DNA of 64,000 bases. Source: Macrostomum lignano. Lineage: Eukaryota. Position numbers and translations under genes: made by a program. The notes under the pieces were generated by a model. The model ran no database searches. It was given only the letters and a program-made list of their open reading frames with translations, and was not told the DNA's origin. Shown here piece by piece: positions 1 to 64,000 of the stretch (position 1 is the stretch's first letter; every line of letters begins with the position of its first letter). The stretch covers positions 193,738 through 257,737 of the forward strand of contig NIVC01000065.1 of the NCBI GenBank assembly GCA_002269645.1, written 5' to 3'.

Positions 1-130
1 ATTTTCCCTGATAGGGGCGATTTTCCCTAATAAGGCGCGATTTTCCCTTGTAAGTAAGGGGCGATTTTCCCTGAAGTTAGGGGCGACTTTTTTTATATTA
101 AGAAGAGGATTTCCCTGTTAAAATCCTCAC

Positions 131-562
131 CTCAAACGACGCCTCAGAATCGGTCAACTGACTCTCCAAGGATTTAATCATATCCTTGAACTGGCTGCTA
201 TATCTCTGCTGAATATCGTCGCCAATCTCGGCCAGTTGGCGACCAATTCGAGCCTCTTGAGACAGTGGCGGCGGCCGCTCCCTGGCCAGCTCGGGCGAGT
301 CCGGAGTGCCCGGATCCAATTGGCCAATCTCCCTGTCGCGGGCGAATCTTTCAAATACAAACGAACGAAATATGCCGTCAGCCTGGGTGCTGACGTTCTC
401 TTCCGTGTCTGGCGGACTTTCCGGTTCGCATAGCAGGCGCGGAGTCAAAGGCGGATAGGCGGCGGCGGCGGCCGCCTCATCGCTGGCGTCTGGAGCGGCG
501 GCGGCGGCGGCGTCAGACACAACCGATCCGTTTGCCGCGTTGCCAGGATTGGCGCTACTTGC
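131..562 (-). CDS. BAK1: Internal exon of a Bak-like pro-apoptotic Bcl-2 family gene; downstream exons lie left of the window
   Basis: Translation contains IGRQLAEIGDDIQQRY, a Bak-type BH3 helix (LxxIGDD). Acceptor ttaaacag|GCA at 563/562 and donor GAG|GTGAGG at 131/130. The ORF-track start at 577 is a GTG in the intron, not a real start. Confidence 0.85.
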
Positions 563-669
563 CTGTTTAATGTGCACGAAAGCAGTTTGTAAATAAGTAA
601 TACATTTTTGTGTTAAATACTACTTATAATAAACCGATACAAATTCTCACACTATCTCACACAAACGCC

Positions 670-3600
670 CCTGACGGCTACAATTGTTTTTATAGTTACC
701 CTCGCGAGGCCAACCAGCCTCCCAGAGCTTGCATCTTTGCGACCAAAACGCTCAGTGCGTGGCTCAGATCGGACCTGTCCAACAGGGACATTTGCGTCAT
801 CCAATCCGAGGACCTCCTTCCTGGGAAGACCACACTCATTGCCTCGGTTTACCTACCAGGCGATGTTGCGGTCGTCCTCAGAGCCCTCGCTACGCTGGTA
901 GAGCTCTGCTCTGGTAAAAACTACGAGCTCTTGGTTGCCGGCGACATCAACACCCACCATACTCACTGGCATTAATCAGAGAGGCGAAGACCTCCTAGCC
1001 TACGTTGCCTCTACGACCCTCGAGTTCTGCAACTCTGGGTCCACCGCCACCTTTGACAACGGACGGTGGTCGGAGGTGATCGACGCTACGCTCAGACTCT
1101 ACCAAAGTATTGGGGCGTGGCGGGTGCTTCCAGTGTCCTCACTCTCTGATCACAAGTTCATCTCCTTCAACCTGATGGCCGCGCGTAGCGCAACTCGTGT
1201 TACGTGGAGACGGAACGCCAGAAATACTGATTGGGAAACCTTCGGGCTCGCTCTGAAGGAATTCCATCGGTCTCCTGGCCAACCATCCACGATCACGTCA
1301 TGCCAAGAAGCGGATGAGTGCGCTAACCGCCGCTTTTGAGGCGTCCTGCCCTTTAAAAGCCTATAAAGGGAAAAATCCGCACCGTGGTAGAATCCCGAGC
1401 TCGGCAACCTCCGTCGCAGAGCTAAGAGACTCCACCGCAGAGCTACTAAAACTAAGAGCCCAGCGGACCAAACCGCCTACCATGAAGCAATCCATGAGTT
1501 TAAAAGGCAGGTTAGGAATTCAAAGGCTCAAAAATGGCGACAATACTGTAAGGAGCTAGAGGGCTCACGCCTCACCTCCAGAATTGTTAAAGCGCTTACG
1601 CTGGACAAAATGTCTAAGCTCTCCTCGGTCAAACACACCGACGGTACGTCCACGGACAACCCAGGGGAAACGCTTGCTGTAATGCTCACTGCGTTTTTCC
1701 CCAACGAGCCAGCTAACACGACCACTCCGGATCACTCGGAGGGAGGTCACGCGCTGGCTGCCTCTATCATCACGGAGGACCGCATCGTGAGAGCGGCTAA
1801 TTCCTTCAAACCTTTCAAAGCCCCAGGACCCGACGGCATTGTACCGGCTCTCCTAAGACAGGCGGTTAAATGCCCAGGCTTCCTGTGTAAACTTTGCAGC
1901 CTTCTTGGGGTGTGAATCACGCTTGGTTATGTCCCACAGGCATGGATCGAGGCAAAGGTGATTTTTATCCCTAAGCCAGGCCGCCCAGACTACCAATCTA
2001 TCAAATCCTTCAGACCGATCAGCCTGACCTCCTCCCTGGTCAAGCTGATAGAGAGACTGGTGCTTTGGTGCCTTCTCTCTGTTGAGCTGAAGAACAAACC
2101 TTTCAGTGAGAACCAGCACGCTTTTCGGGTGGGTCGCTCCACTGAAAGCGCGCTGCACGTCCTGGTCGATAAACTTGAGAAGGCCGTGCTTGGTAACGGC
2201 TTTGCTCTGGGGATCTTCTTGGACATCATTGGCGCCTTCGATAACGTCCTCTTCGAGGCGTTCCGAAGAGCTCTTTGTGAGAGGTAAACGCACTCACATC
2301 TCACCAGATGGATCATGTACATGATCAGCCATCGCACGGCCACCGCCAATCTGCTGGGCCACCAGAGGGCGGTCCCCGTCTGCAAAGGTAGCCCGCAAGG
2401 TGGGGTGCTGTCTCCAGTTCTATGGAACATGGTCATCGATGAGCTCCTCCGGGATGCTCGGCCTGACCCCATTCTGAAAGTAGGATATGCGGACGATGTC
2501 ACCGCGGTGGCATCTGGTCCGTCCCCTGATACCCTCAGGGACCTTCTTCAGAACTTCATCTACGCCGCTGAGCAATGGGCGGACCGCTGTGGTTTAAGGC
2601 TCTCTGAGACTAAGACCGCAGCGATCATGTTCACCAGCAGGACCAAGTGGCAGATTCGGCCGCTCACGCTTTACAGAAGGGAAATCCCCTTCTGCAAGCA
2701 CACTAAATGTCTGGGTATTACCCTGGACCACACGCTGAACTGGTCACCCCACGTTCAAGCAAAAGCCAAGAAGCCAAGAATCCATCAAAGATGGTCGCGT
2801 CGGCTTTGGGGTTTGCATCATCATCAACGGCCGTGTCATTTCCACGCATGCCCAGCACACTGGCAGACTCTCCACGGTCTTCCAGAACGAAGTCCTTGCC
2901 ATCAGCTCCTGCGCTGCAGAGCTGAACGCCAAGGGTAAGAAAAGAGAGACTATTGTCATCCACTCTGACAGCCAAGCGGCCTTACAGGCCCTTTGCCACA
3001 CCACAACGAACTCCCGGACAGTCGCCGCCAGGCTGAAGTGGATCCCAGGGCACGCAGGGTTTCCGGGGAACGAGCTGGCAGACACCCTCGACAAGAGGGG
3101 CAGCTCTGGCTCTTTCTTTGGCCCTGCCTCCCTGGTCCCTATGCCCTCGACAGTCATCAATCGTCAGATCGACAACTGGGCTGACTCCTTCCACAGGGAC
3201 AGATGGGCGGGCACCCAAAACTGCCGGCAATCTCGTGCTGTTCCTTACCCGTCTTGCAGGCTCAGAAACGTTCTTCTGAACCAAAATCGGAAGGATATTC
3301 AAGCCCTTGTCATGACCCTTACCGGCCACGGCTACCTTGCCAGGCACTGCTTCCTCAGAGGTGACCTCAAGAGTGAACTTTGCCCTTTTTGCAAGTACGA
3401 CAATGAAGATGCTCAGCACTTTGTTTGTCACTGCCTTTTCTTTACCAGAGACCGGCTATGCTAACTTGGGCTAAACCTGTCCATTGACGAGGTCTGCCAG
3501 CCCAACAGCATCTCACGGCTCATCCTGTTCCTTCGGGCAACTAGACGAGCCAGTTTCTTCCCAATGGAAGATCACGCTGAAGGATGGACCGGCGGACCAC

Positions 3601-3715
3601 CCTGACTGGCCCCACGCCTCTGCCTGTCTGCGGGCCTTCAAGGCTAGCGAAATGGGTGACCCTTACCTGCCTGCTGTGTCTATAGACCACCATGCAGCTA
3701 AGTCAAAGTAAGTCA
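670..3715 (+). mobile_element. Decayed, 5'-truncated non-LTR retrotransposon (I-group, LOA/R1-like): APE endonuclease, RT, RNase H, C-terminal CCHC knuckle
   Basis: APE motifs (VAGDINTHH, SDHKFI), RT motifs (KAPGPDG, FRPISLTS, KGSPQGGVLSPVLWN, GYADD), RNase H motifs (IVIHSDSQAAL, KWIPGHAG..GNELAD) and CPFC...HFVCHC. In-frame stops at 1913-1915 and 2285-2287 plus several frameshifts. Short tandem tail taagtcaaag-taagtcaag at about 3697-3717. Confidence 0.92.
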
Positions 3716-3761
3716 AGGTTATTAGCCCTTATATAATTCTATTAAAGAGCTTTAGTCATAA

Positions 3762-4365
3762 ACCCTTAGAATTAGCCTAATGAGATTCGGTTATCAAGCC
3801 TCAGAATTCCCTAATGAGATTCAGTTATCAAGCCTCAGAATTCCCTAATGAGATTTGGTTATCAAGCCTTAGAATTCCCTAATGAGATTCGGTCATCAAG
3901 CCTCAGAATTCCCTTGAGATTCGGTCATCAAGCCTCAGAATTCCCTTAATGAGATTCAGTTATCAAGCCTTAGAATTCCCTAATGAGATTTGGTTATCAA
4001 GCCTCAGAATTCCCTAATGAGATTCGGTCATTAAACACCAGAATTCCCCTAATGAGATTCCATTATCAAGCCTTAGAATTCCTCTAATGAGATTCCATTA
4101 TCAAGCCTCAGAATTCCCCTAATGAGATTTGGTCATCAAACATCAGAATTCCCTTAATGAGATTCGGTCATCAAGCCTCAGAATTCCCCTAATGAGATTT
4201 GGTCATCAAACCTCAGAATTCCCCTAATGAGATTTGGTCATCAAACCTCAGAATTCCCCTAATGAGATTTGGTCATCAAACCTCAGAATTCCCCTAATGA
4301 GATTTGGTCATCAAACCTCAGAATTCCCCAAATGAGCTTCATCATTAAGCCTCAGAATTTCCTTG
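3762..4365. repeat. Minisatellite, 34-35 bp unit (ccctaatgagattcggttatcaagcctcagaatt), about 17 copies
   Basis: Direct tandem units visible immediately after the LINE 3' end. Confidence 0.95.
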
Positions 4366-4455
4366 ATATTCAGGTGAAAAAATGATACAAACAAATAAAT
4401 ACAATTATGAGCAAGTTTACAAATATAAAATGACATCTTTATTACAATTTATTAC

Positions 4456-4557
4456 CTCAATATCTGATGGATCAAAGCTGAACACACCAGCCATATTGCT
4501 TCTTTGATCTCCACCAGCTCCTTGACAGGTACCATCATTTGTACTATTGTTATTCAT
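4456..4557 (-). CDS. Probable first coding exon of the Bak-like gene (MNNNSTNDGTCQGAGGDQRSNMAGVFSFDPSDIE)
   Basis: ATG at 4557, 34 codons, phase-0 donor GAG|GTAATA at 4456/4455 that matches the phase-0 acceptor at 562. An upstream acceptor tctataag| lies at 4571/4570. No homology support, splice logic only. Confidence 0.5.
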
Positions 4558-7500
4558 ATCTTAGGTTTCACTTATAGAGATATTAATAATGACACTCAGT
4601 CTATGTAGTACTTAATTTTGGTCCGACTAGAAGCAGCAAAACTAGTGGCTATCCTGGAATTTTAATTTGTAAAAAAGGCAAGTAAGTTTTTAAAGCAGTT
4701 TATTACTCTTTTAAACATGTTTTATTTAACAAAATTTGAAACATTTTTTTATAAAAAAACATAACATTACCAAAAGCACAGGTTCAACTTCAAATTTTCA
4801 TTGTTCTAGCATGTTTTAAAATTAAAATGCAGAAAATTTTTATTAAAAATAAAATATATTTAAATTAAACTAAAAATTATAATTAAAAACAGTAAGGCAT
4901 TTTATAACACATTTCATGAAATTTATTATTGTTAAGTACTAAAAAAATACAATAAAATTAACTTAGTATACTAAAATTGATTGACATCACTGGAGCTTTT
5001 TGTGCCAAATTTGTGCCCTAGCCACATTTTTCCCAAATGACACAAATTATTTGAAGGTTAAATGCCACTTTGGCACATATTAATTTTTAATTTGGCATAT
5101 CCTCTTTTCAAGTTTTGAGTTATAAATGTTGAAAACCTTTATTTTTATTTTATACAAGCTGTTGAAACCTGTAGATTTTAAACCTGCCAAATTCTAATCC
5201 CTGCAACTTTTTGCATGCAATCTAAAATCTGAAGCCATACTCAAAAAAGTTTATTAATAGTTGGGATAGAGTTGAAAAAATTGGAATTAATTTGTGTTAG
5301 ATTAAAATTTGAAGCAAGCATTGATCTTGTTGATTAGGGTTGCCACGGATTGACAGGTAACATTTGTCTAAAGCATGCACTGGCAAACTCTAGTCTCTGA
5401 TCTCTGCCTTTCTCTCTATCCCTTAGGTCCTTTAAAACTTATCTGTTCTCTGCTCTCTTCTTTCTCATCTTATCTCTTTTTTAACTTTCCTCTCTTCTCT
5501 CTTCTTTTTAATCTCTAGTCTCTTATCTTTCCCCTCTTCTTTGCTTCTTCTCTACTATTTTATCTTTTATCTCTTCTTTCTTTTCCTTTAGGCCTTTTTT
5601 CTTTTCTTTATATTCCCCCTTTAAATATCTTATGTTCTCTTTCATCTCATGTTTTATTAACTATAGCATTAGCTCAAGTGCTTGAAAAGACTATAGGACA
5701 GAATAGGTACTCTCAATCAGATAGTGGTTAGAAATCTTTCACTTAACTGTAGGGCCTAATAGCTAAATGTAGCCTCTCCGCAATGGTGCAAAGAAAGCTA
5801 TAAACAAATTTTATTCCAAAACACTCTATATTTACTTTATATACTTAGCCTTATTACTTGAGTCGAACTTGACCCTTTCCTCTATCTATAGGGAATAAAA
5901 AAGTGACACAACAATAGAAAAAGCAGACAAACTTTAAATGCTTACAGTTTCTATCCTGATTGAGTTACAGAGTTGAGACTTAACATTTAGACAGAGAATA
6001 AGTCAATAAAGAATTATGTCAATTTTGAAATCAATTGCTTTATGTAGGCTTAGAGCAAACTTATGGCAGCCTAAAGTTAGTCAGTTGTAAATCCCTTGGA
6101 CACATCTGGCCAGATAAGAAGAGAGGCAGAGGTGGGGATGGTTATTATGCTAACAAAAAGCAGACTAACTTTAAAAGTGCACAACACCTTTCAATATCAA
6201 CTTTGAGACTCAAATTTTACACAAGTGTGACATGTGTCAAAGTAAATAAGATTGTTTGTGTCGAATTTGAAGATGATTGGTAAAACTGAAGCAGCAATAT
6301 CATACATGCCCAACCACAAAACCACAAATTGGGGCCTAGATAATAAGCCTAGGCTAGGCTAGGTCTATATATTTCACTCATTTCCTATTGCTATTAGTAG
6401 TAATTAAGAGAGATAGATACTATAATGGAATTTATTATTATTTTTTATCTAGTCCAATATTAGCCATAACCAAAAACTAGGCCTACTCAAGCTCGATGTC
6501 GATGCCTGCCTTAACTCAACTAGGCCCTACTCGGATTTTGTTGTTTGGTCATGCTACTCGACTTCGACTAGAGCTCGGCTTGAGCAAAAATCTGGGCTCG
6601 TTGAAACTCTATGTCTAGGCCATATGCCTACTCACTGTTAACTATATATAGACAATATCCAGAAAAAGCGGTCCATAAATTTTTGATTCGTTGTCGAAAT
6701 ACAAAATAAAAATAGGCCCCTACATCTCTACGAAAAATATCGAAATGAAGAGAACTGTCCCTATAAGCAGGCAAAAACTATCTGCAGACAGACCTGTACT
6801 TGCTTAATACCGAAGTAAATAAAACCTCAAATAAGCAGTTATCTGTTAACATGAACCCCATGTAACGTAACCATGTTCGAGGCAATTTCAATTACCAAGC
6901 CAGCATGCTTAAAAAAAAATTTTTCCGAAAAAACACGGCCCCTTTCATTTAAAAAATCGTAGTGATACATAATTGTCGACTGCAAACTGCAATTGTATAT
7001 TTAAGAATATTAAAGATTATATTTTGACAGAACTAAGCTGCAAATAACCATTACAACATTTAAAATAACATATTCTTATACCTTTGCACGTCTATAAAAC
7101 TTAATTCCGGACTCTACACAATGGGTACACGCTTGCCCCAAAGAAATTTCGAGCGAAAGAACTGTGTATCGTAATCTTCAGTATTTTGGTGAACATGAGC
7201 TTGGTCACCTATTTTTTCTGGTCTCCGCTGAAGCCCGAAGGTTGTGGGCGAATGTGGCAAGAAACGCACCCCCCACGCCTGGGTGCGTTCTGGGAAGCAT
7301 GTAAATATAAGCAAGCCATATAGGGTCTGCCCCCCATAATGAATTTCAGGTTGCAGCTAGGTAAGGTTGCGCCAGTACTGGGCCTTAAAAATTTTGTAAA
7401 ATTAATAATAAATTGTACGAAATTTAAGAGTAGTTCAGCATCACACGGGGTACAAAATTTAAAGTATAAATAAATCCTGATATGCGAAGCTCTAATTTCA

Positions 7501-8065
7501 TAGTTATCCTGTCAAATATTGTAATTGTTTACTAATTTTTTGCAAAAAATTGTAATTATTACCAACTAGCAAGTAAAAAATAACCTTTGCTACATGTAAA
7601 CATATACTCAGCAATTAAGTCGCCACTTTATGCGCCAGTGAGCACAATTCTCTGTGGACTACTCTGAAATAAAAAATACGAGAAAACTGATCTCGGGGTA
7701 CATGTAGCTATTTACACCTCACCACCCACTTCATTCCCCAAAAACTCAAGCAAGTCTGCCGTGGGCGGGGCGTTGCTGAGTTGCGTCACTCGCAAGGTTT
7801 GACAGACTTTACCTGTATTCTCTCAAAAGTGGCGAGTGGTGACCACAGACTTTTCAATGTTGCTGGGAATAAATCAATTTAAACGCAAACTATATCATAG
7901 ATTTAAAATATCAAATCATTTTAACGTTTCCCTTAGCAGTATAAAACTAAATGAGCTATTACGCCTATTTTAAACGTATTCACTTAGGGGTAGGTACAAA
8001 AAAACAGGTAAAAAGGGCCCGGCTTTGTAAAATAACGACAATCGTTATCGTAATTTTGTCATTTT

Positions 8066-8095
8066 ATTCTAGAATTTTCTACGCCCCTTTATAAA
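8066..8095 (+). promoter_or_regulatory. Heat-shock element plus TATA box of Hsp70 copy 1
   Basis: aTTCt-aGAAt-tTTCt at 8066-8080 (three perfect alternating nGAAn units). TATAAA at 8090-8095, about 125 bp before the ATG. Confidence 0.85.
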
Positions 8096-8217
8096 GGCGG
8101 CAATTCAAACACTCTTTCCTTACACGCGGCGTCAGAAAGTTCTATAAGCTGGCTATACTTGTAAATTTAGTTTGTATTAGTATATTTATAAATATAACTT
8201 AAGCTAATAACTTTAAT

Positions 8218-11138
8218 ATGTCTAAAACTCCTGCAATTGGTATTGATCTGGGTACAACCTACTCGTGTGTTGGTGTCTTCCAGCACGGTAAGGTTGAAAT
8301 TATTGCCAACGATCAGGGCAACCGAACCACTCCCAGCTATGTTGCATTTACCGATACCGAAAGGCTCATCGGTGATTCGGCTAAAAATCAGGTGGCGCTA
8401 AATCCTTCCAATACTGTGTTTGGTAAGTCATATTCTTTCTGTTATCTTTTTTACTTGATAATTTAGTATGCATTAATTAGATTAGGTACCTACGATAAGT
8501 CGATGACTTGTCGATTGACCAAGAATATCTGCTTTGACCTGTCGTTTAAGTTGTGGCTTAAATTAAGTCGAGTGAAATATTTTTAATAGTATTTTTATTA
8601 TAAATCCACAGTCCCAAAAGTTCCCAAAAGTTTTGTACATGTCTAATGTCCTATATTGCTTATAAATCCTGAGGCATAGCTATTCTTTACAATTGCCGTC
8701 ATTAGGCCTAGCCTAGCTTTAGTTTTGCAAATTTCAATACTTATATTTTACTATTAATTGATTCACTTACAGATGCAAAGCGACTCATTGGACGCAAGTT
8801 TGATGATTCTGTAGTCCAACAAGACATGAAGCATTGGCCCTTCACTGTTGTCAATGATGGCAGTCGGCCAAAAATTCAAGTTGAGTTCAAAGGTGAGACT
8901 AAAAGCTTCTTTGCTGAAGAGATCTCTTCTATGGTCTTGACAAAGATGAAGGAGACTGCAGAGGCATACCTGGGAAAGACCGTCACTGATGCTGTTGTCA
9001 CTGTGCCTGCCTACTTCAATGATAGTCAGCGTCAAGCCACCAAGGATGCTGGTGCCATTGCTGGCCTGAATGTGCTGCGCATCATCAACGAGCCCACAGC
9101 TGCTGCCATTGCATATGGTCTAGACAAGAAGAGTGGCCACGAGAGGAATGTGCTCATCTTTGACCTCGGTGGTGGCACCTTCGATGTGTCCATCCTGACA
9201 ATCGAGGAGGGCATCTTCGAGGTGAAGTCGACTGCTGGAGACACCCATCTGGGCGGTGAGGACTTTGACAACAGGATGGTGAACCATTTCATCCAGGAGT
9301 TCAAGCGCAAGTACAAGAAGGACATGAGTGACAACAAGCGCGCTGTGAGGCGTCTGCGCACTGCCTGCGAGAGGGCCAAGCGAACTCTGAGCAGCGCCGC
9401 CCAGGCCAACATCGAGATTGACAGCCTATACGAGGGTATTGACTTCTACACGAGCATCACCAGGGCTCGCTTCGAGGAGCTCAACGCCGACCTGTTCCGT
9501 GGCACCCTCGAGCCAGTCGAGAAGTCGCTGCGTGACGCCAAGCTCGACAAAGCGTCCATCAACGAGATTGTGCTGGTGGGCGGCTCGACTCGAATCCCGA
9601 AGATCCAGAAGCTGCTGCAGGTGAGCAACTTGAAGTTTTTTAGATACTTCTTAGAAATTAAAGCTTGAGTAGTTAATTCAGCTGTTCTGCGAACTCAGAT
9701 GATGATATTCTGTAAGGTATTCGCGGTTTCGACAGACGGACCTGCAGTGGGTTCTCTGATGCCCAAGACCTTCCTTAGTCTGATGCTGAGATTCGCACCT
9801 GCAGTAGGATTACTTATTTGCTTATTGTTAGTGTAGGCTAAAGCACTGGCCAGCCAGAGCTCTCACAGATGATGATATTCTGTAAGGTATTCGCGGTTTC
9901 GACAGACGGACCTGCAGTGGGTTCTCTGATGCCCAAGACCTTCCTTAGTCTGATGCTGAGATTCGCACCTTCAGTAGGATTACTTATTTGCTTATTATTA
10001 GTGTAGGCTAAAGCACTGGCCAGCCAGAGCTCTCTCAGATGATGATATTCTGTAAGGTATTCGCGGTTTCGACAGACGGACCTGCAGTGGGTTCTCTGAT
10101 GCCCAAGACCTTCCTTAGTCTGATGCTGAGGCTGGCCCAGCGGGGAGCTCAGAACAAAGCAAAACAGTCCATCTGTAATCCCCATCGTCATCCCCACCCG
10201 CCATCTCGCAGGACTTCTTCAGCGGCAAGGAGCTCAACAAGTCGATCAACCCGGACGAGGCCGTCGCCTACGGCGCCGCCGTCCAGGCCGCCATTCTTCA
10301 CGGCGACAAGTCCGAGGCGGTGCAGGACCTCCTGCTGCTGGACGTGACGCCACTGTCGCTCGGCATCGAGACCGCTGGCGGCGTGATGACGGCCCTCATC
10401 AAGCGGAACACCACCATCCCCACCAAGCAGACGCAGACGTTCACCACCTACTCGGACAACCAGCCTGGCGTTCTAATCCAGGTGTACGAAGGCGAGCGTG
10501 CAATGACCAAGGACAACAACCTGCTGGGCAAGTTCGAGCTGTCCGGCATCCCGCCGGCTCCGCGCGGAGTCCCCCAGATCGAGGTGACCTTCGACATCGA
10601 CTCCAACGGCATTCTCAACGTGTCCGCCGTGGAGAAGAGCACTAACAAGGAGAACAAGATCACCATCACCAACGACAAGGGCCGTCTCAGCAAGGAGGAC
10701 ATCGAGCGGATGGTCAACGAGGCCGAGCGCTACAAGGCCGAGGACGACAAGCAGAAGGAGCGCGTCTCGGCCAAGAACTCGCTCGAGAGCTACGCCTTCT
10801 CCATGCGCCAGACTGTCGAGGACGAGAAGCTCAAGGACAAGATCTCCGAGGACGACAAGAAGACCATCCTGGACAAGTGCAACGACGTCATCAAGTGGCT
10901 CGACGCCAACCAGACCGCCGAGAAGGACGAATACGACCATCAGCAGAAGGAGCTCGAGAAGGTGTGCAACCCCATCATCACCAAGCTGTACCAGGCCGCT
11001 GGCGGAGCCGGTGGAATGCCCGGTAGCATGCCTGGCGGCTTCCCCGGTGGCGCTCCTGGTGCTGGCGCTGCTGGCGGCCAGAGCGGCGGCGGCGGCAGCG
11101 GTGGCGGCTCCGGCCCCACCATCGAGGAGGTCGACTAA
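8218..11138 (+). CDS. HSPA8: Cytosolic Hsp70/Hsc70 copy 1; join(8218..8422,8773..9620,10212..11138), 659 aa
   Basis: [24 protein letters not shown] and [11 protein letters not shown] signatures; GGMP-rich tail and GPTIEEVD terminus. All GT-AG junctions are in frame (205+848+927=1980 nt). Confidence 0.97.
9693..9790 (+). ncRNA. SNORD14: Box C/D snoRNA, U14 (SNORD14)-like, unit 1 in Hsp70 copy 1 intron 2
   Basis: C box ATGATGA 9699-9705; domain A TATTCGCGGTTTC 9718-9730; domain B CCTTCCTTAG directly before T+CTGA; D box 9780-9783. Confidence 0.82.
9863..9960 (+). ncRNA. SNORD14: U14-like snoRNA, unit 2 (170 bp downstream of unit 1)
   Basis: C box 9869-9875, D box 9950-9953, same domains A and B. 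Terminal stem CTCA-CA / TG-c-TGAG. Confidence 0.82.
10033..10130 (+). ncRNA. SNORD14: U14-like snoRNA, unit 3
   Basis: C box 10039-10045, D box 10120-10123. The D box lies 88 nt upstream of the 3' splice site at 10211, a typical position for intronic C/D snoRNAs. Confidence 0.82.
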
Positions 11139-12820
11139 AGTTTCTAAACGAAAGTGCTGCTTTGGTGGCTTTTGTGACAGTCCGTTTTTAATAACTAAAC
11201 CTTATAAGTAAGAGTAAAGTGGTTGCGTGTACCCGAGCGTCAGTACCATGCTGGCTGTTAGATCGAATTTCATCGATGCGATCGACCTTTTGCAGGTGTC
11301 TGGTTTTTTTAAATATGCCAATTTACAGCAGTTTTTTTACTCTGCCTCTTCCATCTGGCCTGTAAGCTAAGTACTGAAATACAAAATTATCCAGTTCGAA
11401 CTTGAAAGTCAACTTATTACATACCAATAATATTTTATTTAAGTTTTTGGTTTTTGTTCTTAAAAATGTTAATCTTTTATAAAAACTACCACACCCTTTA
11501 TTTCTAAAGTTTCTCAGCCTGTAAACAATTGCTTGCGAACGACGACTTCACTAAAGACATCGGTATTTCCTGGAAATATTTGTACTCGTAGAACTAGAGA
11601 TTTTGCGTCGCGGGCTCTAAATGTACATGCAGCCCGTAATTGATATTTTCCTAGGTTGCAGCTCGTACTGTATACGCGTATAATAAATATGCGATACTAA
11701 CTTACGCATTAATGCATTAATTCATACAACTACAGTCTACAGGTCCATCAAGACAGCTTTTTTTTCGTAGTTTATTCACTTTTAGTGATACGAGCAAGCT
11801 ACGTGTAAAGTTGCAGTTAATGAAAAGTCAAGCCCATATCCCAGAGTTTCTCAGAGCCATGGTTGATCTCCATAATAAAAATGCTATATGGAGCTTTCTA
11901 AACAAATCTGTGTATGTACCAAATGCAGACACCGGTAATTTTAAATAGTTCAAGTGGTCTCCTGTGCCGAGGAATACTGAACAACCAATTTTAAGAGTCA
12001 AAAGTACAATGTAATCGCTACTTCGGAAAGCTAAATGCAACACTATAGAAGCGTATACATGTACATGTCCATGTACTTTGCATACATTATAATTGTCTCT
12101 GTCCATGTCTGCGTGGTCTGTTAAGTAAACTCTCGGCAGATACATGTACATATAAAGTATATATAATGTACACTGTAGATGTACTTGTAAATGACATATG
12201 CATGCACCATTAATTAAGTCGGTGCAATGGTTGCAAAATGTACATGTAAGAAAGGACAGACAGGATTAAATGGATTTCCATGTAGCTTTACAAAATTAGG
12301 AAGCTTAACTGAAATCGATTGCTATAGCTACACTAAATATTACCAAGGACAACTTAAGTAGGACGCTACACTCGAAATCTATGGTAAATGTTTTGAAGGC
12401 AACTTTTCGCCGAAAAATACACGTGTAAACAGAGATAGGAGGTTTTCATTTTTTCAGCACAAAAAATATTATTGCTTTTGATAGGAGGCAGATCCAGTGT
12501 TCATCTTTTTGATATGCTGTGCCTTTCTTATTGCTCTATCAATATTCATAAAACTTTTCGTTCAGAAATAGTTTTTAAGGCAGGTTTCACCGGAAAACAC
12601 TACTGAGATAGGAAATTTCACGATTTTCAAAACTAAAACAGTGATTGGGTCTCTTAACATTGTCTGAGAAAGTTCTAATCGCACTATTTTTGTGCCTCAC
12701 ACTGCTGCTCTATAACGACGCATTAATCGATTTTTCATGTTAAATTGGTCTTGTCTTTTTTTAAACGTTTTTTCAAGTGACAGACCAATTTATGGGAATA
12801 AATTGCCCATTTTCCCATTT

Positions 12821-13263
12821 ATTACCGTACATCTACACTTAAATCCTTTTTCCCATAAAAGATTGCCAGGCCAATTATTAATATTTCCTATTTCAAATTT
12901 ATAAGTAGCTCTCACAGGAGATTCCCAATTTGCGTATTTCCCACCAGGAAATTCTCAATTTCAGTATTTCCCACTAGGCAGGAAATTCTCAATTTCAGTA
13001 TTTCCCACTAGGCAGGAAATTCCTGATTTCAGTATTTCCCACAGAAGATTCCCGATTTGAGTATTTCCCGCCACAGGGGATTTCCCATTTGAGTATTTCC
13101 CACAGGGGATTCTTCATTTGAGTATTTCCCACAGGGGATTCCCCATTTGAGTATTTTCAGAAGCACTATTTGGTAGGATTTTCAATAGTAATTGGAAAAT
13201 ATAACATGGAAAATGTTAGTATTGGGCAATCTTTTATGGGAAAGGATTTAAGTGTGCGGTAAT
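12821..13263. mobile_element. MITE-like element with terminal inverted repeats and internal degenerate ~30-bp tandem repeats
   Basis: Left attaccg...cacttaaatcctttttcccataaaagattgcc is the reverse complement of right ggcaatcttttatgggaaaggatttaagtg...cggtaat. Possible TA target duplication. Internal repeats of gaaattctcaatttcagtatttcccac at about 12950-13160. Confidence 0.7.
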
Positions 13264-14111
13264 CATGCGGTAGTCACGTGACTGCTCTCAGCCAATAGCG
13301 ACTTACATGTGTGTGTTGCCAATAGAAACGGCCGAGTGATTCCCAAGGTTGCGCTTGTATGAGTCGGTAATACAGTAATAAATACTGAACCACATACTGA
13401 ACCAGTCGACGTTCTTTAACCAAGTAAAAATAATCCAAAACCGGACATTTTTGAAACTGAATAATTGAAAAACCGAATATAAGGCCTAGAAAAGTATAGG
13501 CCTAGCGCCGCGAGAACGCCTGGAAATAAATGAACCAAACTGTATATTTTTTCGGTTTAAAATGAAGACGAAATGCTTACTTATGCGGTATGCTAAGTAT
13601 TTGTTTGTAGAAAACTGGAGCAGGTCAAGGCGATGCAACCCCGGACAAAAAAACAATTGTTTGAGTCAAAAGGGCTGAAAGAAAAACAAGGCTGACAAAA
13701 AACCTCACTACTGAAGCCAAAAATGACACAGCGGTTTTAATAATCGACAGAAGTGAGACTATATGACATAGTGGGAGGAAATCTTACGTTTGATGACGAA
13801 AATAACAGATTATATTATTATTATTGGTACTATTAGTTATTAATATTAGAAAACTTGTTTATTATTGAATTATTAATCCTCCTCAGAACAAAAATTCTGA
13901 CATCAACAAGACTGGGATGTGATGGCGAACAAGGAGATGGAGTAGCAGCAATAAAAGTACACCGTCATATATGATCATTAATTAGACAAGTCGCATGTAG
14001 CGAATGTTTCAGCTCGGGGAAGTATTATAATCCAGGTACAAGCCAGGGTCAAAGCTGACAAACAGAACTCTTCACTGATAATTGATGTTCCAGTCAGATT
14101 TCACACTAACT

Positions 14112-17100
14112 TTAGTCGACCTCCTCGATGGTGGGGCCGGAGCCGCCACCGCTGCCGCCGCCGCCGCTCTGGCCGCCAGCAGCGCCAGCACCAGGAGCGC
14201 CACCGGGGAAGCCGCCAGGCATGCTACCGGGCATTCCACCGGCTCCGCCAGCGGCCTGGTACAGCTTGGTGATGATGGGGTTGCACACCTTCTCGAGCTC
14301 CTTCTGCTGATGGTCGTATTCGTCCTTCTCGGCGGTCTGGTTGGCGTCGAGCCACTTGATGACGTCGTTGCACTTGTCCAGGATGGTCTTCTTGTCGTCC
14401 TCGGAGATCTTGTCCTTGAGCTTCTCGTCCTCGACAGTCTGGCGCATGGAGAAGGCGTAGCTCTCGAGCGAGTTCTTGGCCGAGACGCGCTCCTTCTGCT
14501 TGTCGTCCTCGGCCTTGTAGCGCTCGGCCTCGTTGACCATCCGCTCGATGTCCTCCTTGCTGAGACGGCCCTTGTCGTTGGTGATGGTGATCTTGTTCTC
14601 CTTGTTGGTGCTCTTCTCCACGGCGGACACGTTGAGAATGCCGTTGGAGTCGATGTCGAAGGTCACCTCGATCTGGGGGACTCCGCGCGGAGCCGGCGGG
14701 ATGCCGGACAGCTCGAACTTGCCCAGCAGGTTGTTGTCCTTGGTCATGGCGCGCTCGCCTTCGTACACCTGGATTAGAACGCCAGGCTGGTTGTCCGAGT
14801 AGGTGGTGAACGTCTGCGTCTGCTTGGTGGGGATGGTGGTGTTCCGCTTGATGAGGGCCGTCATCACGCCGCCAGCGGTCTCGATGCCGAGCGACAGTGG
14901 CGTCACGTCCAGCAGCAGGAGGTCCTGCACCGCCTCGGACTTGTCGCCGTGCAGAATGGCGGCCTGGACGGCGGCGCCGTAGGCGACGGCCTCGTCCGGG
15001 TTGATCGACTTGTTGAGCTCCTTGCCGCTGAAGAAGTCCTGTGAGATGGCGGGTGGGGATGACGATGGGGATTACAGATGGACTGCTTTGCTTTGTTCTG
15101 AGCTCCCAGCTGGGCCAGCCTCAGCATCAGACTAAGGAAGGTCTTGGGCATCAGAGAACCCACTGCAGGTCCGTCTGTCGAAACCGCGAATACCTTACAG
15201 AATATCATCATCTGAGAGAGCTCTGGCTGGCCAGTGCTTTAGCCTACACTAATAATAAGCAAATAAGTAATCCTACTGCAGGTGCGAATCTCAGCATCAG
15301 ACTAAGGAAGGTCTTGGGCATCAGAGAACCCACTGCAGGTCCTTCTGTCGAAACCGCGAATACCTTACAGAATATCATCATCTGTGAGAGCTCTGGCTGG
15401 CCAGTGCTTTAGCCTACACTAACAATAAGCAAATAAGTAATCCTACTGAAGGTGCGAATCTCAGCATCAGACTAAGGAAGGTCTTGGGCATCAGAGAACC
15501 CACTGCAGGTCCGTCTGTCGAAACCGCGAATACCTTACAGAATATCATCACCTGAGTTCGCAGAACAGCTGAATTAACTACTCAAGCTTTAATTTCTAAG
15601 AAGTATCTAAAAAACTTCAAGTTGCTCACCTGCAGCAGCTTCTGGATCTTCGGGATTCGAGTCGAGCCGCCCACCAGCACAATCTCGCTGATGGACGCCT
15701 TGTCGAGCTTGGCGTCACGCAGCGACTTCTCGACTGGCTCGAGGGTGCCGCGGAACAGGTCGGCGTTGAGCTCCTCGAAGCGAGCCCTGGTGATGCTCGT
15801 GTAGAAGTCAATACCCTCGTATAGGCTGTCAATCTCGATGTTGGCCTGGGCGGCGCTGCTCAGAGTTCGCTTGGCCCTCTCGCAGGCAGTGCGCAGACGC
15901 CTCACAGCGCGCTTGTTGTCACTCATGTCCTTCTTGTACTTGCGCTTGAACTCCTGGATGAAATGGTTCACCATCCTGTTGTCAAAGTCCTCACCGCCCA
16001 GATGGGTGTCTCCAGCAGTCGACTTCACCTCGAAGATGCCCTCCTCGATTGTCAGGATGGACACATCGAAGGTGCCACCACCGAGGTCAAAGATGAGCAC
16101 ATTCCTCTCGTGGCCACTCTTCTTGTCTAGACCATATGCAATGGCAGCAGCTGTGGGCTCGTTGATGATGCGCAGCACATTCAGGCCAGCAATGGCACCA
16201 GCATCCTTGGTGGCTTGACGCTGACTATCATTGAAGTAGGCAGGCACAGTGACAACAGCATCAGTGACGGTCTTTCCCAGGTATGCCTCTGCAGTCTCCT
16301 TCATCTTTGTCAAGACCATAGAAGAGATCTCTTCAGCAAAGAAGCTTTTAGTCTCACCTTTGTACTCAACTTGAATTTTAGGCCTGCTAGCATCATTGAT
16401 GACAGTGAAGGGCCAATGCTTCATGTCTTGTTGGACAACAGAATCATCAAACTTGCGTCCAATGAGTCGCTTGGCATCTGTGAATTAGGAAAAAGAAATA
16501 TGAAATATGCATTAAAAATGTGAAATGACAAAAAAGAATTAAGAATTAATAAAGAATTATTAATGTTTTTATACTACTTAACCATATAATTTTGATCACT
16601 ACAAATAACAAATTAAGGAAAAATTAAAATAGCTTTATTATAATTTTTGCAGCTAGACATTCTTATTGATTTTTAATAAAAAAATAAATAATAATTTAAA
16701 ATAGACTATATAATTTATTAAGCTTATTATATGGGCATTAAAGTTTGACTTTTCTATGAATAATGATATTTTGTAACATTATATCTAGGCATACAATAGC
16801 CTGATAAGGTATGCTTTATGAATTTTATTCAATACATTACTACAATAGGTTAGACCTAGTAAATTAAATAGGCCTACTTAATAAAATTAGGTTTATAAAG
16901 ATAGTTATATTACAATTAACTTATATAGATGTAGTTCTAGAAATAGCCTGGTTAAACTTTAATTATCTCTACTGAAAAAAGTTAAGATTAATCAGTAGGC
17001 CTAATCACAGACAATATTAAACTGCTTACCAAAGACTGTGTTTGATGGGTTTAATGCGACTTGATTTTTTGCAGAATCGCCAATAAGACGTTCTGTGTCA

Positions 17101-17234
17101 GTAAATGCAACATAGCTCGGCGTTGTGCGATTTCCTTGGTCGTTGGCAATGATTTCCACTTTGCCATGCTGAAAGACACCGACGCAGGAGTAGGTAGTGC
17201 CGAGATCAATGCCAATAGCGGGAGCCTTTGCCAT
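14112..17234 (-). CDS. HSPA8: Cytosolic Hsp70/Hsc70 copy 2; complement(join(14112..15038,15630..16477,17030..17234)), 659 aa
   Basis: Same exon lengths (205/848/927) and intron phases as copy 1; same signatures and EEVD end. Confidence 0.97.
15120..15217 (-). ncRNA. SNORD14: U14-like snoRNA, unit 3 of Hsp70 copy 2 intron 2
   Basis: C box 15211-15205, D box 15130-15127; domains A and B intact. Confidence 0.82.
15290..15387 (-). ncRNA. SNORD14: U14-like snoRNA, unit 2 of Hsp70 copy 2 intron 2
   Basis: C box 15381-15375, D box 15300-15297. One substitution (cagacgg to cagaagg) falls outside the functional boxes. Confidence 0.82.
15460..15557 (-). ncRNA. SNORD14: U14-like snoRNA, unit 1 of Hsp70 copy 2 intron 2
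   Basis: C box GTGATGA 15551-15545 (still RTGATGA), D box 15470-15467. Confidence 0.82.
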
Positions 17235-17384
17235 GATGCTCGATTAAGTCAATAATCAAAAATGTTGCGTTACAGACTTGAAATTAGAAAACTAAAATTT
17301 CGATTCTAACTGCAAGAATATGCTTTAGGAGGTGCTTGCTACAGAAAAATACAGATAAATACACATCAGACGCTCGGAGCGCAC

Positions 17385-17448
17385 TATATATAAATGCAGT
17401 GAAGGTGGGCCGGCGAAAAATCTAGAAAAGAAAATTCTAGAAACTTCT
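17385..17448 (-). promoter_or_regulatory. Heat-shock element plus TATA box of Hsp70 copy 2
   Basis: aGAAa-aTTCt-aGAAa-cTTCt at 17429-17448 (four perfect units). TATATA box at about 17385-17392. Confidence 0.85.
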
Positions 17449-17937
17449 TTTCAAATGACTAAGTCAAATAACGACAATCGTAACTAACAAAATTAGGTTA
17501 AAAATCCGTAAATTTGCATCACAGCTTCTTTGAGTTTTTGTCGCAATATTTTAGTTTTTTAAATAAAAGTAAATGAATACTCGACAGGAAATTATCTCAA
17601 AGGAAAGGGACTTGACCGGGAGTTCTGAAAGGCAGCTATAAATACTTCAGGAACTGGGATCTCTGAAGGAAAGGGAACTGATACTCGACTGAGGCAATTC
17701 CTGCATTCCAACAGCTTTATGTGCGAGTCCTTGAATTACGTGCATTTAAAGGATATTGGATCAATAGATTGTTAAATGTATTTAGAATCGTATATCTTTG
17801 ATCAGTGCGCGCTTAAATGGTTGATCAATGGTCTCTCTTACGGGCGTGGCCGGGCGATCATGCAGTTTAGTTTTGTTCCATAGAAATAGATTAAAGTGCT
17901 TTTTTCTGTGCTAAAAACAAACCCACGAATGTAGGAT

Positions 17938-18032
17938 TCATACATCGATTTAGCGTGCTTAAATGGTCTATGCACGACTGCGCTGCGCGCACTCGTGCAT
18001 AGACCATTTAAGCACAAAAAATCGATGTATGA
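17938..18032. repeat. Near-perfect 95-bp palindrome/hairpin
   Basis: tcatacatcgattt pairs with aaatcgatgtatga, and gtgcttaaatggtctatgcacga pairs with tcgtgcatagaccatttaagcac (23 bp perfect). Confidence 0.9.
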
Positions 18033-18036
18033 GTTG

Positions 18037-18973
18037 CATTGTATTACGTTGGCTTAATACTTTAGATGGCGCGTTAGATGCACGCTCAGTTAATTTGTCT
18101 TAACCATAGACAAAAATGCGTGAAAGGCACGCAAGTTGATTGAGTGTTGCGAAGAAGGGAATAAGAAGCTGTTAAATTAAAATCACTTGTGAGAGAATAT
18201 GGCTGAGCCACCAACTAAAGTCAGACTTCTGAATCTGAGCAAATTTCCAAACGAAATGATTTCCGGCTTGTCCACCAATGAGATTGACGACATTCTGAAC
18301 GAGCCTGATAATCTACCGGAGTCGGCAATTGATCGAGAAGAGGAGGATCTTCTGGAGGTACTTTTCAAGAAGATACCTGACGAAGAAGCTGAACTACTTG
18401 AATTGGAACAGCTCGTTTCCGAAATCGAGGACACCGCTGCTAGTAAAAGTGTGACAAAGGCTACCGAATATTATGTCGGTAAGTTGCAGAGCTTCATGGA
18501 GAACCATCCGTCAGTTCAGCGTGATTTGGCGACTTCTACACCGCGCGAGATCGACAGTCTATTGCGATACTTCTATGGCTCACTTCGCAAGAGGAATGGC
18601 GAATACTTTGCTCCAGCCACGTTGATTTGTATCCGAGCTGCGCTCTACCGGCATTTCATGTCGACAAGGCGAATCAATATTCTAACTGACGACGCATTCT
18701 ATGCTTCCAATACGACACTGAAGTCAATGGGCAGAATCTTCATTGCCCGAGGCGGACGCGCCCGACACTTCCAATCGATCGAGCCTGTTGATCTGAAGAG
18801 GCTGTCTGACTACTTCGATCGGAAATCTCCAGAGGTGCTACTCACTTTCCGTGCATTACACGCACGCGTTAGACGCACGCTTGTTGCCTTTACTCAGATA
18901 GAAAATTGCCATAGACACCTACATTAGACGCACAGTAAATCGTGCATCTAACGCGCGCCAGCGTGATACAATG
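18037..18973 (+). mobile_element. Crypton-like (tyrosine-recombinase-related) element remnant bounded by inverted repeats; contains ORF 18199..18927
   Basis: The ORF segment EIDSLLRYFYGSLRKRNGEYFAPATLICIRAALYRHF...FYASNTTL...SIEPVDLKRL resembles the region N-terminal to DUF3504 in Crypton/KCTD1/ZMYM/QRICH1 proteins (from recall). Inverted repeats: 18069-18084 vs 18941-18956 (16/16) and 18037-18053 vs 18957-18973 (15/17). Confidence 0.6.
18199..18927 (+). CDS. 242-aa ORF, truncated Crypton/DUF3504-associated protein, copy 1
   Basis: ATG-initiated open frame; the similarity stops after SPEVL and no catalytic recombinase motif follows. Confidence 0.5.
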   Translation: MAEPPTKVRLLNLSKFPNEMISGLSTNEIDDILNEPDNLPESAIDREEEDLLEVLFKKIPDEEAELLELEQLVSEIEDTAASKSVTKATEYYVGKLQSFMENHPSVQRDLATSTPREIDSLLRYFYGSLRKRNGEYFAPATLICIRAALYRHFMSTRRINILTDDAFYASNTTLKSMGRIFIARGGRARHFQSIEPVDLKRLSDYFDRKSPEVLLTFRALHARVRRTLVAFTQIENCHRHLH

Positions 18974-19196
18974 AAAAGATTGCTTCAAAGAAGAGATGCA
19001 TTTTTTCGTTTTGGAATAATTATCATTTTCGTCACCATTTCATACTGCACGTACTATAAATCAATATTATATTACATTTACTCATGTACACTGTATATGT
19101 TGTACATGCACACAAATATGAACATGTAGGAACATGTACATTCACAAATACAGTGAACAAGGTATGCACCTGCTGTACATGTGCATGTGGTACACT

Positions 19197-19614
19197 CTGG
19201 GGCGTCGCCATCGATTTTATGGTGGGGGGACGAAAGGACAAAGAATTCTACATGCATGCATGTACATGCATGTACAACGTGACATTGACTATTTCCTACA
19301 TGTATTTTCAGAATCGGTACGGTGTTGTCAGCGCTCAAATTTTAGCACCACAGGCACTCGATCATTTTTGCGCCGCATCCAGGCACTCATTTTTGCGCAG
19401 CAGCAGGCACTTAATTATGCATTTTAATGTAGTTCCGCAGGCGCTTATACAGTACATGTATATAATATACTGTATATATGTATATTTTGTCGCCCTGAAG
19501 CAAAATTCTTGATTTCCATAACGGGTCGGTAGCATTGGCACGACCCCCACAGATTTTCTGAAGTGACGTACATATTGTCCGCCCCTGCCGCCCTAGCTAG
19601 CTAACTGTCTTCCC
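19197..19614 (+). mobile_element. hAT-like MITE, degenerate relative of the 49303..50138 element (second copy at 20654..21080)
   Basis: Starts ctggggcgtcgccatcgattttatgg like the 49303 TIR and shares ttttcagaatcggt, gcactcatttt units and tcgccctg.agcaaaatt.ttgatttccataacgggtc. A right-TIR remnant tggcgac lies at 21074-21080. Confidence 0.7.
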
Positions 19615-19655
19615 GGAATAAGAAGCTGTTAAATTAAAATCACTTGTGAGAGAAT

Positions 19656-20384
19656 ATGGCTGAGCCACCAACTAAAGTCAGACTTCTGAATCTGAGCAAA
19701 TTTCCAAACGAAATGATTTCCGGCTTGTCCACCAATGAGATTGACGACATTCTGAACGAGCCTGATAATCTACCGGAGTCGGCAATTGATCGAGAAGAGG
19801 AGGATCTTCTGGAGGCACTTTTCAAGAAGATACCTGACGAAGAAGCTGAACTACTTGAATTGGAACAGCTCGTTTCCGAAATCGAGGACACCGCTGCTAG
19901 TAAAAGTGTGACAAAGGCTACCGAATATTATGTCGGTAAGTTGCAGAGCTTCATGGAGAACCATCCGTCAGTTCAGCGTGATTTGGCGACTTCTACACCG
20001 CGCGAGATCGACAGTCTATTGCGATACTTCTATGGCTCACTTCGCAAGAGGAATGGCGAATACTTTGCTCCAGCCACGTTGATTTGTATCCGAGCTGCGC
20101 TCTACCGGCATTTCATGTCGACAAGGCGAATCAATATTCTAACTGACGACGCATTCTATGCTTCCAATACGACACTGAAGTCAATGGGCAGAATCTTCAT
20201 TGCCCGAGGCGGACGCGCCCGACACTTCCAATCGATCGAGCCTGTTGATCTGAAGAGGCTGTCTGACTACTTCGATCGGAAATCTCCAGAGGTGCTACTC
20301 ACTTTCCGTGCATTACACGCACGCGTTAGACGCACGCTTGTTGCCTTTACTCAGATAGAAAATTGCCATAGACACCTACATTAG
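19656..20384 (+). CDS. 242-aa ORF, truncated Crypton/DUF3504-associated protein, copy 2
   Basis: Duplicate of 18199..18927. Confidence 0.5.
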   Translation: MAEPPTKVRLLNLSKFPNEMISGLSTNEIDDILNEPDNLPESAIDREEEDLLEALFKKIPDEEAELLELEQLVSEIEDTAASKSVTKATEYYVGKLQSFMENHPSVQRDLATSTPREIDSLLRYFYGSLRKRNGEYFAPATLICIRAALYRHFMSTRRINILTDDAFYASNTTLKSMGRIFIARGGRARHFQSIEPVDLKRLSDYFDRKSPEVLLTFRALHARVRRTLVAFTQIENCHRHLH

Positions 20385-21613
20385 ACGCACAGTAAATCGT
20401 GCATCTAACGCGCGCCAGCGTGATACAATGAAAAGATTGCTTCAAAGAAGAGATGCATTTTTTCGTTTTGGAATAATTATCATTTTCGTCACCATTTCAT
20501 ACTGCACGTACTATAAATCAATATTATATTACATTTACTCATGTACACTGTATATGTTGTACATGCACACAAATATGAACATGTAGGAACATGTACATTC
20601 ACAAATACAGTGAACAAGGTATGCACCTGCTGTACATGTGCATGTGGTACACTCTGGGGCGTCGCCATCGATTTTATGGTGGGGGGACGAAAGGACAAAG
20701 AATTCTACATGCATGCATGTACATGCATGTACAACGTGACATTGACTATTTCCTACATGTATTTTCAGAATCGGTACGGTGTTGTCAGCGCTCAAATTTT
20801 AGCACCACAGGCACTCGATCATTTTTGCGCCGCATCCAGGCACTCATTTTTGCGCAGCAGCAGGCACTTAATTATGCATTTTAATGTAGTTCCGCAGGCG
20901 CTTATACAGTACATGTATATAATATACTGTATATATGTATATTTTGTCGCCCTGAAGCAAAATTCTTGATTTCCATAACGGGTCGGTAGCATTGGCACGA
21001 CCCCCACAGATTTTCTGAAGTGACGTACATATTGTCCGCCCCTGCCGCCCTAGCTAGCTAACTGTCTTCCCGGTGGCGACATGTACATGTTAAACTTAAT
21101 ATGGTTGTTAAGCTTGAATGGCGCCGCGGAGAAAAGAGAGAAGATAATTGGAAGAAGCGGGGAGATCGAGCTATCAGGGGAAAGAAAGAAGAGATCAATG
21201 AGATAGGGCCGGGAGGAGAATGCATGTACTGTACATGTACATTTACATGTAGTATACTTACATGTATATGCATATAGATAGGGCAGTTAGTATAGGGAAG
21301 AGAATTACCGAGTAAGTGTGGAGAGGACAGACCCGGAGCAGTTAATAAGATGGAAAAAAATTCTTTAGAAATTAAAACGGCTTTAGAAAAACGAAGAATT
21401 CAGTCAATTTGTTTCCATTCACAAATTAATTGCAGTCATTTATGCTGGTGTGCACTCAAACATAAGTACACATGTACTACATCGCCATAGACAAACCTTG
21501 AATTTTCTCGGCTTATTTACGCAGTTTTAGCTTGGCGGCCTACGCTAAAATCTGCCTATCATATTGCAACGCTCGTTAATTTTTTATCGTCAACTTTCAA
21601 AATCGTCAAAACA

Positions 21614-22276
21614 ATGTCCGACTTAAGACAGTCAGTCAGACAGGGAATCGTGAAGCATCTCTACAAAAGCGAATTCCAGCACGTTCGCGACAGCGCCACA
21701 GCTGGCTTCGGCAGAGCTGGCAGCATAAAGTCGGACACCACCAGCCAGGAATCGTTTATAACGCGGCATTCAACTCAACAACGCCAGCCGTCGGTGTCCG
21801 GTAGAGCCTCCGCAGCAACGACAACTGTTAATGATAGCAGGCCTCGCCCAGACGCCAGCGTGCCTAACTTGACCGTCACCCACTGCAGCATCTGCGACGG
21901 TTTGTCAATCAGCTTGACCTTCGTCACCTGCCTTCTATACGCAACCGGCTTCTATCTGTGGCTGTTCCACGGCCTGTTCCCGGCAGAGAATGCCGGCCTG
22001 CAATCAGCTGCTGACATCGGGATCTACAGTCTGTGCAGCGCTAGCGGACTTCTACTGGTGCACATCCTGCTGTGTTTCGGCCGGGTGGCGCTAAACTCCT
22101 CGCCGTCCCAACGCGAACTGGAACTGTTTACGGCCTTCTCCAGGCAGTGCAAAATGCTCACCGCAGAGGTGCACGAAGTCGAGAGTGCGGCGACGGCGGC
22201 TGCTTCCGCGACAACTGATTTTAACGACGATTCCGATCAGTTGGAGCCCTCCGCCTTGTTGATGTCGCGGAGGTAG
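21614..22276 (+). CDS. Single-exon 220-aa protein of unknown function with two predicted transmembrane helices
   Basis: Good start context (aaacaATG), GC-rich non-repetitive frame in AT-rich flanks, and hydrophobic segments LSISLTFVTCLLYATGFYLWLF and IGIYSLCSASGLLLVHILLCF. Family not recognised. Confidence 0.55.
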   Translation: MSDLRQSVRQGIVKHLYKSEFQHVRDSATAGFGRAGSIKSDTTSQESFITRHSTQQRQPSVSGRASAATTTVNDSRPRPDASVPNLTVTHCSICDGLSISLTFVTCLLYATGFYLWLFHGLFPAENAGLQSAADIGIYSLCSASGLLLVHILLCFGRVALNSSPSQRELELFTAFSRQCKMLTAEVHEVESAATAAASATTDFNDDSDQLEPSALLMSRR

Positions 22277-22519
22277 TTTTGAATGCAGCTTGCGACTCGC
22301 TTAACGATTTCAAATTGTTTAGAAATAAGAGCATATGCATGCATACTTATTGTCTGTTTGTGGAAAACAATACTGTGATTACAGTTAATAAACGGCAGTT
22401 CATGCGAGCCCATCGGTGAAATATTATTAGATACGTTAGTGAATTATGCAAGCATAGTTGCATGGTCGCACTTTCCTGATCGCCTCTCTTTCCCCTATTT
22501 TGCTGAGTTTTAGACTTGG

Positions 22520-23140
22520 TCTCCTGTCTTTCCTCTGCCTCTCTCTCCCCTCTCTCCTTCTTCCCCTCCCCTATCCTTCCTCTCTTCTCTGTTCTTCTTC
22601 CTCTCCTCTCTCTTCTCTCCTTATTTAACTCCCCTCTCTCCTTCTTCCCCTCTGCTCTCTCCTTCCCCTTATCCCTCTACGTCGTCCTTCCTCTCCCCAA
22701 TTCTCTCCTTCTTCGCCTCCCTTCTCCCCTTCTTCCCCTCTCCTCTTCCCTTCTTCCCCTTATCTTTCCTTCTTCCCCTTATCTCTCTTTCTTCCCCTTA
22801 TCTCTCTTTCTTCCCCTTAGCTCTCTCCTTCTTCCCCTTATCTCTCTTTCTTCCCCTTATCTCTCTTTCTTCCCCTTATCTCTCTTTCTTCCCCTTATCT
22901 TTCCTTCTTCCCCTTATCTTTCCTTCTTCCCCTTATCTCTATTTCTTCCCTTATCTCTCTCCTTCTTCCCCTTATCTCTCTTTCTTCCCTTATCTCTCTC
23001 CTTCTTCCCCTTATCTCTCTTTCTTCCCCTTATCTTTCCTTCTTCCCCTTATCTTTCCTTCTTCCCCTTATCTCTCTTTCTTCCCTTATCTCTCTCCTTC
23101 TTCCCCTTCCTTCTCTCCTTCTTCCTCTCCTCTACCTGCC
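22520..23140. repeat. CT-rich degenerate tandem repeat (ttccccttatctctctttc-like)
   Basis: Near purely pyrimidine strand with ~19-bp recurring units. Confidence 0.9.
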
Positions 23141-24000
23141 CAATACTCAATTCGTTCTCTTTCTTATGTTAAGCATTATCATTCCTACTGCATGCGTATT
23201 AGCAATAAGACGACATCTGTTCGAGTTAAATGTCGAACATAATTTAGAAAAAAAGAATCAGCACAGCTTTTTTGAAGAACCCTAATTTTTAGCACAACGG
23301 ACTTAGCTCAATTGAAACTGGCACATTGCGGACGTGAATACATTTCTCGCAATATAATTGAAACTCAAATCCTTGAAGTCGAAAATGAAATGACAGCCTG
23401 TTTAACTCGTTGGAATGTGTATATGGCTTCGCTTGCAGAAAGTTTTGGTTTAGTACCTAGTTAGATGACTTGCTATTCATGCCTGCACACACAACGCGAG
23501 TCCTTTAACCTCAAGCTGTACTCGCTTTTTGGCCCAACATTCTATTATTAGACAGTGTTTCATTTTATACGTCTGTGACACGTGGGTTGTACGTGCAGCG
23601 GCAGCGTGGGTGCAAAAAAAGAGAACTTTGAGCTTTAAGTGCGACAGCTACATAGAATCTTCTAGAAAGTTCGAGGAATTTTTGACCTATTTTTACGTAA
23701 ATAAATTGTCGAAAAAAACCTATTGCTGCGTATTGACCTACTGATAGTAGAAAGCATGGATTATTTAAATACTATAGCATTAAACAATCGCAGAGATTGG
23801 AAGGCTGAGAAAACTGAACTTTTATGAATTATCAACACATGAAGCTCAAGAATCATATTAGGCTTGTAATTTCTAGTTAGTTTTTGACGCTTTTCTATAT
23901 TATATTGCTGCGAAGTTTGTATCGGACAAATGGAAAGGTGTTATGTACATGTAGGATAGGTAATAGTGCAGGGAGGTTCGAGGCAGTGCTGGGAGCTGGG

Positions 24001-24500
24001 GGTAGTGCAGGGAGCATATGGGTAGTGCAGGGAGCATATGGGTAGTGCAGGGAGCATATGGGTAGTGCAGGGAGCATATGGGTAGTGCAGGGAGCATATG
24101 GGTAGTGCAGGGAGCATATGGGTAGTGCAGGGAGCATATGGGTAGTGCAGGGAGCATATGGGTAGTGCAGGGAGCATATGGGTAGTTCAGGGAGCATGGG
24201 GGTAGTGCAGGGAGCATATGGGTAGTGCAGGGAGCATGGGGGTAGTGCAGGGAGCATATGGGTAGTGCAGGGAGCATATGGGTAGTGCAGGGAGCATATG
24301 GGTAGTGCAGGGAGCATATGGGTAGTTCAGGGAGCATGGGGGTAGTTCAGGGAGCATATGGGTAGTGCAGGGAGCATATGGGTAGTGCAGGGAGCATATG
24401 GGTAGTGCAGGGAGCATATGGGTAGTGCAGGGAGCATATGGGTAGTTCAGGGAGCATATGGGTAGTGCAGGGAGCATATGGGTAGTGCAGGAAGCGTGGG
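24001..24500. repeat. Minisatellite, 20 bp (ggtagtgcagggagcatatg), about 25 copies
   Basis: Exact 20-bp register across consecutive lines. Confidence 0.97.
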
Positions 24501-25483
24501 TACAGTGCAGGGAGAATGCAGGGGCAGTGCAGTTTATCTGGCGGTAATTCAGAGTTGGGAACAAAATGGTTTTGGGTAGAGCGAAAGGACAGTTCTGAAT
24601 CAGATGTAGAACAGTGAGACTGGGATAGTGTATAAGAAGTGACATTAACAAGGACACGCTAAAGCATGCAGTATTCAATTTGCAATAAACTCCTAATTTT
24701 CAAATTAATGAATTTTTGGAGCAGTTGACCCTTAACCAGCAGCATCTGTCGCCTCCCAATCCTCCCCGTGGTGCATAATTAAAGTCCACGCGCTGACCTC
24801 TCCATCGGGCGTTCCAGTGTATACAAACAGGATGGAAGAACATCAAGGTCGCGTGGCAGGATTTCCGAAAAAAAGTTTTTTCATTAATTTTAAATATGCG
24901 CGTGGCGTGGCCCCCTATTGCAATCCCATTCAAGCCAGCTTGCCAGCTTCTCCTATTGGACGCAGCTTCATCTTCCCAGCATCATCTCATCGTCTGGTGA
25001 AGCCTGATTGGCCGGCGCGAGTCTGAGGGAAGCGCGATTTCCCATCGGCGACTCTGCCCGAATCCCCGACTTTGCTCCCCACGCGGGCTCCTCACCTCCG
25101 CAATTTAAAGTGTTGAAAGTTTGAATAATTGAGGCCCAGTTAAATTATTCACCCCCCAGAACCTCGCTCCAGCTCTCTCTCTCTGTGTGTGTGCCTCAGA
25201 CACGAAACTCTCACCCTGACACACACACACACCCCACACAGCTTCTCATTCCGAACCTGGTCGATTCTCACTCGGAAAGGTGACTCCTTGGCAAATTCAA
25301 TTCTTTGTCTTACTGCATTATTCAAGGCCGCCGCTGCACTTGCCGCGAAATCCACTTCTCGGCACAGCAACCCCCGTCATCCCGCGACTAAACCAGCAGA
25401 CACCGCATGGTAATTAACCTGGCCAATTAGTTTTAGGAAAACATAGACACATAAAAACTACCCCACCTCTCTACGGATTCAAG

Positions 25484-27853
25484 ATGGCCGCGGCGTCAAC
25501 AACGGCTGCCGTGTCCGCTAGCAGTCCGCACCATGACCAGCAGCTGGGCATGTCTGACAGCCTGTATCCTGCGGGCGGCTCCGCCAGTCACTACAGAGCC
25601 TCGCCCTGGGACATGGCCGTCAGAAGATGCGGCAGTGGCGTAAGTTTGGCATCGGTTAGTTCCTTTGCTTGTCTCATTATGCACGGGCTTAGCTAGGTAT
25701 TTATTGAAGGGCGGCGGCACCAGTGGCTTTAGCAGCAGTGGCTTTAGCACCAGGGGCTTTAGCACCAGTGGCTTTAGCACCAGTGGCTTTAGCACCAGGG
25801 GCTTTAGCACCAATGGCTTTAGCACCAGTGGCTTTAGCACCAGGGGCTTTAGCACCAATGGCTTTAGCACCAGTGGCTTTAGCACCAGGGGCTTTAGCAC
25901 CAGGGGCTTTAGCAGCAGGGCCTTTAGCACCAGGGGCTTTAGCACCAGTGGCTTTAGCACCAGGGCCTTTAGCACCAGTGGCTTTAGCACCAGGGCCTTT
26001 AGCACCAGTGGCTTTAGCACCAGTGGCTTTAGCACCAGGGCCTTTAGCACCAGTGCCTTTAGCACCAGTGGCTTTAGCACCAGGGCCTTTAGCACCAGTG
26101 GCTTTAGCACCAGGGCCTTTAGCACCAATGGCTTTAGCACCAATGGCTTTAGCACCAGGGGCTTTAGCACCAGGGGCTTTAGCACCAGGGGCTTTAGCAG
26201 CAGGGCCTTTAGCACCAGGGGCTTTAGCACCAGTGGCTTTAGCACCAGGGCCTTTAGCACCAGTGGCTTTAGCACCAGGGCCTTTAGCACCAGTGGCTTT
26301 AGCACCAATGGCTTTAGCACCAGGGGCTTTAGCACCAGTGGCTTTAGCACCAGGGGCTTTAGCACCAGGGGCTTTAGCACCAGGGGCTTTAGCACCAGGG
26401 GCTTTAGCACCAGGGCCTTTAGCACCAGGGCCTTTAGCACCAGGGGCTTTAGCACCAGGGGCTTTAGCGCCAGGGCCTTTAGCACCAGGGCCTTTAGCAC
26501 CAGGGGCTTTAGCACCAGGGGCTTCACCAGCGGCGCTTTGGAATAAGTAACGAAACAAGAGTAATCACAAGAAAGTTTTACTCCCCACCCTATACTCGTA
26601 CATCTATTCACAGTTTCCAGCACTTGCTCATTATAACGAAAACGTATCAATATAGGAAGTGACAGTCTTTCTAGCTCACTATTTTCATTATTTCAACAGA
26701 TAATATTCACTGTGTAAGGCTTGCAAGAGAGTTTGAAAGAGTCCATCGCTCACTGAAAAGTCGAATGCATAAAGAAACTCAACAATTTTAGACCACAGCT
26801 GCTCCGTTCTCGCTGGACGAGCACCAGCTGCTGGCTCGGGCTGCCACCACTCTGGTGGACGGCGGCGGCAGCAGTGGGGTCGGCGCCGAGATGAAGCCGT
26901 CCGGCGGTCCGCACGGCATGCCGATGCCAGCCTTCCTGCGTCAGCACCAGGAGAATTTGTACACGCAGATGCAGCCGCCGCCGCATCCGCTCTACATGCA
27001 GCAGGACCAGCTGCATCAGCAGCAGCATCATCATCAGCAGCATCAGCATCAGCATCAGCAGCAGCAGCTTCAACACCAACAGGAGCTCAGCCACCATCAT
27101 CATCACATGCAGGCGATGGTTGGCTACGGAGGCTACCACAACCTGGCTTATCCGACTAACCCTCACATGGTCGCCGCTGCAGGTCACCAGCAGTTGCAGC
27201 AACAGCAGCTGCATCACCAGGTGCATGAACAACAGCAGCAGCAGTTACAGCAGCAACAGCAGCACCTGCAGCAGCAGCACCAGCACCAGCAGCAGTGCAT
27301 GAGCCCTACATCGCACTATGCAAGTGTCGCTGCCGCCACCGCCGTAGAACTGATGGACTACGATCCCAGGGAGCTCGAAGCCTTCGCTGAACGCTTCAAA
27401 CAGCGTCGAATTAAACTTGGCGTAACTCAAGCCGACGTTGGCAAAGCTTTAGGCAATCTGAAGCTTCCGGGCGTTGGCTCTCTGTCGCAGTCAACCATCT
27501 GCAGATTTGAGTCGCTGACGCTCAGTCACAACAACATGATCGCGCTCAAGCCGGTGCTCCAGGCCTGGCTAGAAGAGGCCGAGCACGTTGCCATGGAGCG
27601 GCAGAAGAACCCGGACGTCTACGGCGACGGGCTGGACAAGAAGCGCAAGCGGACGTCCATAACGGACGCGGAGAAGCGTTCGCTAGAGGCCTACTTCCAC
27701 GTGCAGCCCCGACCGTCCTCGGAGAAGATCGCCCAGATTGCCGAGAAGCTCAACCTGAAGAAGAATGTCGTCCGAGTCTGGTTCTGCAACCAGCGCCAGA
27801 AGCAGAAGCGAATGAAATTCGCCACCCCGGGCATGCACCCGAGCCCGCACTGA
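25484..27853 (+). CDS. POU4: POU class IV (Brn-3/Unc-86) transcription factor; join(25484..25639,26792..27853), 405 aa
   Basis: POU-specific domain (PRELEAFAERFKQRRIKLGVTQADVG...STICRFESLTLSHNNMIALKP) and homeodomain (KKRKRTSI...VVRVWFCNQRQKQKRMK). POU-IV box FSLDEHQLLARA follows the acceptor ttttag|26792. Phase-0 donor GGC|GTAAGT at 25639. Confidence 0.95.
25712..26535. repeat. Minisatellite, 15 bp (gctttagcaccaggg), about 54 copies, in the POU4 intron
   Basis: Direct tandem units; source of the spurious long ORFs in all frames. Confidence 0.97.
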
Positions 27854-29147
27854 CCTTTATTTCACAGCAACCATGCAGGTACATGTACAATTGCAACCCT
27901 CATCCAGCCATTGAGAGATGTTGACACACATAGATTGACTAATTATCATAATTCTTACGGAGATCTTTTTGGTAAATTTTGACTCCTCAAAAACACCTAG
28001 GGCATACAAGAAACCCTTATGGAAAAAACAATGGAACACCTGAATTCCCCTGTGAACCCCCCTCCCACCGAGACCCCTGTAACAACCCCAGTTATAACCT
28101 TTCTCTGTTGGTACACAAGCAGGAGAGATAAAAATGTGTCCTTTGTTTTTTCTACTTGTACTACAACTACAGTTGGTAACTAATTTATAATTTATTTCAA
28201 TCTCCTTTACTGTACATATAGGCGTACACAAGAGCGCAAGTGGATCCAAAGGACTCAAGATATTGAATTTCTGTGATGTTTTCAAGCCCATCTATACTGA
28301 ATAAAGTACCATGGGCGACCAACCTTAGTGTCAGGTAGAAACTTTAAACTTATGTATGTAATGCATTGTCATGGACAGCTGAAGTAGAAGTACGCTCACT
28401 CGACTTTCTTTGAAATGAGCTGGAGGCAGATAAAAAACGTGTATTTGTCATATCGCTTGCTAGAGGAACAGATTCTCTAGAAGCAATACTTTCTAAGAAA
28501 GAACAGCCCCTCTAGAAGCAATTCTATAAGTATTTAGCATGCCCATAGAGAAAGCACAGCTCTGAATGGGGCTTTCGCCATAGAAAAATACGGTGGAGAA
28601 ATCTCATTTTCTCTACGACCTCCAGCTCATTTTTTAGAAAATATAGTGTATAGTTTTTACTTTTTGGTTGTCCATGAGCTCTGGTTGTTTATCATGTGTG
28701 TTAGTTTATGTATTTGAAAGTCTGCACGCTAGATATGCACAATTTATATACCGCGTGTTCACAAACAAAATCGATTTTCTATGTACAAGTAAGAATGGTT
28801 TTAGAGCATGGACATGTACTATTAAGACAGATTTATTGAGGACTTTATTGTCCCAGCTTGTTCTCTACTAATAAAAATATGCTTCGCTTCCTAGAACTTT
28901 GTCCATTCTTGGTGTTGAAAGTGTACGATTGTCGTTCTCATTTTAGTAAACACGGTAGCAACCGCTAGCTTGCGTCTGCAACAGCTGCTGCTTGTGTTTG
29001 TTATTCTGTTTGCGCTTCAATTTGCTTAAAGACGGTGTTTACAAGCATTCAAACTAAAATATACTGTTCATAAGGTATGAATATTTGTCGAATTGTTTAA
29101 TGAAAATTTGCAACTAAGCTGTGAACTCAAGAGTTGCTTCAAGACGG

Positions 29148-29800
29148 GTTCCAGTGTCGCTTCAGGAGTAGGGGGTTCCAGTGTCGCTTCAGGAGTAGGG
29201 GGTTCCAGTATCGCTTCAGGAGTAGGGGGTTCCAGTGTCGCTTCAGGAGTAGGGGGTTCCAGTGTCGCTTCAGAAGTAGGGGTTCCAGTGTCGCTTCAGG
29301 AGTAGGGGGTTCCAGTGTCGCTTCAGGAGTAGGGGGTTCCAGTGTCGCTTCAGGAGTAGGGGGTTCCAGTGTCGCTTCAGGAGTAGGGGATTCTCCAGTG
29401 TCGCTTCAGGAGTAGGGGGTTCCAGTGTCGCTTCAGGAGTAGGGGTTCCAGTGTCGCTTCAGGAGTAGGGGGTTCCAGTGTCGCTTCAGGAGTAGGGGTT
29501 CCAGTGTCGCTTCAGGAGTAGGGGGTTCCAGTGTCGCTTCAGGAGTAGGGGGTTCCAGTGTCGCTTCAGGAGTAGGGGGTTCCAGTGTCGCTTCAGGAGT
29601 AGGGGGTTCCAGTGTCGCTTCAGGAGTAGGGGGTTCCAGTGTCGCTTCAGGAGTAGGGGGTTCCAGTGTCGCTTCAGGAGTAGGGGGTTCCAGTGTCGCT
29701 TCAGGAGTAGGGGGTTCCAGTGTCGCTTCAGGAGTAGGGGGTTCCAGTGTCGCTTCAGGAGTAGGGGGTTCCAGTGTCGCTTCAGGAGTAGGGGGTTCCT
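29148..29800. repeat. Minisatellite, 27 bp (ccagtgtcgcttcaggagtagggggtt), about 24 copies
   Basis: Direct tandem units with occasional 1-bp G deletions. Confidence 0.97.
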
Positions 29801-30861
29801 GTCTCGCCATTAATTAAGCTCACCCATTTGTTGCATATCGAATCAATGGCAACTTATTGTGCAAAAACAATAAAACAAAAAAATAATGCAAGAGAAATCG
29901 CCGATCAGGAGACCCAGTGTGGAATTCAGAGTCTAAACAAAACTATGCTAGGTTTAGGAGAGCTGTACCTAAAGCTTACATAGGAGAGGCGCTTTTTAAA
30001 GAGGCTGCATGGACTCTCACTCCGACCCTCTCTTTCTCAGCTCCGTCAGTCTCTATGCGATTCTCTTAGGTAGTCCTCCAAAAAAATTCACATCCAACCA
30101 AACTTCCAAGTATCGGGAGTGCTCCAGCAGCAGCAGCAGCAGCAAGGGTTACACACTATATACTGAGCAGGGACCGCTATAGCGTGGACTGCGGCCGCAC
30201 ACGTGTGCGTGAGGAGGGCATTGTTTAATCTTGAGAAGTATGGGAGTTCCAAGGGGTTGACTGGGGGGGGGGTGTAGAGACGAGAGTCTTAGGAAGCAGC
30301 GCGGCTTTAAGATGGAGGACCAGTAGTGGTAGCCGCTTCTCATCTCTCAACTGGCCTCCCGCTACTCAAAGCCTGAAAAAAACTGCGCGGGGTTTTTCTC
30401 TTCCCCTCTTCCCTGGCAGCATAAATATTTCACAGGTGGGCCGCGTTCCCATCGGCACCGGCTGAAACTTTGGTGGCCTAACTTTTTCTCCGCGCCCTGG
30501 CAATACTGCGAGTGGATTACTAATATTATGGGGAGTTTGGCCTTCATTGCCCAGTACTGAGCCGAGATGGAGGAGACTGGAGTCAGCCTGCCCGCTCTGG
30601 AAGACACTACTACAGTATATAGCACGAAGGAATGAAAACAGAGCGGGAATTAATTAGAGAGAGACTATTCAAAACACGTCATTTCCCCAACCCCCCAGCT
30701 TTCAAACCTGGGATTGCTTTGAGAGTTTTTTGTCTCGGCCGCCGCTTGCGTGAAAGAACTTTTTTGTGAAATTCATTTTTTTTTAAGAATTGCTTATTGC
30801 AAACTGATGGCTGCTAGAAGATAGGCTGATCTGGAAGAAACACAGCCTCCTATAAGGATAG

Positions 30862-31120
30862 CTCCTCTAGAAGCAACATCTTCCAAGAAAGAGCAGCTCC
30901 TCTAGAAGCAAAACATTTCAAGAAAGAGCAGCTCCTCTAGAAGCAAAATCTTCCAAGAAAGAACATCTCCTCTAGAAGCAAAACCTTCCAAGAAAGAATA
31001 GCCCCTTTAGAAGCAAAACCTTCCAAGAAAGAACAGATCCTCTATAGAAGCAAAACATTCCAAAAAAGAGCTTTTGGAGCCTTTGGAAGCTCCTCTAGAA
31101 GCAATACCTTCCAAGAGCTT
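30862..31120. repeat. Degenerate ~36-bp tandem repeat (cctctagaagcaaaaccttccaagaaagaacagct); related short copy at about 28465-28525
   Basis: Recurring ctctagaagcaa...ccaagaaaga units. Confidence 0.85.
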
Positions 31121-31699
31121 CTAGAGCAAGACTTTCTTTAACTAAGACCTGCAAGCCTGAATAATTATAGCCTGGAAACAAGCGTACAATAAAATGAATT
31201 AGATTTCCAGATCAGGAGAATTTCTCTACCAGCGCTCAGCATTCAGCATCCTTAACTGAGGCGTTCATAAGAGTTCTATCCAAGGTTGGTTAAGTATTAC
31301 CAAGGCGCCAAGCGGTTATCAGGAGGGGACCCTCACCTGCGAGCGAGTGAGCTGAGGCCTCTCAAAGGGGCTCGGGGACTGAGCTGGCCAAAGCCTCCCT
31401 GCTCAAGGGTTCACAGCAGCTGGTTGATGCGGGAAAAAATTCCCTGGCAGTTTTCTATTAGAGAAAAGCGAGCGAATTCAGAGAAGAGCCATTTCTCTCT
31501 CTCGGGCCCAACACTTAAAAAGGCGATTGATTCATTGTGCGCTACTGCTGTACATGCTCACTGTTTATTGTATACGAGCTATTAAAAAGTGGCACATGAA
31601 TATAAACCCCTGGTAAGTTGAATGGTGAGGCATGACAGTCAGACAGAAGCTGGGAATTGGAGTGATACAGTATAGGGGAGAGAAGTGGAGTGAGATACT

Positions 31700-32550
31700 G
31701 GGAAGGTAAAAAGTAGAGTGAGATACTGGGAAGTAAGAGTGAGACACTGAGAAGTAGAGTGAGTCACTGAGAAGTAGAGTGAGACACTGAGAAGTAGAGT
31801 GAGACACTGAGAAGTAGAGTGAGACACTCAGAAGTAGAGTGAGACACTGAGAAGTAGAGTGAGACACTGAGAAGTAGAGTGAGACACTCAGAAGTAGAGT
31901 GAGACACTGAGAAGTAGAGTGAGACACTCAGAAGTAGAGTGAGACACTGAGAAGTAGAGTGAGACACTCAGAAGTAGAGTGAGCCACTGATAAGTAAGTG
32001 AGACACTGAGAAGTAAGAGTGAGAAATTGAGAAGTAGAGTGAGACACTGAGAAGTAGAGTGAGACACTGAGAAGTAGAGTGAGACACTGAGATTGGTGAG
32101 AAGTAGACTGAAACACTGAGATTGGTGAGAAGTAGAGTGAGACACTGAGAAGTAAGAGTGAGACACTGAGAAGTAGAGTGAGACACTGAGAAGTAAAGTG
32201 AGACACTGAGAAGTAAGAGTGAGAAATTGAGAAGTAGAGTGAGACACTGAGAAGTAGAGTGAGACACTGAGAAGTAGAGTGAGACACTGAGAAGTAAAGT
32301 GAGACACTGAGAAGTAGAGTGAGACACTGAGAAGTAAAAGTGAGAAACTGAGAAGTAGAGTGAGACACTGAGATTGGTGAGAAGTAGACTGAAACACTGA
32401 GATTGGTGAGAAGTAGAGTGAGACACTGAGAAGTAGAGTGAGACACTGAGAAGTAAAGTGAGACACTGAGAAGTAGAGTGAGACACTGAGAAGTAAAGTG
32501 AGACACTGAGAAGTAGAGTTGAGATACTGAGATTGTTGAGAAGTAGAGTG
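31700..32550. repeat. Minisatellite, ~20 bp (gagacactgagaagtagagt), about 40 copies
   Basis: Direct tandem units with variant units (gattggt insertions). Confidence 0.95.
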
Positions 32551-34844
32551 AGACATCTGGAGGGTGAGCAAGCAGATAAGTTGAGAATATGTTGCGAAAG
32601 CAAAAGTTTTCTTTCAAGTTAATTTAGCTATTCAATCGGGGAGAAAAAAGTAAGACAGAAAAAGTTGCCAACAAAGGAAAAAATGAAAGGGCACCATATG
32701 ATGACGATATCAACATTCCATACAATATTAGCTATATGACTGATAGATAGTCTTATTACATTGTATTGTAACAATTCATAGTTTGAGCAGACCAGACAGT
32801 GAAGCCCAGTATGCCAATGTATTGTTGTTGAGTTCTGCATATGTTGGCGCCAAAGCCCCACAGAGAGCGAGGAGCCTACAGGCCCCATCTGCTCCAGATT
32901 ATTCTGCGAATTTAGAGAATAAAACCCGTGAAATCTCCCCCCACCTCACCGCGCCGATTTCCCTCCTCACAGCGGGGGGTTCGAAATCATGCTTTGGAAA
33001 AAAACTGTACACTGCACACAGACAGACATCAAGCTGATGCTCACGACAATACAAAGAGCTCCAATCTCCCCCAATAGGACACCCGACTATGGATCAAGTT
33101 AGTCAAAAGCTTTAAAAGAAGATTTAGCAGAGCTTTGACCAAGCTCTAAAACGGTAGCTTTCAAGGCAATCATTTCTTTTGACAGTTCACGGGGCTGATA
33201 CGCTCCGAACCGATCAAGTATTGGGAAATCCCCATTCAGCAGATCGTCTCTCGCATTTTTGATCCCCGGGTTTCGCGTTTGGTCATTTTGAATTTTCTTT
33301 CTCTAATGCAGTAAAAACAGAGGCTTAGCTGTAGGGGTTGGGAAACAACGAGAGACTGAAAGACCAGCGATGGAGGAGGATTAGCAGCACCTGCTTCTTA
33401 ATCCATTATTTAAGAACACAAGAGAAAAGCGAAACGGCCCTGCTGGACGCTGGATATGATGAAGCTTGGCCTCCATTTCAGCATCAGAGCCTATTGAGTG
33501 TGGCCGCCCGCCATAGCCTTTTCTTCGGGGGAAAATATCCCCCCTATCCACTTCTCAAGGCTGCTCAAGAGACAGCAAGACGCACGGATGGGGACAGGTC
33601 CTGCTAAATAATGCAGAATCCCATCTGGAGTTGTCTTTTATCATCTACAGTCTTGACAAGTCTCCTTTGGCTGCATACTGGGGTGCCAGTAAAATCCCCG
33701 CTGAGAATTTCCAAACATCAATTACAATTTTGGCGCAGAGAGGGCACCGGCTCGCGCGCACAATATGCAGCGTTGAAAAATGCATGACAAACCAAAAGTG
33801 AGGATTATACACGGGGATATTAGAACGTGATGAGATTAAGCACGAGATTGACGGGTGTTAATACTCATCGCGTGCCATCTGAGAACTGCTCGAGAATTGG
33901 GAAGGGGGCTTGCCAAACTGGATAGGAAATACAGCTCTGTGCCAAGCAGCTGTATTGAAGTCACGGGCTCGATTCTTTCGTCAAGATTTCGGCGCCAAAT
34001 GGACAAGCGTCATCTTCGTCTTGAAATCTTTCTTGACACAACTCAGAAAGCGGCAATTTTTAACCCCAGAAACTGACATGCAGTCGTCAAAAAGCCAAAA
34101 GTCACAAATTCGCAACATGGCCCGGATTTGATGACAAAACTAGGGGGGGCAAAAAGTCATTTTAGACAGGCCCTAACAACTCACTCTCGCTCCGTCTCTG
34201 GCCCCTATTTTTGCTCAACCCCTCCATTTCCCCTTTTATCCACTTTCTGTCTCTGAGTCTCCAGGACCAGAGCGGCAGAGAGAGACTCAGAAATGAGAAT
34301 TCCCCGGAGAGAAGCAGAAACAGGCTCTGAGTCTCTTCTAGCAAGTCGTCCTCCTGATGCTTTTGTGCTGACGCTGGATTTTAATCCAATCTAATGTCTT
34401 TGGCCTCGGCCTCTCTTTCTCTCTCTCTCTGGCTCTCTCAAGGGAAAGCCGGCGTGAGAACCATAAAAAATAGCTTTCCGAGCGAACCTGCACCGGCGTC
34501 CCCACTTTCCCGATCCATTTTCATCCATTTCTCTCCATGCCAGCCAGTCTGTTGATCTGCAGTCAGCTTTTCACTTTTATACGCAGTGCGCGTGCGCGAG
34601 TGCGCGTCAAAGTTCGCAGAAATTTATTGCTAATTACACATGCGATACCTCCAGCTTCCCATGGCAGCTGGATGGACCGGATCTTTTATTGGGAAGCCCA
34701 AGCTACACGGGAGGGAGATACGGAACTGACACTCTTGAAGCAGACCCAACCAACTCAGAAGAAAATATTTAATTTTTAATTATAAACTGATCTGAACTGA
34801 AATTCCATGAAAAAATGAAGATTTTAGTGCCATATTTAAAAAAG

Positions 34845-35625
34845 TATAGTGCCATCTTTGATAACAGCAGTGCCATTTTGAGCAAGATTGCAATGCCACT
34901 GTTGATAACAGCAGTGCCATTTTGAGCAAGATTGAAGTGGCACTTTGATGATAGCAGTGTCATTTTGAGCAAGATTGCAGTGGCACCTTTGATAACAGCA
35001 GTGCCATTTTGAGCAAGATTGCAATGCCACTGTTGATAACAGCAGTGCCATTTTGAGCAAGATTGAAGTGGCACTTTGATAACAGCAGTGCCATTTTGAG
35101 CAAGATTGCAGTGGCACTTTGATGATAGCAGTGCCATTTTGAGCAAGATTGAAGTGGCACTTTGATAACAGCAGTGCCATTTTGAGCAAGATTGCAGTGG
35201 CACTTTGATGATAGCAGTGCCATTTTGAGCAAGATTGCAGTGGCACTTTGATGATAGCAGTGCCATTTTGAGCAAGATTGAAGTGGCACTTTGATGATAA
35301 CAGTGCCATTTTGAGCAAGATTGAAGTGGCACTTTGATGATAGCAGTGCCATTTTGAGCAAGATTGAAGTGGCACTTTGATGATAGCAGTGCCATTTTGA
35401 GCAAGATTGAAGTGGCACTTTGATAACAGCAGTGCCATTTTGAGCAAGATTGAAGTGGCACTTTGATGATAGCAGTGTCATTTTGAGCAAGATTGCAGTG
35501 GCACCTTTGATAACAGCAGTGCCATTTTGAGCAAGATTGAAGTGGCACTTTGCTGATAGCAGTGCCATTTTGAGCAATATTGAAGTGGCACTTTGATGAT
35601 AACAGTGCCATTTTGAGCAAGATTA
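34845..35625. repeat. Minisatellite, ~43-46 bp (agcagtgccattttgagcaagattgaagtggcactttgatgat), about 17 copies
   Basis: Direct tandem units, each with an internal inverted pair agtgcca/tggcact. Confidence 0.95.
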
Positions 35626-36207
35626 TACAGGCATTTGACATTTCCGGAATCTCAAGCAATGGAGGCAGCCGTTGGCCCGAGGAGCTGGAACTCGGGCAGG
35701 GAGAAAGAAATAAAAGCAAACCCGGCCCCATGATTTTTCTTAGATCCCAGCGCCACATGGAAATTTTCCCATCAGACCTGAAGCGACTTCTCTCCCCGCA
35801 GCCTCTTTTCTAGCCTAAAAATCCACAGAGTCAGGACTCCCGCGTCTGCAGTCGCCGAAAGCCCCGAAGACTGCCCTCCCTTCCTTACAGCACACATGAA
35901 AACGTGGAGAACAAACACACGATCTCAAGCTGGATAGGCGTATGAGCATGGAGTATAGTCTAAAGGCATTACTAGCTTGCGGACTGAAGAAATTACCGCA
36001 AACACTACTTTAGCTATATTGGGTTGGATGGCAATGTTTAATAGATTTTGTCGGCTTAGGATATTAGGATTACGTGTATGTGCACTGTACTTTCAACGTA
36101 TATATGTACACGTGATATTGCGAACTAATATATAATGTATATTATATGACAGATCTTTGTAAGTCGCTTATTGAATATTTCCAAGGTGTCAAAGCAAACG
36201 ATCCAAA

Positions 36208-36845
36208 TGATCCCAGGCGCCACTCTCAAAGATCCCAGGCGCCACTCTCAAAGATCCCAGGAGCCACTCTCAAAGATCCCAGGAGCCACTCTCAAAGATC
36301 CCAGGCGCCACTCTCAAAGATCCCAGGAGCCACTCTCAAAGATCCCAGGAGCCACCCCTAAATTTCTAGGGAGCCACTCTTAAAGATGCAAGCTAGGCGC
36401 CACATTTAAAGATTTAAAGATTCAAGATGCAAAGCAAAAATCCTAGATGCGAATCAAAGATCCCTGGTGCAAATCAAAGATCCCAGATGCGAATCAAAGA
36501 TCCCAGGTGCAAATCAAAGATCCCAGATGCAAATCAAAGATCCCTGGTGCAAATCAAAGATCCCAGATGCAAATCAAAGATCCCAGATGCAAATCAAAGA
36601 TCCCAGATGCAAATCAAAGATCCCAGGTGCAAATCAAAGATCACAGGTGCAAATCAGATCCCAGGTGCAAATCAAAGATCCCATGTTGAAATCAAAGATC
36701 CCAGATGCAAATCAAAGATCCCTGGTGCAAATCAAAGATCCCAGATGCAAATCAAAGATCCCAGATGCAAATCAAAGATCCCAGATGCAAATCAAAGATC
36801 CCTGGTGCAAATCAAAGATCTCAGATGCAAATCAAAGATCCCAGA
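36208..36845. repeat. Two adjacent minisatellites: 22 bp (gatcccaggcgccactctcaaa, 36208-36375) and 20 bp (caaatcaaagatcccagatg, 36427-36845)
   Basis: Both arrays are visible and share the core tcaaagatcccag. Confidence 0.93.
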
Positions 36846-37835
36846 CGGCCATACGGGCCATTCAAAGAAGCATCTACGCCCCTAAACTCCAAAACCTCCT
36901 TGCTTGTCTCATTGCACCGGCACCGCCCTCCAGAACAGATCGCATACTCGTACACAAATATTGTCCAGATTGCTCAGCCAAATCTTGAGACTAGAATCTG
37001 CATGGCTGATTGTAAACTACAGTGTTCAAAGAGTTGCACTAACTGACAATCGTAAGGATAACATCATCAATAATTAATTAGAGCAGGACTCGATTGAGCA
37101 GTGAGCACTGCTCTACCAGCACAATAAAAAACATTTTATAGAACGGAGAGCACAATCAGGATTGCTTTGTTCCAGCTCAGCAGAACGCATCACAAATAAA
37201 ATCCCTAAGCCTTAAGACAATTGCCCCATCGCATGTAAAATAAAAGACTAAACCTACCTGGCATGTGTATAAAATACCAGTTCAAAGTAAGGTTGAATAA
37301 AATAAATAAAGATAAGAAAACAGATAAAACTAACTAGAATTTAGTTTATAATGAAGAGTCATTATTGTATTATCATATATGAGAACTCTTTGATCTTTGT
37401 CGGCAATTTAATTTAAGAACTTGATACAAGCACCTCGTCAAATTGGAAGCAATAAATACATATAGGGCGTAATTACTAATAGGCAATTAAAGAGTATTGA
37501 AATGGACTTCAACCGTAAGAGAAAAAGTGGTAAAAATATCAAACTGAAGTGCGTTTACACTAGTAGTCACTAGAATGCCTAAATACCTGACTTGATATGG
37601 CAAATATAATCAGAGAGTTAATTCGTTTCATTTTCTGTAATTAACTTAAAAAAAAATTATGGCATGTAAGGCACAAAAATCTCTTTATTACTACTGACTA
37701 GTAATATTACAAGAGAACAGCATGTTAATGAAGAGATCCAGATAAATGAGCTCATCAAATTATAACTATGACAATCACAAGATAGAACATACTTTGATCA
37801 CAATATATATTATGCAATCATAAAATATAATCATC

Positions 37836-38505
37836 TGTACCAACTATCGGGACTCTTGTACCAACGATCGGAACTCTTGTACCAACTATCGGGACTCTTG
37901 TACCAACTATCGGAACTCTTGTACCAACTATCGGGACTCTTGTACCAATTATCGGCACTCTTGTACCAACTATCGGCACTCTTGTACCAACTATCGGAAC
38001 TCTTGTACCAACGATCGGAACTCTTGTACCAACTATCGGAACTCTTGTACCAACTATCGGGACTCTTGTACCAACTATCGGAACTCTTGTACCAACTATC
38101 GGCACTCTTGTACCAACGATCGGAACTCTTGTACCAACTATCGGGACTCTTGTACCAACTATCGGAACTCTTGTACCAACTATCGGGACTCTTGTACCAA
38201 CTATCGGAACTCTTGTACCAACTATCGGGACTCTTGTACCAACTATCGGAACTCTTGTACCAACTATCGGGACTCTTGTACCAACTATCGGGACTCTTGT
38301 ACCAACTATCGGAACTCTTGTACCAACTATCGGGACTCTTGTACCAACTATCGGGACTCTTGTACCAACTATCGAAACTCTTGTACCAACTATCGGAACT
38401 CTTGTACCAACTATCGGGACTCTTGTACCAACTATCGGGACTCTTGTACCAACTATCGGGACTCTTGTACCAACTATCGGAACTCTTGTACCAACTATCA
38501 GAACT
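37836..38505. repeat. Minisatellite, 21 bp (ctcttgtaccaactatcggga), about 31 copies
   Basis: Direct tandem units just downstream of the SLC25 stop codon. Confidence 0.97.
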
Positions 38506-38642
38506 GTATTACTAAATACGATTTAAAGTAAATTTAAAGGTAGATGCCGTATACCCTGTAATAGTACTCTTACATAAAATTTAGCCATGCATGCTACTAT
38601 TATACTACTAACTACAAGACAGCGTTTCGGTCAGATTCAGAT

Positions 38643-41600
38643 TCAGAAGCCGGCGGCAGCGTGCATGACCTTCTTTGTCCATTCGTAGGCGACAAACAGG
38701 GCGCCGCTAGCGAAAAATGTTCGCACAATTGTGGGCGACAAGCCAGCGTACAGAGCGGTGACACCTGAGAGGGAAGTGAGTTATTATATAGACTACTTAT
38801 ACATAAGTAGTAGTCTGATTTATTCGTCTTTAAAATCCAAGCTTTGACCCGCCTCTAATTCTCTTGTATACATTTGACCCACGATTCTTGATCACTTTCA
38901 TTGCAATCTGTGACCCATGATCCTTGATCTATTAATAATTGACGCACTGTAACTGTGGTTTAAGATGACTCACCTTTTCTCTGGTCTGCGAACCGACCTG
39001 TGATTCACTTCTACTTCGGCTCTTGACGGTCATGAGACTTGACCCTTTTTCACTGGGACCCCTAATTGACCAATTTTGCACGATTTTAGATCTGCTTTGA
39101 CTGTCCTCTGCGACTGCGACCTCTGCGATCTTTGATTAACTTTCCTATCCTAGAATATATGACCCAATTTCCTAGAATATATTACGCTCTTTCTTAGAAT
39201 ATATGACCCAATTTCCTAGAATATATGACCTAATTTCCTAGAATATATTACGCTCTTTCTTAGAATATATGACCCAATTTCCTAGAATATATGATCCAAT
39301 TTCCTAGAATATATGAACCACTTTCTTAGAATATATGAGCCACTTTCCTAGAATAGATGAGCCACTTTCCTAGAATAGATGAGCCACTTTCCTAGAATAG
39401 ATGAGCCGCTTTCCTAGAATAGATGAGCCACTTTCTTAGAATAGATGAGCCACTTTCCTAGAATAGATGAGCCGCTTTCCTAGAATAGATGAGCCACTTT
39501 CCTAGAATAGATGAGCCGCTTTCCTAGAATAGATGAGCCGCTTTCCTAGAATAGATGAGCCGCTTTCCTAGAATAGATGAGCCACTTTCCTAGAATAGAT
39601 GAGCCGCTTTCCTAGAATAGATGAGCCGCTTTCCTAGAATAGATGAGCCGCTTTCCTAGAATAGATGAGCCACTTTCCTAGAATAGATGAGCCGCTTTCC
39701 TAGAATATACAACCTAGTTTCCTAGTAGAATCATACATGCGCAACACCCGGCCGATCCGGCCGGCTGGCGAGAGGCGCAGCTAAGATAAGTTGCAAAAAT
39801 GCCCACGCAAAAATCCAAATTCCATTAGTAGTGCCAATTAGATGACGAGACATTTAGCCTTAATAAAACAGTGATAGTTACTCCTGCCGTTTACCCAAAA
39901 TTACGTCAATTTTGCTTAGGTTTCTTTCATAGGTAAGTCGGATTTTTGGTCAAGATGTAAGTCACACGGCTGGTGTAAATCAGGGGTTTGTGCAAGTATC
40001 AGGAATATGCGAACCACTTTCTTAGAATAGTAGACCCACTTTATTGCGTCACAGTGACGACCACCTCTTTTGCTCGGCGACTCACCTTCTTTGCGAAGAA
40101 TCTCCATAAACAGGGCTCGCATTGAGGCCACCTGACCTTCGCTAGCAATTTGCATGCGCGATTTCAACACGTCGAACGGGAATATCGCAGTCCACAGTGC
40201 AACACCGCCGATGCCGCCAGCCAAGGCAGTTTTCACTGGCCCAATCTTATCCTTGTTGCCGCCCTTGGGTGTCATAGCCGCCCTGCTCAGCTCGTAGCCG
40301 CCGAAAAAGAAAAAATAGCCGGGCACCTCGCGACCGAATGTTGGCAACAGGCCGCGGAAAAAGCCGCGAATGCCTTCTTCGCGAAAGATCTGCCGGGTTA
40401 GGGACCAGGGCCCGCTGCGGTTGGAGCATCGGGTTGGTGAAGCTTTAGGCTGGTGAATCTTCGGGTTGGTGAAGCATCGGGTTGGTGAAGCATCGGGTTG
40501 GTGAAGCTTCGGATTGGTGAAGCTTCGGGTTGGTGAAGCTTTGGATTGGTGAAGCTTTGGATTGGTGAAGCTTTAGGTTGGTGAAGCTTAGGGTTGGTGA
40601 AGCTTTGGGGTTGGTGAAGCTTCGGGTTGGTGAAGCTAGAGGTTGGTGAAGCTTCGGGTTGGTGAAGCTTTAGGCTGAAGCTTCGGGTTGGTGAACCTTC
40701 GGGTTGGTTGTTTTGGGTTTTGACATTCGGGTTGAACCCAGTCTAACCCGCGTCACCCGCGTCACTCACACTGTGGCAATGTCCACTCCTTTTGGCGCTT
40801 TCCCAGCCTCCAGCTGTTCCCGCAATGCCTGCAGCCGGCATTTAACCAGCTCCGTAGGGCACAGAGCCAGAGAAGAGAACACAGCCGCCATGCTGCCAGC
40901 CAGAGCATTGTGAGTAGGCCGCATGCGCTCAACACTGGTGCCCAACAGACTGGCTACAGATTTCTGACAGGCTCCGTACGCGGCAAACAGAATGGAATTC
41001 TCGGCCACATTGGCGGCCAGAGCTGGCACTGTGCCAGCGTAAAGACCCCTGGCGACGCCGTCTTTGCGCAGGGTCTGCATGAAGCAGCGCACAGCGTTGC
41101 CATAGACAGCTGGGAAAGTCTGCATTTTCACTTTGACAGTGTCCAGCGGCTGGCCGACGTACACACCGGCCACCGCGCCTGCGGATAAGCAATGTTGATT
41201 TTTGAATCAATGATTAATCATTACACAATCATTGAAGGCCGCAGATACTAATTCAGAATCCCTGGCTTATTATAAGTGGGAATTCCTGTAATCCCTGGCT
41301 TATTATAGGTGGGAATTCCTAAAATCCATGGCTAATTCTAAGAAGGAATTCCTAGAATCCATGGCTAATTCTAAGAAGGAATTCCTAGAATCCATGGCTA
41401 GTTCTAAGAAGGAATTCCTAGAATCCATGGCTAGTTCTAAGAAGGAATTCCTAGAATCCATGGCTAATTCTAAGAAGGAATTCCTAGAATCCATGGCTAA
41501 TTCTAAGAAGGAATTCCTAGAATCCATGGCTAGTTCTAAGAAGGAATTCCTAGAATCCATGGCTAGTTCTAAGAAGGAATTCCTAGAATCCATGGCTAAT

Positions 41601-42202
41601 TCTAAGAAGGAATTCCTAGAATCCATGGCTAATTCTAAGAAGGAATTCCTAGAATCCATGGCTAATTCTAAGAAGGAATTCCTAGAATCCATGGCTAATT
41701 CTAAGAAGGAATTCCTAGAATCCATGGCTAATTCTAATTAGGAATTCCTAGAATCCATGGCTAATTCTAAGAAGGAATTCCTAGAATCCATGGCTAATTC
41801 TAAGAAGGAATTCCTAGAATCCATGGCTAATTCTAATTAGGAATTCCTAGAATCCATGGCTAATTATAAGGAATTACTAGAATCCCTGTCTAGTTCTAAG
41901 CGGGAATTTCCACTCGCAGAAATCCCAGACTAGATAAAGACAGAAAACTAAAGCTAAATATTGACTAAAATGATTTTCTAGAATAAGTCTTAACCTAAGA
42001 ACCCAGGTGTGACTACTTGAAAGAATCATAAAAGGCTAACACCTACATTGTTCCTATGCCAAAATCACGCTTACAAAACTACAATAGCATCTTATTCGCA
42101 GAATTAATTACCATTAGCTCCGGCAATAAAGTCGATAGACAAATCGACAGAATGTTGAAAGGCAGTCTTGCCAGACTCGTCAGACTGATGCGAGTGGCTC
42201 AT
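38643..42202 (-). CDS. SLC25A15: Mitochondrial ornithine/basic amino acid carrier (SLC25A15-like); complement(join(38643..38764,40086..40414,40770..41178,42112..42202)), 316 aa
   Basis: Three carrier motifs [16 protein letters not shown] and PFDVLKSR; [14 protein letters not shown]; C-terminal [28 protein letters not shown]. All GT-AG junctions are phase-compatible (91+409+329+122=951 nt). Confidence 0.92.
39148..39720. repeat. Minisatellite, 22 bp (ttcctagaatagatgagccact), about 26 copies, SLC25 intron 3
   Basis: Direct tandem units. Confidence 0.95.
40428..40705. repeat. Minisatellite, 16-17 bp (gggttggtgaagcttc), about 16 copies, SLC25 intron 2
   Basis: Direct tandem units filling most of a 355-bp intron. 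Confidence 0.95.
41318..41880. repeat. Minisatellite, 33 bp (aattctaagaaggaattcctagaatccatggct), about 17 copies, SLC25 intron 1
   Basis: Direct tandem units. Confidence 0.97.
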
Positions 42203-43074
42203 ATTAACGCAGATAATTATAGACGGGCCTCTGTAAGTATTTATTACTGGGTTAGTAGACAGCAGATATGCTCAAATGGTTAATTGTAGGACAGCTAATG
42301 AGTTGGAACCAGAGCTTCGAACAATCTTATTCTTTTCCGGTTTCCTCTTTACTAATGAGCTCTCCATATTTAACCACATTAAACTGCCTCAATGGCTCTA
42401 AAAACAGCTGCTTAAGAATTTTTGGCTCTGACTAGCGAGAGAGAGAGAGAGAATGAAAAACCGAACCACGTGACGTGACCCTACTGTCCAGGGGCTGCAA
42501 GTAACCTGTTGTTGCTGCTGTTTTGTTCTCAAATTTAAATTAATCAATTTGAAATAACTAACAAATATAACTGGACACTGGCTACTTTGAATTAAAAATG
42601 ACTTATTTTCCTACTAGTAGTAGGATTGACAGTGTAGAAAGTCGCTTTTAAAAATATCTGATAAAATTCTCTGATGATAGCTACTGCTGGTTTAAAACAA
42701 AAGCTTTGCATTGAAATATTCTCTCTCCTCATCGATTTCCAGCATCCCCTCCCCCCCCCACTGTCCCGTCCAATCAGACTGCGCCAACACGGTCTGCCGT
42801 GAATTCAAAGGCAAACAAAACATTTGCTGCAAAAAATGAGTCTAGCTTGTAGCAGAGGCAGAGAAATGCGAGAACAATGGAGGCAGTTACAGATCTCCAA
42901 ATAATGCGGCTGGTAGACTGATAAAAGTACAAATTCACTTGGTAGGTTTAATGGTGCGACGCCTTCATTCTGATAAAGGTAAAGAGAAGATTCAAAATAT
43001 GAGAAATCTTCAATACTGTACAGGATGGGCATAGGGGTGAGATTCAATGGGACAGGGGTGAGATTACCGGAAAT

Positions 43075-43690
43075 AGAGGAGATATTTTTTAAGACAAGAT
43101 TCCTAAATATAGGGGTGATATTTTTTAAAACAAGGTAAAATTCCAAGAAATAGGGATGAGATTTCGAAGACAAGGTAAGATTCCAAGAAATAGGGATGAG
43201 ATTTCGAAGACAAGGTAAGATTCCAGGGAATAGGGGTGAGAATTTTGAAGACAAGGTAAGATTCCAGGGAATAGGGGTGAGATTTTCGAAGACAAGGTAA
43301 GATTCTAAAAAATACTGTAGAGATGAGATTTTCGAAGAAAAGATAAGATTCTATCAAAAGAAATTGTGATGAGATTTTCGAAGACAAGGTAAGATTCCAA
43401 GAAATATGGATGAGATTTCGAAGACAAGGTAAGATTCCAGGGAATAGAGGTGAGAATTTTGAAGACAAGGTAAGATTCCAGGGAATAGGGGTGAGATTTT
43501 CGAAGACAAGGTAAGATTCTAAAAAATAGAGATGAGGGTTTTGAAGACAAGTTAAGATTCTAAGAAATGGAGATGATATTTTTTAAGACAAGGTAGGATC
43601 CCAAGAAACAGAGATGAGATTTTCGAAGACAAGGCAAGATCCCAAGAAATAGGGGTGAGAGTTTTGTAGACAAGGTAAGAGTCCAAGAAA
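43075..43690. repeat. Degenerate minisatellite, 40-41 bp (gaagacaaggtaagattccaagaaatagggatgagatttc), about 15 copies
   Basis: 40-bp period evident at 43141-43220. Confidence 0.92.
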
Positions 43691-45053
43691 TAAAATTGTG
43701 GTATAATTTATGAAAAAGACAAAGACAAAACAGGATTGAAAAAATCTCCAAGACATAGTAGGTATTTTAGTATCAATGGATGTTTATATATGGGAATGAG
43801 ATTAGCATAAACAGGATCAATATAAATAGAAATTAGGTTGCAGTGAGACTGAGACTTAGATCATACATGTGCAATAACTGGCCAAACTGGCTTGGTAGAG
43901 GCTGCTAGCTAAAGATAAGTCAAAATTGACCCCCTAAAAACAAAAAAGCAAAAAAAGACATCAAAGAAGGAATGCAAGAAGGAAAAGAAGAGGAGACAGG
44001 AACATAAACAGAAGAAGCAACATACATACCTAACTTCAAAATTTTACCCAGCCAATGCAACTTTAGTTTTTTCCCAAAAAATTGCAACTTAGTTGCCTTT
44101 GGCTGCAACATTGTCTCTCTTTTTGCTTATTTCCTTTCTATTTTCTCCTTCCCTGCCCTTTCCTATGTCCAATTATTTTTCAGATTGGCATTTTTTTCAA
44201 CTTACGTTGGTGAAACCTCTTGCCACCTAGCCAAATTGGCCAGATCAGTCTGGGTATTGGCATTGGGCATATATGAGAAGCAACAGAAAAAGGTACAAAA
44301 TATATAAATGAAAAATCAATAGAAAGGGGTTAGATAAGTCAAAATGATAGGATCAGACAAAAGCTAGAAAACTATGACATTCTAAGGATAAGCTAAGATT
44401 ATTATCTGGGATAAACTATTATGTTGAATTGCATTTTCAATGATTAAAGAATTTGAAAAAAATAAAGTCAAAAGTCAAGTGTGTATGATGCCAAAAAATT
44501 ATAGCTAAGATAGGTTTATTGCCCACAAAAAGAATTTGATTATTTAAGTTTAAAGTTAATGCAACACAAACAGATACAAACAATAGTAAGGTTTACAGTA
44601 CATATTAATTCATGACTTATACTAAAAAACATTCTATAAATATTTAGACTTAAATTTTATAAAGCTGAAATATATACTTATAGTTACTTATACTTATACA
44701 TACATTATACAAAGAGAAACAACAAAGAAATAACAGAGAGAACTTTTCCTAACAATATATTTACTTTCATATAATAAAGGTTAAAAAATTAACCCAATGC
44801 AACTAAGCTTATTAATTTATTACATTCAAAGTAGGCCTACATATATCATTTAATAAGAAGGCTAAATTATATTTTTAAGCTAGTTCAATTTAGATTTCAA
44901 ACATTTTGCAACTACTTCAAAAACAATATATCTAAAAAACTATTTGTTAATAAATTAAATATAGAAAAGTATCATTCAATTTTTTAGACTATATAATACA
45001 TTTTATTATAAGCAGTCTTGTAAAACTAGAATGCTATTTAAACTTTAGTTATT

Positions 45054-45131
45054 CGCCATGACTAGGGACACGGCGGCCGTGCCTTTAACTCTATGTCTAA
45101 GGACATGGCCGCTGTGTCCCTAGTCATGGCG
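45054..45131. repeat. 78-bp palindromic mini-element
   Basis: cgccatgactagggacac (45054-45071) is the exact reverse complement of 45114-45131, and the inner arms pair imperfectly for about 14 more bp. Confidence 0.88.
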
Positions 45132-45368
45132 TTAATTATTATAGCTATGTTTTATAAATATGAACTCTCTTATGTCTTGTTTCTTGTTTTTTCTTTTTTA
45201 GTATAGAATATATAGGCTTACAAAATGAATATATTGGATTGCAAATAAACTTAACAAATAGCTAGAAAGGAACAAAAACTGATAATATAGATTTTTACTC
45301 AAGTTCAATAGACTTGTTATTGCTGACTTGGCCATGTATCTATTTAGTCTTCATCAAGTCAATCAAGT

Positions 45369-46349
45369 CTATCTAAACATAAAGCTATAAGGATAACCAT
45401 TGTACTTGCTACGAAAGATAGAAAGCAAAAAACTAAAGAATATGGCAAAGATTCCAATCCCAGACAGAGCAATGACCTTTCTTTTGCTAGCATCAATCTT
45501 AGATGACAAATGGGCCTCATTAAGAAGTACAACACTACCAACAATAGCAGCATACATTATATAAATGATAAAGGTTTCAGCAATGAATTGGAAGTCAGCA
45601 CCAGGATAGATGTACATGAAGTTGGCACTGTTGGGATGCTTGTGCAAAAATGGTGGGCCGCGGATGTGGTTCCACATTTGTCCAGAGATCATGGCAAAAA
45701 TGATAGTTGTAGTGCAGATTCCCCAGGACTTCTTGTTGTAAATGAAGTCTAGGCTGCTTCGCTTGAGATACAGAACACCAACAGCCATGGACATCAGAAT
45801 ACCCAGGACCAGAGTCCATGAGTAGTTCGGTGGACGGAACACTCGGATCTGAATATCAGTTCTTTCAGTGATCCATCGGGCCATAACTTCAGCTTGAAAG
45901 CCAATACGATGAATGTCCATTACATCTCCTTTCTTAGGCTGACCCTTTGCGGGAAAATGAATAAACACAGGAGCGGAGTTTTGCTTCAGCATCGAGAAAA
46001 CGTCAGATCCTTCGTCGAAGTCAACCATAGCGAAGAACAGAGAGCTTGTCCACGACTGCGCATAGCGCCAGGAATTAGCCACAATTGTAAATTCTTCGTG
46101 AGCATACTTACAAACTTGACAGCCTCGTGAAGGCGACAACGCAGTCAACATTACGATAACAGAATAGTTCTTAGGCGGTCCCCTGACATATTGGCGGAAC
46201 TTATCAGAATTCAGTCGAATCACAGACTTCCTTGAACTCCAGTCGATGAGCTGTTGCACACGTTGCGAGAGAACTTGATCCTTTGCAGGATCAGCCGACG
46301 TGATTCCAATAACCAAGTAGAAAAACGTCCAATAAAAAATAAATTTCAT
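45369..46349 (-). CDS. MAGT1: Oligosaccharyltransferase OST3/OST6-family subunit (MAGT1/TUSC3-like), intronless, 326 aa
   Basis: Signal peptide, thioredoxin-like domain with CQVC, FFAMVDFDEG, QIRVFRPPNY, SGQMWNHIRGPP, QFIAET, four TM segments and the FRSKYNGYPYSF end. Confidence 0.95.
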   Translation of the reverse strand: MKFIFYWTFFYLVIGITSADPAKDQVLSQRVQQLIDWSSRKSVIRLNSDKFRQYVRGPPKNYSVIVMLTALSPSRGCQVCKYAHEEFTIVANSWRYAQSWTSSLFFAMVDFDEGSDVFSMLKQNSAPVFIHFPAKGQPKKGDVMDIHRIGFQAEVMARWITERTDIQIRVFRPPNYSWTLVLGILMSMAVGVLYLKRSSLDFIYNKKSWGICTTTIIFAMISGQMWNHIRGPPFLHKHPNSANFMYIYPGADFQFIAETFIIYIMYAAIVGSVVLLNEAHLSSKIDASKRKVIALSGIGIFAIFFSFLLSIFRSKYNGYPYSFMFR

Positions 46350-47489
46350 AGTAACTGTGGGTAGATGGAATGACGGCAGGAACTATTATCTAATTATTAA
46401 CGTTAGGCGCACACTGACACGTCAAAGGCGAAGTAAGAACACTTAAGCGAATTTTCCATGAAATCATATTCGCATTTTAAAATCGCGGCTACAGGTAACA
46501 CGTTTAATTTAGGTGAGTAAAATAAATTGTTTTATTTAATTCGCTTTGTGTTCAACAAATAAATTACAAACAATATACTCAATAATATACTATACTAATA
46601 TACTAAAGTTATTTAAAAGTTGGAGTTGAAAGTTTGAATGCATAATTTAGGCTATATAGTTATAGATGTCAATAAGAATGCAAATTTTCGTCGTGTTATT
46701 ACATGGGTGCTCCCGTAACAAACTCTAAATTAATTGACTGCGTCGCAACTATCAATACGCAAATTTATACCTCTGAATTATGAACATTTGTAATTTTTAA
46801 TTAAAATCAGAAAAAATGTTCGCTCTATCGATCGCTATCATCAGCAAGGACGACATCGAGACAACAATTGTAAATCGGTCATATAGGCGTCAGCACAAAC
46901 GGATGCCCAGCAGCACTGTTATTGGATTTTTAACCTGATTGAAATGATAAAGGTTTCCATATGCAGGTTTTCATTGAGTTATATGCATGCAGTCAGAATT
47001 GTTCTTTATTAGTCGATCTGTAGCTATGGGGAAAAGACGACGATCATTACATTACGTTGTACACATACACCTGTACTGCTGCTGAATATACATGTAGGAG
47101 TTCTCAGCTTGGTTTGGCCCATATATATATAGTGCTCGTAAATAGATTTAAGCACATGTATATGCTTAAGAAAGATAGTTAACTTTTTTTCTGTCTTAAC
47201 GGAAATTAGAGTTTACATGTACACATGTATATGGTATATAGTGTTCATGCACGTACTGCTGTATGTTTTTTGTTTCAAGCACCATTACAATGCTTTTTAC
47301 CACTAACAAAAGCCAAACACTGACAATAGGGAAATGACCTTGCTCTTTTCGTCATGCAGATATAAAAATAATCCGATTGGGAAAGCCTTCCCAATCAGGT
47401 ATCTCAGTGGAACGGAATTTTCGTACACATGTATCTTGGACATGCCCATGCACTAATGAGTTAATTATTTAAGATCGCAAAAGCTACTG

Positions 47490-48860
47490 CATGGACAGCT
47501 CTTTTTCCTACCAACGACGACGGATTTCCTGTTGCGGCGACGCGTGGGTCGACGTCAACCGGAGAGGCGGCTCAGCGTGCTTTGGCGATCTCGCCCTGCC
47601 GTCCTCAACGTCGAGAGGGCGCCCAGCGACAAATGGACAAGCTAGTTGCTGTTGCGGCGAGTGTCGGCCTGGTGGTCAAAACGCAGAAGACCGTCGTGCT
47701 CTGCGTGCCGGACGACATCGAGGCTGCGATTTCGTGCCGAGGCGCTGTTGGACAGGCGACAGAGCTTCCGCATTGTCAGCAGTTCGTCTACCTCGGCGGT
47801 CTGGTTCCTGGCGTCCGCAAGGATTTGCCTGGGCTGCCTTTCGTTCTGTGTGGGCAGTCCTGCCAGTCCGAGGCCTTACCTGATCGCCAGAGGGCGGCGT
47901 TGTTCTAGGCGGTGATTGAGACCGTCCTGCTGTACAACGCCGAGACCTGGACGCTGACGGAGTCGCTCGAGCAACAATTTCCCACTAGAAAACGGCCTAG
48001 CTAGTGGCAATCTAGGGGACCCCTAGGGGCCTAGGGGCATTCAAGGGGTCACTTTGAAACGATCATTTGTGTAAAGTTATGACCAGGATGGCTCGAAATA
48101 GAATTGAAATAATCGAATTTACCCCATAAGTTGTATGAAATGAAAAAAAATACATCAGGGGAAATTGAGGGGCTAGCCCCGTGCCAATTTATACCTAGGG
48201 GTTAGGTACTAGTAGAATGCCCCTACTGAATTAATAAAACAAAACGTGAAAATAGTTTAAGTGTATTTACCTAAAAAGTGTTACATAAAAAAGGAATGAT
48301 GTAAAAAAGTTCATTACTTACTATTCACAATTTAAATAGTAAATTTTTAAACAGGGCAAATAAAATTTGATCTGATTTACGCTGCGAAATGACTTCATGC
48401 ATTTCGCAACTTATTAGAGTGTCTTTATGTTTAGGGAATAAAATATAAGAGTTAGTTTCGGATGTGTTCCTAATCCTAGGATTCCTATCAATTGACACGG
48501 CGCACGCTGGCCCTGCTGCGCGCCGCCTTCAAGATGGGCTACGAGCGAGTGACCAACGCGGCTTTGTATCGCCGCGCCGGCCTGGTCCGTCCAAGCGACT
48601 TGCTGAGCCGTCGGCGAATCCAGCTGGCAGGCCACATCATCCGCGCCGAGTCGTACTGCCCAGAGCCGGTGCCGGAGGTGCTGCTGCTAACGCTGCAGGC
48701 ACCCTACCGGCGGAGGCAGGCGCGCACTCGGCGTTTCGTCGACTGCCTGCTGGCTGACGCTGGCGCCCCGAATTCGGCCGGCGGCGTGGCATCATTTGCG
48801 ATCTAGGCGCGCCCTGTGACGCTATCTGCGTATTCTGTTGTCTGATGTTGTATGAACAGC
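47490..48860 (+). mobile_element. Decayed RTE-like non-LTR retrotransposon 3' fragment, split by a ~510-bp insertion (47980..48488)
   Basis: Post-RT motifs QRQMDKLVAVAASVGLVVKTQKT, FVYLGG, VIETVLLYNAETWTLTESLEQ resume after the insert as LLRAAFK...RRRIQLAGHIIR. Short tandem tail gttgtctgatgttgtatga. Confidence 0.8.
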
Positions 48861-49302
48861 TAGCAGAGACTACTGACGAAATTGAATTCAGTAGTAGTTG
48901 ATTTTCGCGCTGATGCAAGTTGCAAAATTTTTGCACATTAGCTTTCACATTAGCCACCTGCTAAGTGGCTAGTGAGTGTCCCATCTTGTTTATATACATG
49001 TATGATCCTTGGTTTGGTCTAACTACATGTATCAACTTTGGCTGACAAAAGGCGTGCGATCAGTCAAATCACAGAGCTATAGTTATATGCACGACAGTCT
49101 GTTAAAATAAAATCGTATTTGCTCGCGCAGAAGCCAGCCAGCTATACAATCCAAATATTCAGATCATTCTACTAGAGTCTTCTTGCTTGAGTAGTGCGCG
49201 CAAGAGTTTGGCATGCAGCCACATGTAGAAGAAAAGTTAAACAAAACCATGCATGCAATAGAGTCACCGATCGAAAAATAAATGAGCTGTATCACGCAAG
49301 TC

Positions 49303-50138
49303 CAGGGGCGTCGCCATGGATTTTATGGCGGGGGGACAAAGCCAACAATTGGACATGTACCGGTACGTGTACATGGAGTAAATTCCTACATGTACATTAT
49401 TTTCAGAATCGGTGATGTTAGCATTCATTTTAGCGGCGCGGGCACTCATTTTAGCGCCGCAGGCACTCATTTTGGCGCCGCAGGCACTCATTTTGGCGCC
49501 GCAGGCACTCATTTTAGCGCCGCAGGCACTCATTATAGCGCCGCAGGCACTCATTTTAGCGCCACAGGCACTCATTTTAGCGCCGCAGGCACTCATTATA
49601 GCGCCGCAGGCACTCATTATAGCGCCGCAGGCACTCATTTTAGCGCCACAGGCACTCATTTTAGCGCCGCAGGCACTCATTTTAGCGCCGGAGGCACTCA
49701 TTTTGGAGCCGCAGGCACTCATTTTAGCGCCGCAGGCACTCATTTTGGCGCCGCAGGCACTCATTTTAGCGCCGCAGGCACTCATTTTAGCGCCGCAGGC
49801 ACTCATTTTAGCGCCGCAGGCACTCATTTTAGCGCCGCAGGCACTCATTTTAGCGCCGCAGGCACTCATTTTAGCGCCGCAGGCACTCATTTTGGAGCCG
49901 CAGGCACTCATTTTAGCGCCGCAGGCACTCATTTTGGAGCCGCAGGCACTCATTTTAGCGCCGCAGGCACTCATTTTAGCGCCGCAGGCGCTGTTTGTCG
50001 CCCTGCAGCAAAATTATTGATTTCCATAACGGGTCATAAGCTGGTATGGGGTGGGGGACAAAGCATTGGCATTTACCCCCAGATCTTTTACTGGGGGGGG
50101 ACATGTCCCCCTGTCCCCCTCGTTGGCGACGCCCCCTG
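49303..50138 (+). mobile_element. hAT-like MITE with 14-bp TIRs enclosing an expanded 21-bp minisatellite (ggcactcattttagcgccgca, about 26 copies, 49440-49990)
   Basis: caggggcgtcgcca ... tggcgacgccccctg. Flanking 8-mers cgcaagtc / gataagtc match at 5 of 8 positions (possible eroded TSD). Confidence 0.8.
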
Positions 50139-50353
50139 GATAAGTCGCTTAAATATGCTTCTATATCAGAGAGGATGTTGTTAGGGATTATATAATCGCA
50201 AGGGAAGTCTCGGTGAGTTACAGCGTCAAATGGATTTCGCCCGAACGGGTTTTGTGCGATTAGAATTCAAGTTTTAATTGAAGCGACGATGTCACCTAGT
50301 GGGATCAGCTAGAAGCCTCTCAGAAACGGCAGGCGTCTAATGACAAATACACA

Positions 50354-50473
50354 TCCTACATCCGCTGAATGTCTGTGTAATGTAAAAGTACATTTTACAT
50401 ACATTATACTTTTATGTTCTTTGTACTCTGTATGTACTTTTTTACATTACACCGACATTCAGCCGATGTAGGA
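50354..50473. repeat. ~40-bp inverted repeat with a 38-bp spacer (foldback element remnant)
   Basis: tcctacatccgctgaatgtctgtgtaatgtaaaagtacat vs atgtactttttt..acattacaccgacattcagccgatgtagga. Confidence 0.85.
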
Positions 50474-51101
50474 CGTCGTTATCCGTCGATGTAATGTAAA
50501 AAGCACATCTGTCATCGAAGTCGGGCAGACGTCGCTCACTGACGTCGGATTGCGTTACGGGGTCTGTGCGCTCATATACATGTACAATGTCTACATTATG
50601 CAGTTAACATACTGCACGCAGTGAGAGTGACGAGAGAGCGAGGCTAGAGTGCTTGTGCTGAATAAATCTGGGTCGACTATAGCTGTGCTTCATTCGGTAT
50701 TTTTTATCTACGTATTCCTATTGCACCTGCTGCTTTGTGTTCCGCGCGTGAAAAAAATTCTTTAAGGTTTGGCCCGCTATATAGACTATATCTGCAGAGT
50801 TTGCACCTGCATGCATGCGTGCGCAGAGGTTTTTATAGCTGGTTTTTTCATCTCGCAAATGAAAGTAAAAACTATCCAACTTTGACGGGGAAAAACAATT
50901 TTCGGATGAATTTTTCCGATTCGGCAAACAATTTGGTGAGACTCTTATTGTTGCATGTACGAGTAATTATATATGCGCTATGTACGTATGCACACGAAGT
51001 CGGGAATGTACAGACTAACATAATTCCTAAAACCTTTAATTACAACGGCAGTGGGAAATTTCTGAAGGAACAGCAAATAAAAGTTCAAATTCACAGCGTA
51101 C

Positions 51102-51300
51102 AGTTTCGAATGTTGAAAGCACCCTTTGGTGAAAGCACCAAAGGGTGCTGGCGTCCCTTGGTGCTGGCGCCCCTTGGTGCTGGCGCCCCTTGGTGCTGGC
51201 GCCCTTTGGTGCTAAAGCCCCTTGGTGCTAAAGCCCCTTGGTGCTGGCATCTTAGGATCATAGGCATCTTAGCACCAGGGGCAAGGCGCCCTTGGTGCTG
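51102..51300. repeat. Short 15-16 bp repeat cluster (cccttggtgctaaagc / cccttggtgctggcgc), inverted relative of the POU4-intron minisatellite
   Basis: The reverse-complement unit accaaggggctttagc matches accaggggctttagc, and the flank matches the 26521-26556 end of the POU4 array. Confidence 0.75.
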
Positions 51301-52134
51301 CTTGGCGAGGCTCATACTTATTAAGTATCGAGAATTGCAGCTACTTGCATTTTTCTATTTTGCCGATACTGTAAATACTCGTCTGATACATTCAGGCATT
51401 TCCTGCAAATTATAACTAGTGCACTTGCCAATTTAGGTTCTTTTATTTAAAAAAACAACTTTTTAGTGCTACATATTTTTCGTAGTTCTCAATCATTACA
51501 ACAAACGGGCCACCATTAAACTCGCGCATAAATTTTAAATGCGCAATAGAGTTCAGCGCGTTTGTGTCAGTGGTAAATGTACATTATTTTATACAATAGA
51601 AATCTATGTACATTTATTTACAGTCTCTGGGAGAGACATGCGGACTGCAAGTAATTACTGTACAATCTAAGAGTTCTGAACTGCAACATATAACAAACTG
51701 GACTTTGACTTTAAGCAAAGAGCGAGGAGTGAACTGATAAGAGGGATAGAGTTTGGTTCAACGAGTGAAACGAGTTTGGCAATCTAAAATATAGCAGTAA
51801 ATTGTTATATTTGAAATTTCAAATAGATTTTATTTAGCACACTATCCCGAACAACCGAAGTTAGCCGAAGCCTACCTGCTGCTGTGGTATGTACAGCCGA
51901 TGTAACTTCTGTCGTTTGTGTCGTAATATCTGATTAGGAAACTAACAATTATTGGGAAGGTGTCAGCAATTATTTACCGGTTAACAAATTTTTACCTTCA
52001 GCAGAATTAATCAATAAAAAGTTTATTTTAAGCAATGCCGTCTTAATTCAGCTGAAACCAAAATCCATTATTAATAAGCTCACTTCAAATCGGGTTAGCA
52101 GGTAACTATTTGTAAGGACGCAGAGGAGAAAGCG

Positions 52135-52720
52135 GATAGAGGCAGATAGATGGTGGATAGAAAGGTAGGTAGAGGTCATATAGAGGCAGGTAGAAGGCGG
52201 ATAGAGAAGCAGGTAGAGGGCGGATAGAGAGACAGATAGAGGGCGGATAGAGAAGCAGGTAGAGAGCGGAGAGACAAGTAGAAGTCAGATAGAGAGACAG
52301 GTAGAGAGCGGATAGAGAGACAGGTAGAGAGCGGATAGAGAGACAGATAGAGGGCAGACAGAAAGACAGGTAGGGGGCGGATCGAGACAGGTAGAGGATG
52401 GATAGAGGCAGGTAGAGGGCGGATAGAGAGACAAGTAGAAGTCAGATAGAGAGACAGGTAGAGAGCGGATAGAGAGACAGGTAGAGAGCAGATAGAGAGA
52501 CAGATAGAGGGCAGACAGAAAGACAGGTAGGGGGCGGATCGAGACAGGTAGAGGATGGATAGAGGCAGGTAGAGGGCGGATAGAGAGACAAGTAGAAGTC
52601 AGATAGAGAGACGGGTAGAGGGAGGATAGAGAGACAGATAGAGAGCGGATAGCGATAGGTAGAGGGCGGATAGAGATAGGTAGAGGGCGGATAAAAGGCA
52701 GGAAGAGGGCGGATCGAGGC
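52135..52720. repeat. Purine-rich degenerate tandem repeat (gtagagggcggatagagagacag-like)
   Basis: Recurring units upstream of the NRAMP start. Confidence 0.9.
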
Positions 52721-52775
52721 AAGTAGAGATACAGGACACGAACCCCTTCCTCAGTCCTCAGCTGAAGCCATCGGG

Positions 52776-55700
52776 ATGAGCAGTTCGCCAACAAAGCTCG
52801 ATGAAGAGCAGCATGGCTCGGCCAGTCAGACCGACTCCAACAGCCCAGCAGCTGCAAACGGAGTCGAGACCTACTTTGACGAAAAAATCCCCATCCCAGA
52901 GGGCGACACGGATCCCAACGCCTGCTTCGGCACGGGTTTCTCCTTCCGCAAGCTATGGGCCTTCACTGGTCCGGGCTTCCTGATGAGCATCGCCTATTTG
53001 GATCCGGGAAATGTTGAGTCGGACCTGCAGAGCGGCAGTCTCGCCGGTTTCAAGCTGCTGTGGCTGCTGCTGCTCGCTCACATTCTTGGATTGTTGATGC
53101 AGCGCCTGGCTGCCCGGCTGGGAGTGGTCAGCGGTCAGCACCTGGCTGAGGTGTGCTCGAAGCTGTATCCGCGTGTGCCTCGGTTCATACTGTGGCTGAT
53201 GATTGAAATTGCCATTATCGGATCCGATATGCAGGTAATGTACTATTATTAGGTTGCACTTTTAGAGACAGTTTTTAGGCGATAGAGTGTTCCATGCTAG
53301 ATGCATGTTAGCTCAGGGAGCCCAGAGTTTGGTCAGGGTAGCAATTTGGCCGTCAATTTGTGACAGCAAAATCAGTCGGTTTTTGAATCGATTTGCTACG
53401 AGCGTTCACCTGTTAGATTTAATCAAACACCTTGCTTGATGGGTGAGTCACTTGTGAGATAAAAGAGACCCTGTTGACACCTGATAAAAAAGTGAGGCAT
53501 CTCGTATTCGGAAAAAACGTGTGATTACTAATTTATTATTATTATTATTAGTTACTATTAGATGCCCTAATTTGGCCAGATGTGCAACCGACAGCTCAGC
53601 CACAGCTATTGCGCGGCGCATCTGAAGGCTGCGTACGGCTGTTCAGCCCAAGGACTGGGGGGGGGGGGTCGCCACACACAGCCTCAATTAGCCCAGCTAA
53701 TGCTGGCACCCATTTTACAGCTGGGTGAATTGAAGCAATGCAGAGTTAAGCGTCTTGCTCAAGGACACAAATTGTTCCAGTGGGATCGGGAATCGAACCC
53801 CCGACCATTATTCGTTCAAGTCCGACGCTCTAACCACTGGGCTACAACCCTGCTAAAAACTATGACCATGGACAACGGAAGTAGAAGGACACCAGTCGAT
53901 TTTCTTTTTGTCGCATCGCCAGTGTATTTACGCTCGTCTGTTCCAGAGAACGCTTAGCGATGAATGGGGTTTAGCCATAGACAAATTCAAATGAAACCCG
54001 TGCCTCCAGCTCATTTCTAAGAAAATAGGAGAGTAGTATCATTCTACATGTACTTCGATTGTCCGCGAGTATGGCATGGCAGATACATGTACATGAGATG
54101 CCTGCTCGATAAGTACGAACGCATGTTATTTTTATCTACCAAAAAACTTCACAGGAAGTAATTGGCACAGCAATCGCGCTCAACCTGATTTCAAACGGAG
54201 TCATGCCACTGTGGGCAGGCGTCCTTGTCACCATAGTGGACACGTTCACCTTCCTGCTAATTGAAGAGTGCGGCCTTCGCAAATTGGAAGCATTTTTCGG
54301 CGCTTTGATCACAGTGATGGCTGTGACATTTGGGTATGAATATGTGACAGTCAAACCCGATCAGGGACAGGTGCTAAAGGGTATGTTTGTGCCATGGTGC
54401 AGTGGCTGCGGCAGTGAGCAGCTTGAGCAGGTGAGGGAAATGATTCAATTATCTATGGTTGTCTAAGAATCTAGGGTTGTAGCAGCTTATCTAAGAATCT
54501 AGGGTTGTGTCAGCATATCTAAGAATCTAGGGTTGTGTCAGCAGCTTATCTAAGAATCTAGGGCTGTGTCAGCAGCTTATCTAAGAATCAAGGTTTTGTC
54601 AGCAGCTTATCTAAGAATCTAGGGTTGTGTCAGCAGCTTATCTAAGAATCTAGGGTTGTGTCAGCTTATCTAAGAATCTAGGGTTGTGTCAGCAGCTTAT
54701 CTAAGAATCTAGGGCTGTGTCAGCAGCTTATCTAAGAATCTAGGGTTGTGTCAGCTTATCTAAGAATCTAGGGCTGTGTCAGCAGCTTATCTAAGAATCT
54801 AGGGCTGTGTCAGCTTATCTAAGAATCTAGGGTTGTGTCAGGAGCTTATCTAAGAATCTAGGGTTGTGTCAGCAGCTTATCTAAGAATCTAGGGCTGTGT
54901 CAGCAGCTTATCTAAGAATCTAGGGTTGTGTCAGCAGCTTATCTAAGAATCTAGGGTTGCGTCAGCTTATCTAAGAATCTAGGGTTGTGTCAGCAGCTTA
55001 TCTAAGAATCTAGGGTTGTGTCAGCAGCTTATCTAAGAATCTAGGGTTGTGTCAGCTTATCTAAGAATCTAGGGCTGTGTCAGCAGCTTATCTAAGAATC
55101 TAGGGTTGTGTCAGCAGCTTATCTAAGAATCTAGGGTTGTGTCAGCAGCTTATCTAAGAATCTAGGGTTGTGTCAGCTTATCTAAGAATCTAGGGCTGTG
55201 TCAGCAGCTTATCTAAGAATCTAGGGTTGTGTCAGCAGCTTATCTAAGAATCTAGGGCTGTGTCAGCAGCTTATCTAAGAATCTAGGGTTGTGTCAGCTT
55301 ATCTAAGAATCTAGGGTTGTGTCAGCAGCTTATCTAAGAATCTAGGGTTGTGTCAGCAGCTTATCTAAGAATCTAGGGTTGTGGCAGCTTGTCTAAGAAT
55401 CTAGGGTTGTGGCAGCTTATCTAAGATAACCTGTACTACTTAATTTGCACCAATTAACCCCTACTCATCAACCGCAGGCGGTGGGCATCATTGGAGCCGT
55501 GATTATGCCGCACAACATCTACCTGCATTCGGCCTTGGTTCGCTCACGAAGTGTCAACCGTCGCTCAAAGCGAGCAGTTCGAGAAGCAAATTTCTACTTC
55601 TTCCTTGAGGCTGGAATCGCTCTTTTTGTGTCCTTCCTCATCAACATGTTTGTAGTGTCCGTGTTCGCCGAAGGCTACTTCGGCAAGGACCCGCAAACGG

Positions 55701-57287
55701 TTTACAACGCATGCGTTGCCGCTGGCAACCCGCACGCCGACGTGTTCAAAAACAGCAGCTCGGATATGGACATTTTTCGCGGCGGCGTCTTTCTTGGCTG
55801 CGAGTTCGGCATCGCCTGCATGTACATCTGGGCGCTGGGCATCCTGGCTGCCGGGCAGTCTTCTACTATGACTGGCAAGTGAAGCACTTGGAATTTCCTT
55901 GGATTCTCCCCTTTGTCCCTGAAGGCTTTGCTTGCCTAACAGCACCTGAAGCCCACAGAGAATTCCAACCCAATAGGATTCCCCAATTCATAGGGTTCCC
56001 CAGGGAATCCCAACCAAAAGGATTCCCAGAGAATCCCAATCTGATAGGATTCCCCAGAGAATCCCAACCCCATTTTATTATTTTTTATTAGAGGCAGGGG
56101 GGTTGTGTGCACCCTGGCGCACTTTAAGCGACATAGGCACATAACCGGCGAGAGGCATTACTGCCCATTCCGCCGACTCCCCTGAGCAGGCATACAAGCG
56201 CGCGGATACGTACGCAGGCACACACTCACACAGGAGTGTACAGCGGCCCTAACTTTATATTATATACCCCATAGGATTCCCCAAAGAATCCCAACCCCAT
56301 AGGATTCCCCAGAGAATCCCAACCCCATAGGATTCCCCAGAGAATCCCAACCCTATAGGATTCCCAGAAAACCCTGTAGGATTCCCCAGAGAATCCCAAC
56401 CCCATAGGATTCCCCAGAGAATCCCAACCCCATAGGATTCCCAGAGAATCCCAACCCCATAGGATTCCCCAGAAAACCCTGTAGGATTCCCCAGAGAATC
56501 CCAACCCCATAGGATTCCCCAGAGAATCCCAACCCCATAGGATTCCCCAGAGAATCCCAACCCATAGGATTCCCCAGAAAATCCCATTCATATTGGATTT
56601 CCCAAGAATCCCAACCCCATAGAATTCCCACAGAATCCCAACCCCCCATGGAATTCTCAGAGAATCCCAACCCGAAGTTAATTCCCAAATAATTCCCTCC
56701 TGGGAATCCCTGAAACTCCAGGCACCTACGCCGGCCAGTTCGTGATGGAGGGCTTCTTGGATCTGAAGTGGAAGAAGTACCAGCGAGTCCTGCTGACCCG
56801 CACCATCGCCATTCTGCCCACGGTGTTCCTCGCCGTTTTCGCTGGTCGCGACCAGCTCACCAGCTTGAACGACCTGCTCAACGTGCTGATGTCTCTGCAG
56901 CTACCGTTCGCACTGATCCCAGTGCTCACCTTCACCGCTTCTAAGCGAGTCATGGGCAAGTCATTCGTGAACGGGCCCGCTAATTCCATAGTAACCGCCG
57001 CTCTGGCCGTAGCTGTCATAGGGATCAATCTGTACTTTGTCCAGCTGAGCGTGTCAGCCCTGCCCAAGCTGTGGTACATCTACCTGCCCGTGTCAGTGGC
57101 TATCATACTGTACCTGCTGTCTATTCTGTTCCTAGTCTGGTGCCTGATCGAACTTGGCTTCACAGTTCTGCTGTTCGGCCTTCCCGGGGACCGGTTCGGG
57201 TTCCCGAGTGAGGACACGCGGCACCTGTTTGCCGACTACGAGGAGCATGGCGGCAGAGTGGCTGAGGCTGCGGTGAACGATGGGTGA
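52776..57287 (+). CDS. SLC11A2: NRAMP/SLC11 divalent metal transporter (DMT1/Malvolio-like); join(52776..53234,54155..54430,55478..55874,56722..57287), 565 aa
   Basis: [51 protein letters not shown] and the [18 protein letters not shown] motif. Exons total 1698 nt in frame when intron 3 uses a GC donor. Confidence 0.95.
53535..53850 (-). mobile_element. tRNA-derived SINE with a CORE/Meta-like central domain and (TAA)n tail, in NRAMP intron 1
   Basis: Minus strand: A box TAGCCCAGTGG (53844-53834), B box GGTTCGATTCC (53799-53789), then tgtgtccttgagcaagacgcttaac...cacccagctgtaaaatgggtgcc, ending in taataataat. Confidence 0.85.
54462..55432. repeat. Minisatellite, 31/28 bp (tctaagaatctagggttgtgtcagcagctta), about 32 copies, NRAMP intron 2
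   Basis: Direct tandem units in two length variants (with or without one cag). Confidence 0.97.
55950..56710. repeat. Minisatellite, ~28 bp (ataggattccccagagaatcccaacccc), NRAMP intron 3, interrupted at about 56072-56265
   Basis: Tandem units on both sides of an unrelated insert. Confidence 0.93.
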
Positions 57288-57469
57288 CGTTCCAATGCTT
57301 TAAATTGAAGTATTTCTTGTAAACATTTTCAGTTTATCTCACAAGCTTTGATTGTTTGAGACAAGAACGTAAAGCTTTTTTGTATTTTATAACTGCTTTT
57401 GTTGATTAATGATCTGATTAAAAAGAAGCCTATGAATCTACTTTGAGTATATAAAGTATTCTATTTGAC

Positions 57470-57745
57470 AAGGTCCTCTATTTGAGTACATAGAGTGTCA
57501 TCTAATTGCGTAGATAGGGTCCTCCATTTGAGTAGATAGGGTCCTCCATTTGAGTAGATAGGATCCTCTATTTGAGTAGATAGGGTCTTTTAATTGTGAG
57601 TAGACATGGTTCTTTATTCGAGTAGATAGAGTCCTCTATTCGAGTAGACACGGTAGGTTTGAGTAGACATGGGCTTCTATTTGAGTAGAGATGGTGCTCT
57701 AGTTAAGTCGATAGGGTCCTCTATTTGAGTAGACATTGAGATAGG
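57470..57745. repeat. Degenerate ~22-bp tandem repeat (gagtagatagggtcctccattt)
   Basis: Recurring units downstream of NRAMP. Confidence 0.85.
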
Positions 57746-58431
57746 GTCCTCCTCCAGGTCGTGAAGTCCTTAGTCTAGAAAGGTCCCCTATTCAGTTGAT
57801 GAACTCCTGTTTAGCAAAGTACATTTATAGTATTTGAATGGAACAGTTTAGCACCTGCAAGTATGCACCGTTGAAATGAAATGAAAATCTCCACGAAGCT
57901 ACTATAATAAGTTACAACATTTTACTTATCCAAGACTATATCGCGGTTGCTATGCTTATAACTATATTTGCTGCTACCGTATTACGACAACGATTAATAC
58001 TAAAATGAAATATTTCTGTTCTGATTTAACAGTAGAAAATGATTGGATTTGGCCTAAAATTCAATATTATTTTCGTCGAAAGCTAAATTTAATCCTGTTT
58101 TTCTGTTTATTCTTGCGATTTGTACTCGGAAAATCCGACAACTGCACGAGATGCAATTAAACCCCCTCTCTCTCTCTCCCTCTTTTCTCTCTCTCCTCTC
58201 TCACTATTTCTGTACGCTTTCATTGATTGTCTTGCCAACTAAGACAATAGTTGCTGTACATGGGGTCAGTGCGGTTGGCATGAAACAATATAAAAGCATC
58301 AAAATTTGGCGAGAGAATGAGTCACATTCTACCTAGTATCTTTTTTATTGCAGCCTTCTTTGATGCAATTCCTGGGTAAGTGTATATTCTTTTTTAAACT
58401 GCTTTCTGTTGTTTATTCTACATGCCTGTGA

Positions 58432-60475
58432 TTCTGTAGCCGGTAATGCTGTAGTCTGTGATGCTGTAGTCTGTGATGCTGTAGTCTGTGATGCTATAGT
58501 CTGTGATGCTGTAGTCTGTGATGGTGTAGTCTGTGATGCTGTAGTCTGTGATGCTGTAGTCTGTGATGCTGTAGTCTGTGATGCTGTAGTCTGTGATGCT
58601 GTAGTCTGTGATGGTGTAGTCTGTGATGCTGTAGTCTGTGATGGTGTAGTCTGTGATGCTGTAGTCTGTGATGCTGTAGCCGGTGATGCTGTAGTCTGTG
58701 ATGATGTAGTCTGTGATGGTGTAGTCTGTGATGGTGTAGTCTGTGATGGTGTAGTCTGTGATGCTGTAGTCTGTGATGGTGTAGTCTGTGATGCTGTAGT
58801 CTGTGATGCTGTAGTCTGTGATGCTGTAGTCTGTGATGCTGTAGTCTGTAATGGTCTACTCTGTGATGCTTTAGTCTGTGATGGTGTAGTCTGTGATGCT
58901 GTAGTCTGTGATGCTGTAGTCTGTGATGCTGTAGTCTGTGATGGTCTACTCTGTGATGCTTTAGTCTGTGATGCTGTAGTCTGTGATGCTGCAGTCTGTG
59001 ATGGTGTAGTCTGTGATGCTGTAGTCTGTGATGGTCTACTCTGTGATGCTTTAGTCTGTGATGCTGTAGTCTGTGATGCTGCAGTCTGTGATGGTGTAGT
59101 ATGTGATGCTGTAGTCTGTGATGGTGTAGTCTGTGATGCTGTAGTCTGTGATGGTGTAGTCTGTGATGCTGCACTCTGTGATGCTGCAGTCTGTAATGAT
59201 GTAGTCTGTGATGGTGTAGTCTGTGATGGTGTAGTCTGTGATGCTACACTCTGTGATGCTGCAGTCTGTAATGATGTAGTCTGTGATGGTGTAGTCTGTG
59301 ATGGTGTAGTCTGTGATGCTGCAGTCTGTGATGGTGTAGTCTGTGATGCTGTAGTCTGTGATGGTCTACTCTGTGATGCTTTAGTCTGTGATGCTGTAGT
59401 CTGTGATGCTGCAGTCTGTGATGGTGTAGTATGTGATGCTGTAGTCTGTGATGGTGTAGTCTGTGATGCTGTAGTCTGTGATGGTGTAGTCTGTGATGCT
59501 GCACTCTGTGATGCTGCAGTCTGTAATGATGTAGTCTGTGATGGTGTAGTCTGTGATGGTGTAGTCTGTGATGCTACACTCTGTGATGCTGCAGTCTGTA
59601 ATGATGTAGTCTGTGATGGTGTAGTCTGTGATGGTGTAGTCTGTGATGGTGTAGTCTGTGATGGTGTAGTCTGTGATGGTGTAGTCTGTGATGGTGTAGT
59701 CTGTGATGGTGTAGTCTGTGATGGTGTAGTCTGTGATGGTGTAGTCTGTGATGGTGTAGTCTGTGATGGTGTAGTCTGTGATGGTGTAGTCTGTAATGGT
59801 GTAGTCTGTAATGATGTAGTCTGTGATGCTGCAATCTGTGATGGTGTACTCTGTGATGCTTTAGTCTGTGATGGTGTAGTCTGTGATGCTACACTCTGTG
59901 ATGCTGCAGTCTGTAATGATGTAGTCTGTGATGGTGTAGTCTGTTATGGTGTAGTCTGTGATGGTGTAGTCTGTGATGTGTAGTCTGTGATGGTGTAGTC
60001 TGTGATGGTGTAGTCTGTGATGGTGTAGTCTGTGATGGTGTAGTCTGTGATGGTGTAGTCTGTGATGGTGTAGTCTGTGATGGTGTAGTCTGTGATGGTG
60101 TAGTCTGTGATGGTGTAGTCTGTGATGGTGTAGTCTGTGATGGTGTAGTCTGTGATGGTGTAGTCTGTGATGGTGTAGTCTGTAATGGTGTAGTCTGTAA
60201 TGATGTAGTCTGTGATGCTGCAATCTGTGATGGATGTACTCTGTGATGCTTTAGTCTGTGATGGTGTAGTCTGTGATGCTACACTCTGTGATGCTGCAGT
60301 CTGTAATGATGTAGTCTGTGATGGTGTAGTCTGTGATGGTGTAGTCTGTGATGGTGTAGTCTGTGATGGTGTAGTCTGTGATGGTGTAGTCTGTGATGGT
60401 GTAGTCTGTGATGCTGTAATTTGTGATGGTGTAATATATGTGATGCTGTAATTTTTGATGCTGTAATCTGTGATG
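58432..60475. repeat. Large 15-bp satellite (gtagtctgtgatgct/ggt), about 135 copies, with higher-order blocks
   Basis: Direct tandem units; variant monomers recur at 330-bp spacing. Confidence 0.97.
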
Positions 60476-61384
60476 TGTACATGTAATCTAACTGTAACGC
60501 TTTATTCTGCGATACGTCAATCTTTCATACTGAAGACTGTATTTTGTGTAAGCCATCGCTGAAATTTGTTACCAAAACACAATCCAAATCAACAAATTTC
60601 TTTTAACAGGCTAAACAACACCTTTTGGAGTCCCAGGTGGATCCTCGCTCTACGAGGACCCAGCGGTCGGCGATGCCGATGCCGAAGCTAATAAAATTTT
60701 GAGATTCCGGCAATGTTCTTCTGCCGACGAGACTACAGAACAGACAGTTCAGCCGAAAAGATTTGTCAGAAACTGACATTGCTTTGCCTTTGACTACACG
60801 CTACCATGATACAATTTGACTCTCCTACAGTGAGAAGGGACTACTACAACATCTGCAACTACGCTAAAAGAGATGTTCTCTACCACAACAAGATGTTCTA
60901 GTCCCTTGGCATGGAGTGAAGCTACCGACACGCTTTGCTCCAATCTGTACAAAACTTTGTGCCTGCGCATCGTCGACCGAAAAAAAAGAATTAATTAATT
61001 TGTTCCTCAAGTTTTTCAAAGTTAATCTGCAAAGAGAAGAGAAACTATACTAAACGACGTTCTACTGCAACTACCGTAGTAGGGGTACCATTAACATAGG
61101 CTGTATTGTTATGCTTACCTACTGACTAATGTTAACTACTACTACTGGTAGCTAATCTTTGCAGTTTGGTTGCTGTGGCAACGGTAGCGAAAACAAACTA
61201 CAGCCGCTGCATGATCTTGGAAATTTCAATGCAAATCTGTGTTTGATGTCCTGAGTTGCGTTGAGAAATTCCCAGATGCTGCAGAGCTGGGTATATTGTT
61301 TCGCTTATAGCCCTGTATAATTAACAGATGTACAGTAGACATGTACAGTAGGCTAGCTACTTGCACCAGCTCCCAGCCCTCTGG

Positions 61385-62140
61385 TCCATGGTCCTCGCGC
61401 CCCTGGCCTCCGCGCCTCTCCGCGCCTCTGGCCGCTTCACGCCTCACGCCTCTGGCCTCTCCGCCTCTGGCAGCTTCACGCCTCACGCCTCTGGCGCCGC
61501 GCCTCTGGCCTCACCGCGCCTCTGGCCTCTCCGCGCCTCTGGCAGCTTCACGCCTCACGCCTCTGGCCTCTCCGCGCCTCTGGCCTCTCGCGCCTCTGGC
61601 AGCTTCACGCCTCACGCCTCTGGCCTCTCCGCGCCTCTGGCCTCACCGCGCCTCTGGCTCACGCGCCTCTGGCCTCTCCGCGCCTCTGGCCGCTTCACGC
61701 CTCACGCCTCTGGCCTCTCCGCGCCTCTGGCCGCTTCACGTCTCACGCCTCTGGCCTCACCGCGCCTCTGGCCTCTCTGCGTCTCTGGCCTCACCGCGCC
61801 TCTGGCCTCTCCGCGCCTCTGGCCTCACCGCGCCTCTGGCCTCACCGCGCCTCTGGCCTCACCGTGCCTCTGGCCTCTCCGCGCCTCTGGCCTCTCCGCG
61901 CCTCTGGCCTCACGCGCCTCTGGCCTCACCGCGCCTCTGGCCTCACCGTGCTTGCTCTGGCCTCTCCGCGCCTCTGGCCTCTCCGTGCCTCTGGCCTCAC
62001 CGTGCCTCTGGCCTCACCGCGCCTCTGGCCTCTCCGCCTCTGGCCTCACCGCGCCTCTGGCCTCACCGCGCCTCTGGCCTCTCCGCGCCTCTGGCCTCAC
62101 GCGCCTCTGGCCTCTCCGCGCCTCTGGCCTCTCCGCGCCT
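61385..62140. repeat. GC-rich ~17-bp minisatellite (cgcgcctctggcctctc/ac)
   Basis: Direct tandem units with variants. Confidence 0.95.
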
Positions 62141-63639
62141 GGTTAGTTTTCTGAACGAAATTTTCTGAGCGAAAGATTGCATATGTCCTACTATACACAA
62201 CTGTTAAGTTACAGGGTTTTAGGCGAAACTTCTCGCTTACAGTTACTTCCTACTCGCTTGCAGGTAACAACCGGACACATGGAAGGGACAATTGTCTCAA
62301 AAATGGAGCCGAAAAATAAATAATGAGCTTGTACTTCTATTTCTATGACACTAATATCGGGTTGTGATAGCTTTATTCAGCTTTGAAACTAAGTTTGTCG
62401 AAAATTGTCGCTTCCATGTCCCGGGTTTACCAAAGCCAACCAAATCTGCAAACCAAACGACCGCATGGACTCGCCTCGCGACTGACACCAGCGGAGGATC
62501 ATGGGGAGAAGCCGACAGGGGATTCCGAAAGCGAAATTATCTCAGCTTCCTGCAAATTTGAATGCAAGCCAATAACAGCTGCAGTAGAAATCGATACGCC
62601 TGCATTGTCTTCTCAAACTGCGCTCAATTCCTAGCCAACCTCATGGACAAGCACGGAGGCCGCCTTGCCGAAGTCCAGCGCCGCTGTTTCCATTGGTAAC
62701 AATGCGACCTGGTTCGAATTCGGTTTACCTCCTGGTCGCGGCAGCGTCAGTGTCTGGCACATATGGCAAGCGGCCAGCGTGATTCGAACCGCCGACCGCT
62801 CGCAGTTCGGCTTCCCCGTAAGAGGCTGGCGGCAACATCAAACGATAGTCGAGATTCTTGATCTTTGCCGCGCTCTTTGAACTCTCCAACGATACGAGCG
62901 GGGAGGCAGTGAGATCCAGAATTCAGACGGAGCGTTCGAAGGAAATCTACCTGGAGCTGATGGAGCTGCAGCTGTCCGAACGGGGATCAAGATGAGCAGC
63001 ACCTGCTGCGCGTTGTTATCGCGAGGTGCTTGACGATGTTCACCTGTTCGACAGCTCAGCGGAAGATGTTTCGGGAGATCAATTCGACTTTGTCATCGAG
63101 TATGAAAGTTGATTGATTGGTTAAATATTCCATCGCTTTTATTAAATTAAATTCCCTTTGGCTTGGAAAGACTTGACTAGCTGGGTTAATAAAATAAGTA
63201 ATAAGTAAGCATAATAATTAATTTATAATTACAAATTATAAACGGCAACTGACCGTCTGCTTGACTTATTTAGTGATTTAAAAAACTCAATTAAACAAAG
63301 AGACTCGAAGAATAGATCGAAAAATGAGTTTTTTACAAAAGAAGTTTTATTAACGATAACGATTGAAATTATTATCGAAAACAAAGACTATTAGACAAGG
63401 CTGATATGTTTATGTTTTCAAATTTCAATAAATATTTCTTCGTAGCAGGATTAAAAAACATAGAATTTACTGCGGATATATTATAGCATAGCGATAGTCG
63501 AAAACGATCTATTGGAGAGTGATTCTCGTTGGAACTACGATCGAGGTATTTATGGGTAAGAATTATCGAAGACGGACTTTATATGAGATTATCGGAGAGT
63601 GATTCGGTATGCTATTATCAGCGAGGGATTTTACGGTGA

Positions 63640-64000
63640 AAGATTACGATAAAGGATTATTGGTAAGGTAGTACGGTAAGGGATTATCGTAAGGTAAATA
63701 TCGGTAAGGGATTATCGGTAAGGATTGTCGATAAGGATTATCGATAAGATATATCATAAGATTATCGATAAGGGATTACGGTAAGGAGATTATCGTAAGG
63801 GATTATCGTAAGGGATTATCGATAATGGATTATTGGTAAGGGATTATCGATAAGGGATTATCGATAAGGGATTCATCGGTAAGGAGGTATCGAAGGATTA
63901 TCGTAAGGATATCGGTAAGGGATTATTGGTAACGAATTATCGGTAAGGGATTATCGGTAAGGATTATCGATAAGGGATATCGGTAAGGATTATCGTAAGG
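63640..64000. repeat. Degenerate ~14-15 bp tandem repeat (ggattatcggtaag) running off the window end
   Basis: Units carry many single-base indels. Confidence 0.9.

Follow-up and report, generated by a model that had tools for sequence, protein, structure and literature searches.

Two Hsc70-type genes of Macrostomum lignano each carry, in intron 2, a 170-bp tandem repeat whose units are likely, from their sequence relationships, to be divergent U14-family box C/D snoRNA genes, arranged three head to tail in the sense direction of the host and processed by the route proposed below. Both genes lie within the 64-kb stretch of contig NIVC01000065.1 that we refer to as the window.

The two host genes are convergent (tail to tail), and both arrays are sense to their host. 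In gene A, on the forward strand, an AT-rich exon 1 (8218-8422) that is only 78.5% identical to its gene B counterpart is followed by exon 2 (8773-9620), intron 2 (9621-10211) and exon 3 (10212-11138), which ends in IEEVD and a stop codon. The three exons joined encode an uninterrupted Hsp70 of 659 residues. Across 100% of its length this protein shares 99% identity with an annotated Macrostomum lignano Hsp70; it is 87-90% identical to Hsc70/HSPA8 of many animals and has GGMP-type repeats and the IEEVD end. Intron 2 of gene A, which hosts the array, is 591 nt long, has GT...AG borders and lies in phase 0 between codons 351 and 352. Gene B, on the reverse strand, comprises exon 1 (17030-17234), exon 2 (15630-16477), intron 2 (15039-15629) with its own three-copy array, and exon 3 (14112-15038). 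A perfect HSE is found in both promoters just upstream of the TATA box: in gene A it reads TTCTAGAATTTTC (8067-8079, forward strand) and is located 11 nt upstream of TATAAAG (8090-8096), and in gene B an extended HSE (17430-17447, reverse strand) precedes a TATATATA box. An earlier note on this DNA had described an inverted gene pair with six U14 genes under HSE-bearing promoters, which is what we find; its further idea that rRNA processing is thereby coupled to heat shock is pure speculation, the HSEs being present with no link from them to U14 output.

TRF reports the gene A array with a period of 170 bp, 2.6 copies and 98% matches (9696-10130) and a mirror array of the same unit on the opposite strand in the convergent paralogue (15120-15556). 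The unit consists of a 97-nt box C/D module and a 73-nt spacer; box C to box D spans about 85 nt in each module, or 97 nt with the 5-bp terminal stem, as expected for U14, whose total size is roughly 85-105 nt. In a reading of the sequence, TATTCGCGGTTTC comes after box C and CCTTCCTTAG before box D. The first copy of gene A, A1 (9694-9790), has the stem CTCAG/CTGAG, box C ATGATGA (9699-9705), domain A (9718-9731), the domain B core (9769-9776) and box D CTGA (9780-9783). It is followed by spacer 1 (9791-9863, 73 nt), by copy A2 (9864-9960), whose 5' stem strand CACAG introduces one terminal-stem mismatch, by spacer 2 (9961-10033, 73 nt) and by copy A3 (10034-10130), which has box D at 10120-10123 and a candidate branch site, CTGTAAT (around 10173-10179), about 54 nt away. 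All of these are on the forward strand. Because the left edge of the array is the 5' strand of the terminal stem (CTCAG, 9694-9698) and the right edge its 3' strand (CTGAG, 10126-10130), the order is snoRNA-spacer-snoRNA-spacer-snoRNA. The reverse-strand copies of gene B are B1 (15460-15556), with the box C variant GTGATGA, B2 (15290-15386), which carries a C-to-A substitution in its internal hairpin region, and the 3'-most copy B3 (15120-15216). The architecture given in the earlier note is thus reproduced, from the 170-bp repeat in intron 2 and its end at that of the third module to the 85-nt span of RTGATGA...CTGA and the 88 nt between the last D box of gene A and the 3' splice site (intron end 10211). 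A 31-nt motif running from the C box to domain A occurs exactly six times in the window, with 0 occurrences expected.

When the units, a spacer and the whole intron were folded for minimum free energy, the z-scores lay between -0.5 and +0.7, values that speak neither for nor against a C/D RNA. Such RNAs normally have no thermodynamic folding signal. Spacer 1 shows no snoRNA features and no significant fold (z-score -0.5). Spacer and snoRNA have ATTCGC and ACCTGCAGT in common and align weakly (score 27); we do not claim that the spacer originated as a decayed copy.

U14 is defined by two complementarities to 18S rRNA: domain A, 13 nt long and located downstream of box C, is required for 18S processing, whereas domain B, 14 nt long and abutting box D, guides a 2'-O-methyl C (human C462) and is dispensable for growth in yeast. 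Domain A of the flatworm units, UAUUCGCGGUUUCG, can pair with the segment UGAAACUGCGAAUG over 14 contiguous positions (11 Watson-Crick, 3 G-U); this segment comes from general knowledge rather than from the rDNA of this species, and we take it to be conserved in the 5' region of 18S rRNA. Bona fide mollusc U14s form 12-13 such pairs, and the GCGG variant of domain A also occurs in a Littorina U14 that passes the Rfam gathering threshold. Pairing was scored as contiguous pairs; RNAduplex results for the whole snoRNA against 18S segments are dominated by long loops. Domain B is different. In molluscs and catfish CUGA is immediately preceded by the full CCUUCCUUGGAUGU, whereas in the flatworm only CCUUCCUU is left (8 of the 14 canonical base pairs), followed by AGU and then CUGA, so that it lies 3 nt off box D. 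The box-D+5 rule applied to these units selects an A that lies 3 nt downstream of the canonical C, and the helix is too short for a normal guide. Since domain B is both truncated and displaced, the canonical Cm guide has probably been lost. Of the two complementarities proposed earlier, that of domain A stands, while domain B as an intact methylation guide does not; one of the two defining elements of U14 is not intact, and this counts against the U14 reading. A metagenome scan for other U14s with a short domain B (domain A, gap, CCTTCCTT, 1-4 nt, CTGA) returned seven chance matches, with no box C, no profile match and no Hsp70 nearby.

The terminal stem is complementary in every species, with differing sequence: CUCAG/CUGAG in the flatworm and UGAC/GUCA, UGGC/GCCA, AGAU/AUCU or UCGC/GCGA elsewhere. 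It is present in 11 of 13 M. lignano copies, these including a second contig of the species; of the other two, one has a single mismatch and one, on the second contig, a broken stem.

In Rfam searches, a scan of the whole window at gathering threshold (64 bits for SNORD14, RF00016) gave no match, while a permissive local scan of 621 nt lists SNORD14 at two of the array's three copies, with 20.2 and 19.7 bits (E 0.23-0.3). No Rfam family other than SNORD14 matches the units over their full length (model positions 1-111), and its alignment takes in box C, domain A, the internal hairpin, the domain B core and box D. The Rfam check proposed in the earlier note favors U14 only marginally, at 20 bits against 64, and a score so far under the threshold counts against the U14 reading. 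Flatworm sequences generally evolve fast, which would explain the low score. The significance of the assignment derives instead from a lophotrochozoan profile. We built a profile HMM exclusively from ten mollusc U14s of hsc70 introns (local-pair alignment; seven of the ten pass Rfam gathering) and searched with nhmmer. All six copies in the window were matched over HMM positions 5-91 of 95 (E 1.7e-6 to 2.3e-5), in agreement with the earlier naming of the units as U14, and the next best match in the 64 kb had an E-value above 2. The same profile finds catfish U14s at about 1e-18 and all seven copies on the second M. lignano contig.

In vertebrates, hsc70 introns are a home of U14, an RNA that 18S processing requires (PMC7277114; PMC2653536); this location is reported for mammals (PMC7277114) and for chicken, where introns 5, 6 and 8 are the hosts (PMC2653536). 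As the flatworm units are U14-homologous and sense within an Hsc70-type intron, at three per intron and a total of six in the window, the vertebrate host link extends to the flatworm, as the earlier note had it. The colinear order of box C, domain A, internal hairpin, C'-like box, domain B core and box D is common to the flatworm units and vertebrate SNORD14C/D/E of HSPA8, as are the host family, the sense intronic location and the presence of multiple copies per gene. They differ in that vertebrate HSPA8 has one U14 per intron in several introns (between codons 189/190, 373/374 and 441/442), whereas the flatworm has three in one (351/352), 170 bp apart, and in domain B, with 14 bp in vertebrates and 8 bp in the flatworm.

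This arrangement is not unique to the flatworm. The hsc70 gene of the bivalve Potamilus streckersoni has five SNORD14 matches (70-73 bits) in one 4.1-kb intron and that of Mercenaria mercenaria three (39-58 bits) in one 5.5-kb intron, so that both bivalves, like the flatworm, hold several U14s in a single intron of an Hsc70-type host. Littorina saxatilis hsc70 has two (65-66 bits), and our control, a catfish HSPA8 gene beside an Ig-domain neighbour, has three (68-71 bits), one per intron. Between the last Mercenaria copy and the 3' splice site lie 85 nt, compared to 88 nt in the flatworm. In molluscs the copies, which are spaced at 590-4300 bp and whose spacers are diverged or filled with repeats, have a full 14-bp domain B abutting box D (39-73 bits in Rfam), whereas the flatworm array is compact, with nearly identical copies and a truncated domain B. 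U14-bearing introns of molluscs and vertebrates lie at codons 189/190, 373/374, 441/442 and about 509, that at 373/374 carrying U14 in fish, chicken, a gastropod and a bivalve; the flatworm position differs from all of these, which counts against the U14 reading. No U14 is present in the genes of hsc70 type that we sampled from Schistosoma, Haliotis, Helobdella, Schistocerca and Penaeus, a result that holds for those paralogues only, the Penaeus gene having a coding region without introns; nor is there one in the Hsc70 loci sampled from Xenopus tropicalis and Lerista, presumably Hsc70 paralogues. In the literature searched, whose coverage is incomplete, hsc70 genes of molluscs or flatworms are nowhere described as carrying U14, which does not prove novelty. 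Because U14 is also found in Hsc70 genes of molluscs and fish, the flatworm array is a compact version of a known arrangement, a real but fairly ordinary feature.

Copy number per gene pair is 3+3 in the window and 4+3 on the second M. lignano contig, where unequal crossing-over may have produced the change between three and four; gene conversion may keep the arrays of the two paralogues identical. A MITE-like element sits within a spacer rather than within a snoRNA. All 13 copies are near-identical, spacers included, and since the spacers are as conserved as the snoRNAs, comparison within the species gives no sign that selection acts on the snoRNA portion, a point against the U14 reading.

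These observations bear on the possibility, which we regard as unlikely, that the units are decaying or neofunctionalised U14 paralogues and that a working canonical U14 with intact domain B resides elsewhere, for example in a further Hsc70 paralogue or in a ribosomal protein gene such as RPS13, a U14 host in vertebrates. The truncated and shifted domain B would fit such a history, as would the unstable copy number, the one damaged terminal stem, an Rfam score of a third of the gathering value (where mollusc and fish U14s reach 39-73 bits) and the equal conservation of spacers, by which purifying selection is not demonstrable. Yet boxes C and D, the terminal stem and the 14-bp domain A are intact in 12 of the 13 copies, and it is domain A that is essential for 18S processing, domain B being the dispensable part in yeast. 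Further, the 3'-most copy has kept the favoured distance to the splice site, and fast flatworm evolution would account for the low score.

If the units are functional U14 genes, they would be co-transcribed with the Hsc70 pre-mRNA and freed by splicing, with the core C/D proteins assembling on each box C/D kink-turn. The spacing of the 3'-most copy relative to the 3' splice site and branch point would favour splicing-coupled assembly. Exonucleases would stop at the outermost snoRNPs, so that separating the three units would require endonucleolytic cleavage within each spacer and then trimming. The mature RNA would then act mainly via domain A (14 bp with the 18S 5' region) as a chaperone for 18S processing, its truncated domain B probably no longer directing the conserved Cm.

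We infer that the endonucleolytic route is the one proposed for multi-snoRNA introns of plants and flies. Such introns are known in rice, Drosophila and Chlamydomonas (PMC2780460; PMC5122169; references in PMC5932544), alongside plant polycistronic snoRNA units in general (PMC5122169). The flatworm genes likewise have intronic snoRNA clusters, with three copies per intron 2 and four in one gene of the second contig, and at least two snoRNA genes per intron in the other lineages imply the same cleavage between units and exonucleolytic trimming. However, those clusters contain mostly different snoRNAs, chiefly H/ACA in Drosophila, whereas the flatworm array is homogeneous, made of one essential processing snoRNA. 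U14 itself is released from polycistronic precursors in maize (tandem genes) and yeast (snR190-U14), in yeast by the RNase III enzyme Rnt1. These multi-snoRNA precursors resemble the flatworm case in the endonucleolytic separation proposed, but they are independent, non-intronic units, and the flatworm spacer has no evident stem-loop of the Rnt1 type; on folding, it formed no significant hairpin of the sort that RNase III would cut (z-score -0.5), which counts against the scheme.

Neither splicing release nor endonucleolytic separation would be needed if each unit were independently transcribed from a promoter in the 73-nt spacer, but we consider this highly improbable. Some intronic or clustered snoRNAs of nematodes and plants do have their own promoters, and the spacer is carried in every repeat; yet the sequence upstream of the first copy of each array is completely different, so that first copies would lack such a promoter. 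All copies are, moreover, sense to the host, and the last one lies at the canonical splicing-coupled distance, as in Mercenaria.

That the array is an ordinary intronic minisatellite with coincidental snoRNA-like motifs, as the abundance of tandem repeats in the window (76 TRF rows) and unit fold energies no better than those of shuffles might suggest, is effectively refuted by the colinear full-length profile matches at six sites only (E about 1e-5 to 1e-6), by SNORD14 as the sole full-length Rfam match, by a host gene that is the same as for mollusc and vertebrate U14 and by array edges that fall exactly on the terminal-stem strands, a weak thermodynamic signal being normal for box C/D RNAs.

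The U14 reading does not overturn current understanding. It adds a flatworm and three molluscs to a U14-Hsc70 host relationship so far documented for vertebrates, and since these cases join the vertebrate ones, their sequences argue that this pair, among the first snoRNA-host pairs described, may be very old. It also shows that the U14 of fast-evolving flatworms is missed when Rfam is run at its gathering thresholds. With three identical units and 73-nt spacers in a species amenable to RNAi and transgenesis, the array offers a compact, tractable case for how animals separate snoRNAs within one intron, a question that is absent in vertebrates because they have one snoRNA per intron. The truncated domain B provides a natural test of whether U14 can lose its methylation function and still retain its role in processing. 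More tentatively, the U14-Hsc70 partnership could date from the bilaterian ancestor, one-intron arrays could have arisen repeatedly in lophotrochozoans and flatworms, and the U14 of Macrostomum could have shed its methylation guide. If this were true, multi-copy arrays in one intron would mean that these lophotrochozoans and flatworms must have an endonucleolytic pathway for intronic clusters, and Macrostomum U14 would be a natural separation-of-function allele in which the 18S-chaperone role alone maintains U14.

Intron 2 of gene A, the forward-strand member of the two Hsc70-type Hsp70 genes in the window, spans 9621-10211 (591 nt) and hosts a 170-bp tandem repeat (9696-10130, 2.6 copies, 98% matches in TRF), which has its counterpart in a mirror array in gene B (15120-15556, minus strand). 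Across the window, a 31-nt motif that extends from box C into domain A is present exactly six times; shuffled sequences contain none. The array opens on the 5′ strand of the first terminal stem (CTCAG, 9694) and closes on the 3′ strand of the last (CTGAG, 10130), so that it comprises three 97-nt modules with two 73-nt spacers in between. The earlier note had described three tandem U14 snoRNAs here; the feature is real, its description and family name are correct, and all measurements agree with ours (85 nt from box C to box D, two conserved motifs, the last D box 88 nt from the 3′ splice site).

An Rfam scan of the window at curated thresholds returned no match. In a permissive scan of the intron, SNORD14, the Rfam U14 family, was the only one to match the units end to end (model positions 1-111), with an alignment that takes in box C, AUUCGC-GUUUC, an internal hairpin, a C′-like UGAUG, CCUUCCUU and box D. 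The Rfam check proposed earlier gave the expected family, yet at no more than 20 bits, far short of the 64-bit gathering score (E 0.23 for 621 nt × 4227 families).

As an independent test of U14 identity, we gathered Hsc70 genes with introns from other animals and scanned them for SNORD14. Catfish HSPA8, the positive control, gave three matches, one per intron (68-71 bits). Among molluscs, the hsc70 genes of the unionid mussel Potamilus, the periwinkle Littorina and the clam Mercenaria gave five (L010 6433-9324, 70-73 bits), two (L011 2426-2520 and 4580-4674, 65-66 bits) and three matches (L006 5898-11199, 39-58 bits), respectively. A profile HMM built from ten mollusc U14 sequences and nothing else, searched against the full 64-kb window with filters off, found all six copies at full length (E 1.7e-6 to 2.3e-5), the next-best match having an E-value of 2.5. 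This profile also detected the catfish U14s, at about 1e-18, and all seven copies on another M. lignano contig (L001, NIVC01002591.1). In each species the two strands of the terminal stem are complementary, yet their sequence is always different (CUCAG/CUGAG, UGAC/GUCA, UGGC/GCCA, AGAU/AUCU, UCGC/GCGA), the compensatory pattern to be expected. From these comparisons we conclude that the flatworm units are homologues of U14, far more diverged than the U14s of molluscs and fish are from each other.

Of the two U14 domains that had been reported as present, domain A, the 18S-processing element, stands, and domain B, the methylation guide, does so only in part. For pairing counts we used generic conserved 18S segments, M. 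lignano rDNA being absent from the window. Against such a segment, flatworm domain A makes an uninterrupted run of 14 pairs (11 Watson-Crick, 3 G-U), compared with 12-13 for the mollusc U14s, and the A-to-G change in the flatworm units (GCGG) also occurs in the Littorina U14s, which pass the Rfam threshold. Judged by this pairing, the 18S-processing element is intact. In molluscs and catfish, CCUUCCUUGGAUGU abuts CUGA and provides 14 domain B pairs, whereas the flatworm arrangement, CCUUCCUU-AGU-CUGA, provides 8 and lies 3 nt off box D. By the box-D+5 rule this arrangement would no longer address the conserved C, and its helix is shorter than in normal guides; the canonical methylation guide has probably been lost.

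U14 is known from Hsc70 genes of mammals (PMC7277114) and of chicken, where it resides in HSPA8 introns 5, 6 and 8 (PMC2653536). With the flatworm arrays and the mollusc introns, the sequences clearly extend this host link beyond vertebrates, as the earlier note had proposed for this invertebrate; in the searchable literature we found no description of U14 in the hsc70 introns of Potamilus, Mercenaria or Littorina. The intron at codon 373/374 hosts U14 in catfish, Littorina and Potamilus, and that at codon 189/190 in catfish and Littorina. In the flatworm, the host intron is at codon 351/352, where the other sampled genes have none, which leaves a shift of the intron or a separate acquisition of the array as explanations. 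Hsc70-like genes of Xenopus tropicalis (L002) and Lerista (L009) show the vertebrate intron pattern without U14 in any intron and presumably represent paralogues of the HSPA8 that hosts U14. Two other small RNA matches were seen at the comparison loci: a weak SNORD53/SNORD92-like box C/D match in intron 1 of Littorina hsc71 (L011 929-1011, 32.8 bits, gathering 46, E 0.004), which may represent a second kind of snoRNA within the same host gene, and a mir-3492 precursor match between Hsp70 coding segments of Schistosoma mattheei (L003 9754-9831, minus strand, 63.5 bits, gathering 44).

From the established biology of intronic C/D snoRNAs we infer a processing route for the arrays, whose anatomy, homology and host context are direct results of this analysis. 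The units would be transcribed within the Hsc70 pre-mRNA, core proteins would assemble on the box C/D motif of each, and the host intron would be spliced out, debranched and trimmed by exonucleases. Since these would halt at the outermost snoRNPs, each spacer would have to be cut to free three separate RNAs, and the earlier note's reasoning to this effect is sound in its logic; fold analysis of the 73-nt spacer revealed no structure marking a cut (z-score −0.5). With 88 nt to the splice site and about 54 nt to a candidate branch site, the 3′-most copy falls within the distances reported to be best for splicing-coupled snoRNA assembly in mammals. Efficient maturation might, alternatively, be limited to this last copy. 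That the units are driven by promoters of their own is unlikely, because the first has no spacer upstream. The distance between snoRNA and splice site has been noted as important (PMC2780460).

Gene A (+; exons 8218-8422, 8773-9620, 10212-11138) and gene B (−; 17234-17030, 16477-15630, 15038-14112) are arranged tail to tail. Joined at GT...AG sites, the exons encode an uninterrupted 659-residue Hsp70 ending in IEEVD; an annotated M. lignano protein matches it end to end at 99% identity. The genes align gap-free at 98.99% identity, intron 2 included (8769-11142 versus 16481-14108), in a stretch that opens 4 nt ahead of exon 2 and closes 4 nt past the stop codon. Exon 1 reaches just 78.5% identity, and the promoters, intron 1 and the 3′ flanks do not align. 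This points to sharply bounded gene conversion between the inverted paralogues, carrying the snoRNA intron along. Exon 1 (GC 0.46) and intron 1 (0.31) are also far more AT-rich than exon 3 (0.63).

L001 carries the same inverted pair, with four U14 copies at 100% identity in one gene and three in the other. The latter has a 297-bp insertion in its first spacer (about 13720-14020, minus strand), which is MITE-like, with 14-bp terminal inverted repeats (CATACATGCGCAAC...GTTGCGCATGTATG) and a duplicated target site, ACTGGCCA. Across 13 copies the 85-nt core varies at only two singleton positions, and since the spacers are nearly as uniform, conservation within the species is uninformative on selection.

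Elsewhere, the window is saturated with long minisatellites (76 TRF rows; periods 14-43 bp, lengths 0.4-2 kb; for example 3755-4359, 23985-24495, 25717-26524, 29146-29807, 34848-35624 and 58426-60479), many of which generate long spurious repeat ORFs. Upstream of gene B, identical TRF matches (19362-19484 and 20819-20941) with an offset of 1457 bp point to a direct duplication of about 1.46 kb. This region may be shorter or absent in L001, judging by the distance from gene B to a 19-bp minisatellite, which is about 2.5 kb shorter there.

Perfect heat-shock elements adjoin the TATA boxes of both Hsc70 promoters, and the earlier note had suggested that rRNA-processing capacity might thereby be coupled to heat shock by way of the U14 genes. 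The encoded proteins are of the cognate type, and heat shock generally impairs splicing and rRNA processing, which would oppose such coupling; we consider it improbable. A third perfect palindromic element occurs at 23655-23672 (GAATCTTCTAGAAAGTTC), well away from the Hsp70 genes and with no obvious heat-shock protein ORF nearby.

Several U14s in one intron are not peculiar to the flatworm, to judge from the bivalve loci: all five Potamilus copies share a single 4.1-kb intron, where similarity between copies is now confined to about 143 nt surrounding each snoRNA, and the three Mercenaria copies are also together, in the last intron (5.5 kb), with 85 nt between the final one and the 3′ splice site. 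'Intronic gene clusters' of snoRNAs are likewise known in rice, Drosophila and Chlamydomonas, according to PMC2780460 and the reference lists of PMC5932544 and PMC5122169. The compact, homogeneous 170-bp tandem form is what sets the flatworm apart. In its organisation two known themes come together, the residence of U14 in Hsc70 and the sharing of one intron by several snoRNAs, with a U14 whose guide domain is truncated.
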